A DNA stretch of 64,000 nucleotides from a virus, in the IMG/VR virus record IMGVR_UViG_3300047557_004034, positions 32,001-96,000 of that record. The stretch is one strand, 5' to 3'. Positions 1-64,000 of this stretch are shown piece by piece; position 1 is the stretch's first letter, and every line of letters begins with the position of its first letter. The position numbers and the translations under genes are program-made. The notes under the pieces were generated by a model. That model was not told the origin of the DNA and ran no database searches. It saw only the letters and a list, made by a program, of their open reading frames with translations.

Positions 1-3000
1 GGTTTCGGTTTTCCTACAAATTTTTCTCCATTATAAGGACTACTTCTATAGTAGAAATTATTACTTACCTTTTCATAATACACTACGTCCGCACAATATT
101 TTACATCACTAACTCTATTTTGTTTATTATAAAAAGTGTCAACTTGAATTGGGAAAGCGTATAACGCTCCATTAACCCAGTTATTTGTAAACGTTTGTGA
201 AAGGACTCCTCTACACAATGCATAGAAGAATCTGAATCTATAACCCCACTCCGAGAATAGTCTTATATCTTGACCAACACCAAATAATGGTCGTGTAAAA
301 AATACATAACAACCTCTTTCAACATTATCATTTTGAAGACAATTTGAAGATATACCAAAATTATTACTGTAACCTGTATAACAACTAAGTTGCACCATAT
401 TATCACATTCAAAACTACTCAGAACATTTACATCAGGCAAACCCTCTACATCTGGTGGTACTTCTTGAAAACCAGTACTATAGGCAGGAACTATAGCACC
501 CTCCCCTTCATCAGGAACCTCGTAGAAGGCAAATGCTCTATTCTGTTGCAATAAAAATGCCGTACTATTTGTACCTGCACCATCTAATTGGTCTGAAGAG
601 GGCAATCTATCAGTCCTCATTACATTTTTCGTTCTGTCTGAGAATTGAAAAGGTGGTATAGCCGGAAAATAATATGTCACATACGAATAATATCGACTAA
701 ACGAATCTCTCCCGATACCATTACTAGTGTAGGAAGCATTAGCATTTATATCTTCAGCCGAATCATATTTTGTTGGTGTTTGTGTAAATGAGTATTGATA
801 ACTAGTTGAAGGGCTAACTCCTAAAGCCCCATAGTAATTTTGATTACTAACAAATGCACCACCGTCAGAATATGCAAAACCATAATAATAAACCGTATTA
901 GAAGTAAATGCGGAATATTGTGAGCCAGGCGTGAAGAAATAAGAATTATAAAACATGTCGTTTTGTGTGAACGACTGTAAACTTGAATTTGGTGAGTTCA
1001 GTTTCTGTATAGGTATATTTAATTTGGTAGATGCGGTAACAACATATTTCGGGTCATCGATTGTAGAACCGAATAGAACACCCAAATTATAGCGATTCGT
1101 GTACCTTGGTGAATAAGGGTCTACCCCTCTTTGTAAGATTACTACGTATTGGTTATCAAAATCCTCATATAGTTCTCTTAATTTTATTGGCTGTCTTGCA
1201 AATGACGCTGTTTGGAATGTTCTCCACCCCAATCCCCCTTTGATTTCGGGAAATATAGTTATTGTAGAATCTAAAACTTTTGGTAACGTTTGGTATTGAG
1301 GTATTTGTGTCTGTCCTGTTAGTTTGAAATATTCACTCACAGTAATTGCCGTAATAACCTGAAAATATTCCCTGTCACTTGGATAGGAATAGTTGTCTAT
1401 CGTTGACCCTATTGGTAAATTATAACTGGTTGTTATCTCTTGTAGTTGATTTGAAGGATTAACATATCGTACGTTTATTGTGCTTGGTCCTACGATAGTG
1501 TTACCAGTTATACCAAAATCGCCAGTAACTCCTGTAAAATTGAAGTTGGGGTCTAAAGAGGTTTGTGGATTTACTGTTGTAAGAACTGTACCTGCTTCAT
1601 ATGGATTCGTTGCTAAAACTGTTACAGTATTATCTAAATGAAATGTCGACGTGTTGTTTGAATGGTCGACAGCAAAGCTTACTTTAACCCTATTGAGGTT
1701 TGAAAAATACGACACTCTACTATTGAAAATATTTATTCTTTCTCCAAAGGGTAAATCAAGACTATATGCCCTAAATTTATCATCCTCACCCTCTTGAACG
1801 TTAGATTTAAGTATTTTGTAAACTGTTGGGTCGGTACCATCAATATTACCTCCAGTCGCTTGTGAGTATATACTGGCAATTGCCGTTGCATTTGTTGAGT
1901 CGCTGCCAGCACCAATTAATTTATTAAACCAAATCTCATAATATCTATCCGGGTCGGAGAGAGGTGATAATTGCCCTCCTGAAGATATTACAACACCTAG
2001 TCCATCCGTGGTTGCTGGCCTACACTCACAAGCATCACAGTTTGGGTATGTTACCATAGGTAATCTTATTGGTAGGCCCCCTTTTTTTGGTTTTCGGAAA
2101 GTTAATATCCTAATACCATTTATTATCTGATATATCAACCCTACGGTAAAATGCGCCACCAATAATAAAGCCAAACCAATAAATTGGAGATTTTGAAAAA
2201 TTAAAGAAAATATAAAGTATAAAAAATCAAAATTTTTGAATCCCTCATTTACAGGGAACTTATTTACAGTACTAGAACAACTGTCGTCATCAATTTCTTT
2301 TATACCAATGAATCTACCTCTAGCCCCTTGCTTATATTGGTCTATTAAACTTGCAACGGTATAAACTCTGTTGAAATTAAACTCATAAAAAGTATCTTCA
2401 CAATTGACTATCGAATCTATTTTACTATTCGATTCTGTTGTTGATAATCCTTCAGTATAACCAGACCAATCTAAACCGAAATAATAAGAACTACGTTGTT
2501 GTCTATATGTTGAACTGTTTATTGGGTCATCGGAAGGGTCATTATTTGGATTTGAACCTATCCATCCATACTCCCTTATGTTAGGAACCAAATAATAAGG
2601 TCTTCTTACTTGTGCTGTAAGTTCTCTTGATTGTTGCCATTTTATTTTAAATCTATACTTGGCCTTTGTTGGAACCCCGACATTTGGGTCGAACGATATA
2701 ACTCTTTCACCGAACTCATTAGTTGTGATGTAATCCAAATTCATAGGTAACTCAGTTAACCATGTTCCATCTTCATCGATAACATTTCCCGATTGTTCTA
2801 ACTGATATTGCTCTAATATTGGATTTCCGTTTGTATCTTGTCTAATTGTTTGTCTGATTGCTAAAATTTGTCCTGGACCTGAAACCAAGTCACATAGATT
2901 ACCCATATTATCTCTAGGCTTACAATTTTTTCTCAACCTAAACTTATCTGGACTAGAAAACATAGAACCCATAAAGACCGACGTGGGCTGAATATCTATA

Positions 3001-3740
3001 TTTGCATCGTCTCTCAAATCAAAGTCAACTCTGTTTACTGCAATTTGACAAATTTCAGGTTCTCCCCATAAAGGTGATATTTCAGCTATCTTTGTTAATC
3101 TAACGATTTGAGGTAAAGAATTCAAATCGGTCGAAGTCCTGAACTCGTTTCCACTAACTTGATTTTCTGTTGCCCTTCCAATTCTTATTAAATCTTGTGG
3201 TGTAAGTGAGAATTCACCCATGTCGGACAAATCAACATCCATAACAAGTCTTTGGAATCCTAAAGGAACTCCAAATATCATATAGTCTCCACTCTCATTA
3301 GTCTTTACTGTAAATCTGAAATATTTTTCGTATATCTTCGAAGCAACCGAGTTTGTTAGAACATCTCTCGAACTTGGAAAGGTTCCTGTTGCAGCATGTT
3401 TACTATATGATTTTTCATATGGAAGAAGATTATATCTATACCCATCTTCATTTTTTTCATCAATTGTTCTGTAGGGATAAATTGTATTAATTGTGTTGTC
3501 TAATAAATCTTCTTCCTCCACTGGTATAAAAACAGAAACCTTTGCGTTGGGTATACCTAAACCGTTGTTTGCTGTCACTCTTCCTACGACAACACCATAA
3601 TCAGCACACGAACGTGTATAAACATCCGCTTGTTGTATCTTAAGTGAAAGTATTTCTAAAAATTCGAAATCTTGGTTAAGTTCAACATTGATGGATTTAT
3701 TTATCCCAAGCTCAGTTCGTATACGATAGCTTTGACCCAT
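1..3740 (-). CDS. Large (>1240 aa) putative virion/baseplate-associated protein, 3' end outside window; N-terminal carboxypeptidase-regulatory/Cna-B-like beta-sandwich motif and an internal hydrophobic segment
   Basis: ATG at 3740 reads MGQSYRIRTELGINKSINVEL...YGVVVGRVTANNGLGIPNAKVSVF...VKTNESGDYMIFGVPLG. It is absent from the ORF track, consistent with no stop before the window edge. TATTTATA motif lies 13 nt upstream and the gene follows the gp6-like gene. Confidence 0.8.
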   Translation of the reverse strand, partial: MGQSYRIRTELGINKSINVELNQDFEFLEILSLKIQQADVYTRSCADYGVVVGRVTANNGLGIPNAKVSVFIPVEEEDLLDNTINTIYPYRTIDEKNEDGYRYNLLPYEKSYSKHAATGTFPSSRDVLTNSVASKIYEKYFRFTVKTNESGDYMIFGVPLGFQRLVMDVDLSDMGEFSLTPQDLIRIGRATENQVSGNEFRTSTDLNSLPQIVRLTKIAEISPLWGEPEICQIAVNRVDFDLRDDANIDIQPTSVFMGSMFSSPDKFRLRKNCKPRDNMGNLCDLVSGPGQILAIRQTIRQDTNGNPILEQYQLEQSGNVIDEDGTWLTELPMNLDYITTNEFGERVISFDPNVGVPTKAKYRFKIKWQQSRELTAQVRRPYYLVPNIREYGWIGSNPNNDPSDDPINSSTYRQQRSSYYFGLDWSGYTEGLSTTESNSKIDSIVNCEDTFYEFNFNRVYTVASLIDQYKQGARGRFIGIKEIDDDSCSSTVNKFPVNEGFKNFDFLYFIFSLIFQNLQFIGLALLLVAHFTVGLIYQIINGIRILTFRKPKKGGLPIRLPMVTYPNCDACECRPATTDGLGVVISSGGQLSPLSDPDRYYEIWFNKLIGAGSDSTNATAIASIYSQATGGNIDGTDPTVYKILKSNVQEGEDDKFRAYSLDLPFGERINIFNSRVSYFSNLNRVKVSFAVDHSNNTSTFHLDNTVTVLATNPYEAGTVLTTVNPQTSLDPNFNFTGVTGDFGITGNTIVGPSTINVRYVNPSNQLQEITTSYNLPIGSTIDNYSYPSDREYFQVITAITVSEYFKLTGQTQIPQYQTLPKVLDSTITIFPEIKGGLGWRTFQTASFARQPIKLRELYEDFDNQYVVILQRGVDPYSPRYTNRYNLGVLFGSTIDDPKYVVTASTKLNIPIQKLNSPNSSLQSFTQNDMFYNSYFFTPGSQYSAFTSNTVYYYGFAYSDGGAFVSNQNYYGALGVSPSTSYQYSFTQTPTKYDSAEDINANASYTSNGIGRDSFSRYYSYVTYYFPAIPPFQFSDRTKNVMRTDRLPSSDQLDGAGTNSTAFLLQQNRAFAFYEVPDEGEGAIVPAYSTGFQEVPPDVEGLPDVNVLSSFECDNMVQLSCYTGYSNNFGISSNCLQNDNVERGCYVFFTRPLFGVGQDIRLFSEWGYRFRFFYALCRGVLSQTFTNNWVNGALYAFPIQVDTFYNKQNRVSDVKYCADVVYYEKVSNNFYYRSSPYNGEKFVGKPK

Positions 3741-3753
3741 TAGACCTTTAATC

Positions 3754-3761
3754 TATAAATA
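3754..3761 (-). promoter_or_regulatory. TATTTATA putative late-promoter motif
   Basis: Plus-strand tataaata, 13 nt upstream of ATG 3740; recurs upstream of many structural genes. Confidence 0.6.
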
Positions 3762-3827
3762 GTTTAGGGCAAATTTTTAAAAACTTACCAACTTAAATCT
3801 AAATGGGATAGAAAATAAATAAACCTA

Positions 3828-5666
3828 TTAAGAGAAGGTTGAAGACTGGAAGTTCTTGACACTAACTTTGATATCTCTAGTCGGATATCTAACTTGATAT
3901 ACTTGGCTTGGTTCTGCAAACAACGTGTCGTCTACGGGTTGTATTTTTCTTGTTTCAGCATTCTCATAAGCCATAGAAGTTTCTGCAGATGAATATTGTC
4001 CACCAACAAGATTATAAGTGTCTAATCCTGTAACAGTAATTACACCTTCTTGATTTTGTATTATACTTTTGAGTTCTGAAAGATAGACATTTTGACCTAA
4101 TTCTCTAATCTGTGGATTGAGGTATGCCGAAACTTTATTTACAACGTCAGTTATAATTTGACCTGAGTTTTGTGTTGCCTCTAAAACAACTGAAACTTCA
4201 ATACCCAAATCAATAACTTGTGCAGTTGTTATAGAAATATAATCATTCATCATTCTGTAATTAGAAAGATAGTCGGCAATATTTTGTCTCAATGTATTAG
4301 AAACAATATTTGTCAATTTACCTGAACTATCATATGATAAAATTTGAACTATAATTTTATTGTTATTCTCTGTTATTGAAACCTTAGCTGGCGAGCCGAA
4401 CTCAGGTGGCATATTCCTAATTATTGCTTCATAGTCTTGTACTGTGACAGCTCTTTTTTGTGCAGCAAAATTGAATGATACATAATTTCTAACCTCTTCA
4501 ACATTTGGTGCATTTGCACCTCCAATTGCCGCAGTAATATTAACACACCTTAATGAATTGATGACTGAAGAGTTTGTAATTTCTGAAGGTCCGTTAACGT
4601 AAAAATTTACTGTCCCTACTTGATTAATTACATTTGTACCCAAGTTAGTTGCAAGTCCACCACCAATTCTATATTGAACAAACAATGTTGAATTCGGTGT
4701 TAGTGTTGAACCTAATGCAAAATTATTGAAATAATTATTTATTGTTAACGGAATTCCTAAATTAGTGAAAGCGTTCAATTGTTCTTGTGCGGAAGTACTT
4801 CCTCCTCCAAATGTCATTTTTTTAAATCCTTCAGGTGTAAATTCAGAAATAAATCTATTACTGGTCTGAATGTATCTTCCAACTTTAATTCCAGGTTGGT
4901 CTGAAACTTTGGTTGGGTCTTCAATGAAGACTCTGTCCTCCGCTAAAGCATCAACCTCGTACCATTTATTTTCCAAACCTAAAAACTCAGCAGCTGTCGG
5001 TACATTTGTAAAATCAGTGCCATTTTTCAATAACACACTTGTTATTCCTAAAACATTTTTTTCAGGTAGGAATAACTCAAAAAAAGGTCTAACATCATTA
5101 GCAGATATAACACGTTTGAAAACTTTAGTTATACCATTAACAACTAACTCTCTCTTTGTTATTGTATAATTTATTAATATCCCGTTAGAATTAAAATTTG
5201 GTATTTTTAATCTATTTGGAAAACCTTGTGCATTGTAAGGAGAGGCAAAGTTAACATCATAAACATTTTCAAATACAATCCCCGCACCCGAAACTTGTGA
5301 ACCTCTTACTAAAGTCCCTAAATACCTTTCGTCTTCTTTGTCCCCAAAAACGGGTACAGTAATAGAAAAATCAACCAAAGAAACACTCGGTTTCAAGTTT
5401 GGTATTTTTAATCCATATGTTCTAGCTATATTATATATAGAAGACCTTTGTTGAGCATATTGGAGAACTGTTTCTTGAATACTTCTATCAATATGATAAT
5501 GTAGGTTGTCAGCAACTGCCGCATTTAAATCTAAGAATACTGAGAATACAGATGCATCATTGAAATCTTGTATTAAGTCAGGGTAATATTGTTTGACGTA
5601 ATTAACTAACTCAGCACGAATACCTTGGTAATCTCTGACTGTATATGAAATTTTGTTATTGGCCAT
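3828..5666 (-). CDS. Baseplate wedge subunit (T4 gp6 / baseplate J-like)
   Basis: 612 aa; N-terminal RDYQGIRAELVNY...QDFNDAS, plus YRIGGG, GGAN and AQKRAVTVQDY motifs typical of gp6-like wedge proteins; adjacent to gp25-like gene. Confidence 0.88.
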   Translation of the reverse strand: MANNKISYTVRDYQGIRAELVNYVKQYYPDLIQDFNDASVFSVFLDLNAAVADNLHYHIDRSIQETVLQYAQQRSSIYNIARTYGLKIPNLKPSVSLVDFSITVPVFGDKEDERYLGTLVRGSQVSGAGIVFENVYDVNFASPYNAQGFPNRLKIPNFNSNGILINYTITKRELVVNGITKVFKRVISANDVRPFFELFLPEKNVLGITSVLLKNGTDFTNVPTAAEFLGLENKWYEVDALAEDRVFIEDPTKVSDQPGIKVGRYIQTSNRFISEFTPEGFKKMTFGGGSTSAQEQLNAFTNLGIPLTINNYFNNFALGSTLTPNSTLFVQYRIGGGLATNLGTNVINQVGTVNFYVNGPSEITNSSVINSLRCVNITAAIGGANAPNVEEVRNYVSFNFAAQKRAVTVQDYEAIIRNMPPEFGSPAKVSITENNNKIIVQILSYDSSGKLTNIVSNTLRQNIADYLSNYRMMNDYISITTAQVIDLGIEVSVVLEATQNSGQIITDVVNKVSAYLNPQIRELGQNVYLSELKSIIQNQEGVITVTGLDTYNLVGGQYSSAETSMAYENAETRKIQPVDDTLFAEPSQVYQVRYPTRDIKVSVKNFQSSTFS

Positions 5667-5671
5667 CTTAA

Positions 5672-6139
5672 TTAAATATTGATTATTACAAAATCACTCT
5701 GAGAAAATACCGAATTACCTATTGAGTAATCTATTCTTACTTTTGCAGTATATTCGTATGTCCCTTTACCGGGAACCCTGTATATATCCCAAAGTCGATT
5801 GCCCTCTGTTCCGGTGTAATCCCCATCTACTTGGTCTTCAGCGGTGATTGGTTCTATTGAAACATTATTCAAAATTAGGTTGGGTAAAAATTCTTGCACC
5901 GAGTCCCTGATATCTGATTCAATCGCACTAAATGTCAAACCGTCAAAAGGTTCAAAAATATATTCATATAATCTTGTCCCGAAAGTTGGTAAGAAATACC
6001 TTGACCCTTTCCTAGTTAAAAGTAAATGAATTAAGTCAGACCTTATTTCCTGTTGTTCAAATTCTGTTAAAGCTAAATAATCACCTCTTCTTGAATCTTG
6101 GAACGGAAAATAAAGACCATATGTAGTACCATCTGCCAT
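5672..6139 (-). CDS. Baseplate wedge protein, GPW/gp25 family
   Basis: IRSDLIHLLLTRKGSRYFLPTFGTRLYEYIFEP motif. Confidence 0.9.
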   Translation of the reverse strand: MADGTTYGLYFPFQDSRRGDYLALTEFEQQEIRSDLIHLLLTRKGSRYFLPTFGTRLYEYIFEPFDGLTFSAIESDIRDSVQEFLPNLILNNVSIEPITAEDQVDGDYTGTEGNRLWDIYRVPGKGTYEYTAKVRIDYSIGNSVFSQSDFVIINI

Positions 6140-6159
6140 ATTACATAAATATACAACGA

Positions 6160-6357
6160 TTATTTTTCAACTAAAGTTGTATTTCCTTTTACACCCTTTG
6201 GTTCGTATGGACAATGTCTACATCCACCATGAGAACCACAACAAGTTCCTCTCTTGATATGATACTCTTCGGTGAAGACTACTCTGTTATTTTCGATGTA
6301 ATAATCAGAAGGGAGAATCTCATTTGGATTCTCCCTTTCTTTTTTTGTATTTTCCAT
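6160..6357 (-). CDS. Small Cys/His-rich protein (DUF5522-like)
   Basis: DYYIENNRVVFTEEYHIKRGTCCGSHGGCRHCPY motif. Confidence 0.75.
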   Translation of the reverse strand: MENTKKERENPNEILPSDYYIENNRVVFTEEYHIKRGTCCGSHGGCRHCPYEPKGVKGNTTLVEK

Positions 6358-6363
6358 AGGTTA

Positions 6364-8220
6364 TTATACTAAAACACAAGCACCACCTGCACAAGCTAAC
6401 TCACCACTCAAATCTGTTTCATCTTCCATTTCAACAATCTTAGACAAATCAACCTCATGTAAAGTTTGCATCAACTCTTCATATCTTTCTTTTGTACAAT
6501 CTTCGAAAGGTGCTTGAATATATGTTCCTCCGTCATATGGTAACACTGATAATCCATTATAATGGTCTCTGTTTTCCCACATCCATTCACCTACCGCAGG
6601 CCATTCATGTTCTCTAATTGATACTGTTGCTGAAACATTATGTGAATTACTACCACTTCTATGTCCAGGCTTAATCCAATCAACATGAACTTTTTTCACT
6701 CTATCTAAAAGTTGAATTGGTGATTCATTTCTTAAAATTGAACCTTCAGGAGCTTTTTGTGGAATACCGATAACCGCAGTGTCGTGTGGTCTAAAATATT
6801 CATCTTCAACTAACTCAGGATGATTTTCCTTTAAGTAAGTATAAATCGCCTCATTCTTACCAACTCTTACTCTTCTGATATAATAGTCGTTGTGCCAAGC
6901 GTGGATTCCTGATGAAGTACCTAAAGTAAGTGAAGTTGTACCTGCTGGTTTTACTGTAGTTGTTCTTGCTGCAGGATTAATACCAAGAAGTTCTGCAACT
7001 CTTTTATTCTCTTCCTTAACAATTTTAGAAGCAGACTTCATATCCAACTTTAACACAGCACCTGAACCAATACCTGTCATAGATACTCCAATCAAAGCAT
7101 CCTTCTCGGTTGTTCTTTGCCATATTGGTCTTAAATAATGGAAGTTTGTGTATCCTGCTTGAAGTGTTCCACAGAAAGCCGCAGCTCTTACTCTGTCCTC
7201 AAAGTCTTCTTGTGATACAACGTTAGATACATTTACTTCTGTAAGATTACAGAATTGGAACGGTCTAAGTGCAATTTCACAACAAGGATTAGTTCCCCAA
7301 TCTTTATCGTTAGTTAAGTAAATACCGGGTTCACCAGCTCCGCTAGCTTCAATTCTCTTCCAAAGGTCCATGAAGTAGTCTTTTGTTATTTTGTGTCGGA
7401 GCAACACAGCTGAGTTATTTGCTCTACCTCTTTGTGGATTTGTTTCCCACCAAGCACCTGACTTACAACCAATCATTTCATCATCAGTTGCTGAGAAAAG
7501 TGAAATCAAAGCAGCTCTTCTAATACCACCTGCCAACACTGCGTCTGCAATATGACATACCATATCATGAACTTCGATAGCTTTTAATTTCTCACCATTA
7601 TCTTTTGAATCTAAAATACCTTCAAGTTTAATAAGACATTCCTTGAGTGGTTGTGGGCCAGGAGCCTTTCCACCTGATGTTACCAATCTTGCACCTTTAG
7701 GTCTGATATCGCTAAAGTCAAATTCAATATGAGAACCACCGTAGAAATATGATTTTACTAAAATTTTGACTGCATCTGCCCATCCTTCGATTGAGTCAGC
7801 AACTAACCATCTCCTTTTTCTTTCTTTGTTTGGTTTAAGTATTTCAGGTAACGTTTCAACATGATGTTTTTGAACAGAATATCCTACACCCGTACCTCCT
7901 AACAACAAGAACATAATTTCAGAAAAGACTCTCCAATCATCAATTGGTGCAAACGCACAATTGTATATTCTGTTTGGTGAAATTTCAATTGGTTTACCCG
8001 CAAACTGCATTGACCTCATTGATGGAAGAACTTGTTTCTTGAAAACATACATGTAGTTCTCTCTTATTTCTTTTTCTAAATTTGGAAACTGCTTGATATG
8101 CATCTCCATGTTTCTTGTGACTAGTTCTTGCCACGTCTCTCTTCTGTTCAATTCAGGAATATATTTCGCGTATTTCATATACACGGTTATATCACTGAGA
8201 ATCCTGTTTGAAATGTCCAT
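6364..8220 (-). CDS. nrdJ: Class II (adenosylcobalamin-dependent) ribonucleotide reductase
   Basis: RIYNCAF, GGIRRAA, TNPCCEI, FCNLTE, TVKPAGT and C-terminal ACAGGAC motifs; 618 aa; no small-subunit gene adjacent. Confidence 0.92.
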   Translation of the reverse strand: MDISNRILSDITVYMKYAKYIPELNRRETWQELVTRNMEMHIKQFPNLEKEIRENYMYVFKKQVLPSMRSMQFAGKPIEISPNRIYNCAFAPIDDWRVFSEIMFLLLGGTGVGYSVQKHHVETLPEILKPNKERKRRWLVADSIEGWADAVKILVKSYFYGGSHIEFDFSDIRPKGARLVTSGGKAPGPQPLKECLIKLEGILDSKDNGEKLKAIEVHDMVCHIADAVLAGGIRRAALISLFSATDDEMIGCKSGAWWETNPQRGRANNSAVLLRHKITKDYFMDLWKRIEASGAGEPGIYLTNDKDWGTNPCCEIALRPFQFCNLTEVNVSNVVSQEDFEDRVRAAAFCGTLQAGYTNFHYLRPIWQRTTEKDALIGVSMTGIGSGAVLKLDMKSASKIVKEENKRVAELLGINPAARTTTVKPAGTTSLTLGTSSGIHAWHNDYYIRRVRVGKNEAIYTYLKENHPELVEDEYFRPHDTAVIGIPQKAPEGSILRNESPIQLLDRVKKVHVDWIKPGHRSGSNSHNVSATVSIREHEWPAVGEWMWENRDHYNGLSVLPYDGGTYIQAPFEDCTKERYEELMQTLHEVDLSKIVEMEDETDLSGELACAGGACVLV

Positions 8221-8270
8221 TTTTTAAATTTTTTTTGTTTTTGTTTTTATAAAAAATCGGTGATTTTAGT

Positions 8271-8302
8271 TATAAATATAGGGTCGTGCAATATACGACC
8301 CT
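8271..8302 (-). promoter_or_regulatory. Hairpin (gggtcgt/acgaccc) followed by TATTTATA motif upstream of nrdJ
   Basis: Inverted repeat 8280-8302 and tataaata at 8271-8278 on the plus strand. Confidence 0.5.
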
Positions 8303-8348
8303 TATTTTGATTAAAAAAAAGTAAGTTTTTTTCTAAAAAAGTAGATAT

Positions 8349-9731
8349 TTAGTTTGAAGTGTTTTTTGATTGTTCTTTTTGTTTTCTCTTATCAAGCAAC
8401 TCTCTAACCCTATCTCTTTTCTTTTCTTCTTGTTGTTCTTCGAATCCTAAGAAAGTTACAGATGACTCAGTATCAATCTCTAATAATTCATTATTAAATT
8501 TACAATTTTCAAATACAACTCCGTCTTTACCCAATCTTGATTTGGTAATCGCTATCGTTGCTAAATTCATTTCTTTTTGTTGTAGAGTTTTAGCGATAGA
8601 AATAATTACGTGACCTACTTGAGCCTTTTTGATTGACCCACCCATTTGGTCGGTAGTTACAACCTCAGATGAAATCGAAGACCTGTTACCTTGTGTTGCA
8701 GTCCACCCTACTAAACTTAGTTCGTGACACATTGCCTCAAACTGCCTCATTACCGAACCTTCACTTTTCCATTCATCTTTGTTTGGATTTTCAGGGAGAA
8801 CACAATCAATATAATCTAACATAATCAAATCGATTTTGATTCCATCTGCAATCATCTTCCTAACCTGATTCTTAATTTGTAACATCGTCATAGTATCTGA
8901 TGGTAACTTTCTAAGAACAAGTCTGTTCTGCATTGTTTCTTTTATTTCATGGATTTTATCCATTACTTTATCCTTATGTAAAACTAAGTTATCTGGTTCT
9001 ATACCCGTCCAAAGTGTGAAATGTTTCCTTTGGATAATTTTGGGATTGTCTTCAAAAAATACTTGAAGTACGTTGTATCCATGATTGAATGCAGTATTTG
9101 CAATCTTGGTTAGAATTGTTGTTTTACCAACACCTGTTGGAGCCAGTATGACACCAATCTCACCTTTAGCTAGTCCACCTTTCAGAAGTCGGTCGATACC
9201 TGGAATTCCCATCGGTATCGGATGTCTGAAGTCTTCATCAAGTACAGTTTCTAAATCGGAGAATACATCAGACATACCATCTGTTGTCTGTCCAACTTGA
9301 AGAGCATCTCTTACCAAAGTTTCTACTTTATCATAAGATTCGAAATCACCTTCGTTAATGATTTTTTGTGCCTTTTCCATGGCTTTCTGTAACTCTTGTT
9401 GTTTACAGAACTTTAACCCTTTTTCTTGAACAAAAGTAACTCCCTCAAAAGGTGCCGATTTTATTTGTTTTAGTGTATCCAAAACAATTTTAGCAACTAA
9501 CTCTTGTTGAATTTCTGATTTAACAATTTGTTCTATTGTCTCAAAGGCAGGTGTGGACTCGTATTTTGCGTAATACTCTTTAATCATCTGTACGATGATT
9601 TTGAAGTATTTGTTATCGAAGTAAGAACTTTCTAAAACATCCATAATGGTGGATGAGAATGTCTTATCAAGGATAATCTGATTGATAAGTTGTAACTGAA
9701 ATGTATTACCGAGGTAATCGAAATTTTTCAT
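8349..9731 (-). CDS. dnaB: Replicative DNA helicase, DnaB/T4 gp41-like
   Basis: Walker A APTGVGKT, Walker B LDYID, TATQGNR and KSR motifs. Confidence 0.9.
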   Translation of the reverse strand: MKNFDYLGNTFQLQLINQIILDKTFSSTIMDVLESSYFDNKYFKIIVQMIKEYYAKYESTPAFETIEQIVKSEIQQELVAKIVLDTLKQIKSAPFEGVTFVQEKGLKFCKQQELQKAMEKAQKIINEGDFESYDKVETLVRDALQVGQTTDGMSDVFSDLETVLDEDFRHPIPMGIPGIDRLLKGGLAKGEIGVILAPTGVGKTTILTKIANTAFNHGYNVLQVFFEDNPKIIQRKHFTLWTGIEPDNLVLHKDKVMDKIHEIKETMQNRLVLRKLPSDTMTMLQIKNQVRKMIADGIKIDLIMLDYIDCVLPENPNKDEWKSEGSVMRQFEAMCHELSLVGWTATQGNRSSISSEVVTTDQMGGSIKKAQVGHVIISIAKTLQQKEMNLATIAITKSRLGKDGVVFENCKFNNELLEIDTESSVTFLGFEEQQEEKKRDRVRELLDKRKQKEQSKNTSN

Positions 9732-9763
9732 AGTAGAACTGAGCCCCTCTATTAATTAAATAC

Positions 9764-10219
9764 TTACTTTGCTAAGTCGTATTCTAGATATTTGAAAGAT
9801 AATTTGGTTTCTGAAAAAATGTCAGTTAGAGTTTTCAAAATTTCTTTCAAGTATGGTCTAACATCCACGGTATAACGAACTTTTGGTGGGAACATTTTTC
9901 CGTCAAAAATTCTATGACAAATTGTCTGGTCATTGAATTTTACATAAAGGTTAAAATACTCAGGTCCGTCAGTGAAAGATGTTTCCATAACAGATGGGTC
10001 ATGCATGATTGACTCTTTGTTATCCATCATGTAAATAACTGTCTTCATTTTTAAGTCATACTTCAGTGTATCCGCAGTTCTTTTCATAAAGTCATACAAC
10101 TCTAATGAATTTTTTGCCTTCGGATTAAATCCTTTGACGTTAAAGAATCTTTGGACAACGATGTTGTCATTCAAGGTTAGTAGGAATTCTAATTTAGTAA
10201 TTTCCTGTTCTCTGTTCAT
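9764..10219 (-). CDS. Hypothetical protein in the replication operon
   Basis: 151 aa ORF, co-oriented and tightly packed with its neighbours. Confidence 0.7.
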   Translation of the reverse strand: MNREQEITKLEFLLTLNDNIVVQRFFNVKGFNPKAKNSLELYDFMKRTADTLKYDLKMKTVIYMMDNKESIMHDPSVMETSFTDGPEYFNLYVKFNDQTICHRIFDGKMFPPKVRYTVDVRPYLKEILKTLTDIFSETKLSFKYLEYDLAK

Positions 10220-10237
10220 TTTTTGTTTTTTTGGTTA

Positions 10238-11236
10238 TTAAATTTTTCGTTTTTCTTTTCTAATCAATTTCATGAATGGTTTAACAAAGTTGACCCAAGC
10301 CTCATCATTTTTTGGTAGAAACTTAAATAGACCGTCAGAGACCATCATTTTCATCAAGTTTTTATATCCCCTGTTTTCGGGGTCGAAAACATCATTATAA
10401 ATCTGTTCGACAATTTGTTTTCCTTCATCGGAAATTAATGGTTGTTGTAGGTCAACAAGTTTTTGGTTAGTAATAAAGTATTCTTCTCCAAGTATACCTC
10501 TTTTTGTTGTTCCCGTCAATAGGTTACTAATCAATTTAACCTTGGACTTTTGCTCGATTTCTCGTGCATTGTTGATTATTTCATCAATAGTGCATGGTTT
10601 ATCAAGCATCTGAGGAAAAAATTTCAACATACTTTTTTCACCGAAAAGTTTTATTCCGTCTATGTTGTCTGATTTGTCGCCAGTTAATACTTTATAAACC
10701 ATAACATTTTGATGTGGTATGTCTATCGAACCCATTTTTATTTTATCACCGTACTTGTAATATCTTTTTTGAACTGGCGAATATATAGTAACTTTATTAG
10801 ATATTAATTGCGTTAGGTCTTTATCTGCTGAAAATATAATAACTTGTTCTTCCTTACATATTTGTGTGTAGTACGCAATTAAATCGTCTGCCTCATTACC
10901 AAACATTTCAACTTGTCTAACGAAAACTTCTTCAAGATATTCTTTTACTCTTTGTTTTTGTTGTAGATAGGATTCATACTTAAAATCCATCATAGATTGT
11001 TTACGGTTCGCCTTGTATTCAGAGTATAGTAGCTTCCTCGCACTTGAATTAGATTCGGCATCCCAAAAGACAACAACCTTATCATGGTTATGTTCTTCCA
11101 AAAATTTTCTTAGGGTGTTTATAAAATGAAAGATTCCACCAACATGTTCAGACTCATTGAATAAATCTTTAACACCGTGGAATCCTATTTTGAATAAATT
11201 ATCACCATCTACCAAAAGGGTTTTAGTCATAATCAT
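10238..11236 (-). CDS. 5'-3' exonuclease / flap endonuclease (T4 RNase H-like)
   Basis: LLVDGDN, YKANR, EADDLIA, SADKDL and GDKSDNIDG motifs. Confidence 0.92.
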   Translation of the reverse strand: MIMTKTLLVDGDNLFKIGFHGVKDLFNESEHVGGIFHFINTLRKFLEEHNHDKVVVFWDAESNSSARKLLYSEYKANRKQSMMDFKYESYLQQKQRVKEYLEEVFVRQVEMFGNEADDLIAYYTQICKEEQVIIFSADKDLTQLISNKVTIYSPVQKRYYKYGDKIKMGSIDIPHQNVMVYKVLTGDKSDNIDGIKLFGEKSMLKFFPQMLDKPCTIDEIINNAREIEQKSKVKLISNLLTGTTKRGILGEEYFITNQKLVDLQQPLISDEGKQIVEQIYNDVFDPENRGYKNLMKMMVSDGLFKFLPKNDEAWVNFVKPFMKLIRKEKRKI

Positions 11237-11245
11237 TCTATATTG

Positions 11246-12250
11246 TTAACTATCTTCTTTTTCTTCTTTCAAGTCAAAATCACCTTCACTTCCAATAATA
11301 TCTTTCCAATAGTCGGCATATTCTTTTTTGTATGACTCAATGGAGGCTTTCTCTTCTGTAGAATCCTTACCCGCTAAAAATCCATGTGGTGTTACAATAA
11401 TTTTGCCGTCGTCGAAACCTAATCCATTTATGTGGTTTTTCATTACCGATACTTTGGACCTAATTGCAAATTTGACACTCCTCTTATCTTTAGTCGCAGT
11501 AATTTTAGTTGTACCAGCACCTTTTTGGTTTCCAAATAAAAATACTAATGATGAGTTTAACCAAACTGATTCACCACCTTTAGCTTTAATTTTTGGTTGA
11601 CCGAAAGGATTATCGGGAAGTTCAACCCAAGGTTGATTAATAATGATGAGGGTATTTTCATATTCAGTGTCTGCCTTTCTTGAACCTGAAATTCTTTGGT
11701 TGATACCCATTCCAATTTTATCAGAAAGGACAGAAGCATTGTGTTGTTTTCCTCCCTTACCTTCATAAGTCATTTTACATGGAACCGAACCAACTGAATC
11801 CCAAATGAAACATAAACTATAGTTTAGTTCCCCTTTTTCTTGAGCATCCAACAACTGATTTATGTAATCAGTAATTTGTTCTATATAACTAAAATTGTTA
11901 TTGAAAAGGAAGAATCCATCCCAATCCATTTCACCTGTTTCCTTATCAGGAACTTCTTCACAATCGAAACCCATCAGTCTCGCATGGTCAAAACTCCATT
12001 TTTGTTCTGTGATTATGAAGACAGGAAGTATCCCTTTTTTTTGAGCATCGACCGCAGATTTGACTGCCGCAGTAGTTTTCCCTGTGTCCGAGTGTCCTAA
12101 AAACATATTGATGTGTCCAATAGCAGGACCAGGTATACCAACAGCATCCAAGAAATCTTGACCTAAGTCTAAAAATCTTTGTGGTTTATATTTTGCTGAA
12201 GTTGAAAACTTTTTCTTAAGACTGCTAAATTCAGTTTTTTTAATTGCCAT
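11246..12250 (-). CDS. recA: RecA/UvsX-like recombinase
   Basis: Walker A GHSDTGKT, Walker B IWDSV, IINQ and KGGE motifs. Confidence 0.85.
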   Translation of the reverse strand: MAIKKTEFSSLKKKFSTSAKYKPQRFLDLGQDFLDAVGIPGPAIGHINMFLGHSDTGKTTAAVKSAVDAQKKGILPVFIITEQKWSFDHARLMGFDCEEVPDKETGEMDWDGFFLFNNNFSYIEQITDYINQLLDAQEKGELNYSLCFIWDSVGSVPCKMTYEGKGGKQHNASVLSDKIGMGINQRISGSRKADTEYENTLIIINQPWVELPDNPFGQPKIKAKGGESVWLNSSLVFLFGNQKGAGTTKITATKDKRSVKFAIRSKVSVMKNHINGLGFDDGKIIVTPHGFLAGKDSTEEKASIESYKKEYADYWKDIIGSEGDFDLKEEKEDS

Positions 12251-12262
12251 AAATTGTAGTTG

Positions 12263-12309
12263 AAAAAAAGGACTTAGATACTCGATTGATTCCGGTACCT
12301 AAGTCCTTT
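12263..12309 (-). terminator. Rho-independent terminator after ssb gene
   Basis: Long inverted repeat aaaggacttag...ctaagtccttt followed by a T-run on the minus strand. Confidence 0.75.
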
Positions 12310-12318
12310 GTATTTTAA

Positions 12319-13161
12319 TTAGAATGGTAAGTCACCATCAACATCCGCATCCGCTTGTGGGTCCACATAGCTTTTCTTACTTCCTCCCATTGATGTCTCA
12401 GAGTCCGTAGAATCACCGTAAACGTATCCACCTCTCTCACTATCCCATCTTGGAGTTTCACCTCTTGCAATAGCCTCTAAATACTCTACAGGTTTTTTGC
12501 TATAAACATCTAACCAAGTCAACTCATCATCAACCCATACTTTACCTTGTTTTTTGTCTTCATGAACAGGTGATGGGTCATCGTACATAATTGTTGATAC
12601 AGTGGTATACTCTTTCCCTTTTGGGGTTTTAGACTTAGTCAATTCGATAATGAGGTCACGACCTTTTTCAGGGTCAGTGATATCACCCTTGTTTCTCCAA
12701 ATAGGAATAATCTTATCCAAGATACCGTCGTTTTTATAGTTGTGTTTGAACCTCCAAAACTTTGGTCCTTCTTCCTCCTTATCTCTATCAATAACTTTTA
12801 CAATATAAAACTTACGTGACTTGTATTGTTTAGCTAATTCTTTGTCAGATTCTTTACCCGTTGAGATAAGTTCTTCGTAGACTTCATTCAAAGGTGAACG
12901 TTCGTTGTCGTTTTTTCCTGGGTCGTAGAACTTTTGCCATTTACCACCTACTTGGATTTCGTGATACCAAGCCTCAACAAATGGTGAAGAACCATCTTTG
13001 GTTGGCAAGATTCGGATTCTTCTTTGACCTGAATTTTCTTTATCTCCTAAAATAAGAGCAAAGTATTTTTTCATTCTTTCCTCTTGAGACATGTTAGATT
13101 GGGCCCCGCCCGATTGTTTTGATTTTTCGTACTGTGCCAATACGGCGTCTAATGTATTCAT
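12319..13161 (-). CDS. Single-stranded DNA-binding protein, T4 gp32-like
   Basis: RIRILP, DITDPEKGRDL motifs; acidic C-terminal tail ending DGDLPF; next to the recombinase. Confidence 0.8.
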   Translation of the reverse strand: MNTLDAVLAQYEKSKQSGGAQSNMSQEERMKKYFALILGDKENSGQRRIRILPTKDGSSPFVEAWYHEIQVGGKWQKFYDPGKNDNERSPLNEVYEELISTGKESDKELAKQYKSRKFYIVKVIDRDKEEEGPKFWRFKHNYKNDGILDKIIPIWRNKGDITDPEKGRDLIIELTKSKTPKGKEYTTVSTIMYDDPSPVHEDKKQGKVWVDDELTWLDVYSKKPVEYLEAIARGETPRWDSERGGYVYGDSTDSETSMGGSKKSYVDPQADADVDGDLPF

Positions 13162-13179
13162 ATTTTAAAATTTATAATG

Positions 13180-13211
13180 CAAATATAATTACTATTTTAA
13201 TATCAGTCAAA
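13180..13211 (-). promoter_or_regulatory. Bacteroidota-type sigma70 promoter (-33 TTTG, 20 nt, -7 TATATTTG)
   Basis: Minus strand tttg-actgatattaaaatagtaat-tatatttg, an exact match to the TTTG-N19-21-TAnnTTTG consensus. Confidence 0.7.
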
Positions 13212-13212
13212 T

Positions 13213-13237
13213 AAAAAAGGTCACCTCAGTGACCTTT
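13213..13237 (-). terminator. Rho-independent terminator
   Basis: aaaggtcac-tgag-gtgacc-tttttt on the minus strand, right after the 13243 stop. Confidence 0.75.
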
Positions 13238-13242
13238 CTAAA

Positions 13243-13878
13243 TTAATATTCGTTTTCCGATTGTGGTGAGAAGCTGTCTTTAACTTCCTTATCTACAATG
13301 TCGGTGACTTGGTCTGAAGTTAAAACATAATCTTTTTTTCCTGTTTTTTCCATTTCTTCTTTTTTATCTTCAAAAAAGTCAGAAAGTTTCTGAGTGAAAG
13401 GATATGAATCGTATGTTCTTAATTCCAACTTTTCTTGTGGAGTTTTTTCCCTATACTTCTCTATTTTACTTTCGAGAGAATTTAATTTACTCACGATAGA
13501 ATCCATTTCAGAAAGTTTCTTTTCTAAATTTTCTATTTGACTGAATAAGTTATTGAAATAATCTTCTTGTTTTTTCTCTATTGTCTCTTGTGACTTAACT
13601 AAGTCCGTAACATCCAATTCCTCAGTACCTCCACCTGATTCTTCAGACTCACCCTTGTCATCGATTTTTTCAACTTCAGGGTCTGCTTCAACATCTATTG
13701 GTGTTGGTGGTACATCAGGTTGTGGTGTTTCACCTGCGGGAGGAGCGACTTCCTCACCGGGAGCTGGTGGCGGTGGCGGTACAGCACCTGCGGTCTCAGG
13801 AGCAACTTGTTCATTTACATAATTATTTATGAAATGATACCTTTCTATTTCACTTAATATTTTCTTATCGATTCCCAT
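13243..13878 (-). CDS. Hypothetical acidic, Pro-rich, coiled-coil protein (possible head/scaffold-associated)
   Basis: 211 aa; N-terminal ILSEIERY, poly-Pro linker, heptad-rich centre. Confidence 0.7.
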   Translation of the reverse strand: MGIDKKILSEIERYHFINNYVNEQVAPETAGAVPPPPPAPGEEVAPPAGETPQPDVPPTPIDVEADPEVEKIDDKGESEESGGGTEELDVTDLVKSQETIEKKQEDYFNNLFSQIENLEKKLSEMDSIVSKLNSLESKIEKYREKTPQEKLELRTYDSYPFTQKLSDFFEDKKEEMEKTGKKDYVLTSDQVTDIVDKEVKDSFSPQSENEY

Positions 13879-13880
13879 TT

Positions 13881-14105
13881 TTATCCGTTTAATAATTGTT
13901 TAATACCTTTTGCGGTTTCTACCTTAACTTTTCTATTGGTGTAAACTTGGTGTCCTGCTCTCTCAATCAATCCATCTTTTTCTCTTACGATGTAGCAATC
14001 ACCAGTATCTAAATCACAAACTTCTTTGGTTCCATTACCCATATCTTCTTCACTAAACCTAACTTGTTTACCCAAATAATTGTTCAAAACGTTATTTAAA
14101 TTCAT
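13881..14105 (-). CDS. Hypothetical protein
   Basis: 74 aa; TATTTATA motif at 14119-14126 upstream. Confidence 0.7.
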   Translation of the reverse strand: MNLNNVLNNYLGKQVRFSEEDMGNGTKEVCDLDTGDCYIVREKDGLIERAGHQVYTNRKVKVETAKGIKQLLNG

Positions 14106-14169
14106 AAAATTTGTTTCCTATAAATATATGTGAAATAACAAATATTAAAAAATCTTCGTACTTGAACTG

Positions 14170-17100
14170 TTATCTTGTAGTGGTGGCACTAGAATTATTA
14201 ACGAACACATAAGTATCTGTGCTTTCCACGGTGCCACCGCTAGTTATAATTTTAATTTTGCCTGACACCTTTGTGATTGGTGTAAAAGTAATACCGGTCG
14301 CGTTAATCGACTGAATTGTGACTTTATTTTCATTCAGAAATACTTGAGTGTTACCGAGTAGATTTGTTCCTGACAAACTAATTGGTTGTATAACTCCCGA
14401 AGTTGTTTGACTCTTTGGGTCAAATTTAGTAATCGTTGGTGGTAAACATTTTGGTTTACCTGAAGTACTTGTACCCTGATTGTTTGTAGGATTATTTTGT
14501 CTTTCCGGGTCATTCGTTCCGACTGTCCCGTCTATTAGTTTTCTAACGTCAATTTGTTGTATACCTAATGAAGTGTTCGTTGCTAGTTGATTGAAAGAAT
14601 TTAAACCTGCTTCCAATCTTGCACCGTTTTGTTTGATGTTGTCATTAGTCCTTCTTCCCGAATAGAAAAACGGTTCACTCACTGAACTTTTAGTGTTCGG
14701 ATAGTAACAATTATAGAATAACCATAAACCTTCCTTTTCGATTAAGTTTCTTCTTTGTCTTAGTCTTTCATATAAAAATTCGACAAACTTATCGGTTGTG
14801 TTGAAAACCGCCCAAGGGGAATCTCTTAATTTATTTTTCACACACATATATGTTTTTTCAAAGTAATCATTATATGTAGGAGAAAAATTTTCACTTAGAT
14901 TTATTGCCGCACTATAATTGTTTCCATAACCCATGAACTTATTTTCTTTAAATGTTGAGACATAACAAATAGAATAGATAATTGCCTTCATACTTATGTC
15001 CGTAACATTTTTCTTGATAAGAACATCATTTATCGAAGTTATCATCTGTTCTGGTGTTATATTTGTTGCAACAAATTTTGTACTAACGAATTGGTTATTC
15101 AGATATACCAAATCTACGTTATTAACACAAGAGTTTTCAGGACTTGGTGATTGTTTCGCATCTGAAACTTTTTTATCCGCCTTTCCTTGGTCTGTAGTTG
15201 GTGGTACCGATGGTTTTTCCGAACTATTTTTTATGAGTGCTTCTACCTTCGTCAGTAAGTTTTGATTTATACTTTGTAGGTATTTGTCAATTTGAGGATA
15301 ATCAAATACAGCCTGTCTTATTCCATTGAATTGTGTTTGGAACGAACCTGGTGTTATAGTGTGAGTAACCTCTTGAATCATATAAGGTCCATTGAACATA
15401 GGAACATGTCTAAGATTAAAATACATTGTAGGTTGAATCATAGCATTACCCACAGCTACAACTGTACAAGGGTAACTTCTTTGGTTATATAAATTATATA
15501 ATCCTACGTTCTGTGTTGCGTTACCAAGTCCGCTTGCAAGTGTTGACATGTTGTATACCTGTGATATAGCTTCAGCAGTTGCTTTACCTGAATCTTGTCC
15601 TACCTGAAACGAATAAAAAATATTTTGATTTCTTACTCCGATATCAACGTTAAACCCAACACATTTATTAGATAATCCCCAATCTGTTTTTCCCTGTTGA
15701 TTTTCAACTAATGGATTGTCTGAAGCCCTCCTCAAATCAAACGCATCTGTTTTGAATCTATAATAGTTGTTGTCGGGTAATTCCAAATAATTAGATGGTT
15801 TACCTGTAAAGAAACAAACCATTTTCGGACCTGAATCTCTATAGTCAACACTTAAGAAAGTTCCCCATAAGTTGTTAGCAAAATTTAAAGTACCTTCAGG
15901 TTTCCTATTCGAAATACCATCAACATCTTGAACGTTATAAAAATTAACATATGCCGGTAGATTCATGATTGAAAAATTATTGTCAATCAATATACCAGCT
16001 AAAAGTGTGTAAACACTCATAATTTCGTTCATAGAACTTGTTGATAACATACTCTTGAGTCTGAAGACATCAATCAGTAAATCGTCTCCTATGTTTCTTG
16101 AAGCCCTATCTAAGAAAAGAATGTCTTCAAATATTGTTTTACTTTCATAATCTCCTCCTGCAATCCATTTGTCATTTAGTGCTTTGAATGTTTCATATAT
16201 TGTGACCTTGGATTGTTGTCCGTCAACAACTGATTGTTTTGTTGTTTCTTGAACCTGACTTTGTCCACTCAAATTTTGTCTCAAGTTGTTCATTACACTG
16301 TTTATGAATAAATCCTGCAGACTTTGACATTGGTCAATATATTGCTGAAGTCTGACTCTAAATCCTGCGACGGTGATGGATTGTAGTTTTTGAGTTGCAT
16401 ACATTTTTATAATAGGTGCAAGTATCTGAATATTCGGAACAGAAAATTTAATATTATTGTCTATGAAAAAATCTGTGATGTAAGACCCTTGGTCTTTGTA
16501 CCTCAAAGCCTCAATTGTCGAAAAACCAACTTGTAGTTCCAACTCTAACCATTCTTTTGGGTATTGTTGTTTGGATAGTCCAAGAGTTATTCCTCCTGTT
16601 GTAGGCAGTGAACCTTTCACATAGGGTTCGAAGTTTATTGGGTCAACAAGTTGTGGTGTTGTGTTATGTGAGAGGAACGATGCAAAAATTCTCCTATTAT
16701 ATTCAGAGGGATTACCGTATTTGAATACAATATCATATTCCATGAAAGTAGTAAGTTGGTTATTTACAACATCGAACTGTTCTCCAATTGTCTTCGTGAA
16801 AAAGGTTTCTTGTGGTATATTTGATGTATTAGGTTTGACCAACATCATATTTTTAAAAAGTAGTTGAAAGTTTCTAAAAACGTCATTCGCCTCTGAGGCA
16901 AAATTGTTGTAGGATGCAATACTAGTATCTGTAATATCTGAAATAGGTTTACTGAAGTTCAGGAACTCTTCTTCAAACCTATCTAGAATATTTTTTTCAA
17001 AAACACCGAACACATCATCGATTTTCATATAGTTCTCCAATTCAGAAAATCTAAATGGGACCATGTCGATTGCATTTGGTTGGTATGTGTTTAAGTATTC

Positions 17101-20100
17101 ATCGTATTTAGGTTGTTTTATCTTCGAAGTATCAAAATACCCAAAGTTCGATGCAGACCAAAATAATCTAGCTGAGCCATTGAATACCGCTTTGTTTCCT
17201 ACGAAGGTATAACCATTCGCTATTCCCTCGGGAGTTACCAAAGCTTCATTCGCCTCATTTATGTTTGCACCGAAAGACGGTACAACATACAACCTTTGTA
17301 TGTCACCAATTATCGGTGGTTGACACTCTTGTGTTTTTGCACTGAACTCGACATTTGCTGGAAGCAATACGCTCCAAGGATAAACGTTAAAAGTCGTGTC
17401 GTTAAGACCTCCTACGTTTTCTATATTTCCTCCTGGCAAATTAACAATCTGCAGCCCTCTATTCACGAGACTTTGTAATTCTTCGTTTGTATAATCCTTG
17501 AATAAGTCGTATCCATTGTAAAAAACGTTGAAGTCGTTTAAAACTTTGGGATAAAACCCTGGTTGTATTTTATATGTTGTGTTATTGTTTGCTTGGAGTT
17601 GGATGTCTATTATCTGTGATTTATCCTTATTACCACTTGTATTAGTAAAAGTATATTTTTTCCCTACATTTTTGGTGATTGGGTCGTAAGCCGAAACATA
17701 ATCGAAATCTTTCCAAGCCTCCGAAATAATATCTACACCTGTCTGTTTGTAAGTTTTATACCTATGCCAAATAGAACCAAACTTGAGAATCCACGCATAT
17801 GGTAATTTGTGAATCGCACCAAATTTCTTCATTACCGCAAACATATAATTCATATCGTCTATCTGAGATATTTGAGTAATTGTTTCCGATAAAGCATTGT
17901 TAGTCACAGAGGTAGATAGAGATTTCAGTTTTTCTCTCAAGGAAATCAAAGGTAATGAATTCAAGAAAAGATATGCCGCAACTTTATATGGTGTCTTATT
18001 ACCCCTTCTCCAATTATCAACACCTTGTAAAATTGAGTTTACAAAGAAGGGAGTGTTCAACATAGATGTTGTTGTTACAACAGGTAATCCTCTACCCCAA
18101 TAAAAAACCGCAGGTGAGTCAGTAAATGTTTTACCCACTGTCATTGGCAGTGTAGTCGGGATTGCTAAATTATAAAAGTTACTTAACTCGAAGTTGTTTT
18201 GGACAAGATTCGATTGGTTTTCCGGTGTTTGGAAGGCAAAGTTTGTAACAGGTCTATTAGTGTCGAAGTTCTTTAAATCAGTGAAATTCGATATTACATT
18301 TTGCTCTTTGTAAATTCTTAAACTTTCCGTTGTCTGATACCTTTTTGGAAAAATATTTGTGTTGTTTCCTACCAAGTTTGTTTCACACCATTTATCATCG
18401 GTAAATGGATATGTATCTATGATTGATAATACATTTGGTGTAGTATCAATAATCTTTTCTAGCTGAACCGAATACTTGGCTAAATTATTTTGTAACGTTG
18501 GTCCTATATCATTTAGTTCTCTAATTTCAAAAGAGTTTCTAAGATATCCGTTGATATATGGGGTTACAAAAAAATCTCTAATATATTGTTGATATAACCT
18601 ACCAGTACCTTGATTGGAAAAACTATATAAAGTATTTTGGTAATTTTGAGCAGTTATTTGATAATTTTTCAGTTTGTATGTTAAATAAGGTGAGCTTGTG
18701 CCCAAGCTTGTTTTGATGTTTTCACTTTCGTAGTTTGTTACTAATAGGTTCAACTCATCTTTTGATGTTCCTTGTACTCTACCTAAACCCGTATAAAAAG
18801 ATGTCAAATATTGTCTTTCCCAAATTTCATAAAAAAATTTAATCTCATCCTTATTTCTATACGCAATATTATTTTGAGGAAATTCTAATGAGTTTATATT
18901 CAACAAGTTTGTTTGCGAAGAATTTTCTAATGGTGGAGGTGCAATTGGTGATTGAAATTTTTGAGTTAGACCTTTCAGGTATTCTTCAACAAATTCCACT
19001 TCAGGCCAAACGTCGTATCTATTACCTTTGGTAACATCAACAACAGAAGGGTCCGCTAAATATTTCAACTGAAACTTACCCTTTTTGTCTTCATTCGTTT
19101 CGACAAAAAATTGTGGCCATGGGTATATTGGAATGTTCGAACTGTTCAAAGTTGAATTGGGTGAAGACCCTTCCACATTTTGTTTTGCGTCAGAACTTAC
19201 TGCCGCAGACTCGTTGTTTAAAATTGCACTTCTTCTGACTGGGTCGTTCCTCAAACTCCAAGATTTTGTATGAACTTCGTCCATTAGTCTAATGAAACCT
19301 TCTGTGGAAGCCATAATGATTGCTGAAATATTTCTTACAGTCGGTCTGAATCCTAAACCTATCTTATCATCCTCTAATTTTTTCGCAAGTGTTGCAGTAA
19401 TCTCAGATTCATAATCACTTAATTTTTTATTCGCTTGAGCTTCCATTGACCTTATATTATCTATAAAGGTTTGTAAGTTGAAAGTATTGTCGGATAAGAG
19501 TTGGGTTTTTCCTGAGTTTTGCTCTTTGACAAACTTAGGTAAAAGTGAAGGGATTATAAGGCTTAAAGCATCTTTATACTCCTTGGAGGTTTCATTCTCG
19601 AAGAAAACTCCTCTTTCCTTTAAAGTTTCTAAACCATCAATTTCCGCCAAATTAAGTTTTGGTTCTGTGAAAATATCTTTAGTGATTGGGTTATTTATGA
19701 CAGACTTAGAACTAACAACACCCAACGTTCCATTTTCCGCCAAAGCTTTATTATATTCTTTGATGTATTTTGTTAAATCACCAATAGCATCTGTTTTTGC
19801 TTGAGGTGAAAGGCCTTGTTTATAGGTAAATCTTTTCTGACCATCTTTCAGGACTATAGGATTTGGGTTCAAATATGTGTTGAACCATGAATCATTAGAT
19901 TGATATATTTTTTCATAGTATTTTGTGAGAGTTGATTTATAACTTCTACAATCTGTTAGTGGTTGAACATCAGCTTGAGTATATTGGGACATGATGTTTT
20001 TCTCGAATGTGTCTATTTTCTGAATTAGCTGATAGAATGTAATTTCGGGAAAGTCAGGCTCTATTAATCCTTTCGCCTTGTATTCACTGTATACTTGTGA

Positions 20101-21045
20101 TATCTTTTCATACCCCCTCTCACTTACCACCGAAGTAACAATATTTTGTTGGTTATTCGTTGGTGCGGAAGCACCCTTTCCGTTTACCGATTCTTGTTTG
20201 ACTTGACCAACAGTTGGGTTTGGGTTTACTGTTAAATCATATCTTTTGGAGTACATGTGTGGTGTTGCCAACAAATGACCCACTAAAATTTCGTTCAGAA
20301 TATTAAATTTATATCCTTTGAATTCCAAACTCACTTGGTAGTTACCACTGAACGAGTTAAACCTTGCATTAAATTTTTCTAAATTAAGTTGATATCTGAT
20401 TGCCTGTCCATAGTAACCCTTAAGGGTTAAATAGAAAGGTGGATAAGGTAAATTGAAAAATGCCGCATAAGGTGAATTATCACCCAATTGAAATAATGCT
20501 CGTCCTTGTACGTCTTCAAGTTCTATGGTAACACTTGGTATGAAGCTAAGTCCAACCCTAACATTTATACTTGTTATACCCAAAAGTCCATTATCTACTG
20601 CACCGTCAACTCCATTAGTAACAACACCAGCTTTATAAGATGCTGTTTTTTCTCTTGGGTTACCTTGTATTGTTTCTGTTGGTTGATTCACCCCCATACC
20701 ATTCAAACCTGTTTTTGGCGACTTACCTGTCGTATTCAAACCTGTCAATTCGTCGTAGTATGAAGTTGAAAAATAATCTTTTTCGTTAGGTGCCAAAAAA
20801 TTTATCTTGGCAATTGAAACTGTGGTTGCTGCGTTTTGAGGACTTCCACCTACAGCTAATTTTGTTCTTGGTAGTACTTCCGCCTCCAAATTACAAAACA
20901 TTACAAGATTCTCGTGGTCAACAAGTCTTTCCTGTATGTTACCATTCGCATCAATAGTTTTGTTGGGGTCAACTACAATGATGTTGTTGTAATCGAACTC
21001 AACCAAAATACCACCCGCGTTATCTGGAAGTAAGTTACCTACCAT
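14170..21045 (-). CDS. Very large baseplate hub-like protein (gp27/gpD-like termini) with C-terminal IPT/TIG Ig-like domain
   Basis: 2291 aa; GITSINV...VTIELEDVQG near the N-terminus and GNAMIQPTMYFNL...GPYMIQEVTHTI near the C-terminus are hub-like; PTITKFDP...LSGTNL...GKIKIITSGG is IPT-like; canonical position after TMP and LysM-like genes. Confidence 0.6.
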   Translation of the reverse strand: MVGNLLPDNAGGILVEFDYNNIIVVDPNKTIDANGNIQERLVDHENLVMFCNLEAEVLPRTKLAVGGSPQNAATTVSIAKINFLAPNEKDYFSTSYYDELTGLNTTGKSPKTGLNGMGVNQPTETIQGNPREKTASYKAGVVTNGVDGAVDNGLLGITSINVRVGLSFIPSVTIELEDVQGRALFQLGDNSPYAAFFNLPYPPFYLTLKGYYGQAIRYQLNLEKFNARFNSFSGNYQVSLEFKGYKFNILNEILVGHLLATPHMYSKRYDLTVNPNPTVGQVKQESVNGKGASAPTNNQQNIVTSVVSERGYEKISQVYSEYKAKGLIEPDFPEITFYQLIQKIDTFEKNIMSQYTQADVQPLTDCRSYKSTLTKYYEKIYQSNDSWFNTYLNPNPIVLKDGQKRFTYKQGLSPQAKTDAIGDLTKYIKEYNKALAENGTLGVVSSKSVINNPITKDIFTEPKLNLAEIDGLETLKERGVFFENETSKEYKDALSLIIPSLLPKFVKEQNSGKTQLLSDNTFNLQTFIDNIRSMEAQANKKLSDYESEITATLAKKLEDDKIGLGFRPTVRNISAIIMASTEGFIRLMDEVHTKSWSLRNDPVRRSAILNNESAAVSSDAKQNVEGSSPNSTLNSSNIPIYPWPQFFVETNEDKKGKFQLKYLADPSVVDVTKGNRYDVWPEVEFVEEYLKGLTQKFQSPIAPPPLENSSQTNLLNINSLEFPQNNIAYRNKDEIKFFYEIWERQYLTSFYTGLGRVQGTSKDELNLLVTNYESENIKTSLGTSSPYLTYKLKNYQITAQNYQNTLYSFSNQGTGRLYQQYIRDFFVTPYINGYLRNSFEIRELNDIGPTLQNNLAKYSVQLEKIIDTTPNVLSIIDTYPFTDDKWCETNLVGNNTNIFPKRYQTTESLRIYKEQNVISNFTDLKNFDTNRPVTNFAFQTPENQSNLVQNNFELSNFYNLAIPTTLPMTVGKTFTDSPAVFYWGRGLPVVTTTSMLNTPFFVNSILQGVDNWRRGNKTPYKVAAYLFLNSLPLISLREKLKSLSTSVTNNALSETITQISQIDDMNYMFAVMKKFGAIHKLPYAWILKFGSIWHRYKTYKQTGVDIISEAWKDFDYVSAYDPITKNVGKKYTFTNTSGNKDKSQIIDIQLQANNNTTYKIQPGFYPKVLNDFNVFYNGYDLFKDYTNEELQSLVNRGLQIVNLPGGNIENVGGLNDTTFNVYPWSVLLPANVEFSAKTQECQPPIIGDIQRLYVVPSFGANINEANEALVTPEGIANGYTFVGNKAVFNGSARLFWSASNFGYFDTSKIKQPKYDEYLNTYQPNAIDMVPFRFSELENYMKIDDVFGVFEKNILDRFEEEFLNFSKPISDITDTSIASYNNFASEANDVFRNFQLLFKNMMLVKPNTSNIPQETFFTKTIGEQFDVVNNQLTTFMEYDIVFKYGNPSEYNRRIFASFLSHNTTPQLVDPINFEPYVKGSLPTTGGITLGLSKQQYPKEWLELELQVGFSTIEALRYKDQGSYITDFFIDNNIKFSVPNIQILAPIIKMYATQKLQSITVAGFRVRLQQYIDQCQSLQDLFINSVMNNLRQNLSGQSQVQETTKQSVVDGQQSKVTIYETFKALNDKWIAGGDYESKTIFEDILFLDRASRNIGDDLLIDVFRLKSMLSTSSMNEIMSVYTLLAGILIDNNFSIMNLPAYVNFYNVQDVDGISNRKPEGTLNFANNLWGTFLSVDYRDSGPKMVCFFTGKPSNYLELPDNNYYRFKTDAFDLRRASDNPLVENQQGKTDWGLSNKCVGFNVDIGVRNQNIFYSFQVGQDSGKATAEAISQVYNMSTLASGLGNATQNVGLYNLYNQRSYPCTVVAVGNAMIQPTMYFNLRHVPMFNGPYMIQEVTHTITPGSFQTQFNGIRQAVFDYPQIDKYLQSINQNLLTKVEALIKNSSEKPSVPPTTDQGKADKKVSDAKQSPSPENSCVNNVDLVYLNNQFVSTKFVATNITPEQMITSINDVLIKKNVTDISMKAIIYSICYVSTFKENKFMGYGNNYSAAINLSENFSPTYNDYFEKTYMCVKNKLRDSPWAVFNTTDKFVEFLYERLRQRRNLIEKEGLWLFYNCYYPNTKSSVSEPFFYSGRRTNDNIKQNGARLEAGLNSFNQLATNTSLGIQQIDVRKLIDGTVGTNDPERQNNPTNNQGTSTSGKPKCLPPTITKFDPKSQTTSGVIQPISLSGTNLLGNTQVFLNENKVTIQSINATGITFTPITKVSGKIKIITSGGTVESTDTYVFVNNSSATTTR

Positions 21046-21358
21046 AATAATAAAAATAATTTTCTAATGCACCTTTATAGTCTTGTAATGATGGTAGAAG
21101 AGGAAAAGGAATTGTCAATATTGCACCGTCAGGTATATAATTTTCCAAACCTCCATACTGTGGATTTGCTTGTAAAATAAGCCAACCAAAAAAGGGACTA
21201 CCATAAAAATCTTGAGAAACCTTATCAAGTCTGCTTCTACCGACCTTATAAATAAAAGTCTTGTCTGATGGTTTATTTGGTAGATAAACAAATGGCACAA
21301 CGGTCTGTTGTCCGTTGATTAGAAAATCCGTGTATCTGTTATAATATGCGAATGGCAT
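21035..21358 (-). CDS. LysM-like / T4 gp53-like baseplate protein
   Basis: RLDKVSQDFYGSPFFGWLILQANP...GAILTIP motif. Confidence 0.78.
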   Translation of the reverse strand: MPFAYYNRYTDFLINGQQTVVPFVYLPNKPSDKTFIYKVGRSRLDKVSQDFYGSPFFGWLILQANPQYGGLENYIPDGAILTIPFPLLPSLQDYKGALENYFYYYGR

Positions 21359-24300
21359 TAGTTAAATTTTGTTTTTGTTATTACGATTGGTCCTTGACTA
21401 TCGTTGAAGGTTTGATTATTAGTGTTTGTCGCTGGTAGTATAAGTGAATTAATAAGTGTTTTTCTATTTGACATCAAAATATCTTCTGTCGTATTTCCTG
21501 GTTCGTTAGTGAAAGTCATATCTCTAACTTGTGTTTTATCAACTTCCACAAAATTTATAAAGTTTTGTAGTTGGTTTGTTTCCATATAATTTAAAAATTC
21601 TAACGCTGCCTTATTTTGTTTTTCGAAGGCAGGTTTTGCCTTTCCTAACCAATAAGCATCAAATTCTTTTTGCAAATCTTTATCAACGTCTTCCAAAAGT
21701 TTTGCATTACTCAAAATATTACCAATCATTTCATTTTTGAATGTCTCATATTTTTTACTATCAGTGACATCTGTACTCAGTATTGTATATTCTCTCCTAA
21801 AACTTTGACTATTAAATTCGGAACCTGTTCCAATTGCCCTGAATGTATCATTTTCTGAAGCTGAATTCTCTCCAGTTTCAGGAAGAATTACCAAATTGTT
21901 ATATGGTTTACCCTCGAAAGTGAAAGTATATTTATTATTTAGTTTTGCAAGATATTGATTCAGACTTGTTTTAATTTTCACACCATCCGTTGTGAGACCA
22001 TTTAGTGTTGTACTTCCTGATGTATAATAAACAACTGGGTCTTTACCATTTGGTTGATACCCGTCTGAACCGGTTTGAGTTGGTGTTCCATAGGTAATAA
22101 TATTATATCTCGCAATAAGGTTATTGTAACTTGTTTGTTGGTTTGTTAATCCCTGTATTACTGTGAATACTGAATTTGTAAACGTATTTTTTTTCCTATT
22201 TAAAGTGTCTTTATAATTATTTTTTAAAGTTCGTAATACTTTTTTCGAAAAGTTTTTTACGTCCATATATTTCAAGAAATCATCTTGGTCTGATTCAATA
22301 TCAGCCAAATATTTTTGGAAAATAGTATCGACTCTTTTCTGAATCACGGAAGGTTTTCCGTATAGGAAAGTATCAACACCGGAACCTATTATTATTTCTC
22401 CTTTAGTATAATTTCTACCTAAAGTCGCTTGTTGTCTAATTGACTCGTTGTATTGTGCTAAAATTTCTTTGTTCTTGTTCATGATGTCTCTGAAATAATT
22501 CTGAGTACCTTCAACAAAATCAGACATGAATTTTGTGTATGAGGTAACTCCGCTTACTCCGTTTGGAGTGGAAACACTTTGAACAATATTACCAATAGTC
22601 GTTGAATTACTTTGACCAGGGTTATTTTGAACTTGGTTCTGTGTTGGTGGTGCTTGTTGTCCGTAGAGTGAAGCGAACTCAGCATCAAGACTTGCCAAAC
22701 TTTCTGTATCAGTTGCTTCAGCTCTGTCGTCATAAACCTCGGTGTTAGCATAGTAATTAAACGTGAGTGCATTCTGTATTTTATCTACCGCATCTTTGAT
22801 TCCACTTCCACCGACAAACTTGAAACCTAATGTAACATTTGCAATCATTGGTTGAACTCCGATACCTTCTGGATTTAAATCCAAACTTTCATACTGTAAT
22901 TGCAATGACTCAGGTATAATTTTAGTATTATAAAAATCTCCCACTCTTAAGACTAGTACAGGTGGTGTACCAAAAGCAGTATTCACCGCATTACTATAAT
23001 CTAAAACCTGTTTTCCATTTACTGATTTTATTGTCGGTATCGTGTCACCAGGTCTCATGCATTGATTCAAGAATGTTAGTCTCGAATTCAATCCTTCGGG
23101 TGTTGTTGAGTGGAAACCGGGGTGAAAGAACTTTAATTTGTCTTTCAAATTATCATAAACCATGGGAGTGTCTTCTTTGATACTTTCGAAATAATCACAT
23201 TCTGTGAGTAAAAGTCTTAAAACTCTTTTGGACAAATTATCGGCAAGCCTTGTTCTTTGGACCTCAACAGTTTCTGTTGTAGTTTGTTGTGTTATTTGTT
23301 GTACCGACTGTGTAGTTGTCGTAACCTGTGGCTGAGTGTTTGTAGGTTGTGTGTCAGTTATTCCCTGTTGTATCGGTGTTATTTTCACATTAGAAATCAA
23401 AACTCTTCTACAAGCCATAGCGTTGACTGTATATATTTTTTTTGTTGCCGCCTGACTATCTTTAGTGTCTTCTTTACAGTTGTATTTTACAGATTCCTTA
23501 TTAATCATTTTGGTGGTGACCTCACCTTCTTCCCCTAATGCGACTGAGTCGTTGAAAGTTATTCCACCTTTAATTAATTCCCCTAAAGGTTTCTTACCAG
23601 TAACAGATGGATAACCTAAAATAAATTTCTTGACTGATTCATTTCTTCTTTCAGAAAGACTTTTATTGTATGCCACACTTGCCGGTGCTGAAGCTGTTCC
23701 TGATAAGGTAAAATTAATAGATTCAATTTGTGCAGCGTTTTCATAAATTTTATCTAATTGCTTCGAAATTTCACTATAATTATTTTTTATTACTTCAGTG
23801 AAAAATGTTTCAACAACACTTGGGTTCGATGTGTATGGTGTGGTTTGATTTGGTGCTTCTTTTACATACGTAGGTTCCTGCTTTTCATAATCATTATAGT
23901 AATTTTTAAAACTAGTTACATTCCCTTTTGGAATATCATTATCGAAATAGAATCCTTGACCTCTCAATGCTTCTTCGATAGGAGCAACTGAAAGAGATGG
24001 ATTTGCCACTTTTTGATTATTGATATCTGAACTTGTATTTACCCCTGTCTGAACGTCTCTCTTAATCCAATCTACCTGTTCTTTTGTAAGTTGTTTCGAA
24101 TCTAATTCAGTTTGTATGACATATAAATCGTTCGGATTTGCCAAAGGATATCTTTTAGCCAGCTCATACAAATCGTATTTCACACAACCAGCAAAGAAAG
24201 ATTCTAATAAACTATTAATTTTATCTCTGTTTGTTTCATTATTTAAAACTTTGTTAACGACTAAATTCAAAACTGATGGATGGTCAACAACTATTTTCCA

Positions 24301-26346
24301 TGAAAGACTACCTCCCCTACTTGTGTTACTATAAGTGTATATTGGTTCAGGTCTTCCGATGAAACTCGAATCTTTCCATGAAGCATTTGTACTTTCACTG
24401 AAAGTTAGTCCATATGGTGGAAACCACATGATTCTACCTCCGTTAGGTCCTCTTTCACACACCGGTAAGTCAGAATAAGTAAATCCGGGTTTGGAAGAAC
24501 TTCTCCATGCTAAATTTTCCAAAGAGAACATATATTTCTTTACATGACCATCTGTGTCAGGATTTCCGACTAAATTTGTCGAATCAGCAGTACCATCTTT
24601 CCTGTTTGGGTAAATGTTTAAATTGTATGTACTATCTAAAACAGAATATGAAATCTTTCTGTTTTGTGTGGTTATACCTTCTGTTTTTTGTAAGTTACTA
24701 AAATTTAGATATGGTATATCTTTAGCAAACACTCTACAATATTCCACTCCTCTCTCCTGTCCAATTGCACCTGTATATTTTATAACTCTTGAACCTTTAG
24801 TTAATTCTTTATATCCATCATTGAATACTTTACTAACTTGGTCTATAGCATTCCCAACGTGTTGTAGTCTTCTCCCTCCAGCTGGTTGACTATCAATGAG
24901 CTTCTGTGTGTCATCTAAGATTGAACCTTCCCTAAATTGAAGGTTATTCGATTCTGTATTTACATAAGATGATGGTCTGAAATTTTCATCAATATCTAAA
25001 ATCTCTCCTCCAATACCAACTTTTTTACCAGCATTTGCCCTATACTTAGGTGATACCCAAGTGAATCCTCCTTCAATACCACCACCATTGCTATAGGTTG
25101 GTCCATTTGCACCTAACTTAACTTCTCTCGAAGGTCCTTCGTATAATTGGGCGAGTTCTTGGGGTCCGTATACAGGTGATTGTACTTCTCTTGCAAAGTT
25201 GTCAACGGGTAAATCACCGCCCGGTGAGAAAACTCTTGATGGTTCCGATGTTATAGAACCAATATAGTAATTACTATTATTTGTGTTTGTTCCAACTATG
25301 ACACCACCAAGTCTATCGAAAATAGACCTGTTGTATCCAGGTTTAAATCTGTTATAATCTAAGTTACCAAATAACCTGGATTTCTGACCACCACCTGTAT
25401 TTTCTAAAAAAATTTGAGAACCTGTTTTAGTTCCACCTAATAATCTATTAAAAAACTTTCCTGTAGTACTTCTTCTAAAAGCGTTACCTAGTTGTTGTAT
25501 TGTTGTTGGTTGTCCAATTTGTATTGAAGGGTCAAAGTAAGACCCGGGTATTGGCGAAAGTGGAATGATTGAACCGGCCAATCTTAATGCGAAATCTGTT
25601 GCAGCTAAAATTGGACCGGCCGGAACTGTAATTTGATAGTTAGGCTCAATCACAGGTATTCTACCTGTCAATAAACTAAGAACATCTGTTCCACTTCTAA
25701 CATTGAAAATGTTAATCCTTCCTGTTGTCCTTTGTATTATTTCCCTACCAATCCTTGTCTCAAACTCTTTTCTTAGGATTGTAGCTCCGAGTCTAGCAAT
25801 GTATGAGTCAGAACTTAGTAGTCCGTTACTACCCAGAGGGTCTGGAGACAAAAGTATGGATACTGGATTGTATGATGATGGGTTAAAAGTTGAGGGATAT
25901 GGTTGTCCATTAGTTGCTCGGTTGTTATTTAGTTGAACTGTCTCGAGTGTTGCAATATATTCTCCCGCATCTGTAACGTCATTTGGGAATGAGTAAGCGT
26001 TGACACTTTTCCATCTTTTAGCCTCTATTGGTGCTTGGTCTAAGATATTAGCATCTTGATAACCATATTCTCCCTCGTTTGATTTCGTACCGTTGAGAGA
26101 ACCTGGGTCGGGAACTTGTTTGTACCCTCCCTCTGCTCCGTATTGATTGTTTTTATAAAGTTGTTGAGCGAACCTCGGTTCGTCTATGAGAACATCAGGT
26201 GAGTCTATTACCGCAGAGTCTGATAGGGTTGTATCGTAGTCTATTGGTGGCGTAATTCTACTTGGTGACTTTGGATAAGGCACAAGGTTCTTTACGATAA
26301 TTTTTTTTCTGAATGACTCAGAGTTTACGAGTAATGGACTTGCCAT
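21358..26346 (-). CDS. Large baseplate/tube-initiator-like protein carrying an OmpA-like peptidoglycan-binding domain
   Basis: 1662 aa; WFPPYGLTFSES...FIGRPEPIYTY and PPVLVLRVGD are tube-initiator-like; FYFDND...SGTASA...YNKSLSERRNESVK...CRRV is OmpA C-like. Confidence 0.6.
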   Translation of the reverse strand: MASPLLVNSESFRKKIIVKNLVPYPKSPSRITPPIDYDTTLSDSAVIDSPDVLIDEPRFAQQLYKNNQYGAEGGYKQVPDPGSLNGTKSNEGEYGYQDANILDQAPIEAKRWKSVNAYSFPNDVTDAGEYIATLETVQLNNNRATNGQPYPSTFNPSSYNPVSILLSPDPLGSNGLLSSDSYIARLGATILRKEFETRIGREIIQRTTGRINIFNVRSGTDVLSLLTGRIPVIEPNYQITVPAGPILAATDFALRLAGSIIPLSPIPGSYFDPSIQIGQPTTIQQLGNAFRRSTTGKFFNRLLGGTKTGSQIFLENTGGGQKSRLFGNLDYNRFKPGYNRSIFDRLGGVIVGTNTNNSNYYIGSITSEPSRVFSPGGDLPVDNFAREVQSPVYGPQELAQLYEGPSREVKLGANGPTYSNGGGIEGGFTWVSPKYRANAGKKVGIGGEILDIDENFRPSSYVNTESNNLQFREGSILDDTQKLIDSQPAGGRRLQHVGNAIDQVSKVFNDGYKELTKGSRVIKYTGAIGQERGVEYCRVFAKDIPYLNFSNLQKTEGITTQNRKISYSVLDSTYNLNIYPNRKDGTADSTNLVGNPDTDGHVKKYMFSLENLAWRSSSKPGFTYSDLPVCERGPNGGRIMWFPPYGLTFSESTNASWKDSSFIGRPEPIYTYSNTSRGGSLSWKIVVDHPSVLNLVVNKVLNNETNRDKINSLLESFFAGCVKYDLYELAKRYPLANPNDLYVIQTELDSKQLTKEQVDWIKRDVQTGVNTSSDINNQKVANPSLSVAPIEEALRGQGFYFDNDIPKGNVTSFKNYYNDYEKQEPTYVKEAPNQTTPYTSNPSVVETFFTEVIKNNYSEISKQLDKIYENAAQIESINFTLSGTASAPASVAYNKSLSERRNESVKKFILGYPSVTGKKPLGELIKGGITFNDSVALGEEGEVTTKMINKESVKYNCKEDTKDSQAATKKIYTVNAMACRRVLISNVKITPIQQGITDTQPTNTQPQVTTTTQSVQQITQQTTTETVEVQRTRLADNLSKRVLRLLLTECDYFESIKEDTPMVYDNLKDKLKFFHPGFHSTTPEGLNSRLTFLNQCMRPGDTIPTIKSVNGKQVLDYSNAVNTAFGTPPVLVLRVGDFYNTKIIPESLQLQYESLDLNPEGIGVQPMIANVTLGFKFVGGSGIKDAVDKIQNALTFNYYANTEVYDDRAEATDTESLASLDAEFASLYGQQAPPTQNQVQNNPGQSNSTTIGNIVQSVSTPNGVSGVTSYTKFMSDFVEGTQNYFRDIMNKNKEILAQYNESIRQQATLGRNYTKGEIIIGSGVDTFLYGKPSVIQKRVDTIFQKYLADIESDQDDFLKYMDVKNFSKKVLRTLKNNYKDTLNRKKNTFTNSVFTVIQGLTNQQTSYNNLIARYNIITYGTPTQTGSDGYQPNGKDPVVYYTSGSTTLNGLTTDGVKIKTSLNQYLAKLNNKYTFTFEGKPYNNLVILPETGENSASENDTFRAIGTGSEFNSQSFRREYTILSTDVTDSKKYETFKNEMIGNILSNAKLLEDVDKDLQKEFDAYWLGKAKPAFEKQNKAALEFLNYMETNQLQNFINFVEVDKTQVRDMTFTNEPGNTTEDILMSNRKTLINSLILPATNTNNQTFNDSQGPIVITKTKFN

Positions 26347-26386
26347 TTATTTCTTTTATAATAAATAGATTCTTTGAAACTTTTTA

Positions 26387-28330
26387 TTAGGCGGTGGTGT
26401 TCTTCATAGAACCGAAATTCATTGTTTTCATTTTTTCTACAACATTTGTTGTAAATGTTTCCTTAAGTCTTTCACTATTGACTAAATTGTCCTCTATTTT
26501 TGCATAATCCATTCCACTGTCCCCTTTGATATTTAATTCAAAAATTGCCGGTTTAGAAGCATCGAAACTTACAACAACCTGTTTATCACTGTCAACCATT
26601 GTTGTTTTTATCTCTCTTACAATTTCAGTTACTGTGGTGTTTCCCATGTTGTTTGCTACTGGTGTTGCAATTCTTCCTACCTTTGAATCTAAGTTATCTA
26701 TTTTTGTATTAATGCTTGAGGTTGTTGTTTTTATCTCACCCATAATTTCACCCGAAGTATTCGGATTGGCGTTCGCCATTTTATCTATAGTTTTTACAGA
26801 CCCTTTTTTTAATTGACTTTCGTCGTATTCTTTCTGAACGAACTTTTGAACCGCTCTACCAATCTCGGTATTGTTATTTGCATTTTCCTGTAAAAACTTC
26901 TCTATTCCCGTTCTTAGTTCCTCATCTCCCTTACCTTGAAGTTTTTGTAGTTCTTTGATTGCGTTTTCCACTTCTTTCATACCACCCTCACTCAAACCAT
27001 CTCCTTTACCCACCGCACTCACAAAGTTTCTTATTAGGTCCATAGATTTTTCGGCACCATCTCTGAACATTTTCAAATCAACACTACTCGCCAATGCGTT
27101 TGAGCCGGCAGCTAACACTCCACGAGCACCTTCAGCTCCTTCTCTAACTGTTGGTGTAGAAACTATCCCAAGAACCACTTTGTCTTTGATTGACTTAACG
27201 TCACTTTTTACTAAAGTAAAAGCATCCAATTGAGCTCTCTGTAAGTCTTCAACTGTCTTTGGACCTTTTTTTTGTTCTTCTATTAGTTTGTCTATCTGTT
27301 GTTGTGAAAGTTTTTCTAATTGTAAAGTATCATCGCCAACTTTGATTTCATATTTACCACCATCCCCCATCTTAGCAATATTTGCCAAATATTTCTTATC
27401 CTCTTCATTTTCGAATTGTATGTCAGGTCTAATCTGTGAGAGTTTTTTATCTAATTCCGCAGCATTCAAAGACATTTTTGAGAGTTCTTGACTACTTAAA
27501 CCAGTCTGTTTTTGTAATTCTCTCATCATCAACATACCCTGAGGATTAATTTTAAACTGTCCTGCTTTTTCATCGAAGTAAGCAAATTGTTTGGACATAT
27601 TCACAATACTATTTTGTAAACCCTCTGGGTCATTCAACGATTTGTTCATCAATTGGAAGGGGTCTGTCAAATCTCCTGCTGAAACACCTAATCTTTGGAA
27701 AGCCGATGCTAATTCTATAGCTCCTTCTGGGTCTAATGCTCTCTCAGCTAAATCCATAGTAACTCTCATGTCGGTTTTTAACATGGCCGCCTGTGCCGCC
27801 ATTTTTGTAAGTCCTACAACACCATCCTGAAAATTAAACCTGTTCATAGCCGACATATCGTTAAGAACATTGCGCATTATCAACCTTGTGTTTCCTCCAA
27901 CACTTTGTATGTATTGAATTGATTCTTCTATTTTTCCACCCACTTGAGTAAACTCTACCCCTACCTCTGAAAAACTTTCTACAATAGTTTGAACTTCTTC
28001 CCCCAAAACTTGACTACTTGCAAATAATTTGGATACTTGTTCTTCTCCAGCAACAACATTTCTTCTTGTTGCTTTACCAACGGCTTCGATAGTTTCGACA
28101 GCGTCTTTAAGGTTACCACCCAATCTATCAACTGCAGGAGTGGCATCAGTAACCGCCCCCATGAGTTCTTGCATTCTCTGTCTACCAATTCCGAATTGTT
28201 TAATCAACTCTTCAGCACCACCAACCATGTTAGCAAAACCTGCTGCAATATCATCACTACCAATTTTTGCCTCATCATATAATTTTCTGAGTGCTTCGGT
28301 AAGACTTTTGACTTTATCCTCTTCGTTCAT
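26387..28330 (-). CDS. Tape measure protein
   Basis: 647 aa, helical and Ala/Gln/Met-rich; follows the tube and chaperone genes and precedes baseplate genes. Confidence 0.7.
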   Translation of the reverse strand: MNEEDKVKSLTEALRKLYDEAKIGSDDIAAGFANMVGGAEELIKQFGIGRQRMQELMGAVTDATPAVDRLGGNLKDAVETIEAVGKATRRNVVAGEEQVSKLFASSQVLGEEVQTIVESFSEVGVEFTQVGGKIEESIQYIQSVGGNTRLIMRNVLNDMSAMNRFNFQDGVVGLTKMAAQAAMLKTDMRVTMDLAERALDPEGAIELASAFQRLGVSAGDLTDPFQLMNKSLNDPEGLQNSIVNMSKQFAYFDEKAGQFKINPQGMLMMRELQKQTGLSSQELSKMSLNAAELDKKLSQIRPDIQFENEEDKKYLANIAKMGDGGKYEIKVGDDTLQLEKLSQQQIDKLIEEQKKGPKTVEDLQRAQLDAFTLVKSDVKSIKDKVVLGIVSTPTVREGAEGARGVLAAGSNALASSVDLKMFRDGAEKSMDLIRNFVSAVGKGDGLSEGGMKEVENAIKELQKLQGKGDEELRTGIEKFLQENANNNTEIGRAVQKFVQKEYDESQLKKGSVKTIDKMANANPNTSGEIMGEIKTTTSSINTKIDNLDSKVGRIATPVANNMGNTTVTEIVREIKTTMVDSDKQVVVSFDASKPAIFELNIKGDSGMDYAKIEDNLVNSERLKETFTTNVVEKMKTMNFGSMKNTTA

Positions 28331-28357
28331 GTATAATTGGTTTCTATATAAATAGAA

Positions 28358-28380
28358 GAAGGGTTATAATTTAACCCTTC
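28358..28380 (-). terminator. Hairpin overlapping the stop of the small chaperone ORF
   Basis: gaagggtta-N5-taacccttc inverted repeat, followed by T-rich sequence and TATTTATA (28347-28354). Confidence 0.45.
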
Positions 28381-28550
28381 TGATTTTCTTGAATCCATTT
28401 ATCAAGTAGATATTTCCTTACAAAAATTGGCATTTTCTCGAAATCAGTCCAACTAACTTTCAACAACGTTGATAAGTAATAGAATTCGTCGAGTTGACCT
28501 TTCCTATAATCAGAAGAAAGGGCGAAAGAAATCAACCCCAAAACCAACAT
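28371..28550 (-). CDS. Second tail-assembly-chaperone ORF (T4 gp51-like), 59 aa, +1 frame relative to the upstream gene; possibly expressed by frameshift
   Basis: Hand translation MLVLGLISFALSSDYRKGQLDEFYYLSTLLKVSWTDFEKMPIFVRKYLLDKWIQENQKG*; below the ORF-track cutoff; fills the gap before the TMP gene. Confidence 0.72.
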   Translation of the reverse strand: MLVLGLISFALSSDYRKGQLDEFYYLSTLLKVSWTDFEKMPIFVRKYLLDKWIQENQKG

Positions 28551-29253
28551 TAACTGTAAGTTTTTCTCCTGATGGGGTTGTTACTATTTTAGACATATCG
28601 AGTTTTGGTTCGTTGTCATTCATAAACTTCTTAATGTATTTGGAATCTGCAATTGGTAATTGTTCTACAAACTTAGCAATTTCTCCCTTATCTTGTGTTC
28701 CGTTGACCTCAACTATTTGTCGTTGTAACTTTAATGTTACATAAGGAGCAACTCTTCCTTGGGGATAGGAGTCTATAGTTTTACTTATTTCTCTAATTTC
28801 ACCATATGTTAATGGTTTTAACTTGATAGTTGAACCAGTTTTGGGTAGAGTAGTTATAAAGTACCCATCAGATGTTGGTTCCTGACCTTTTAAAATTGAC
28901 ATTTGGTCCAAAGTCACGTTAACTTGAAATTGTTTCCCTGTCTTGGGGTCAGTAGTTGTAATCATCATGTCGGGACCAAAAGCGGTATTCCTCAAAAAGA
29001 TTAATACAGATTCAACATCACCTTCCAACATGTCTTCAACTTTTAAATCAGGTTCGTAAATTTTGTTCCTGAGAAGATTGATTGCAAGATTATCACCCCC
29101 TGCCATGATAATATTTTCATCATAAGCGGTTAGATATCCAACTTTAATTGACTTTTTCTTGTTCTTATAAAAAATCCCCTCTGATGGTAGAGGTACTACG
29201 TCGTGTGGTAAAGAAATGTTCTCTTGACCATACATTCTTGATTGTTCATCCAT
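28510..29253 (-). CDS. Tail assembly chaperone / T4 gp26-like baseplate hub assembly protein
   Basis: VPLPSEGIFY, LTAYDENI, GDVESVLIFLR motifs; ends VDFFRPFF; lies between tube and TMP genes. Confidence 0.8.
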   Translation of the reverse strand: MDEQSRMYGQENISLPHDVVPLPSEGIFYKNKKKSIKVGYLTAYDENIIMAGGDNLAINLLRNKIYEPDLKVEDMLEGDVESVLIFLRNTAFGPDMMITTTDPKTGKQFQVNVTLDQMSILKGQEPTSDGYFITTLPKTGSTIKLKPLTYGEIREISKTIDSYPQGRVAPYVTLKLQRQIVEVNGTQDKGEIAKFVEQLPIADSKYIKKFMNDNEPKLDMSKIVTTPSGEKLTVNVGFGVDFFRPFF

Positions 29254-29258
29254 AATAT

Positions 29259-29296
29259 AAAAAATTAACCCTGAAGTTTATGTTCTTCAGGGTTAA
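29259..29296 (-). terminator. Rho-independent terminator after the tail tube gene
   Basis: 12-bp inverted repeat ttaaccctgaag/cttcagggttaa followed by a T-run on the minus strand. Confidence 0.72.
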
Positions 29297-29328
29297 ATAT
29301 AAAAAAAGTATTTATTTTATAAATAATA

Positions 29329-29817
29329 TTAGTAAACCAATACACAACGGTCCATTCTCATAGAAGCAGTAATTGTTGCTAAACCATCTTGGTTGTATGC
29401 CAATGTATTAAAATTCACATCAGTCAAGAAAGTTCCATAAAGAATCCACTTCTCAACTACAACACCTGTTGGGTCCAACATCTCGAGGTCAATATCTTTT
29501 TTGTAACCCGCAGCATAACCCATACGACCTGTTACAGACTCAGCGTGTAAACGAACCCACTCCATGAGAGCTTGCGCTGCTGAAGGACCAATCGGGTCTC
29601 TAAATGTCACGTTAAGTGCTTGCCAGTTGAATCTACCGGCTACATATGTAGATGTATTTAAAAAAGGTATTTCTGTTGCAGCGATTTGAATATGTGGTCT
29701 AGCCGTACTCTCTACAAACCATTCGTTGATACCCAAACTTGAAGGAAACCTTAGGATGAATCGATTCTGACGTTTCGGTTCGTAAGGTATCGGCATTTTC
29801 ATTAATAAATCAGCCAT
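29329..29817 (-). CDS. Tail tube protein (T4 gp19-like)
   Basis: YEPKRQNRF, YVAGRFNW, YKKDIDLEMLDPTGVVVEKW motifs; near the sheath gene. Confidence 0.88.
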   Translation of the reverse strand: MADLLMKMPIPYEPKRQNRFILRFPSSLGINEWFVESTARPHIQIAATEIPFLNTSTYVAGRFNWQALNVTFRDPIGPSAAQALMEWVRLHAESVTGRMGYAAGYKKDIDLEMLDPTGVVVEKWILYGTFLTDVNFNTLAYNQDGLATITASMRMDRCVLVY

Positions 29818-29911
29818 GTTATTATAAATTTAAATTTTTTTTGTTTATATGTTATAAATATACTCACAGGTAAAATTTTTCTATTTACTTCCTGTTTTAA
29901 AAAAAATATAC

Positions 29912-30739
29912 TTATTTAACTTCCTTTTTAGTTCCAGATGCAGTAGAAAATGTCTTTACCTCTTTACCTGGTTTATTTTCGAAATGTTTCTTCATTACTT
30001 CTACATTCTTAGGGTCATCATCAGAAAAACCTATAAATGTTTTAGCTGGTACAAATTTATTTCCTATGTCACTTTTTATATAAGCTTTCTTATTCAATAC
30101 AGCCGCCATTCCTTTAATATAAGATACAAAATCATCCATAGCCATTACTTTTAATTCTTCAGGACTAGCAGCCCCTTTCTCTTCACCGAAACTGACAGGA
30201 TGATACTTATTTAATTCTAAATAGGATTTTATTAATTCAGAATCACTCATGTCGTCTTCATCAACAAAGGTTCTATATTTTCTTAAATTTTTTAGTAACA
30301 TATCTTTGTCGATTCCGTTGAAACCACTTACGATGTAATTATAAACCGCTTTCTTTAATGTCTCAGGTTTGTGTCCCCTTGCAGTAATAATTGCAAAAAT
30401 CGAACCGTTATTAATTGCTTCTTTGAAATCGTCGAAAGCAGGACCCGGTTCTGCTCTCATAGCGTCTATCAAAAATTGTTTGTCACCTTCTACTCTAAAG
30501 TTTCTGAAAGGTTCTTTTCCGTAGCCAGTGATGGTTTTACCTTTGTATTCGAAATTATTTTTACCTATTTCATGTCTATATTCCGCAAAGTCTTTTGTGG
30601 ACATTCCCACTTCTTCACCATCATCAGTTGATAGAATAATTTCTGTAGGCATGTGAACTATGTTGTCGTCCCAATCGAAAGCATAATACTTCATGTTAGG
30701 AACAAGTCTCTCACTGAAATTCTCTATTAAATAAATCAT
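29912..30739 (-). CDS. HAD-superfamily hydrolase-like protein
   Basis: Motif I FDWDDNI, motif II ITARG, motif IV FSDDDPKN. Confidence 0.62.
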   Translation of the reverse strand: MIYLIENFSERLVPNMKYYAFDWDDNIVHMPTEIILSTDDGEEVGMSTKDFAEYRHEIGKNNFEYKGKTITGYGKEPFRNFRVEGDKQFLIDAMRAEPGPAFDDFKEAINNGSIFAIITARGHKPETLKKAVYNYIVSGFNGIDKDMLLKNLRKYRTFVDEDDMSDSELIKSYLELNKYHPVSFGEEKGAASPEELKVMAMDDFVSYIKGMAAVLNKKAYIKSDIGNKFVPAKTFIGFSDDDPKNVEVMKKHFENKPGKEVKTFSTASGTKKEVK

Positions 30740-30777
30740 TCTAATAAATAGCTTTATATTTTATTTCTATAAATATA

Positions 30778-30810
30778 AAACCCCCACTTGAAGTGTGGGG
30801 GTTTATTTTT
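30778..30810. terminator. Rho-independent terminator after the sheath gene
   Basis: aaacccccac-N7-gtgggggttt with A/T runs on both sides. Confidence 0.75.
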
Positions 30811-30825
30811 AATTGTTAAAATTTA

Positions 30826-33800
30826 TTAGATATTCTCGAACGAAGCACCTGTAGGTGTGATAAAGAATTCTATATCAATGAATTCAAGTGCTTTTGTTGG
30901 TTTTAGATAAATTTTACCTGTAAGTGTATTTCTATCCAAATCCTCAGGTGTAGACAATACTGTTACACGGAAATCATAAAGACCTCTGTCTCTTCTGATA
31001 CCATCAAGAATTGGGTTTACACTGTCAAGGAACTGTTGTCTCACAATTTGGTCGTTTTGTTCGAACAATAACCTTACCGCTACTGCTGAAATCAACTTAC
31101 GAGCTTGTAAAAGTAATCTTCTAACATTCAATCTGTTGAGTGCAGAATCCGCAACTTGTAAAGTTTTGTTACCCCAAATTACAGTACCAACGTCAGAGAA
31201 AGTTGCAATTGGGTTTATTCTACCTTGATACAACGTATCTCTATCTTCTTGTGTTAGTTTCAATCTAGCTTTAACTGAATTTACAAGACCTCTCGTATAA
31301 CCCGCTGATGCGAACCAAGGGAATGCAATATTATCAGTTAGTGCTAAGTTTCTACAAACCTCACCTGTTGGAGGAAGATACAATTGTGTATTGTTTACAG
31401 TATCTCTAACCAAAATCCAAGGATAGTATGTTGCTGTATAATTTGAATCAATTGCTGAATTATCCAAGTTATCAACAGCTTCTTGTGGATAGATTATCAA
31501 GTCAGTATTGTTAGAATCTGTAGTATACATCGGATAATCTGGTGTTGTTGCTATGTATACAGAATCCGCTCTTGAGAATTGAATCATGTTGATAGCCGCT
31601 TCCACAAGCTTGGGATTGTTTACATAATCAATACTCGAAGTTGCAAATACATTGATATTAGTTGATTCAGGGTTTTGGAATGATAAGATACCGAGTAAGT
31701 AAGCATAATAATCGGTATTTGCAAAATCTTGTGAATTTTTATCGACAATTATCCTCTTAAACATACCTTCACCCGAAGCTGTTGGGTATCTTGTTGATGG
31801 AGCAGCTCCTGCTAAGTAACCCGAAGCACCCAATCTAAATCTATCTTCATTCGTTCTATACTCTCTGTAGATATCCCAACCATCGAATCCACCAGCAAAA
31901 CATACTGTGAATTTCCTTGAGTAGATATAATAGTACGGGTTTTCTTGACTTTCAATTTCTGCTCTGAATTCAGCATCTCCACAATCAAATGCAGTTTCAC
32001 CACTTGTTACATATTCAGAACCAATGGTCACAACAGTAGCACCTGAGTCCATATGGAAACCTTTAGTAAGGTAGTTCCAAGGTTCAGAGTCTGTTGCTAC
32101 ACCCCAAGTTGCTGCTGAAGGATTTCTTTTACCTTTATATTGTAAGAAAGATAAATCAGTCCCTATTCTTGTTGAAAAACCTAAGTAAGTTCTTCTAACA
32201 TTATCACCGGCAGATTCATCTATTGAAGCACCCGCTGCGGAGATACCGAATGGAGGATTATAAATTACTTCACCAGGGAAATTGTATTGTGTTTTGTAGA
32301 TTGGGACAGGAGAAGGGTTTGCAATTGTATCATAAACTCTTTGGTCGTAACCATAGAATCCACAAGGTAATGCATCTATTGGAGCTTCGTTAGAAAGTTC
32401 AACCATTATGTTTGTTGATACTAATGGATATTCACCATCGAAAGAACCTATCTTTTTACCAATGAAGCTGTTAGAAGCTGGGTCCATTGTACAGTTAGTG
32501 AATTTTTCAATCACTACCGGATTTTGGTCAGTATCAAAGAAGTCTCTCACCAATACATCAAAAGATAGATTTGAGAAAGAAATGTTCGCAATAGAAACCT
32601 TTATTTGTGTGTTTGCATCAGAACCATCTGAAATAGAATGGAATCTAAATAACTTATAAACTTTATTACCTCTAAGTTCGGAAACTAAGAATGGGGTAAG
32701 AGGAGTTTGATATTTTTCTAAATTCCATGCAATAGAATCAGAATTATAAGAAACTGCGGCAGGGAGAGCAACCATATTACAATCCAAACCTCTGATGTAA
32801 CCTTTATCATATAGTTCATTAAGTTCCACAGGATAGATTTCTTCAACAAAGATAGGAACTTCATTTCTATTTTTATCAAAGTTAGAAACACCCAAAACTT
32901 TAGTTAGGTACCTACTATCACTTATGGAGAATGAAGATTGGAAACTGAAGTTGTCGCCATCTGCTGTTACACCTGATAACAAGAAAGTTCCGAAAGGATT
33001 TTCACTAACTCCTGAGTAAGAACCTGTACAATCCATGATTAAATCTGTTGTACCTGTAACCTGATACTGAGGACCATGTAGTGTTGTAGAATAACTACTT
33101 ATTCCTCTAGAACGTAAAGTTGCTAATACTAGATTATTGTATTCAGAATATGCTGTACCTGAGTAAGAATATACGTTACCTGAAATAGTACCAGTAAAGT
33201 TTCCACCACCGCTATTCGTTAAAGAACTAACCACATAATTAAAAGAAAAACCTGAGTATTGATTACCTGAATAGTTTGAAAAATTCGAATAGTACCAAGG
33301 GTAGTTATCTCCATCGCTCAAAACATTTGATGAAAAATTCAAAGAATTTACACCAAATACGTTTGTGATTGCTGAGTAAGATGCCGAAAGAGCAGTGTAG
33401 TCAGCTCCGATAATCGAACCATAAACTATTGCAGTTGAGGCAGAAGAAGATGGTGTGTCCAATATTTGACCCAAATAAACTTGAAAATCATTATTAAAAG
33501 TTGAAGTCGAACCATCAGATAATCTATACTGAGAATTTAACAAAGCATTTACAGTAGCAGGTAGTGAGCCTGTTAAAGTAATTGTATTACCCGTTGAGTT
33601 ACCCGAGAAGTTACAAGTCCAAGGAGTACCTGAACCCTCAGACAAACCAATTGTTGAAGTATTAACGTTTGCCTTCGCCAATATAGTCCATGAAGGTCCT
33701 GCATCATAACCTGAAAGACCTAAAATTCTTGTTACGAAAAGTTGGTTAGATTGTTGTAGATATGATTTAGCAATATATGCTGCTTCATATTTTGGGATTT

Positions 33801-34020
33801 GTGTACCCTGAAATTTTGTAGGTTCTGTCCCTCCAAAAAAAGATTGAAATTCATCGTAGTTTGTTATGAAAATAGGTTCGAAAGCGGGACCTCTAAGAGT
33901 CTCACCAACCAAACCCAACGTCGTAACACCTACACTCTGCGCCACAAAAGACAAGTCAGTTTCTGAGGTATAAACACCTGGAGAAACGAACACTTTCTGA
34001 TTTACTTGAGCTGTTGCCAT
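30826..34020 (-). CDS. Tail sheath protein (T4 gp18-like)
   Basis: FVSPGVYTSETD, PWFASAGYTRG, INPIATF, WGNKT, RLNVRRL and LFEQND motifs; 1064 aa. Confidence 0.95.
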   Translation of the reverse strand: MATAQVNQKVFVSPGVYTSETDLSFVAQSVGVTTLGLVGETLRGPAFEPIFITNYDEFQSFFGGTEPTKFQGTQIPKYEAAYIAKSYLQQSNQLFVTRILGLSGYDAGPSWTILAKANVNTSTIGLSEGSGTPWTCNFSGNSTGNTITLTGSLPATVNALLNSQYRLSDGSTSTFNNDFQVYLGQILDTPSSSASTAIVYGSIIGADYTALSASYSAITNVFGVNSLNFSSNVLSDGDNYPWYYSNFSNYSGNQYSGFSFNYVVSSLTNSGGGNFTGTISGNVYSYSGTAYSEYNNLVLATLRSRGISSYSTTLHGPQYQVTGTTDLIMDCTGSYSGVSENPFGTFLLSGVTADGDNFSFQSSFSISDSRYLTKVLGVSNFDKNRNEVPIFVEEIYPVELNELYDKGYIRGLDCNMVALPAAVSYNSDSIAWNLEKYQTPLTPFLVSELRGNKVYKLFRFHSISDGSDANTQIKVSIANISFSNLSFDVLVRDFFDTDQNPVVIEKFTNCTMDPASNSFIGKKIGSFDGEYPLVSTNIMVELSNEAPIDALPCGFYGYDQRVYDTIANPSPVPIYKTQYNFPGEVIYNPPFGISAAGASIDESAGDNVRRTYLGFSTRIGTDLSFLQYKGKRNPSAATWGVATDSEPWNYLTKGFHMDSGATVVTIGSEYVTSGETAFDCGDAEFRAEIESQENPYYYIYSRKFTVCFAGGFDGWDIYREYRTNEDRFRLGASGYLAGAAPSTRYPTASGEGMFKRIIVDKNSQDFANTDYYAYLLGILSFQNPESTNINVFATSSIDYVNNPKLVEAAINMIQFSRADSVYIATTPDYPMYTTDSNNTDLIIYPQEAVDNLDNSAIDSNYTATYYPWILVRDTVNNTQLYLPPTGEVCRNLALTDNIAFPWFASAGYTRGLVNSVKARLKLTQEDRDTLYQGRINPIATFSDVGTVIWGNKTLQVADSALNRLNVRRLLLQARKLISAVAVRLLFEQNDQIVRQQFLDSVNPILDGIRRDRGLYDFRVTVLSTPEDLDRNTLTGKIYLKPTKALEFIDIEFFITPTGASFENI

Positions 34021-34140
34021 TATTTACGGTTTCTATTTAGATTTATTTTTATTCATAAATATTCAAGTAAGAATGAAAAAACTTTACTTTTTCAAATCTA
34101 TTTATAAACAGGAAGAAACTATTCTACCTTTTTTATCTTT

Positions 34141-34308
34141 ATGGGAGGATTATACGATAACGAAATAAAAAACATTAAAATATCAAAAGAAGTACACGAT
34201 ATTCTAAAAAAGTATTGTGACAAAAAAGGAATTAAAATATACAAATTCTTAGAGACCTTGATATTAGAAAAGTGTAAAGAGAAAAAAGATATATACGGAG
34301 AGGATTAA
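34141..34308 (+). CDS. Small ribbon-helix-helix-like DNA-binding protein, 55 aa (missed by ORF track)
   Basis: Hand translation MGGLYDNEIKNIKISKEVHDILKKYCDKKGIKIYKFLETLILEKCKEKKDIYGED*; KNIKIS-EVH-LK pattern is RHH-like; TATTTATA at 34099-34106 upstream. Confidence 0.65.
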   Translation: MGGLYDNEIKNIKISKEVHDILKKYCDKKGIKIYKFLETLILEKCKEKKDIYGED

Positions 34309-35348
34309 ACCAATCTGTTAGCTATTTGCATAATTGAATTTCGTGAGTTGTCGTCTTTAGTGACTTCCACTCTCAAAATATCATTTGTATCTAAAAATAT
34401 TTCCGAAACATCAGAACCGAAATATTGGTTGTTGATAAAAATATCATAAGATGAAATGTTTGTAGTGTTAGTAATTGTGACATTAACACGATTATCAATT
34501 ATTTCACTAAGAACTGTGGTGCCTGATACAAATAAAAATTCATTAACAAATGTACTGGTGTTAGGTGGTTCAGATTTTCTTTTCCTTCCAATTGAAGGTC
34601 CATCCGAAACTTCCATCATGGTAAGCACTCTCGAAATTGCTGGCTTAACTTCAAACTCATCTTCGTCAATCAAATACCCTAACATTGTGAAGTCATAGTT
34701 TTGAACATAATATTTTCTTTTATCTAAGTCACTCACACTTTCATCGCTTACATTATTCATTATGATAGGAACATATTGACCTTTGATAAAAGTATATGCT
34801 TGACGAGAAGAAAATTTTTGTAATACAATTTTGTTAAACTCATTGAGTTCTCTCATTCTATTACAAACAATCCTAACATTGAAAGTCATATCTACTGGAA
34901 CAGGTTGTGGTATTTTATATATGTCCATACCTTCCTGATTTCCATTCCATGTTGGTACCGATGCATAATAGAATTCTTTTCTATTTGGAATTGTATATTG
35001 TAGAGAAGGGTTTGTTCCATATTTCACATCTGGATTCCTCACAACCGTTATGAACGGGGGTTTTACATTAAAGTCTTGGTCAACAAAATTCCAAGTCTCT
35101 GTGAACTGAGTCCAATTCTGAGTCGTAATTATTATATCGATTAGAGGAACTAATTTACCCGCAGTTACTAAACGTAAATCTTCTTTAACAAAATCTAACA
35201 TACCTCTATCTAAATCTGAGTGTAGAACTGATTTAGGTAAGTAAGTACCATCCTTGTTTATATATTCAAGAAGTTGTTGCCTTCTCGCATACAAGGTTTT
35301 TTTTGGTTCTAAAGGTAAAGATTTTATGACTTTTTTCGGATAACCCAT
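34305..35348 (-). CDS. Tail completion/terminator-like protein (T4 gp15/gp3-like)
   Basis: PFITVVR, PQPVPVDMTFNV and RELNEFN motifs; neck-cluster position; start moved to MGYPKK (35348) to avoid overlap. Confidence 0.6.
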   Translation of the reverse strand: MGYPKKVIKSLPLEPKKTLYARRQQLLEYINKDGTYLPKSVLHSDLDRGMLDFVKEDLRLVTAGKLVPLIDIIITTQNWTQFTETWNFVDQDFNVKPPFITVVRNPDVKYGTNPSLQYTIPNRKEFYYASVPTWNGNQEGMDIYKIPQPVPVDMTFNVRIVCNRMRELNEFNKIVLQKFSSRQAYTFIKGQYVPIIMNNVSDESVSDLDKRKYYVQNYDFTMLGYLIDEDEFEVKPAISRVLTMMEVSDGPSIGRKRKSEPPNTSTFVNEFLFVSGTTVLSEIIDNRVNVTITNTTNISSYDIFINNQYFGSDVSEIFLDTNDILRVEVTKDDNSRNSIMQIANRLV

Positions 35349-35349
35349 A

Positions 35350-35877
35350 TTATAATTTATCACCAAATTTATTGAAAAAGAATTTAGGGATATCCGAGTG
35401 ACCCAAAGAAACCGAATATATGTCCTCCACCCCCGAATCTTTCAATTTATTTATTGCATATTTCAAAGAGGACGACCCCCATTGTCTTCCCTTTTGATAA
35501 ACTACCACCACATCTGAATTTTGAGGAATTTTTACTGATGTATACGAACCTTCTATTGAAGGGTCTATCAGTCCAACAAAGTTATAACCTTGTCCTATGG
35601 CCGGATAAGCTCTGAGACCACCCTTAGAAAACCCCGAAACAGAACTTATTTTTATCCCTTCAATTCTCCTTTTAACCTCATCAATTGTATATTGCCAAGG
35701 AATAAAACAAAAAGGTTTGTTTCTTAATAAAGATTTAGGTACTTGTTCCATCATCCAATTAGGTGTTGCGTAATAAAGCCCTCCAAAAACCAAAGCCCCT
35801 GGTTCCGACTTGAAGTCATCTGGAACTGTTACAATTATTTCGCCAACCTTTTTAATTCTATAACCTAACTGTGACAT
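35350..35877 (-). CDS. Small alpha/beta-hydrolase-like protein
   Basis: GFSKGG nucleophile-elbow motif, LIDPS, C-terminal LGHS. Confidence 0.5.
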   Translation of the reverse strand: MSQLGYRIKKVGEIIVTVPDDFKSEPGALVFGGLYYATPNWMMEQVPKSLLRNKPFCFIPWQYTIDEVKRRIEGIKISSVSGFSKGGLRAYPAIGQGYNFVGLIDPSIEGSYTSVKIPQNSDVVVVYQKGRQWGSSSLKYAINKLKDSGVEDIYSVSLGHSDIPKFFFNKFGDKL

Positions 35878-35882
35878 AACTT

Positions 35883-36398
35883 TTATATTCCTTTGAATTC
35901 ATTTTCATTTACAGGGGTTGCAGTAATCGTCCTGTAGAATGGTTTATAACCACCATAAGTATGTTTATTATCTGAAACTACCCTACCATCATCTGCAACT
36001 ACATAATATCTCACTTTTCTTTCTGTTTCATAATAAGCAAAGTAGTCACCGAAAGCGATATCCACTTGTAGAGATTCCAAGTAGTTTTGATAAATAGAAA
36101 ATCTCATATTACCAGGTTCTTCCAACTCAACTTTACTTTGACCTATTTTCTGATTTGTAGGTTGAACAATTTGAACATAACCCTTGAGTTCAATAGGAGG
36201 TAAAAACTGAATTCCATCCTCAGGTGCTTCCCCATAAACATCATCCGTTTTGGTTTTGTATCTATCAATCCTATATAAAACTACAGTAAAATTCATGTCA
36301 CCCTCTAGCCACTCTTGACCCATTTCAATGTCTAAGGCATAATCCTCAGCGCCGAAAAACTTACCAAGTCTTGTTATAGGGACTAATTTTTGTTCCAT
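35883..36398 (-). CDS. Head closure / neck protein (T4 gp14-like)
   Basis: VLYRID, DDVYGEA and IAFGDY motifs; near the gp13-like gene. Confidence 0.65.
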   Translation of the reverse strand: MEQKLVPITRLGKFFGAEDYALDIEMGQEWLEGDMNFTVVLYRIDRYKTKTDDVYGEAPEDGIQFLPPIELKGYVQIVQPTNQKIGQSKVELEEPGNMRFSIYQNYLESLQVDIAFGDYFAYYETERKVRYYVVADDGRVVSDNKHTYGGYKPFYRTITATPVNENEFKGI

Positions 36399-36403
36399 AG
36401 TTA

Positions 36404-36435
36404 TTTGATAAATACTTAATTCTTGTTTATATTTT
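36404..36435 (+). promoter_or_regulatory. Near-consensus Bacteroidota-type promoter for the SET/SNF2 operon
   Basis: tttg (36404-36407), 20 nt, tatatttt (36428-36435). Confidence 0.45.
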
Positions 36436-36447
36436 ATACAAAAATTA

Positions 36448-36846
36448 ATGAGAATATTTCCCCCTACGAAAATTTTTCTAGCGAAAAGCCCTATTCATGG
36501 GTATGGAATATTTGCAAACTCTTTTATAAAAAAAGACGAAATAATCGAAGAGTGTCCTATTTTAGATTTGAAAGTTCCGAAAGGTGAAAGATGTGATATA
36601 CTATCTGACTATAGATTTAATTGGCCTTACGGAACTTCTGATTGGGAAAAACAAGTAGTCGCTTGGGGATGGGGTTCATTGTATAATCATTCAGAAACCC
36701 CAAACGCATCTTGGAGGTCAAATCATGAGAGAAATACTTTCGAGTTTTATGCTCTAACTGAAATAAATCCATTTGAAGAAATACTCATATTTTACGGAGG
36801 AACTGACTATTGGTTGGATGGGAGAACACACGTTAATGTTATATGA
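36448..36846 (+). CDS. SET-domain protein (putative lysine methyltransferase)
   Basis: SPIHGYGIFA, YNHSETPNA and EEILIFYG motifs of the SET fold. Confidence 0.88.
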   Translation: MRIFPPTKIFLAKSPIHGYGIFANSFIKKDEIIEECPILDLKVPKGERCDILSDYRFNWPYGTSDWEKQVVAWGWGSLYNHSETPNASWRSNHERNTFEFYALTEINPFEEILIFYGGTDYWLDGRTHVNVI

Positions 36847-38597
36847 TGAATGAGGATACTTTAGAAAACAGAGCACTTGCAATACTTTCAGAATATGAAG
36901 GTTCAAATAATTTTATTTTAGAACTAAAAAGGAAATCTGAGATAAATAGAAGATTTTATCCTACAAGAAGTCAATCTGATTACATAATCAACAATCATAC
37001 AAAACAACCAAAGGTTGCAAAAAAGTGGGTTGTATTAGATTCTTATTTTGCTTTAAAATTTGCAAACGATTGGAATTTAATAAGAATACCTGATAAGTTT
37101 TGGATTGAAAAACTTTTAACTGAAACAGAAAAAGCGTTTCATGTGTGGGGTAAAATTGAAGAAGACGGTGAACTTCGTGATTATTGGTTACCTAAAGCAT
37201 CAATAATAAAAGACAATACTGTCAAAGACGTTGTTATTGATTACAAAAAATATAAAAAACGTCCTCCAATGGAACACCAAAAGGAGGCAATACAAAAACT
37301 CGCAGAAAATAAAAGATTTATATTGGCGGATGACATGGGATTGGGTAAGACAACCTCAACCATAATCGCGGCATTAGAAACCGGTGCAAAGAAAATTTTA
37401 ATAATTTGTCCCGCAACTTTGAAAATAAATTGGAAGAGAGAAATTGAAAACTATTCTAAAAAAAGTGTCTTTATTGCGGAAGGTAAAAACTTTGAAACAA
37501 ATCACGATTTTGTAATCATCAACTACGATATAATTAAAAACTTTCACGACCCAAAGAAAAAAGGGGAATCTAAGATATTAGAAGGAAAGTTTGATTTGGT
37601 AATAGTTGACGAAGCACATTATATCAAAAATGCTCAAGCTCAAAGAACAAAGTTAATAAATGACATTGTAAAAGATATCGAAAGGGTTTGGTTATTAACA
37701 GGAACTCCGATGACATCAAGACCTATAGATTACTTCAACTTATTGAGTTTGGTTGACTCACCTGTTGCAAAAAATTGGATGGCTTATGTTATAAGATATT
37801 GTGCGGGATATCAATTCAAAGTTGGCCCGAGAAAAGTGTGGAACGTCATGGGAGCGTCAAACTTAGAAGAATTAAGAGATAGAACAACAAACACAATATT
37901 AAGAAGACTCAAAGAAGACGTGCTCGATTTACCTGAAAAAATAATAACACCAATCTATTTGAGATTGAAATCTAAAGAATATGAAAACTTGATGGGTGAG
38001 TATTACGAATGGTATAGAAGTAAGCCCGATGAATCCAATTCTCTCACCGTTCAGTTCACAAAACTTACAAAAGTAAGACAAGTTATAGCCAATGAAAAAA
38101 CTTTACAAACTATAGAATTGGCCGAGAACATAATTGAACAAGGAAAAAAAGTAATCATTTTTTGTAATTTCACAGAATCCTTAGATTCAATAGTTCAACA
38201 CTTCGGAAAGTCTGCGGTGAAGGTTAACGGTTCTATGTCCAAAGCTGAAAGACAAAATAGTGTAGACAGATTTCAAGAAGATGAGAAAGTCAAAGTGTTT
38301 GTAGGCAACATCAAAGCGGCTGGTGTTGGTATAACTTTGACAGCAGCTGAAGCCGTTATTATGAATGATTTATCTTTCTTACCTTCCGACCACTCTCAGG
38401 CAGAAGATAGAGCTTATCGTATTGGACAAAAGAACAATGTTCTTGTTTATTACCCTCTTTTCGAAAATACAATAGAAGGTTTGATTTACGATATTTTGAT
38501 GGCAAAAAAACAAGTTATTGCCACGGTCATGGGTGATAATGTTAACAGTGCAGACTTCGTTGAAGAAATTATGAACAGAATCAACAAAGAGGCATAA
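36843..38597 (+). CDS. SNF2-family (HARP/SMARCAL1-like) helicase/translocase
   Basis: LADDMGLGKT, IVDEAH, LTGTP, AAGVGITL and QAEDRAYRIGQ motifs. Confidence 0.93.
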   Translation: MMNEDTLENRALAILSEYEGSNNFILELKRKSEINRRFYPTRSQSDYIINNHTKQPKVAKKWVVLDSYFALKFANDWNLIRIPDKFWIEKLLTETEKAFHVWGKIEEDGELRDYWLPKASIIKDNTVKDVVIDYKKYKKRPPMEHQKEAIQKLAENKRFILADDMGLGKTTSTIIAALETGAKKILIICPATLKINWKREIENYSKKSVFIAEGKNFETNHDFVIINYDIIKNFHDPKKKGESKILEGKFDLVIVDEAHYIKNAQAQRTKLINDIVKDIERVWLLTGTPMTSRPIDYFNLLSLVDSPVAKNWMAYVIRYCAGYQFKVGPRKVWNVMGASNLEELRDRTTNTILRRLKEDVLDLPEKIITPIYLRLKSKEYENLMGEYYEWYRSKPDESNSLTVQFTKLTKVRQVIANEKTLQTIELAENIIEQGKKVIIFCNFTESLDSIVQHFGKSAVKVNGSMSKAERQNSVDRFQEDEKVKVFVGNIKAAGVGITLTAAEAVIMNDLSFLPSDHSQAEDRAYRIGQKNNVLVYYPLFENTIEGLIYDILMAKKQVIATVMGDNVNSADFVEEIMNRINKEA

Positions 38598-38629
38598 TAA
38601 CAATATTATCTATATAGATATTTATTGTT

Positions 38630-39751
38630 ATGTCAGTAATTGCAGAACCAGAAAGAAGTAAACTTTATACAAGAATCAAACATCTTTTAGGTGCACCGAT
38701 AAGAAGTGTAGAAGTAGAAGATGAAATGATGGATTCATTGCTTGAATTAGCAATTGGAGATTACGAACAATATATATTGGATTGGTTAATTGAATCACAA
38801 TGGGTTAACCTTGTTAATTTAGATATGAACAACCAATCAGTTGCCAACGCATTAATTACAAGAACTATGAACTTTGAACAACAGTTTCAATATTCATATT
38901 CGAAAATTGTTGGTCTTCAGACTAATGGTCCGTGGGTTCTGAAAAAAGACTATTTTACTTTAAGTGCAAATACACAAACTTATGAAATACCTGCAGGTCG
39001 TGAAGTGAATGAATTACTATGGTATAGTAATCAACCGTGGGGTCTTTTTGGATTAGCCGGTATGGGATTGGGTTTTGGATATGATGGTGCTGGTTTGGGT
39101 GCAAACCAATCGGGATATGCACAGTTTGGATACCAAGGTTCTTATTTTATGATGTCAGGATTCGACTACTTAGTTAGGGCTCAAGAAGCAAATATCTTGA
39201 ATAGAATTTTAGGTGGTAGTTTAACATACAGAATTACTGCATTACCTGATGGAAAAAAATTAGTTCATTTGATGAATACACCTAATGGTAGATTCAATTG
39301 GACAAGTTATAGTCAATACGTTGGAAAAAATGTATGGTATTGGTACTACGATACTACAGGTAAAGATAGAAACGATTGTTTGAAGGCTAACCCCGATATT
39401 ATCAAATTACCTTCAGATGTACCTATTGGAGCTTTGGAGTGGGGAGACTTGAACGACCCTGCAAGACAATGGGTCCGTAGATGGTTCACAGCATATGTAA
39501 AAGAAACATTAGCAAGAGTTAGAGGAAAATATAGTGGAAACCTAAAAACTCCAGATTCCGAAATACAAATGGATTATCAAAGTTTGTTAACGGAAGCAAA
39601 AGATGAAAAGGCTAAATTAGAAGAAGAGTTGAAACTAAGATTAGAAAGACTTAGACCGGAGAAGCAAATGGAGAAAGAAGCATTGATTGCTGAAAATTTG
39701 AACAAACAACTTAAGTTTCACGCTTTCCCTCGACAGATTTATGTAATATAA
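38630..39751 (+). CDS. Neck/adaptor protein (T4 gp13-like)
   Basis: LLGAPIRSVEV, WVRRWFTAYVKETLARVRGKY motifs; TATTTATT at 38619-38626. Confidence 0.72.
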   Translation: MSVIAEPERSKLYTRIKHLLGAPIRSVEVEDEMMDSLLELAIGDYEQYILDWLIESQWVNLVNLDMNNQSVANALITRTMNFEQQFQYSYSKIVGLQTNGPWVLKKDYFTLSANTQTYEIPAGREVNELLWYSNQPWGLFGLAGMGLGFGYDGAGLGANQSGYAQFGYQGSYFMMSGFDYLVRAQEANILNRILGGSLTYRITALPDGKKLVHLMNTPNGRFNWTSYSQYVGKNVWYWYYDTTGKDRNDCLKANPDIIKLPSDVPIGALEWGDLNDPARQWVRRWFTAYVKETLARVRGKYSGNLKTPDSEIQMDYQSLLTEAKDEKAKLEEELKLRLERLRPEKQMEKEALIAENLNKQLKFHAFPRQIYVI

Positions 39752-39757
39752 TTTAGT

Positions 39758-40093
39758 ATGGCAATTATTAAAAGTATTCCCTCACAGAAACTTATCCATG
39801 GTAAGTTATTAAAAACTTCAGAAGTTTCAATTGTTTCAGAAAGTGACTATTCAACACAAGGAGAAGATTGTATTATTGTTAAAGCAATACCATTTTCAAC
39901 AATAACTTTAAATTCTCGTACAACTGACCATACGGTAGTGAAAGCACTTACAAATATTATCATCAAACCTGATGTCAATAAAATTGATGAGGAATTTGAT
40001 GAAATAGAAATGGGTAGAGGTGCGTGTGTTGAATTTAGATTTTGTGGTAACTCGTGGTATATTTTATCCTCAGACGGTTTAAAACAATCATAA
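39758..40093 (+). CDS. Hypothetical small beta-rich structural protein
   Basis: 111 aa, co-oriented with the neck gene; ends GNSWYILS. Confidence 0.65.
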   Translation: MAIIKSIPSQKLIHGKLLKTSEVSIVSESDYSTQGEDCIIVKAIPFSTITLNSRTTDHTVVKALTNIIIKPDVNKIDEEFDEIEMGRGACVEFRFCGNSWYILSSDGLKQS

Positions 40094-40095
40094 AG

Positions 40096-40125
40096 AAAAA
40101 GGAATATGAAAACATATTCCTTTTT
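40096..40125. terminator. Bidirectional rho-independent terminator
   Basis: aaaaaggaatatg-aaaa-catattccttttt between convergent genes. Confidence 0.8.
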
Positions 40126-40128
40126 AAT

Positions 40129-42903
40129 TTAAGTTAGTATGGATTCCCACCCTTCTTCTGCAAGTTCGTACATGTAATCAGGTTTGAGACCACGTCTCTC
40201 CCAATAATTTAATTCTTGTTCTGTAACATCTAACACATCTTTTTGTAAATCATCTTGGTCTCCTTCACCTAACGGGTGACCATTGATAAGTTCACATTGT
40301 GATGTTGTAAAAATACCTCTCTCATGTGGTTCAGAAACAATCAATCCATTTCTAACTTCATCTTTAAAAACGACCAATAGGGGTTCGATTCTTTTATTGA
40401 AAGTAGTAATTGCTCTCGGTACGTTATAGTCTCCGGTCAATTCAGGGTCTTTATCCAAGATATCTTTATCTAACATATAACAATTGACCATTACACCCTC
40501 TGTTATAGGTTTCGATTTTGGGTTATTGTGTAAGTTAATTGCATTTGTATCTTTAATTTGTTTTGCTGTCATTTTCTGCACATCACCTTGAGAAGCCTTT
40601 GTTCCGTTATTAACATACATAATAACGTCACCTAAGTTTACGGTAAGATTATTCTGAATCGCCAACTCCATGTGAGCCATTCTTGACATTGAGTTTCCCG
40701 CCTTGGTCTTTGTTGTCAACCTTTTGATGTAATCATCAACACTGAGTTTTACTTTAGCTCTCTGAGCAATTTTAGACAAAGGGATTTTTTTCTCATATAT
40801 CTTAGTCAGATATTCATAATAATATTCTATAAATTCTTTACCCTCACCATGTAACAACATCTTAATTCCTTTATCCAAAAACTCTTCAATATACAGAGGA
40901 AGTTTCTTCGATTTGATGCTATTACCCGTCAATTTTATTTTTCCCTTAGCATCCATTACCGCATAATTCTTTCGAGCTAGATTAATACACGAAGGCCAAA
41001 CACCATCAGTATCTAACGCCATTTCCCCTCTCATGAATATATCATTGTATTCTGCAACGTCCGCCTCAGGACCCTTGTAGACTTTTCCCTTCTTAACTTT
41101 CCAATTCAACCCACGACCAACATATTCTCTTTCATTTGCATCATCAGGACTTGAAAAGTTCACACCATCCGTATCCATCACGAGTGGAACATATCCTTTC
41201 GTCATGAAAAACTTAATCATCTGACGGAGATATTGTCTACCAGTACAAGTAATTTGTTCACCCATATACATGTCACCCCAAGCAAATACCTGTGGTGCCG
41301 ACAACGCACCGAACATGGAGTTGATGAATATTTTGATTGGTAATTGTTTGTTGGAGTACGATTCTGACTTTTTCTTGTCCGTCTCATAAAACTCTTCAGC
41401 TAGTTGTTTGTATTTGATACGAGTGTCTCTGAAATACTTTAACATTCCTTTCATTGCACCCGTCACATCACAGTCAGGAAAAACATCGTGTACGAGCTGA
41501 ATTGAGGGGTATAGAGACGAGAAGTCCAACTTGAGAACATTCTTACTGTATCCGACCTTAAGTAGTCTAGAAAGACCTCCTACGAAGTCTGTCTTACCTT
41601 GTTTAGCTGGTATTGCTAAATTGTTTTTATACGACCAAGCCAACATCAACATTTTCCACAAAGTTGCAGTTCCCATCGTTGAGACTCTTTCGTAGGTTGT
41701 TGGAATCATCGCGGCGAGTAAGAAAGAACCTTGGTTGAACTCTTTATCAACCGCCAAAGTTTCTTCCAAGTCATCGTCAAGATATCTTTCAACAATATCA
41801 TCACCTGTTGTTTTGATATAAACGCCAGGGAATTTAATATCTAAATCCTTATAATCAGCAGCCTTTTTATATTTTCCGTTTTTAACATTCAACCAATATT
41901 CTTCTTTCTCATGGTACATTTTACCAATGTTTGTATGGTCGATATATACACGGTCAGGAGCCTCAGCATTAATAAATGTTGTTATATATTTAAGACCTGC
42001 AGATTTAATACTTGAGTTAATAGCCTGTGCTCTACGAACCGCATGGATAATATCAATAACGTTGTATCCCCATATTGAAGTTTGAGTGTAGGTTTCTACC
42101 TCATTCGCCAACTTCAACATATTATCTTTCCTCGTATATGAATGTTCAGGATGCAATGACTTACAAACATTTTTAGCATTAATTCCGAGAATTCTACATC
42201 TCTCAAAAATCCAATGCCAGTCGAAGTTTGCAGAGTTATAACCCCCAATGATACTTGGTTTTATTTCATTGATGATATTAAAGAATTCTATTATGGCTCC
42301 CTTCTCTTGAGACTCGTCCAAGCATTCAATTACCTTATGGTATCCTTTGTTAGTTTTAATTCCAATCATGAATATCCTACCGTCCTTAGGGTCCAAAGCA
42401 TCTGTTTCTAAGTCGAATACCAATCGGGTCACTTGTTCATAATCTTCAAACCCTTTGAAAAGTCTTTTTTCTTTGGAAATTAAATATTGCTCTACGGGTG
42501 GTAGAATCAATAACTTATCTTTTGTCTTGTCACCCCAAGGGTCAACACCACCATCTCTGAAGAACTGGACTAACTCTCTATACCCTTTCAAAGACTTAAC
42601 CATAAAAGTTAAACCATTTTTGAGTCTTTCATTATCTTGGGTTTCTAATTTTTCAATCATGATTCCATATTTTGTCATAGCCTCTTTTTGTGCCATTTTG
42701 GAATCATTATAGAACTTTAAACCTCTGAGGTCTCCAACCCAAGCAAACGGAATAAAGGTATCTTTTCTAATTTCTTTACCCTTACCAGGTATTTCTTTTA
42801 TTTTGTAAATGGAGTTAGAAACATAATCGAATTCTATCGCAACAATGAATTCTTCGGGGTCATTTCCATGTAGGAACGACTCAATAACTTCGTTAGATAT
42901 CAT
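40129..42903 (-). CDS. polB: Family B DNA polymerase
   Basis: Exo motifs FDLETD and GYNSANFDW; pol motifs LDFSSLYPS, KIFINSMFG and MDTDG. Confidence 0.95.
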   Translation of the reverse strand: MISNEVIESFLHGNDPEEFIVAIEFDYVSNSIYKIKEIPGKGKEIRKDTFIPFAWVGDLRGLKFYNDSKMAQKEAMTKYGIMIEKLETQDNERLKNGLTFMVKSLKGYRELVQFFRDGGVDPWGDKTKDKLLILPPVEQYLISKEKRLFKGFEDYEQVTRLVFDLETDALDPKDGRIFMIGIKTNKGYHKVIECLDESQEKGAIIEFFNIINEIKPSIIGGYNSANFDWHWIFERCRILGINAKNVCKSLHPEHSYTRKDNMLKLANEVETYTQTSIWGYNVIDIIHAVRRAQAINSSIKSAGLKYITTFINAEAPDRVYIDHTNIGKMYHEKEEYWLNVKNGKYKKAADYKDLDIKFPGVYIKTTGDDIVERYLDDDLEETLAVDKEFNQGSFLLAAMIPTTYERVSTMGTATLWKMLMLAWSYKNNLAIPAKQGKTDFVGGLSRLLKVGYSKNVLKLDFSSLYPSIQLVHDVFPDCDVTGAMKGMLKYFRDTRIKYKQLAEEFYETDKKKSESYSNKQLPIKIFINSMFGALSAPQVFAWGDMYMGEQITCTGRQYLRQMIKFFMTKGYVPLVMDTDGVNFSSPDDANEREYVGRGLNWKVKKGKVYKGPEADVAEYNDIFMRGEMALDTDGVWPSCINLARKNYAVMDAKGKIKLTGNSIKSKKLPLYIEEFLDKGIKMLLHGEGKEFIEYYYEYLTKIYEKKIPLSKIAQRAKVKLSVDDYIKRLTTKTKAGNSMSRMAHMELAIQNNLTVNLGDVIMYVNNGTKASQGDVQKMTAKQIKDTNAINLHNNPKSKPITEGVMVNCYMLDKDILDKDPELTGDYNVPRAITTFNKRIEPLLVVFKDEVRNGLIVSEPHERGIFTTSQCELINGHPLGEGDQDDLQKDVLDVTEQELNYWERRGLKPDYMYELAEEGWESILT

Positions 42904-42961
42904 AATTTATATTTTAAGTGACACATTAGCTTCCACTCTGAAGTGAAATTTGTCTTCACTG

Positions 42962-42992
42962 TAAATATAGAAAAAAATATCTACTTACCAAA
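42962..42992 (-). promoter_or_regulatory. Near-consensus Bacteroidota-type promoter for polB
   Basis: Minus strand tttg, 19 nt, tatattta. Confidence 0.5.
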
Positions 42993-43370
42993 TTAACAAC
43001 ATGGTTCGGTCGAAATAAAGCTGTCTTGAACATTGATGTAAAGTTCTTCCCTGAGAGGTAACATCAAATTTCCTTCATCATTCTTCAAGAGGAATTGACC
43101 TTGATACCTACCAACTTGATTAGTATCTCTAGCACTAAATTGGTAATAAATATAATATTCGGGAGTTGCACCGGCAGGTAACGTTAAAGGCACTATACTA
43201 CAAGGTGCTGATACAATTTTTGCAATACCTGTTGAGGTGTTAACCATTGAAAAATAAATTGTAGACACCTCTAGACTTTCCATTATTTCAAGGTATCCAC
43301 TTCTACCATCCTTAACAACTTGCATTTTAAGAACAGGGAGGGTTGCATTTTTTTTAATAAAAAATTCCAT
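42993..43370 (-). CDS. BppU N-terminal-like small structural protein
   Basis: MEFFIKKNATLPVL...YQFSARDTNQVGRYQGQF...LP pattern; start set at 43370, with the TATTTATT motif 3 nt upstream. Confidence 0.55.
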   Translation of the reverse strand: MEFFIKKNATLPVLKMQVVKDGRSGYLEIMESLEVSTIYFSMVNTSTGIAKIVSAPCSIVPLTLPAGATPEYYIYYQFSARDTNQVGRYQGQFLLKNDEGNLMLPLREELYINVQDSFISTEPCC

Positions 43371-43386
43371 AACAATAAATATATTG

Positions 43387-45060
43387 CTAGGATTCTTTAC
43401 GCAACTTACCATCGTAATGTTCAAACCTATTGTGTTCAGTCGGTGTTAAAAGAAGTAATCCAGGATTAAACTCATCCTTCTTAATAAGTTGATACATATA
43501 ACTCATCCAAGTTTGTTCAAAAGGATGAGCCCATACTGTTTCTAAAAACATTTTTTTGTTTCCAAGTTTACTAACTATTTGTGGCCAATTACAATAATAA
43601 ACATCTCCGTTTGTGTATGGTACACCCTTATGAGAAATTATATTTTTATACACCGCTTTTGGGGCGTTAGGGTCCAAACCTATTTCAGGTAATCTGTTTT
43701 TTTCGGGCCAAAATTGTTCTCTTACGTTTTGTGGAACATTATACCAAGCCCACTGTGTACCATTATCACCAAAAAATTCACTATAGTTTAATTTCAGATA
43801 ATCAAAATTTTCTTTTTTTGATATTTCGAGAGAAAGTTGATATAAATTCGGAACAAATCTGTTAAATCCATTTCTACATACACCTGAATTAGGATAAAAA
43901 AACATGTCATCCTCGAAAAAAAACATGTAATCTAACTCAGTTTCTTCAAAATGTTTTGCAATAAATTGTCTACCTCCACAGATACCCAAATTACCTTCCT
44001 CAGGTATTATATGTTCAAAATCATACTCTTCACAAATACTATTATACTCGTCATATGTAGACTGGTCGGTAGAATTATTTAAAAGATATTTTTTAGGTTT
44101 TTCGATAAAAGTTTTATCATATTTTAACATTGAGTCTATTAAGGTTCTGAATTGTTTTGGAGAATTAAAAGTTATCACATAAAGACCTACCTTATTTATA
44201 TCCAAATTATTTACCTTTAAACTTTTGTTTTCTGTTTTAACTAATAGATTGTCATTTTTAAGATTTTCAAAAAAAGTACCAATCAATCCATTATCCTGTA
44301 TTTCAAAATAATTTATCAAATCCGAATGTTTGTAGGTCATAATTGTAAAAATTGATTCCTCCGTACCCATGTAACCTTCGTCCAAAGTTGATTTCAATAA
44401 ACCGTAATATATACTATTCATCTCAGAAATGCTGTCTTTTGGCCCTCCAAAAAAACCGGCTCTTGCAACTTTATTCACTTTAGCATTAACAATCTTTGAT
44501 AACTTATCATATTTAAAACCATGAATTTCTGAATTTGTCTCATAAGGAAAACAAATAAATGAAAACTTAGAAATATACTTCTTTAGTTTAGAAAGCACTT
44601 TGTCGTGAGTAAAATATCCAGCATGAACTGTGGAAGTTAAACCGCCGTCAATCCAAAACATATAATCTGAATTAAATTGGTCCATTATTTTTGCATCATG
44701 TAGTAAAAACATTTTCGACATGACTAACGGGTTGTAGTTTTCCAATTTTGCCTGAGTAGACTCTGAAAGCCAACCGACTTGATTATACCAATCAGGATTA
44801 GTTCTAATTTTTTGAATCTTATCAAAAAACTCATTGTTCCTAAACCAATTCAAATCACGAACAATGAATTGAGTGTTTTCAGGATTTCTTCTTTCGAAGA
44901 CAAATTTTTTCAGTTCTTCGTCACCGAAAATTATCATATTTTCAGAAACCTTGAGGAGTTGTTCAAACTTATCTAAATAATGACTGAAAGGTCTTGACCA
45001 ACCTTCCGATAAATCTTTTCTACCAATATCCCAAATACCTGTTACTAATGTTATTGACAT
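43387..45060 (-). CDS. HtrL/YibB-like domain fused to a GT-A glycosyltransferase domain
   Basis: ITLVTGIWDIGR, SKMFLL, FWIDGG and GTEESI are HtrL-like; LYVITFN, NLGICGGR and FFEDD are GT2-like. Confidence 0.68.
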   Translation of the reverse strand: MSITLVTGIWDIGRKDLSEGWSRPFSHYLDKFEQLLKVSENMIIFGDEELKKFVFERRNPENTQFIVRDLNWFRNNEFFDKIQKIRTNPDWYNQVGWLSESTQAKLENYNPLVMSKMFLLHDAKIMDQFNSDYMFWIDGGLTSTVHAGYFTHDKVLSKLKKYISKFSFICFPYETNSEIHGFKYDKLSKIVNAKVNKVARAGFFGGPKDSISEMNSIYYGLLKSTLDEGYMGTEESIFTIMTYKHSDLINYFEIQDNGLIGTFFENLKNDNLLVKTENKSLKVNNLDINKVGLYVITFNSPKQFRTLIDSMLKYDKTFIEKPKKYLLNNSTDQSTYDEYNSICEEYDFEHIIPEEGNLGICGGRQFIAKHFEETELDYMFFFEDDMFFYPNSGVCRNGFNRFVPNLYQLSLEISKKENFDYLKLNYSEFFGDNGTQWAWYNVPQNVREQFWPEKNRLPEIGLDPNAPKAVYKNIISHKGVPYTNGDVYYCNWPQIVSKLGNKKMFLETVWAHPFEQTWMSYMYQLIKKDEFNPGLLLLTPTEHNRFEHYDGKLRKES

Positions 45061-45062
45061 AA

Positions 45063-45698
45063 TTATTTTTTAACTTTACAAACCCAAACTACATTGTCGA
45101 ATATATCTTTATCATATTCAACCAAATTATTTTTTTCACAACTTTCAACCAAATCAGAATCAGAAATCTCATGCCAATTCCAAACCTTTTTATATATTTT
45201 TTCTTCGAAAACCTCTCTATTTTCTGAATAATCGTGAGCTAATATAAAGTCCCCTTCTTTCAGAAAATCGGACAAAAGATTAAATTCTTTAATTTTGTTC
45301 CCTCCATCACAAAGTACTATAGTAATACCATCTTCCTTTATAAAAGAAATTACTTCATCTTTCAATTTAGTATATTCGTTGTCGAAAATATTTTCAGTTC
45401 TGATGTCAACGCCTGAATCTCTCATTTCTTGATACCAAGGGTGAGAAATAATATCATAGGATATCAATTTACAATCTAATCCAATTTTTTTAATCGTGTA
45501 ATCTAAAAAACAAGTAAACCCACCAAGTGAAGTTCCAATTTCTAATATTCTTGAGGGTTTAACTTTACAGATGAAATTGTGAAAAACTTCAAAAACGTTC
45601 GGATTTTGTTGGGCCGCCCATCCATCAAATGTTGAAATACTATCGTTAAATTCTAAATTAGATTTTTTTGTGACTTTATCTTCGAACTGACAATTCAT
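45063..45698 (-). CDS. Class I SAM-dependent methyltransferase (CmcI/Methyltransf_24-like)
   Basis: ILEIGTSLGG, LCDGG and LAHD motifs. Confidence 0.8.
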   Translation of the reverse strand: MNCQFEDKVTKKSNLEFNDSISTFDGWAAQQNPNVFEVFHNFICKVKPSRILEIGTSLGGFTCFLDYTIKKIGLDCKLISYDIISHPWYQEMRDSGVDIRTENIFDNEYTKLKDEVISFIKEDGITIVLCDGGNKIKEFNLLSDFLKEGDFILAHDYSENREVFEEKIYKKVWNWHEISDSDLVESCEKNNLVEYDKDIFDNVVWVCKVKK

Positions 45699-46555
45699 AG
45701 TTGTATGATTTTTTTTAATGGGTTATATTCTGAAAAATATCTATTTTTAATTTTTCTTAATCCTTCTATTTTTTCTGAATAAATTTTATCAGAATTATCA
45801 TTAATGTAAATTAAAAGTTTTTTTATTTCTTTCAAGTCATTAATATCTTCAATTAAAATATACCCATCTTCAGGATAAATTTCTTTTATATTTTTACATC
45901 CAAAATAGATTGGTATGGTATCTGTCAAAATACAATCATAGAATTTTTCACTTATCCAATTTTTTTGATACTCGTTTTCAATTGAAATATTGAACTTGTA
46001 ATCTATTAAAGCATCGTGTCTTTTAGGACTGTTCTTCCAACCACCATAGACTTCAACAAAGTCTAACTCATTAATTAATTCTGCAATAGCATATCTTTCA
46101 GGATACAAACAATTCTCCCCCAACTTCTGATTCAAGGAAGTTATAGAAGAAGATATATTTTTGTTTTTGGTTGTCTTAAACTTTGATAAATTATCAAATG
46201 ACCAAAATTCTAAAGGGTCCATCCAAGGACCCCTCCCACCATAAAAAGTATGTGCTACAGTTTCAACACATTTTACATTATAAAAGGAAGAATCGAACCC
46301 AAAAACTGTGACATTTTCATTAAAATTTTTTTGATGACTGCCAGAAAAAGTTGGTTCGTGAGGAAATACGTAACCTTTAGCACCGTCTCTAACACTCTGA
46401 GTCATATAATTAAAAAAAACTATGGTATCATAACTTTCGTCAAACACAAACTCTATTTGTGTTAAATCTATGTCAGGTGTTTTGAATTGTTTCAACAATC
46501 TATCCAAAATGTTTTCAGGGGTATCCCAACCGGCACAAATTTTAATTTTTTTCAT
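45695..46555 (-). CDS. Glycosyltransferase family 10 (alpha-1,3/4-fucosyltransferase-like)
   Basis: YKFNISIENEYQKNWISEKFYDCILTDTIPIYFG matches the GT10 signature. Confidence 0.85.
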   Translation of the reverse strand: MKKIKICAGWDTPENILDRLLKQFKTPDIDLTQIEFVFDESYDTIVFFNYMTQSVRDGAKGYVFPHEPTFSGSHQKNFNENVTVFGFDSSFYNVKCVETVAHTFYGGRGPWMDPLEFWSFDNLSKFKTTKNKNISSSITSLNQKLGENCLYPERYAIAELINELDFVEVYGGWKNSPKRHDALIDYKFNISIENEYQKNWISEKFYDCILTDTIPIYFGCKNIKEIYPEDGYILIEDINDLKEIKKLLIYINDNSDKIYSEKIEGLRKIKNRYFSEYNPLKKIIQL

Positions 46556-47199
46556 TTAACCTTTTGAATTTTTGATTTTTTATTTTGAAAAACTAAATCC
46601 ACTTGAATTAAATCCTGACCGTAATGTCTATGTAGCTCAATCACTTCATATAATCTGAAATCATTTTTTAAAAATTCGAAAATATTTTCGACCAAACAAC
46701 CACCAATATTATATTCAACTAATGAACATTCTAATTCGATAAACTCAATCTCTTTTAACATATCACCCAATCCCTGCATTATTAAAATCTCCGAACCTTG
46801 TGTGTCTATTTTCAGTAAATCTATTTTAGTTATGTTCTTTTCTGAACAAAGACTTTCTAAAGTTTTTGTAATCCTTTTTTCTTCGATTGTATTATGTGGC
46901 ATATAGTGCTGAGTATCTTCTTTAAAAATTGAATCCCCTGTACAAAGACCTTCAACTTTCTTGTAGAAAATAATTTCCTCCCCATCTTTGTTGGATAATA
47001 CTTCTATGGCACAATCATTAGTATTTGGAAAACACCCGTTTTCATTCCAATCATTTGCATCAATTCCAAGTACAAAAGAGTTATTGAAAACTGATTTTAT
47101 TGAACCTGACCATTCTCCCTTACAAGCTCCACAATCCACTATTACATTTGGATTGAATCCTAAATTCTTAATTCTATTATAAACAAATTCTCTACTCAT
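46552..47199 (-). CDS. FkbM-family SAM methyltransferase
   Basis: VDCGACKG and IDLLKIDTQGSE motifs. Confidence 0.85.
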   Translation of the reverse strand: MSREFVYNRIKNLGFNPNVIVDCGACKGEWSGSIKSVFNNSFVLGIDANDWNENGCFPNTNDCAIEVLSNKDGEEIIFYKKVEGLCTGDSIFKEDTQHYMPHNTIEEKRITKTLESLCSEKNITKIDLLKIDTQGSEILIMQGLGDMLKEIEFIELECSLVEYNIGGCLVENIFEFLKNDFRLYEVIELHRHYGQDLIQVDLVFQNKKSKIQKVK

Positions 47200-47205
47200 A
47201 AAATT

Positions 47206-47949
47206 TTACCTTTTGTTACCATTGAATATGAAACCAAATTGTGTTTGTAGGTCTCCCGAATGTAAGTCAAACATATTATCATACCCCGCAAATTTTGCAG
47301 ATATACCTATTTCGAAACCATCACCCCAACTACCATTACCACCATTTTGACTTTGCATGATAGAATTTAATTCACTCCATTTATTTGCAAACAATTCTAA
47401 TTTTTGTTTATCATATTTGAAAATTAAAAAATGTTCACTTGGTAAACAAGAATCTATAAGTCTATCATTCATATCCCAACTCAAAACACCATATGAATGT
47501 ATTTTGTGACTAAACAAACAACTACCAATGTTTTTTAATTGTGCAATTTCACCTCTCAAAACACAATTAAGTCTAGTTGCAACAGAATCATGAGATTCCA
47601 TCAAAGACTTTAACCTTTCGTCAGAGACATCATTCCAAAATGTGTGTTTTATATCCCCATCCACATAAAAAATAACATCATATCCTTCAGGGATGTCTTT
47701 GAATGCCAAATATTTTAGATTGTAATTAAATTCTGACCCTCCCTTATATAACAAAATTGAATCGGCAGGAACATTATTCCTTACAATCAATCTTTCGTTA
47801 TTTATGTCTTCGAAGAAAGAAACATCATTCGTTGTTAACAAAATGTCGTGTTTGGTGTTTGACAATAATTCATTTATCAAATCTTTCGATGCATTCAAAT
47901 ACATTTGTCTATCTGTGGCTAATGATAGTATTGTGAATAATATTTTCAT
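47206..47949 (-). CDS. GT-A fold glycosyltransferase (GT6-like)
   Basis: ILFTILSLA...Y, LTTND, KYLA and FYVDGD (DxD) motifs. Confidence 0.55.
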   Translation of the reverse strand: MKILFTILSLATDRQMYLNASKDLINELLSNTKHDILLTTNDVSFFEDINNERLIVRNNVPADSILLYKGGSEFNYNLKYLAFKDIPEGYDVIFYVDGDIKHTFWNDVSDERLKSLMESHDSVATRLNCVLRGEIAQLKNIGSCLFSHKIHSYGVLSWDMNDRLIDSCLPSEHFLIFKYDKQKLELFANKWSELNSIMQSQNGGNGSWGDGFEIGISAKFAGYDNMFDLHSGDLQTQFGFIFNGNKR

Positions 47950-48890
47950 GATAAGAAAACTCTATTGAATTTGTCCATGATTATTTCAGGACTGAATTGT
48001 TTATATGGTAAATCATAATCTTCATATTTCAAATAACTTTTGAAGTTATTAAAAATATCATAAACTTCATCTGGATTATTGTAAATAATCGCTCTTTCCC
48101 CTAACATCTCAAGATGAGCTCTCTCACCCGAAAGTCCATAAGTAACTACAGGTTTATTTTCTAATGCAAATTCTGATACTGCCAACCCAAAAGTTTCCCC
48201 ACCACTTCTAGCATGTATCATTGCATCGCACGCATTAACAAAAGATGATTTGGTTTCCAAATTCCACGAACCAGGTAAAAATTTTACCTTCGGGTGGTCA
48301 ACAAACTTGTTTATGTTCATGAATATAAATTCTATGTCCTCTCTTTCATTAACTGTTTTTATAATCATTTCTTTTACAAATTCTATATTGAATTCAGTCG
48401 AACCAGCATAGCAACCGAATACTGTAGAAGTACTTGGTATACCTAATTTATCCCTAAAATTTTCATTCGGAGGGGGTAACTTCTCACAAATATACGGTAA
48501 TGAATGTGTCTCAGGAGAATATCCTTGGTCTTTAGCTAACCAATCAGAAATGTAAAAATATTTATGACCATGTGGTTCGTTAAATCTAAACACAGTATGA
48601 ATCAAAGTTGGGATTGTTTCTAAACAGTAACCATCTTGATTTCCCATCTTAGTAAAATACAAGAAGTCAAAATTATTTTCTTTAAGATAAGTTTCATACT
48701 CCCACCAATACTTTATTTGTACTTCAAATCTATTTTGGAATTTTTCTAACGCATCCATATTTGAGTTAGGAAACGTAAAAATTACACTTTTATTACCCAA
48801 TACTTCTTCATTGTATTTGGCATAATTGAACAAACTAACCTCAGTGCCTCTTATACATAATTGATTACTATGGAATGCGATTTTTTTCAT
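47946..48890 (-). CDS. GT-B fold glycosyltransferase (GT4-like)
   Basis: RGTEV, DAMIHARSGGETFGLAVSEF...KPVV; start set at MKKIAF (48890) to avoid overlap. Confidence 0.75.
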   Translation of the reverse strand: MKKIAFHSNQLCIRGTEVSLFNYAKYNEEVLGNKSVIFTFPNSNMDALEKFQNRFEVQIKYWWEYETYLKENNFDFLYFTKMGNQDGYCLETIPTLIHTVFRFNEPHGHKYFYISDWLAKDQGYSPETHSLPYICEKLPPPNENFRDKLGIPSTSTVFGCYAGSTEFNIEFVKEMIIKTVNEREDIEFIFMNINKFVDHPKVKFLPGSWNLETKSSFVNACDAMIHARSGGETFGLAVSEFALENKPVVTYGLSGERAHLEMLGERAIIYNNPDEVYDIFNNFKSYLKYEDYDLPYKQFSPEIIMDKFNRVFLS

Positions 48891-48915
48891 ATTTTGTTTT
48901 ATTTTTTTTTTATTA

Positions 48916-49473
48916 TTAAGGATAAAAAACAAGTCCTGTTCCTGTGATGTGTCCGATATCAGAAATGTCTATTTTTTTTAATTCAATTCCAAGCCAAAAA
49001 TCTAACATAGGGGTATTCAAATGAATGTCATCATATAATACTAAACCTTGATAATTGATGTTAATCAAATGTTTATGAAACATATTTTCAAAAGAACCAT
49101 CATGGAACGTATCAAGTAAAATAACCTTTGAATTGTGAATTGTATTGATATGTTTTTCATCTAATACATCGTCAATCAAAAATTCAATGTTTTCAGGAAT
49201 AGATGAAAGGTCTAAGTGATAACCAACATCGATAGAAATAACTCTGTTAGATTGGTTAGTTGAAAAGGCTAGTGCAGAACATCCTTTCAAACTTCCGATG
49301 TCCAAAAATTGCACATTATCATACTTACTCGATATAAACGACAAAAGTCTGTAATGTTCCATACCTGATGGAGAAAGGAAATATCTTTTATACTCATCAG
49401 AATTAATCAGATTAACGTGAGAATCCAAATTCAATTGGTCTAAGTCTTCATTTTTTATTTCTTCAATATTCAT
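48916..49473 (-). CDS. Class I SAM-dependent methyltransferase (Methyltransf_24-like)
   Basis: EHYRLL, LDIGSLKGCSA, LDTFHDG, YDDI and GHITGTG motifs. Confidence 0.75.
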   Translation of the reverse strand: MNIEEIKNEDLDQLNLDSHVNLINSDEYKRYFLSPSGMEHYRLLSFISSKYDNVQFLDIGSLKGCSALAFSTNQSNRVISIDVGYHLDLSSIPENIEFLIDDVLDEKHINTIHNSKVILLDTFHDGSFENMFHKHLININYQGLVLYDDIHLNTPMLDFWLGIELKKIDISDIGHITGTGLVFYP

Positions 49474-49485
49474 ACAAAAATTTTT

Positions 49486-50190
49486 TTATTTATTTAAAGC
49501 ATCCCAATAACACCTTTCAAGATATTCATCATATTTTTCGAAACATTTCAAATTATCAGAATACCCATCGCGTTGTGTGAACAACATGGGTATTGTTATA
49601 CCTACATTAAATAGCCTATTTTCCCTTTTACATAATATTTCGTGTGAACAACAATCATTAAAAAATTCATCGTGTATTACACGGTAATATGGGTCATTGG
49701 GGTCATTGTAGTTTTTTAATGTTTCGTAAAAGTATTCGAGAAAATTTTTTTTATATAGAAACGCTTGGGCACACAGCGCATTGGAAACTTTTCCGAAGTG
49801 CTCGTCTAATCTTTCTATTCTTGCACCTTCCAAAGGTCTAGTACCCATACCAATTAAATCAAAGTATTCGTAGAACCTATCCCACTTTTCAAAAACTTTG
49901 TCGAAGTCGGATTCTTGTGTACCATTCATTACTTTAATATCATCTTCGAATATTATTATCGACTCTAACCCTTCATCAAGTGCTATTTTTGCACAATTCA
50001 AAAACGCTTGAGTTGCACCATAAACTCTCCATTCAGGGTCTTCGTAAATTACACCATCAATATACTCATATCCATCGAATCCGTATTTTTTTAATACAAG
50101 TTCCGTTTCGTATTTTCTATCCATCCTATAAGGTAAATTTATTACAAATCCCTTATCGGCAATTTTCTTTCCTTTATAAGAAACCATCAA
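49486..50190 (-). CDS. Glycosyltransferase family 25-like (Lic2/LgtB-type)
   Basis: VINLPYRMDR and IIFEDDI motifs. Confidence 0.75.
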   Translation of the reverse strand: MMVSYKGKKIADKGFVINLPYRMDRKYETELVLKKYGFDGYEYIDGVIYEDPEWRVYGATQAFLNCAKIALDEGLESIIIFEDDIKVMNGTQESDFDKVFEKWDRFYEYFDLIGMGTRPLEGARIERLDEHFGKVSNALCAQAFLYKKNFLEYFYETLKNYNDPNDPYYRVIHDEFFNDCCSHEILCKRENRLFNVGITIPMLFTQRDGYSDNLKCFEKYDEYLERCYWDALNK

Positions 50191-51461
50191 CTGACAGCAT
50201 TATGATTTAACTGACCTGTTAATCTATCACACCAACCTTTAGATTCTGAGTGAGGCCATACAACCCAATACTTTGGTAATTCTTGTGTTGGGAATTCTCT
50301 CCATACCTTGCAATATCCATCAGGGTCTCTCATAAATCCTGCAATCTCATTTTTGTCGGCGTCTTTTCTAAAGATAGTTTCATCCTTATCATCGTGGAAG
50401 GCAACAACCCAAAAATCATAATCTTTTTCAGGTACTTGACTGTATGAAACATCAATACAGTGTTTGAATATTTTTGTGAAATCCGCTTTCCATTCCTCTT
50501 CTGTTTCGTAGTTATACGGGTTTGGTGGATAGTTTTTATCCAATGTATATTTTTGAATAGAACGTCTTTCGAATAATATTCCTGAATATTTTTCAAAATC
50601 TTTTAAAGTTCTAACTGAGCCAAAACCGAACTCACCATCGTGACCTTCTTGAGTTAATCCATCCATACCGAATAACTTTCTATTCAAAAGATGTGAATGT
50701 TGGTTTTTCTTAACCCATTCTTTGTCATCATCCCATTGCTTTGTTCTACCCTTTCTTGTATATTCATGATATACAACAGGAACATGTGGATGGAACAAGT
50801 CATAACCCCAAGTGTAAGCTCTCGCAGCAATTGAAATTTCTTCTCCGTGGAAATAGTATTCAGGATTGTGTTGAACTTCTTTTGAAAACTCACCGAGTGT
50901 AAAACAGAAGTGAGCAGAATAGAATCTCGCAGTTACAGGTTTTTTCAACTCTCTCCATCTTGGAATTGTTTCAGGTAAAAAGAAGATTGCACCTTCAGGA
51001 ATAAATCTATCAAACACCATTCTCCATGGGTCTTTTGCTCTTCCTGCTGGGTCATTATCAGGGTCAAAAGATGGTACATAACCCGTAAGTAGAGGTTTCA
51101 TATATCCATCTTTTTGTAGACCCTTAATCATATTAATTAAAGTTTCATCCCAATTCTTTTCGAATCTCATGTGGGAATCTATTTGCATTGTATATTTTTC
51201 ATCTTTATACAATTGTTGTACTAGATGTCTTGCCCAACATACACCTTTAGCTTCTTGGTATGGTATGTCAAGAATTCTGAATCTTTTATCATCTCTCCAT
51301 TCATCTAAATTATCAAACCCGTCTGTTTCAGCATATTGTCTTGCAATACCTATCACTAAGTTTTTTGGATTTTTTGCATTTGCCAACATATCTTTTATCG
51401 TTGGGACAAGTTGTGGGTCTCTGTAAGACGCAATCTGAATGAATATTTTATTATTTGCCAT
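50187..51461 (-). CDS. GT60-like polypeptide N-acetylglucosaminyltransferase (Skp1 GlcNAc-transferase family)
   Basis: IFIQIASYRDP, GVCWAR, QIDSHMRF..NWD, FHGEE...R.YT.GYD and HEY motifs. Confidence 0.82.
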   Translation of the reverse strand: MANNKIFIQIASYRDPQLVPTIKDMLANAKNPKNLVIGIARQYAETDGFDNLDEWRDDKRFRILDIPYQEAKGVCWARHLVQQLYKDEKYTMQIDSHMRFEKNWDETLINMIKGLQKDGYMKPLLTGYVPSFDPDNDPAGRAKDPWRMVFDRFIPEGAIFFLPETIPRWRELKKPVTARFYSAHFCFTLGEFSKEVQHNPEYYFHGEEISIAARAYTWGYDLFHPHVPVVYHEYTRKGRTKQWDDDKEWVKKNQHSHLLNRKLFGMDGLTQEGHDGEFGFGSVRTLKDFEKYSGILFERRSIQKYTLDKNYPPNPYNYETEEEWKADFTKIFKHCIDVSYSQVPEKDYDFWVVAFHDDKDETIFRKDADKNEIAGFMRDPDGYCKVWREFPTQELPKYWVVWPHSESKGWCDRLTGQLNHNAVS

Positions 51462-51481
51462 GTTCTTTTTTCAGGAAAAAT

Positions 51482-51510
51482 AAAAAACCCTCTACAAAAG
51501 TAGAGGGTTT
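51482..51510 (-). terminator. Rho-independent terminator
   Basis: aaaccctctac-tttt-gtagagggttt followed by a T-run on the minus strand. Confidence 0.72.
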
Positions 51511-51536
51511 ACATAAAATATGTTTTATCTGTTGTT

Positions 51537-53855
51537 TTAATAAATCTTATTCAATACAAAAATGTCAGAATATATCGAGTTGTTATTACTGTTACTACCC
51601 CACTGAGCGGTAACCGATAACGTATTATTAACTGTTGTGTCAAATGTTGTATTATTAACTGTATTGAATGAAAATCCTTCAACCGTACCATTATTTGTTT
51701 TACTATAAGTAAATCTTCCCAAAGATACAATATCCGCGACTCCGGCAACTCCAATATTTCTTATGGTAAAGTTTATTGTGAAAGTCCATATGTCGTTGGT
51801 TATAGTTGTAAGAGCCTGAGCACCACTGTCTAATAAAACAACAGAACCTGTTTTCACTCTAAGTCTCAAAGTTTCATTGTTTCCTGCACTTAGCACGCCA
51901 CCAAAGTCTACTCTGAAACTATCTCCAATTTGAAATTGATTAGCAAGAACACTAAGTGTTCCAACACCCCCATCAATAAGTGAGTTCTCAACTGTTGTTG
52001 CACTTACCACCGTACTATTTCCTGTCTGTGCAAATAATCCGTAAACAACTGGAAGTGGAAATACTGGAGATGTACCACTTGTACCTGATGAACCTGCCGT
52101 TCCTGAACTACCACTTGTACCTGAACTTCCGTCTATTCCACTTGTTCCTGAAGAACCATCTGAACCTGATGTTCCTGAACTTCCGCTAGTTCCTGATGAA
52201 CCACTTGTGCCGGAACTTCCTGATGTACCAGAACTACCACTTGTTCCTGAAGAACCATCTGAACCTGATGTTCCTGAACTTCCGCTTGTACCTGAAGAAC
52301 CATCTGAACCTGATGTTCCTGAACTTCCGCTTGTACCTGAAGAACCACTTGTGCCAGAACTTCCGCTAGTTCCTGAAGAACCACTTGTGCCAGAACTTCC
52401 GCTAGTTCCTGAAGAACCAGAGGTTCCTGAACTACCTGATGTTCCACTCGAACCAGAACTTCCACTTGTTCCTGAAGAACCTGATGTTCCACTAGAACCT
52501 GAAGAACCGCTTGTACCTGAACTTCCATCTATTCCGCTTGTTCCTGAAGAACCAGACGTACCTGAGCTTCCATTACCACCCGCAGCACCTTCCAAATTGA
52601 TAGTCCATGCCGAGAATTGACCACCACCAATTATATTTGTAACATCAACCACCATATCACCATTAGAAGAGTTGTAACTAACAACCATTCCTATCATATG
52701 ATTAGATAAATCATATGCAATTATCACATCTTGAGCAATACTGTATCCCAAATTAGTTCCAACCACAAATGTACCAGTACTACCTGTTTGGATAGTTAAA
52801 AGTGTGGATGAAGTCGTTCTATATAAATCACCTGAAAATCCTGAGGTTCCACTTGACCCTGAAGTACCAGAAGAACCACTACTACCGCTAGAACCTGAAC
52901 TACCGTCAGTCCCTGATGAGCCAGATGTTCCACTTGACCCTGAAGTACCAGAAGAACCACTTGTTCCTGAACTACCATCAGTTCCTGATGAGCCAGATGT
53001 TCCACTCGAGCCTGATGTACCAGAACTTCCCGAAGAACCATCCGAACCACTAGTTCCTGAAGAACCTGAACTACCGTCAGTACCTGATGTTCCAGAGCTT
53101 CCTGAAGAACCCGATGTTCCTGAACTACCGTCAGTACCTGATGTTCCAGAGCTTCCTGAAGAACCCGATGTTCCTGAACTACCTGAAGTACCATTAAGAA
53201 CAAAAGATACCGCATATGTTTTTCCTAAAGTCCAAAGACCCGCACCATAAACTGCCGGTACACCACTACAAGTAACATTATATTGACCGTTATTTCCGGG
53301 GTCTGTGTAAGTTACAGATGAGATTCTGTATAATCCAATTACACTTGAGTCGTCAACCTGCACAACTTGCAAGTATGGTGTAATTCCATTGGCAATTGCA
53401 TTATTGATTGTATCCCAAAATCCTTCTGAGTTGTTAGCAATGCTTCCATAAGAGAATTTGAAACTTCCCGTATTCAATAAACCAGAATTACAGCATGAGC
53501 TAAAGTACGTAAACCCTGAAGGGTTTGCTCCTGCAGTATCTTGTAATATCCATCGTAATGTTGCTGCTCCATCTATCCCTGATAGTCCACTTGTTCCTGA
53601 TGAACCATCACTGCCGCTAGTCCCCGAAGAACCTGAGCTTCCTGATGAACCGTCAGAACCGCTAGTCCCCGAAGAACCCGAACTACCACTTGTACCTGAA
53701 CTTCCAGTTCCACCTGAAAACTGTTCAGTCAAAGACGAAAAAAATATTGAGTTTGTGACACCTGATGGGTCTATGTCATAATTCACAATTACCATCAAGG
53801 ATTCAGGTTGTCCTGAAGTTGCTAATGGTAATTGAGATATTGGTAAATTTGGCAT
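51537..53855 (-). CDS. Fibre-like virion protein with three Gly-X-Y (GSS/GTS) collagen-like Ser/Thr-rich blocks
   Basis: 772 aa; N-terminal MPNLPISQLP; (GSSGTS)n blocks separating small beta domains; TATTTATA at 53868-53875. Confidence 0.78.
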   Translation of the reverse strand: MPNLPISQLPLATSGQPESLMVIVNYDIDPSGVTNSIFFSSLTEQFSGGTGSSGTSGSSGSSGTSGSDGSSGSSGSSGTSGSDGSSGTSGLSGIDGAATLRWILQDTAGANPSGFTYFSSCCNSGLLNTGSFKFSYGSIANNSEGFWDTINNAIANGITPYLQVVQVDDSSVIGLYRISSVTYTDPGNNGQYNVTCSGVPAVYGAGLWTLGKTYAVSFVLNGTSGSSGTSGSSGSSGTSGTDGSSGTSGSSGSSGTSGTDGSSGSSGTSGSDGSSGSSGTSGSSGTSGSSGTDGSSGTSGSSGTSGSSGTSGSSGTDGSSGSSGSSGSSGTSGSSGTSGFSGDLYRTTSSTLLTIQTGSTGTFVVGTNLGYSIAQDVIIAYDLSNHMIGMVVSYNSSNGDMVVDVTNIIGGGQFSAWTINLEGAAGGNGSSGTSGSSGTSGIDGSSGTSGSSGSSGTSGSSGTSGSSGSSGTSGSSGTSGSSGTSGSSGTSGSSGTSGSSGTSGSSGTSGSSGTSGSDGSSGTSGSSGTSGSDGSSGTSGSSGTSGSSGTSGSSGTSGSSGTSGSDGSSGTSGIDGSSGTSGSSGTAGSSGTSGTSPVFPLPVVYGLFAQTGNSTVVSATTVENSLIDGGVGTLSVLANQFQIGDSFRVDFGGVLSAGNNETLRLRVKTGSVVLLDSGAQALTTITNDIWTFTINFTIRNIGVAGVADIVSLGRFTYSKTNNGTVEGFSFNTVNNTTFDTTVNNTLSVTAQWGSNSNNNSIYSDIFVLNKIY
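52070..52575. repeat. Coding tandem repeat block 3 (9-nt period; exact 45-bp and 36-bp duplications)
   Basis: 52246-52290 = 52291-52335; 52336-52371 = 52372-52407. Confidence 0.9.
52830..53190. repeat. Coding tandem repeat block 2 (exact 54-bp duplication)
   Basis: 53071-53124 = 53125-53178. Confidence 0.9.
53570..53715. repeat. Coding tandem repeat block 1 (GSS/GTS)
   Basis: Degenerate 9-nt periodic repeat. Confidence 0.85.
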
Positions 53856-53880
53856 TTTCTTTTATTTTATAAATATGTTT

Positions 53881-56800
53881 TTATAGTCCGTATTTGGATT
53901 TATCTGCATTGAAGTTTTGTAATACTTCCGAACCTGATAATGATTTACTATACATTCTCACAACACCCATTCTACCATTCAACCATTGAGAGAATTGTCC
54001 CCCGTTAAATGAACCCAAATACAAAGGTGATGTTGTGTTTTTAATGCTTGCAAATGAATGTGAATTACTTCCAATCAAATTACCGTTTATGTAAAGTGCG
54101 ATTGAATTACTTGCAACATTTGTCCACACACCTACAACTTGGTACCACGTATTGATACTCAAACCAGTAAGTGGTGATGTTACTGAGGTTACTCCTCCAT
54201 TACCTACTTCCATAAAAGTATTACTATTAGCAACTGTTCTTAAACCGTAACCCCAATCCGCAGAGGCTCCACCATCAGTTTTCGCTATTAGTATTCTGCT
54301 TGCACCCGCAATTACCGAATGATTTACCCAAAACTCAATAGACCAATCACTGCTACCTGGTTCTAATAAAGCATTGTCGGCAACACTTATTTGTGATGAC
54401 GTACCATTAAATGTAAAGTATGGAGATGTAAATGTAATGTTAGACATTGTTCCATTCAAACCATTACTTGATAAATCATTTATCACGGTTCCACTACCAG
54501 AATAACTTGAAGGGTTACTTGGGTCATAATATAACACAAGGTTACTTGTTACAGGTTGTCCTGGTGTAGAACTTGGTGTTGGTGAAGATGTTGTTGTGTT
54601 AGTTGGAGTATTAGTTGCGGTCACGGTTGGTGTTGAGGTACTTGTTGGAGTTGGTGATATTGTGTTTGTTGGTGTTATTGACGGTGTTGGTGTGATAGTG
54701 GGGGTTTCAGTATTTGTAGGTGTATTAGTTGCAGTCGGTGTCATTTCGATAAAACTTGGAGATAAGAAATCATACATTTGACCTATTTCAGAAAAATTCA
54801 ATTTTCTATTGTAAAAATATAAATTCGCCAAATATCCGAATGATTGTCCTGCCAGAAGGTTATTACCCCACATCACGTGAGTATCTCCTCCGGCTCCAAA
54901 AGCAACAGAACCAACTTGAGTTCCGTTTATGTAAAATACACTTGATGTATTATCTCCGACCACGGCATATTGTACCCAAACATCCTCATCTGCCGTAATA
55001 TTATATCCTGAATCTTGGAATGTGAAATTATAATAACCTAAATCATCAGTTCCAACTTGAACTAAGATTGGAAGATTGTTATTCGTTCTCAACAAGGACC
55101 TCCATCCAGCAGAACTTGGGATTACTTTAGCCCATGTTACATATGTATATCCTGTTGTTGGTAAGGATGGTCCTGTACCAATAACTTGAATTGACTCTGT
55201 ACCCGTACTACAATCAAAACATTTAATTCCATTAAGAGTTGTAAAAGTTGCACCTCCCGATAAAGTGTTATCAAACGAACCTGTTAAATCAAATACGGTA
55301 GTCCCTGACCCAGGGTAACTTTCAGTTTTATTAGCATCCAATTGCATAATAAGTCCTGAAGTTACGATATTAGGTGTCGGAGTTACGGTTGGGGTATTAG
55401 TTGGAGTTTCGGTTATTGTTGGTGTTATAGTTGGTGTAGGTGTTTCTGTTATTGTTGGAGTTAGAGTTGGTGTTTCACTTGGTGTGTTTGTTGGAGTTTC
55501 TGTTATCGTTGGTGTTGTTGTTGGAGTAGGTGTTTCAGTCTCAGTAGGAGTGTTAGTTGGAGTTTCGGTAGGAGTTTCAGTTACACTTGTTGTCGGTGTA
55601 TTTGTTAATGTTGGAGTTGGTGTGAGAGTTTCACTTTCTGTTGGAGTCTGTGTAGGAGTTTCAGTTGTTGTTGGTGTAGGAGATGGTGACGAGGCTTGTA
55701 TTAAAATACCAAAACCATCCTGTTGTAAAATCATAGAATAATTTTCCTGTAACAAGAAGTTGGAGTCAGGCATCGTTGGAGTTGGAGTTGGGGTATTTGT
55801 TGGTGTTTGTGTTGGAGTTACATTTGGACAAGGAATTATCGAGTCTATATAACCTGTGTTTCCAGTAACAATATAAACGTTTGTTCCATCAGAATAATAT
55901 CCATCAGTAACATAAAAATATGGGTCCAAAGAATAATCTGAGTATATATGGTCTCCTACAACTAAAGATTCACTTGGAGATTGATAATAAGTTGTAGTTG
56001 ATGCCGAACAAGAAGCATTTGGGTCTAAAAAATTATACCCTAACTGAAGAGTAGTTGGGTTATATATTGAAGGGTCAGGACAAGGTCCGACATAAGAATA
56101 ACGACCATCTCCCGATATAATTAACACGCTGTTGTAATCACCGCAAAAGTCATTACTCCAATCTTCGACTCCTGTCATTTGAATAGTGTTACCGGAACAA
56201 TCAGTAAATTCGAATGTAGGATTTTGTGGTCCAACATAAATAAAACGTATTATTGAACAAGATTCAAAAATTGTGGTGTGAGATGGTGTCACAGTTGGTG
56301 TCATAGTTGGTGTTTGAGTATTTGTTGGTGTTTGAGAAACTGGAATTAAAGTACAATCTATCAATCCTCCATTTTCATTCAATATTGCCCAATTATAAAC
56401 TATATCACCATCATAATAACTTATATCAATACCACCTATTGCAATTCTAGTATTTTGAAGTTGACCAATAAATAATACCCCTGTTGAAGAAATAATGCCA
56501 TTATCGAAAGTATTATCGAAACTACCATTCGAATTCAATCTAATTATCTTATAAGAAGATACTCCCGAATAAGAAGTGAATTGTCCTGCCGCAAGTATTT
56601 TACCATCAGTCTGTAAACCAATCGATAAAACTTGAGCATTAAATCCTGTTCCGTAGTTGAATGTGTTGTCAATTGTGGCGTCAACATTCAACCTTATAAT
56701 TCTATTTGCAGAAACACCTGAATATGTTGTAAATTGTGCACCTGCACAAATAATTTTACCATCAGGTTGTATTGCTAATTCACTGACTGTATTGTTGAAT

Positions 56801-59412
56801 CCGTTTGTTGTATTGAATGTGTTGTCGTAGCTACCGTTAGAATTAATTCTTACAATATGTTCCGCAACATTACCGTTATAATTTGTAAACGAACCTGCAA
56901 CAATCAATTTACCATCAGATTGTCGTGCAATAGAGAAAACCGAATTATCAGGTAATCCATTCAAGAATGAATTATCTAAAGTTCCATTACTGTTTAATCT
57001 ACAGAAATAATTTACAGGATTTCCATCATAATTTGAAAACTGACCACCTACTAATATTTTATCATCAGGAAGTACGAGTAACGATGTAATTGTACCATCA
57101 AATCCTGTACCTGTAATGAATGTTGCATCATAAGAACCGTTTGTATTCAATCTCACAATTCTTCCTGTTGGATTTCCGTCAAAAGAAGTGAAATTTCCAC
57201 CATAAACGAATTTACCATTGGATTGAGCTTCAAAATATGTTGGGTGTCCCCCAACAAATCCCGTACCCAAATTATAACTTGTATCTATATCTCCATTCAA
57301 GAAAAGTCTTACTAAACCTGGAGAGCTAGTACCACTAAAAGTATTGAAAGAACCTGCGACATATAGTCTATCACCATATTGGTCAATGTGGTTCACATTA
57401 CCATCGTTTGGTCCGTATTCTACACAAGCTTGAGAAGTACTTGGAGTAATAGTTACGGTAGGTGTAAATGTTGGTGTAATTGAAGTTGTTGGTGTAATTG
57501 TAGGTGTAGGTGTGACCGTTGGTGTTGGAGTAGGTGTTGCTGTTGCGGGTACTGGTGGTTCTTCACATTTTAAACAGAATGGGTCTAATAACCCGTATCT
57601 ATTTTTCAAGAGTCTGAAGTTGTGTCTAACTTGACCAGCGTTCAATGGTTCAGAATACATTCTAAATGCGCTAATATCACCAATGAAACTACCACCAAAA
57701 AACTTTTCCAAACGAATGTGAGTTGTCAAGCCCGAATATTCAGTTTCATCTAAAATTTCTGTTGTTAAACACTCAGGGTCTTGTTGATAGGTCATGCCCG
57801 TTAAAGTCACGGGACAACCTGAAAGTGTTAAGTTATCGTGTAATCCTTGTGTTCCCCCACCCAAAGAAATATTATATGCAACACCCACTTGTGTTTCACG
57901 AGCGGTGTTTAGAGGTCTTGGTATAATTTCTTCGAAGTTTTCAACAACCAAAAATAATTTACCATTGACGTAAAATCTAAAAGAACCTAATCTATCATTT
58001 TTTTCATCTACCCATCTTTCAGTGATATTAACGACTTCGACTGTCGCTGGGTCATAAGGTATTTCTTGTGTTATTGGTGGTTCAATAAGACTAACACTAT
58101 TGTGAGCTGATGACGCAGTGAATACTGTTTTGACTATTTCACCCAACCCACCTTTATAAAGTAAGTCACAATCATCCCAATAGGTATATCTTTGGAAGAC
58201 TGCATCAATCTGAACCCATCTTTCTTCTTGACTATAAGTTGTTCCTGAACAATCATCAAAAATTCCTCTTGTTGAACACCATTCAGTTACACTTGTTCCG
58301 GTAGTGTAAGTTATTCCTGTAGAACAAACTCCGGTAGTTTCACAACCACCAGTTATTCTATAAGTTTTTACACACAACCTTGGACTACCTGTATCACCAC
58401 TGAGTCTCAAAGATAAAGCATTCGAAACACCATCATATAACGGGTTTAACTCAGGGATGGATGCATATGTAGTACAATTACAAGGACAATTTCCACAGGC
58501 ACAATTCTGAGAAGTAACTCCAGATTGTTGATAAACATATCCACATGTTGATGCGGTATACCCTGTTTGAGAACAACCGCAAGTTTGTAGACAATTTAAT
58601 CCTTCTGTTACTCTTGTATAACCCGAATCAGTTATCGGTGAACCATTTGCATAATGATAAAATTTGTTTTCTGCTCTAGTTCCATAATAGAAGAAAATAC
58701 CTTTGTTGTCAGGATACCTTTCATTCAAACCTACGCTCGTATCACCTGTCCATCTGTATCTTAACATGAACTCTGATGACCAACCTAAATTAAATCTTTC
58801 AGGTAAAACTTCATAATCATAACCAAATGACTTGTAAAATCCTTGGTAAAATCCTCCGTCGAATTTTATATAATTTCCGACAGCATTTGCATCATTATCA
58901 ATTGATAAATTATATGTGTAAGAATCGTCGTTATATATTCTATCAGAAGTAGTTGTGAACCCTGTGATTGGGTGCATCTTAAATCTTCTATCGTATTTGT
59001 ATCTTGAAAATTTATCCGCAGTAGAAGTATATAATCCTGTATTTAATTCTATCGTTTCGCCTGAAAATCTTTTTACCAAACCATTATCCATCCCTGTCAG
59101 ACCAACATCACACAATTCAGTTTTTGCAGAACAAACCAACAAATCGATTCCTAAAGGGTTCCAATAATTTTCTGAAACAATTACGTCACTATCAAAGTTA
59201 CCACAATTGATACAATTAATAGTGTTTGGACTATTGATGTCAAAATTTAACGGCATCCTATTGCCGTCATCTTCACCTATTAAAAATGGTGAAAAAATAA
59301 CTTCTTCATCGTAATCACGTTCATCCGATGCCAATGAGATATCGGTAATTTCATTTAGAGGTTTAAGATATAACCTCTTGAACACATATTGATTTATATT
59401 CTGATATGACAT
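53881..59412 (-). CDS. Large multidomain fibre/adhesin-like protein: LamG-like domains, delta-60 beta-propeller repeats, mucin-like Thr-Pro linkers
   Basis: 1843 aa; repeated QxDGKI(I/L)xxGxFTxY...RLNxxGxxDxTF (delta-60); two C-terminal LamG-like modules (LDA...SYPGSGT, YDP...SYSGSGT, FNGTSS, WYQVVG, LYING); five (TP)n tracts. Confidence 0.8.
55370..55695. repeat. Longest Thr-Pro (TPTxT) coding repeat tract
   Basis: [16 protein letters not shown]...TVTPTP, roughly 105 aa. Confidence 0.85.
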
Positions 59413-59421
59413 AATCTATAG

Positions 59422-59450
59422 AATAAATACACTTTGTGTGTGTATTTATA
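59422..59450. promoter_or_regulatory. Back-to-back divergent TATTTAT promoters forming a 10-bp inverted repeat
   Basis: ataaatacac (59423-59432), 7 nt, gtgtatttat (59440-59449), between divergent ATGs at 59412 and 59460. Confidence 0.65.
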
Positions 59451-59459
59451 GTAAAAAAG

Positions 59460-60269
59460 ATGATTAGTATAGATAAAGAATATTTTTCAAACCCTTACTA
59501 TTTTTTGCTAAGGGAGAAAGGAGAACACTATTCACTTTATTTCTCTTCAGAAAAAACATTGACTGAAGCAAGGAAAAAGGATAAAGTGATTAAAATACCA
59601 AAAGATAAGTTGAAGAAGGTTGAGAAATATTTGGAAAAATTACTGAAACAGGATGAAAAAAAATCTACCGAAGAAATGAATGGTGAGATTGAAGAGTTGG
59701 TAAATGCTGACGGTAACATGATGAATTCAAAAATTCCAATTTTAGACCCAAGATTACATCCGAGAAAAACTATGGACCAATCAATTGCAATGGCAAGACA
59801 AACAAATGACCCTGTAATTAGAGGTTATAGAAATTATTATGGTTACGGTATGGGTGAAGCGGATATGTCTAAAGCATTTGGGTATGAGGAAACAAAAGAT
59901 TTAGATGGTGAGGAGACTTATGAATATTATAAAGATGAATTAGAAATGGAACCAGAAGAAGCAAAAGAAAGAACAAAACAACAAGGAAAAGACCCTTCAG
60001 GTAAAAAAGACGAAAAATCACCATACTACGATGAGAAAGGATTTGTTACGAAGGCAACAATATCTGAAATTCAAAAACAAAAAATGATTAAAGTTTTAGA
60101 AGACATGCTCACAAGAAAAAAAGATACAGGTAAAAGTGATTTGTCAACAAAAGAAAATGAAGAAGAACTTCCTCTTTTGGTTAGAAGAAATTTAAAATCA
60201 CTTTTGAAGAATATTGATAAACACGGGATTTCAAAGGAGCAAATTATAAAACAAATAAAGGGTGAATAA
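59460..60269 (+). CDS. Hypothetical Lys/Glu-rich protein
   Basis: ORF from track; start moved to ATG 59460, downstream of TATTTATA. Confidence 0.7.
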   Translation: MISIDKEYFSNPYYFLLREKGEHYSLYFSSEKTLTEARKKDKVIKIPKDKLKKVEKYLEKLLKQDEKKSTEEMNGEIEELVNADGNMMNSKIPILDPRLHPRKTMDQSIAMARQTNDPVIRGYRNYYGYGMGEADMSKAFGYEETKDLDGEETYEYYKDELEMEPEEAKERTKQQGKDPSGKKDEKSPYYDEKGFVTKATISEIQKQKMIKVLEDMLTRKKDTGKSDLSTKENEEELPLLVRRNLKSLLKNIDKHGISKEQIIKQIKGE

Positions 60270-60738
60270 GGATTTATATAATAGTGCTAGTGGTATTGTG
60301 GAATTCCCAAAAGAAATGAGGGAACACATGACAATTTGTTTCAAGAAAGCAAATTGTCAAGATGAAAGTTTAGAAGGGTTCAAAAGAAACAAAGAACTAC
60401 AATCTCAAAAAACTATAGATTATAAACAACTAAAAAGGATTAAAAATTTCTTTGATAACTTCCAAGGAAAACAAGAAGATTTACCATTCATTCTTAATGG
60501 TGAGTTTAAAATGAAAACATGGGTTGATAATCAACTTAGAAGAATGAGAGAGGGTATTCATCAAACCAAACAAAATAAAATGGATACTGGTATGGAAAAT
60601 CAATTTATGGACCCACATCAAAAAGATAAACTTGTTGATGTTAGAAAATCAAAAGAACATAAAAATACTTTATCAAAATACGACGTTGAAGTCACAGAAT
60701 CCCTAAGAAGGATAAATCAACTAATCTCAAAAATTTAA
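60262..60738 (+). CDS. Hypothetical protein
   Basis: 158 aa, GTG start overlapping the previous stop. Confidence 0.7.
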   Translation: MNKDLYNSASGIVEFPKEMREHMTICFKKANCQDESLEGFKRNKELQSQKTIDYKQLKRIKNFFDNFQGKQEDLPFILNGEFKMKTWVDNQLRRMREGIHQTKQNKMDTGMENQFMDPHQKDKLVDVRKSKEHKNTLSKYDVEVTESLRRINQLISKI

Positions 60739-60742
60739 AAAT

Positions 60743-61042
60743 ATGGCAAACGAACTTACTTTAGATTTATCACAAGATGTCCCTAATGCTCTTACTGCTA
60801 TTGCAGACCAAGAAAGAGCAAAATTAATACCTAAAAACGATTATAATGCCGTTGGTAATGAATACTCTTCAGTAAACAGAGACGCAGTTGCTGATGGTGA
60901 TAATAAAGGTAGAGGTACTGGAGTTTATTTAGACGTATACAACCAAAGTGCTGGTGATAAAACAGACATCGCAGAAAGACAAAACGAAATCAAAATCAAC
61001 AAATTTAACGCACAAAAACCCTATCCTAACTTCCAGTTATGA
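60743..61042 (+). CDS. Hypothetical protein
   Basis: 99 aa, tightly coupled in the operon. Confidence 0.7.
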   Translation: MANELTLDLSQDVPNALTAIADQERAKLIPKNDYNAVGNEYSSVNRDAVADGDNKGRGTGVYLDVYNQSAGDKTDIAERQNEIKINKFNAQKPYPNFQL

Positions 61043-61419
61043 GACTAAACACAACACTTAAGAATTTAATTGTTGAAATCGCCTCAATCGAGAGCGTAGT
61101 TGATTGCATCAAAAACAAAAAGAAATGCATTATCTACTACGATGGTGATGAACCTGGTGGACGTGGTCTGAGGGAAATAGAACCTGTTTGTTTAGGAACA
61201 AGTAAAGCAGGTAACAAAGTATTAAGAGCTTGGGACGAAGAAGGTGCGTCACACACAGGATATAAAGGGGAACAACCCCTCCCGGGTTGGAGGTTATTTA
61301 GATTGGACAAAATACTTTCACTGAAACCAACTGGTGAAAATTTTTCAGAAATGAAACCAAATTTTAATCCAAATGGTGACAAAAGCATGACAAATGTTAT
61401 TATTGTAGCAAAATTTTAA
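61039..61419 (+). CDS. Stand-alone WYL-domain protein
   Basis: IYY...REIEPVCLG...LRAW...GWRLFRLDKI pattern. Confidence 0.75.
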   Translation: MRLNTTLKNLIVEIASIESVVDCIKNKKKCIIYYDGDEPGGRGLREIEPVCLGTSKAGNKVLRAWDEEGASHTGYKGEQPLPGWRLFRLDKILSLKPTGENFSEMKPNFNPNGDKSMTNVIIVAKF

Positions 61420-61421
61420 TT

Positions 61422-61985
61422 ATGGAACAATTAATGCAAAAACTTATGGTATCAAAAGCAATAATGGATAAAACCAATAATATTGCTAGAGGTGCAACAC
61501 AAGGGGTTTCACTCCCTTCAACAGAATTACAAAGTTTTCAACCAACTGACGCAAAATATAATATTCCACAAGAGTTTCTTGGGGAAGCACCAATCTCTCG
61601 ACCAACTAAAAATCCTTCAGTCCCAACTGTTGATGCAATCAAGAATTCTAAGTTACCTGATGCAATTAAAAAGTTGATGATTGAACATCCCATAGTTCCA
61701 CCACAAATGCAGACAGGTCCAACTCTTTCTAATGAACTTGTGGAAAAAGCATCAAGGTTAATGAAAGATTCAAAACAAAATAATATTACACCAACAACAT
61801 CACAACAACAAATTCCTTCTAATATACCTAACCTCGAAAAGATGGTTGAAAATGCTGTCAGAAAAGTTTTAAAAGAAGAAGGACTTTTAACAGAATCAGA
61901 GGAAAAAACTAGTGAGGTTTTTAGTTTCAAAGTAGGGAAACACATTTTTGAAGGAAAAGTTACCAAAATCAAAAAACTACAGTAA
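61422..61985 (+). CDS. Hypothetical protein
   Basis: 187 aa; SKLPDAIKKLMIEHPI and C-terminal FKVGKHIFEGKV. Confidence 0.7.
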   Translation: MEQLMQKLMVSKAIMDKTNNIARGATQGVSLPSTELQSFQPTDAKYNIPQEFLGEAPISRPTKNPSVPTVDAIKNSKLPDAIKKLMIEHPIVPPQMQTGPTLSNELVEKASRLMKDSKQNNITPTTSQQQIPSNIPNLEKMVENAVRKVLKEEGLLTESEEKTSEVFSFKVGKHIFEGKVTKIKKLQ

Positions 61986-62038
61986 GACTTTTTTTATTGA
62001 GAAAACAAAACTATATTTTGACATAGAAATAAAATAAT

Positions 62039-63250
62039 ATGTCAAAAATTAAAGTTTTATGTTTACCGTCCGACCGAACAGGTGTCGGAAAATTTAGGTC
62101 TGTTGACCCTCATATTGCATTACAAAATCAATATCCTGATGATTTTCACGTAGATATCGTATATGACCCCCCAATGGAAGACGATAACTTTTGGAAAGGT
62201 TATGATATTATTTCCTACCACAGAAGTATCGGTACCGACTTCGATTTAGGTAATTTAATGATTAAAAAACTAAACAGTATGGGTATACCTACTGTTTGCG
62301 ATATTGATGATTATTGGATGCCAGGTAAAGAACACCCAATTCATGACATAATCAGGGTAAATAAAATCAACGAAAAGATTGTTAACAATATACGTGATTC
62401 AAAATATGTCACAACAACGACAACTTTATTTGCAGACGAAATAAAGAAGACAAATAAGAATGTTACAATTTTTCCCAATGGGATAAATCCAAACGAAGCC
62501 CAATTTAAAGAACCCACACCTGAATCTGATAGAATCAGAGTTGGGTGGTTAGGTGGTTCTTCACATCTTCATGATTTACAACTTTTGGAACAATCGTTCA
62601 GTAAATTGATTCCTTTGAAAGATAAAGTTCAATATGTTCTTTGTGGTTTTGATACCAGAGGAAGTGTTACTGAAATTAATAAGGAAACAGGAGAACAAAA
62701 AAGAAGAGATATTAAACCTGAGGAAACTGTGTGGGCAACTTATGAAAAAATATTCACTCAAAATTTTCAGATTATATCAGAAGACTACAAAAAACATCTT
62801 TTGAATTATAACCAAGATGAATACTCTGACATGGTAAATGAATCGTATAGGAGAGTATGGACTCAACCCGTGACATCTTATGCAAAAAATTATTCCAAAT
62901 TTGATATTTCTTTGGCTCCGCTAAAAAATCATATGTTTAACAGAATGAAATCTCAATTGAAAGTAATTGAATCAGGTTTCTATAAAAAAGCATTAATTGC
63001 ATCAAATTTAGGTCCTTACACAATAGATTTGAAACATTGTTTAAAAAATGGTAACTTTGTCGACGGTAATGCTTTATTAGTAGATGAAAACCGTAACCAC
63101 TCTGATTGGGCTAAGTATATCGAAAAACTTGTGAAAAACCCTAACTTAATCAAAGATATGGGTGAAAGATTGTATGAGACAGTTAAAGATATCTATGACC
63201 TTAAAGTTATTACCAAAAACAGAGCAGAATTCTATAAATCTATTATATGA
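62039..63250 (+). CDS. GT-B fold glycosyltransferase (GT4-like)
   Basis: TGVGKFR, DIDDYW, VGWLGGSSHLHDL and DISLAPL...FNRMKSQLKVIE motifs. Confidence 0.8.
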   Translation: MSKIKVLCLPSDRTGVGKFRSVDPHIALQNQYPDDFHVDIVYDPPMEDDNFWKGYDIISYHRSIGTDFDLGNLMIKKLNSMGIPTVCDIDDYWMPGKEHPIHDIIRVNKINEKIVNNIRDSKYVTTTTTLFADEIKKTNKNVTIFPNGINPNEAQFKEPTPESDRIRVGWLGGSSHLHDLQLLEQSFSKLIPLKDKVQYVLCGFDTRGSVTEINKETGEQKRRDIKPEETVWATYEKIFTQNFQIISEDYKKHLLNYNQDEYSDMVNESYRRVWTQPVTSYAKNYSKFDISLAPLKNHMFNRMKSQLKVIESGFYKKALIASNLGPYTIDLKHCLKNGNFVDGNALLVDENRNHSDWAKYIEKLVKNPNLIKDMGERLYETVKDIYDLKVITKNRAEFYKSII

Positions 63251-63948
63251 TAAATTTACCCGTAGAGAAACTTTTGTTCATTGATATTGAAACAGTTGGA
63301 TGTGCATCGACTTTATCTGATTTGAAAAAAAATGATGAAAAGTTATATTCACTGTTTGAACATTACGAGTCTTGGTTTAAAAAAAGGTTCCCTGAAGATT
63401 CCAATTTAACCTTGGAGGAACTATTCATTTCAAGAAGTGCATTAGTTCCTGAGTTCAACAGAATTGTCTGTGTATGTTTAGGACTTGTAGATATGAAAGG
63501 AAACTTTAAGACAACCGTTATTTCAAATATCGATGAAAAGAAATTACTTGAGGATACTAAAAAAACATTGGTAAAGTGTGGCGAAATGGGATATTGGTTG
63601 TGTGGTCATAACGTTAAGAATTTTGATATTCCAGTATTAGGTAAGAGGATGGTTATCAACGGTTTGATGCCTCCTAAAATTTTGCCTTCATTTGATACTA
63701 AACCATGGGAAGTTAAAGCTGTAGATACAAGAGACGTATGGCAATTTGGGCAATATGCCTCGATATCCACTTTGGACTTAATGTGTGGTGTGATGGGTGT
63801 AGAATCTTCAAAATCAGAAGATATGGATGGTTCTAAAGTCCACGACAACTTTTGGAATAAAAAAGATTATAGTAAAATAAACGAATACTGCGAGAAAGAC
63901 GTTCAAGTTTTATATAACGTAGTTTCAAAATTTATAAATTTAAAATAA
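63247..63948 (+). CDS. DEDD 3'-5' exonuclease (PolB-exonuclease-like, stand-alone)
   Basis: FIDIET, GHNVKNFDIP and YCEKDV (ExoI-III). Confidence 0.85.
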   Translation: MINLPVEKLLFIDIETVGCASTLSDLKKNDEKLYSLFEHYESWFKKRFPEDSNLTLEELFISRSALVPEFNRIVCVCLGLVDMKGNFKTTVISNIDEKKLLEDTKKTLVKCGEMGYWLCGHNVKNFDIPVLGKRMVINGLMPPKILPSFDTKPWEVKAVDTRDVWQFGQYASISTLDLMCGVMGVESSKSEDMDGSKVHDNFWNKKDYSKINEYCEKDVQVLYNVVSKFINLK

Positions 63949-64000
63949 TGGATAAAGAATTATTCAATTTAGTACAAAAAGAATTCGATAGACTCAAAAA
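63948..64000 (+). CDS. 5' fragment of next gene (truncated by window)
   Basis: TAATG coupling; MDKELFNLVQKEFDRLK. Confidence 0.55.
   Translation, partial: MDKELFNLVQKEFDRLK

Follow-up and report, generated by a model that had tools for sequence, protein, structure and literature searches.

A locus in which two Ser/Thr-rich fibre genes are followed by a run of abutting glycosyltransferase (GT) and methyltransferase (MT) genes was identified in a phage record, within the 64,000-nucleotide stretch analysed here (the window). Its best-supported reading, which we hold with moderate confidence, is a cytoplasmic, stepwise O-glycosylation of the phage's own Ser/Thr-rich virion fibres, initiated by a GT60-family enzyme. 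A preliminary description had favoured such fibre glycosylation over modification of LPS or DNA; the fold of GT60, its PT-rich neighbours and the staining of XacN1 virions speak for that preference, whereas a terminator inside the locus, one subgroup of relatives (L184-L202) and the presence of distant fibres speak against it.

Gene order and the fibre genes

The genome is that of a giant freshwater myophage, a lytic-looking jumbo phage. On the minus strand, the order runs from the LamG/propeller fibre through the collagen-like fibre to nine GT/MT genes, the neighbouring genes overlapping by 4-17 bp or standing 2-12 bp apart:

53881..59412, minus strand: 1843-aa fibre-like protein, proposed glycan acceptor (DUF5122, Laminin_G_3, TP-rich linkers)
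51537..53855, minus strand: 772-aa collagen-like fibre, proposed glycan acceptor (PF01391 1.1e-47; tail-fibre PHROGs up to 3e-48)
51485..51510, minus strand: strong intrinsic-terminator-like hairpin (11-bp stem, then T-run) in the 75 bp that separate GT60 from the collagen-like gene
50187..51461, minus strand: GT60-family glycosyltransferase, left bracket (PF11397 2.1e-68; phrog_24687 4.8e-162)
49486..50190, minus strand: 234-aa GT25-like glycosyltransferase, first cassette gene (weak PF01755 match, E 0.0058, below cut-off)
48916..49473, minus strand: 185-aa putative SAM methyltransferase (FtsJ-like match 0.0088, below cut-off)
47946..48932, minus strand: 328-aa GT-B (GT4-like) glycosyltransferase (weak PF00534 match, 3.4e-4, below cut-off)
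47206..47949, minus strand: 247-aa protein, probably a GT-A-fold nucleotide-sugar transferase (Atlas model look-alikes)
46552..47199, minus strand: 215-aa FkbM-family methyltransferase (PF05050 2.7e-10)
45695..46555, minus strand: 286-aa GT10-like glycosyltransferase, alpha-1,3-fucosyltransferase family (PF00852 4.2e-14)
45063..45698, minus strand: 211-aa CmcI / rhamnosyl O-methyltransferase-like protein (PF04989 6.9e-5, borderline at 23.1 bits against a cut-off of 23.2)
43387..45060, minus strand: 557-aa dual glycosyltransferase, right bracket and constant partner of GT60 (HtrL_YibB PF09612 1.2e-19)
42993..43424, minus strand: 143-aa protein of unknown function between the dual GT and polB
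62039..63250, plus strand: 403-aa glycosyltransferase in a divergent operon (phrog_7162 8e-43; weak PF00534)

The gene positions and strand given in the preliminary description were all borne out, and its main observation, Ser/Thr-rich fibres next to an abutting GT/MT island, is partly confirmed. The order and composition of the genes stood, but between the fibre genes and GT60 stands the strong terminator, so that fibres and island are not one transcription unit. The supposed BppU-like structural gene was not upheld: in its place lies the 143-aa protein, kept clade-wide (62-78% identity) and matching neither BppU nor another family in Pfam or PHROG, followed by the DNA polymerase B gene (polB), which adjoins the locus. 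The nine abutting genes are themselves better read as two conserved brackets around a swappable seven-gene cassette. Nor do they make up the whole system, since a second glycan island (4,6-dehydratase, nucleotidyltransferase, epimerase, further GTs and a methyltransferase) lies just beyond the right end of the window, and further fibres form a second cluster upstream of it. The operon of the 403-aa GT, on the far side of the fibres, leads towards this second island.

The 1843-aa fibre combines six DUF5122 beta-propeller stretches (1.9e-68) and two Laminin_G_3 (LamG) domains (4.3e-27) with several TP-rich linkers, comprising 84 PT windows and reaching an S+T fraction of 0.60 per 50-aa window. 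Its N-terminal ~620 aa are clade-conserved, and homologues of this part (64-83% identity) are encoded upstream of GT60 in related loci. The 772-aa fibre consists to 39% of S+T, with Gly-Ser-Ser and Gly-Thr-Ser (GSS/GTS) triplets in three blocks and a Gly-X-Y run of 58. Of the window's ~40 ORFs with 150 aa or more, these two fibres alone have PT-linker or S/T-rich stretches.

Bracket enzymes and the cassette between them

The first enzyme of the island had been called GT60-like, and its above-cut-off PF11397 match makes it a firm GT60. It comprises a catalytic GT-A domain (residues ~1-330) and a beta-rich C-terminal domain, and its AF2 model (pLDDT 94.9) has as its 29 best PDB matches (VIA) only mucin-type polypeptide GalNAc-transferases, the kind of enzyme with which mucin glycosylation begins in animals (ppGalNAc-Ts; Z 19.2-22.2, rmsd ~3.5 Å over ~275 residues), other GT-A enzymes scoring Z 16.9 or less. 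Residues D95, H97, E207, E208 and H232 are invariant, with S96 and G206 conserved to 90% or more; D95/H97 and H232 presumably correspond to the D-x-H and distal His metal site of ppGalNAc-Ts. The protist GT60 UDP-GlcNAc:polypeptide alpha-N-acetylglucosaminyltransferases (Dictyostelium Gnt1/Gnt2, Trypanosoma cruzi TcOGNT-2) are alike in their strong PF11397 match, in the GT-A domain, where D and H of a D-x-H motif are invariant and a distal His is present, and in the relation to GT27, to which the ppGalNAc-Ts found as closest solved folds belong. Such enzymes use Mn2+ and no lipid intermediate to place alpha-GlcNAc on Thr in mucin-like peptides (PMC3769586). The T. cruzi acceptor peptide, KPPTTTTTTTTKPP, resembles the candidate Thr/Pro-rich, mucin-like acceptors described here. 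We take the enzymes characterised in that study to be filed under GT60 by CAZy, a label absent from the paper itself. The phage enzyme differs from its protist counterparts in being phage-encoded and soluble, in its extra beta-rich C-terminal domain and in always occurring with a two-domain GT; as it is soluble and has no signal anchor in its sequence, it would act in the bacterial cytoplasm. It is proposed as the initiating UDP-GlcNAc:polypeptide transferase.

The dual GT joins an N-terminal HtrL_YibB GT-A domain to a C-terminal GT-A (GT2-like) domain, the C-terminal half matching PF00535 at E 0.007. Its AF2 model (pLDDT 90.6) shows two Rossmann-like domains, and W136, D138 and E383-D384-D385 are invariant.

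As regards the nine family calls, GT60, FkbM, GT10 and HtrL_YibB lie above Pfam cut-offs and CmcI is borderline, while GT25, the FtsJ-like methyltransferase and GT4 are leads; three of the nine are thus below cut-off and one gene has no Pfam match. This last gene, encoding the 247-aa protein, had been called GT-A, and its Atlas model does resemble PF03407, GT8, GT6 and nucleotide-diphospho-sugar transferases (TM 0.62-0.64). Additionally, a distant homologue adjoins the dual GT in Xoo-sp13. At the position of the GT25-like gene, a related locus (L046) carries a 247-aa gene matching PF01755 at 1.3e-12; the 185-aa methyltransferase has homologues (51-54% identity) in some related cassettes, and the GT4-like protein has 70% homologues in L073 and L076.

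Related loci and their PT-rich neighbours

In the 79 related loci of IMG/VR, a hypervariable cassette of 2-10 genes (seven here) is enclosed by GT60 and the dual GT. Identities are 54-75% for the dual GT and 81-98% for GT60, a range similar to that of the neighbouring polB (75-90%). Even the nearest relative, whose GT60 is 98% identical, has a different cassette, a variability which suggests that an exposed surface may be under diversifying selection.

The co-occurrence of the island with S/T-rich fibres held in part. Wherever a related locus includes 6 kb or more of upstream sequence (33 loci), PT-linker proteins are encoded upstream of GT60, joined by collagen-like ones in seven, although most of the co-occurrence counts are non-independent, the genomes behind them being related. 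In an unrelated marine phage lineage (crAss muzzle C-terminal domain), PT-rich proteins stand on both sides of GT60, seven loci spanning both: on one side a protein of 1092-2222 aa, with a 147-aa ORF between, and on the other a muzzle-region protein downstream of a GT32-like enzyme. In another subgroup, which has two GT60 paralogues, PT/ST-rich genes stand immediately upstream of these and even between them. The (TP)4 coding pattern was matched 18 times in four of four GT60-bearing phage records and never in five large aquatic myophages without GT60. On the other hand, of the 19 loci in sister subgroup L184-L202, 18 have no PT- or S/T-rich protein within 8 kb of GT60, cassette and dual GT, the exception (L201) having one S/T-rich ORF. 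The GT60/dual-GT pair also recurs in bacteria, where PT proteins lie within two genes of GT60 in 10/257 cases versus 6/476, a weak enrichment (p=0.03) that was defined after the data had been seen.

Among the closest described systems is that of the cultured Xanthomonas jumbo phage XacN1 (ORF334-ORF330), which likewise lies near polB and includes homologues of GT60 (46% identity), of the 247-aa gene and of the dual GT (41%). At least two glycoprotein bands of its virions, known by staining alone, were Schiff-positive and were credited by the authors to phage GTs; ORF334 was not recognised there as a GT60, and neither its partner gene nor an acceptor was discussed (PMC5852040). Its cassette differs in having a carbamoyltransferase in place of the GT/MT set found here, and the neighbouring giant protein has a short TP stretch only.

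Alternative targets and the proposed pathway

The enzymes might instead remodel host envelope glycans (LPS, capsule or a general O-glycan) through host carriers and exporters, masking receptors and excluding competing phages, as a comparative study of jumbo phages reads the multi-GT clusters of cyanophages (PMC7824862). Families such as GT25, GT10, HtrL and the CmcI type are characteristic of loci for LPS and polysaccharide, the cassette shows the variability of an O-antigen locus, the GC of the island is low (0.28-0.31), and the closest cellular GT60/dual-GT pair lies on a Saprospiraceae chromosome beside a secreted, T9SS-sorted protein. Soluble GTs can also work on membrane-bound, undecaprenyl-linked intermediates supplied by the host. 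However, the absence of a flippase and of a lipid-carrier transferase, already asserted for the island, extends to the whole record and two complete relatives, in which Wzx (PF01943) and the priming transferase Bac_transf (PF02397) were not found; island proteins have no TM-like segment, and no polysaccharide-export family was among the best 25 families of 123 bacterial neighbours. The closest folds of GT60 are polypeptide transferases, its recurring neighbours are PT-rich virion proteins, and the brackets show the conservation of core genes in a lytic-looking jumbo phage, which together make envelope remodelling unlikely.

It is likewise improbable that other proteins (capsid, sheath, other virion or cytoplasmic host or phage proteins) are glycosylated and that the adjacency of the fibres is inherited synteny. 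The terminator and subgroup L184-L202 favour this explanation, as do the XacN1 cluster, which is convergent with the giant ORF325 and several genes away from it, and GT60 genes adjoining VgrG and Rhs in Burkholderiales; mycobacteriophage glycans, as cited in PMC12619734, sit on capsid and tail-tube C-termini. Further S/T-rich fibres are encoded ~60 kb off in the same record, so that adjacency at the island may partly reflect synteny by descent. Nevertheless, the mucin-like stretches of the window are confined to the adjacent fibres, PT-rich proteins flank GT60 in independent lineages, and the (TP)4 pattern follows GT60 among the phages compared.

Hypermodification of phage DNA with glycans, evading restriction, seems very unlikely. 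It could be suggested by the adjoining polB, by RNase H and NUDIX genes near the XacN1 locus, by a dUTPase and an exonuclease in the divergent operon, by a thymidylate-synthase-family gene in relatives and by the known ability of phage GTs to put several sugars on DNA (Pyle et al. 2024, as cited in PMC12619734). However, the thymidylate-synthase match (287 bits) suggests an ordinary ThyA, GT60 is closest to polypeptide transferases, FkbM and CmcI are O-methyltransferase families of sugars or natural products, the system, which includes nucleotide-sugar genes of its own, is both large and variable, and the GT60/dual-GT pair recurs in bacteria, which have no phage DNA to modify.

Least probable of all is a free or primer-bound, glycosaminoglycan-like repeating polysaccharide made by GT60 and the dual GT, as by chlorovirus surface synthases: the best Foldseek matches of the dual GT are the two-GT-domain enzymes LH3, LARGE1, K4CP and PmHS2, among which K4CP, PmHS2 and LARGE1 are bifunctional polymerases (E ~1e-9 to 1e-10), but overall superposition is poor (TM 0.22-0.28), so that the match reflects only the two-domain layout, and no exporter or membrane synthase was found. 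The 557-aa protein shares with those enzymes a layout of two GT-A domains, and an acidic motif is invariant in each of its own; its N-terminal domain, unlike theirs, is of the uncharacterised HtrL_YibB family. The dual GT could possibly polymerise; since LARGE1 itself extends a protein-linked glycan, the resemblance also fits fibre glycosylation.

For glycosylation of the phage's own fibres, we infer the donor sugar, acceptor, order of steps and biological benefit as follows. The fibres would be decorated in the cytoplasm, before or during assembly, by soluble GT60, which would use UDP-GlcNAc to attach GlcNAc directly to hydroxyls of the 1843-aa fibre's Thr-Pro linkers, and probably also to the collagen-like Gly-Ser/Thr fibre and to fibres of this kind encoded at other places in the genome, with Thr/Ser as acceptor residues and hydroxyproline less likely. 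The sugar would then be extended by the dual GT (HtrL+GT-A) and by cassette enzymes, here the GT25-like, GT4-like, GT-A and GT10-like transferases and three methyltransferases, into a strain-specific, partly O-methylated oligosaccharide, its donor sugars coming partly from the phage's nucleotide-sugar genes in the second island. The outcome would be a mucin-like glycan coat on the extended fibre linkers, which may serve protection, stiffening or adsorption.

Chlorovirus capsid and mimivirus fibril glycans are attached to virion surface proteins in the cytoplasm by machinery that the virus encodes, independently of the host. These systems appear alike in their clusters of GT, methyltransferase and nucleotide-sugar enzymes and in their collagen-like proteins (a comparison also made in PMC5852040), but they belong to Nucleocytoviricota and use different enzyme families, whereas the present system is that of a tailed bacteriophage. 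Mycobacteriophage GTs have similarly been proposed to decorate their own virion proteins (Freeman et al. 2023, via PMC12619734). As that source presents them, the carriers are siphophages with glycosylated capsid and tail-tube C-termini; here, in a jumbo myophage, the candidate acceptors are TP linkers and collagen-like repeats, the initiating enzyme is a GT60, and a bracketed hypervariable cassette with nucleotide-sugar genes is present. The phage probably makes custom glycans for its own fibres by means of a swappable set of sugar-building genes.

The glycan island and the phage that carries it

The preliminary description had placed nine glycosyltransferase (GT) and methyltransferase genes beside two fibres and a BppU-like structural gene. 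The genes, their strand and the fibres were confirmed, overlapping or almost abutting on the minus strand between window positions 43387 and 59412, whereas the supposed BppU-like gene was rejected, its place being taken by a conserved 143-aa ORF without Pfam or PHROG match, with polB next to it.

Window 43387-51461, minus strand: nine-gene island, with the GT60 enzyme first, a dual GT (HtrL_YibB + GT-A) last and a seven-gene cassette between these two brackets
Up to window 59412, minus strand: adjacent fibre genes, encoding proteins of 1843 and 772 aa

Phage-encoded glycosyltransferases thus lie beside structural genes, an arrangement expected of phage virion glycosylation systems. Within the island, Pfam cut-offs were exceeded by GT60 (2.1e-68), FkbM, GT10 and HtrL, while CmcI stood at the cut-off and the GT25, FtsJ-like methyltransferase and GT4 matches fell under it; the 247-aa gene had no Pfam match and resembled a GT-A transferase in the Atlas structural comparison. 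In the 1843-aa protein, DUF5122 propeller (six stretches) and LamG (two domains) regions occur together with several linkers rich in TP. For the fibre N-terminal 620 aa, there was no PHROG or Pfam match and no tblastn match among 50,697 phage records, and the Atlas returned viral hypothetical proteins and one LamG lead, nothing else. The 772-aa protein is collagen-like, with GSS/GTS triplets, PF01391 matching at 1.1e-47 in three blocks and a longest Gly-X-Y run of 58 triplets; these repeats are unusual in containing no proline. A strong terminator separates the fibre genes from GT60, and a promoter scan performed no better than shuffles (78 found vs 74.5 expected).

The viral record measures 134,630 bp, with an estimated completeness of 41%, and its complete relatives reach 317-321 kb, with direct terminal repeats in one. 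Its gene products include tail sheath and baseplate wedge proteins as well as a DnaB-like helicase, a UvsX-like recombinase, a ribonucleotide reductase and a family-B DNA polymerase. A giant eukaryotic virus was considered because of polB, collagen and the glycosyltransferases, and was ruled out by the sheath, the wedge, the T4-like replication genes and the IMG/VR phage record, which identify a jumbo myophage. The GC content of the island is 0.28-0.31, compared with 0.32-0.37 in most of the window. The tail sheath gene (window 30826-34020) is unusually long, with 1064 aa, and sheath families match approximately its last 220 residues only, so that the remainder may represent extra surface domains. 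Giant ORFs of 2291 and 1662 aa, neither of them Ser/Thr-rich, lie beside tail genes at window 14170-26346.

Immediately beyond the right end of the window there is a second glycan island, towards which the gene at window 62039-63250 leads and which PhoH and nucleotidase genes interrupt.

Genome 89,053-100,992 (locus L086, 5154-17093): second glycan island
Genes: GT2_5+GT4 fusion, three more GT2 enzymes, Polysacc_synt_2 4,6-dehydratase, nucleotidyltransferase
Further genes: CmcI-like methyltransferase, GT10, epimerase, GT1-like enzyme

With these, the glycan genes of the phage number well over 20, and the nucleotide-sugar genes suggest that it is able to make its own donor sugars as well.

Two bracketing enzymes and a variable cassette

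Relatives of GT60 amounted to 570 in IMG/VR and to more than 7000 matches, each a 90%-identity cluster, in a metagenome protein search. The best 80 of the 570 loci share one gene order, namely a conserved fibre N-terminus, variable fibre genes, GT60, a variable cassette, the dual GT, the 143-aa gene and polB. Across these loci, identity was 81-98% for GT60, 75-90% for polB, which is the same range, and 54-75% for the dual GT. In 62 of 79 loci the cassette has two genes, typically a GT25 enzyme (PF01755, 1.3e-12) and a gene of about 294 aa without family match; elsewhere it reaches 10 genes, the 7-gene form of the window being among the rarer expanded ones. Since the nearest relative, whose GT60 is 98% identical, carries a different cassette, the nine genes are better described as two conserved brackets and a swappable module. 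Related jumbo phages (L184-L215) have a pair of GT60 paralogues in tandem, with 41-57% identity to the GT60 of the window, and in some of these phages the dual GT forms part of larger fusion proteins (750-1030 aa). Viral scans started from distant GT60 representatives yielded no locus for P0161 and one for P0173. Among the representative proteins there are also giant ones of 1300-2461 aa (P0124-P0126, P0135 and P0143), in which as many as four GT60 stretches follow one another in tandem.

The first bracket matched PF11397 (CAZy GT60) significantly and over the full profile, scoring 231.8 bits where the cut-off is 21, with profile positions 2-43 and 96-350 covered. Its predicted model (pLDDT 94.9) has a beta-rich domain after the catalytic domain. 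A search of PDB sequences gave no match at E <= 1, and relatives were obtained by fold comparison alone: the top 29 rows of the VIA comparison consisted entirely of polypeptide GalNAc-transferases of the mucin type, at Z 19.2-22.2 and with an rmsd of about 3.5 Å over about 275 residues, generic GT-A enzymes following from Z 16.9 downward. Among 39 homologues, with identity down to 35%, D95, H97, E207, E208 and H232 were invariant, and S96 and G206 were at least 90% conserved. The enzyme has a GT-A fold related to GT27 and conserves a D-x-H metal motif together with a distal His; by analogy, D95, H97 and H232 would form the metal site. Following family precedent, its putative activity is the transfer of alpha-GlcNAc from UDP-GlcNAc onto the hydroxyl of protein Thr/Ser or hydroxyproline.

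The second bracket, the 557-aa dual GT, was modelled as two Rossmann-like GT-A domains (pLDDT 90.6), each with an invariant acidic motif, and W136, D138 and E383-D384-D385 are invariant. Its best Foldseek matches, LH3, LARGE1, mimivirus R699, K4CP, PmHS2 and COLGALT1, are all two-GT-domain enzymes, with E of about 1e-10 and TM scores of just 0.22-0.28, so low that the two-domain layout alone is common to it and LARGE1/K4CP-type enzymes. It resembles that type in its pair of GT-A domains, both of which conserve an acidic nucleotide-sugar/metal motif, and alternating transfer into a repeating disaccharide would be a possible activity. As a speculation from family precedents, a Lewis-x-like product of GT60, GT25 and GT10 would be plausible.

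Thr/Pro-rich neighbours in phages and bacteria

Co-occurrence of the island with Ser/Thr-rich fibres across phages had been put forward for testing, and the loci compared speak partly for it and partly against it. Each of the 33 loci whose upstream sequence reaches at least 6 kb has proteins with Pro-Thr (PT) linkers upstream of GT60, joined by collagen-like ones in 7, and within the window PT or Ser/Thr-rich stretches occur in the two adjacent fibres only. Most of these co-occurrence counts come from related genomes and are not phylogenetically independent. The association recurs in an unrelated marine phage lineage with a crAss muzzle C-terminal domain, whose GT60 is 46-47% identical: in the seven loci spanning both sides, GT60 has on one side a protein of 1092-2222 aa that is PT-rich, with a 147-aa ORF in between, and on the other a muzzle-region protein, likewise PT-rich, downstream of a GT32-like enzyme. 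In the marine contigs L168-L175 and L177 of this lineage, the GT32-like enzyme beside GT60 has 762 aa, and the PT-rich proteins on the side away from the muzzle-region proteins reach 2300 aa. In the subgroup with tandem GT60 paralogues, PT/ST-rich genes are found upstream of the paralogues and even between them. The (TP)4 coding pattern occurred 18 times, in all four GT60-bearing phage records, among other places at the C-terminus of the giant ORF325 of XacN1, a Xanthomonas jumbo phage, vs 0 occurrences in five large aquatic myophages without PF11397 (1.35 Mb). On the other side stands the sister subgroup L184-L202, where in 18 of 19 loci no PT- or Ser/Thr-rich gene lies within 8 kb of the GT60-cassette-dual-GT-polB locus; the exception, L201, has one Ser/Thr-rich ORF. 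Furthermore, fibre genes form another cluster in the same record, located upstream of the window at a distance of about 60 kb.

Genome 1-16,057 (locus L087): second fibre cluster
Collagen-like ORFs: 1355 aa, truncated at the contig end, and 1823 aa, the latter with an uninterrupted Gly-X-Y run of 365 triplets and 50% Ser+Thr
PT-linker proteins: 613 aa and 616 aa

Bacterial homologues of GT60 are widespread, and a full-length dual GT homologue was found within two genes in 24 of 75 loci, these pairs being spread across phyla at GC 0.29-0.71. The closest cellular pair (GT60 69%, dual GT 62% identity) belongs to a Saprospiraceae MAG (CALJOK010000014.1; L088 7980-11092), a genuine chromosome with UvrB, NAD kinase and Omp85 nearby, where it adjoins a PT-rich, T9SS-sorted protein; together with the phage-like GC of 0.34, this hints at Bacteroidota (Saprospiraceae) as host or gene donor. 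Among the 123 genes neighbouring bacterial GT60, the top 25 families included T6SS, fimbrial, GT and carbamoyltransferase families and no polysaccharide-export or priming family, and PT-rich proteins within two genes of GT60 were modestly enriched (p=0.03). In Achromobacter (L130, 8001-15535), Pfam places GT60 beside two genes, one for an Rhs protein and one for a VgrG, whose linker is PT-rich. Eight further Burkholderiales loci (L134, L138, L152, L156, L158, L160, L165 and L167) have a similar gene-size pattern, matched on sizes only, and PT-rich stretches in the ORF at the VgrG position are confined to L130, L134 and L158. Glycosylation of T6SS spikes would be a separate finding. A Lewinellaceae MAG (L094 5374-10887) carries in a row a P4H-like 2OG-Fe(II) oxygenase (PF13640), a protein of 584 aa that is rich in PT, GT60 and the dual GT, a layout that recalls the Skp1 route, in which hydroxylation precedes GlcNAc addition.

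Acceptors, alternatives and significance

Taken together, family precedent, fold and comparative association make cytoplasmic, GT60-initiated O-glycosylation of the virion fibres, as first suggested for this locus, the best-supported interpretation, and we consider it somewhat probable, with the terminator, the L184-L202 loci and the distant fibres counting against it. The acceptor might also, less probably, be hydroxyproline, as for Skp1, where a prolyl 4-hydroxylase acts with Gnt1; the complete relatives have three PF13640 (P4H-like) genes, far from the locus, and the 134-kb record and XacN1 have none.

Lipid-linked synthesis of an envelope glycan is weakened as an alternative. The statement that flippase and lipid-carrier transferase are missing held true, as PF01943 (Wzx) and PF02397 (Bac_transf) were absent from the record, from two complete relatives and from XacN1, in a Pfam scan confined to these two families that recovered PF02397 in 9 and PF01943 in 13 of 14 control genomes. 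Moreover, no transmembrane-like segment was found in any island protein. Host enzymes could supply the Wzx and Bac_transf functions, so this alternative is weakened only. DNA glycosylation, suggested by the polB neighbourhood only, fits poorly with the GT60 fold, the sugar methyltransferases and the bacterial distribution, and the single thymidylate-synthase-family gene of the relatives (287 bits, from a Pfam profile that cannot tell ThyA from a hydroxymethylase) is probably an ordinary ThyA.

Beyond fibre O-glycosylation, a wider proposal is tentative and, in our estimate, rather unlikely: GT60 and the dual GT would constitute a widespread and hitherto unrecognised prokaryotic, cytoplasmic mucin- or proteoglycan-type system acting on Thr/Pro-rich linkers of targets assembled in the cytoplasm (phage fibres, muzzle proteins and possibly the T6SS VgrG of Burkholderiales), with the cassette of an abundant clade of freshwater jumbo phages giving strain-specific glycan "serotypes", an equivalent in phages of O-antigen diversity. 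The dual GT might then extend a chain of repeats, in the manner of LARGE1 on dystroglycan.

To our knowledge, mycobacteriophages are the only phages shown to glycosylate their virions with enzymes of their own, and XacN1 has been suspected of doing so. The mycobacteriophage case was reportedly described by Freeman et al. in 2023. A literature search for GT60 or PF11397 in phages returned nothing relevant, and the "moraphage" paper mentions core glycosyltransferases in generic terms only. The four cultured GT60 phages, XacN1, Xoo-sp13, CM1 and RAS14, are also the sole ones with a full-length dual GT. XacN1 virions gave at least two Schiff-stained bands, ascribed by the authors to phage glycosyltransferases, and the GT60 family, the partner gene and the acceptor were not recognised in that paper (PMC5852040). 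As a probable case of phage virion glycosylation, the locus is distinctive in its conserved GT60/dual-GT bracket and its hypervariable cassette.

If fibre O-glycosylation is correct, an initiating enzyme of protist-mucin type, with the mucin-type transferases of animals as its nearest structural match, would act on phage fibres in the bacterial cytoplasm, in a clade that is very abundant by its more than 7000 metagenome matches. Bacterial GT60 homologues and HtrL/YibB, both uncharacterised families, would thereby gain a function. The bracketed, swappable cassette would generate virion glycan "serotypes" under diversifying selection, with a bearing on host range, on resistance to proteases and grazers, and on recognition by immune or defence systems.
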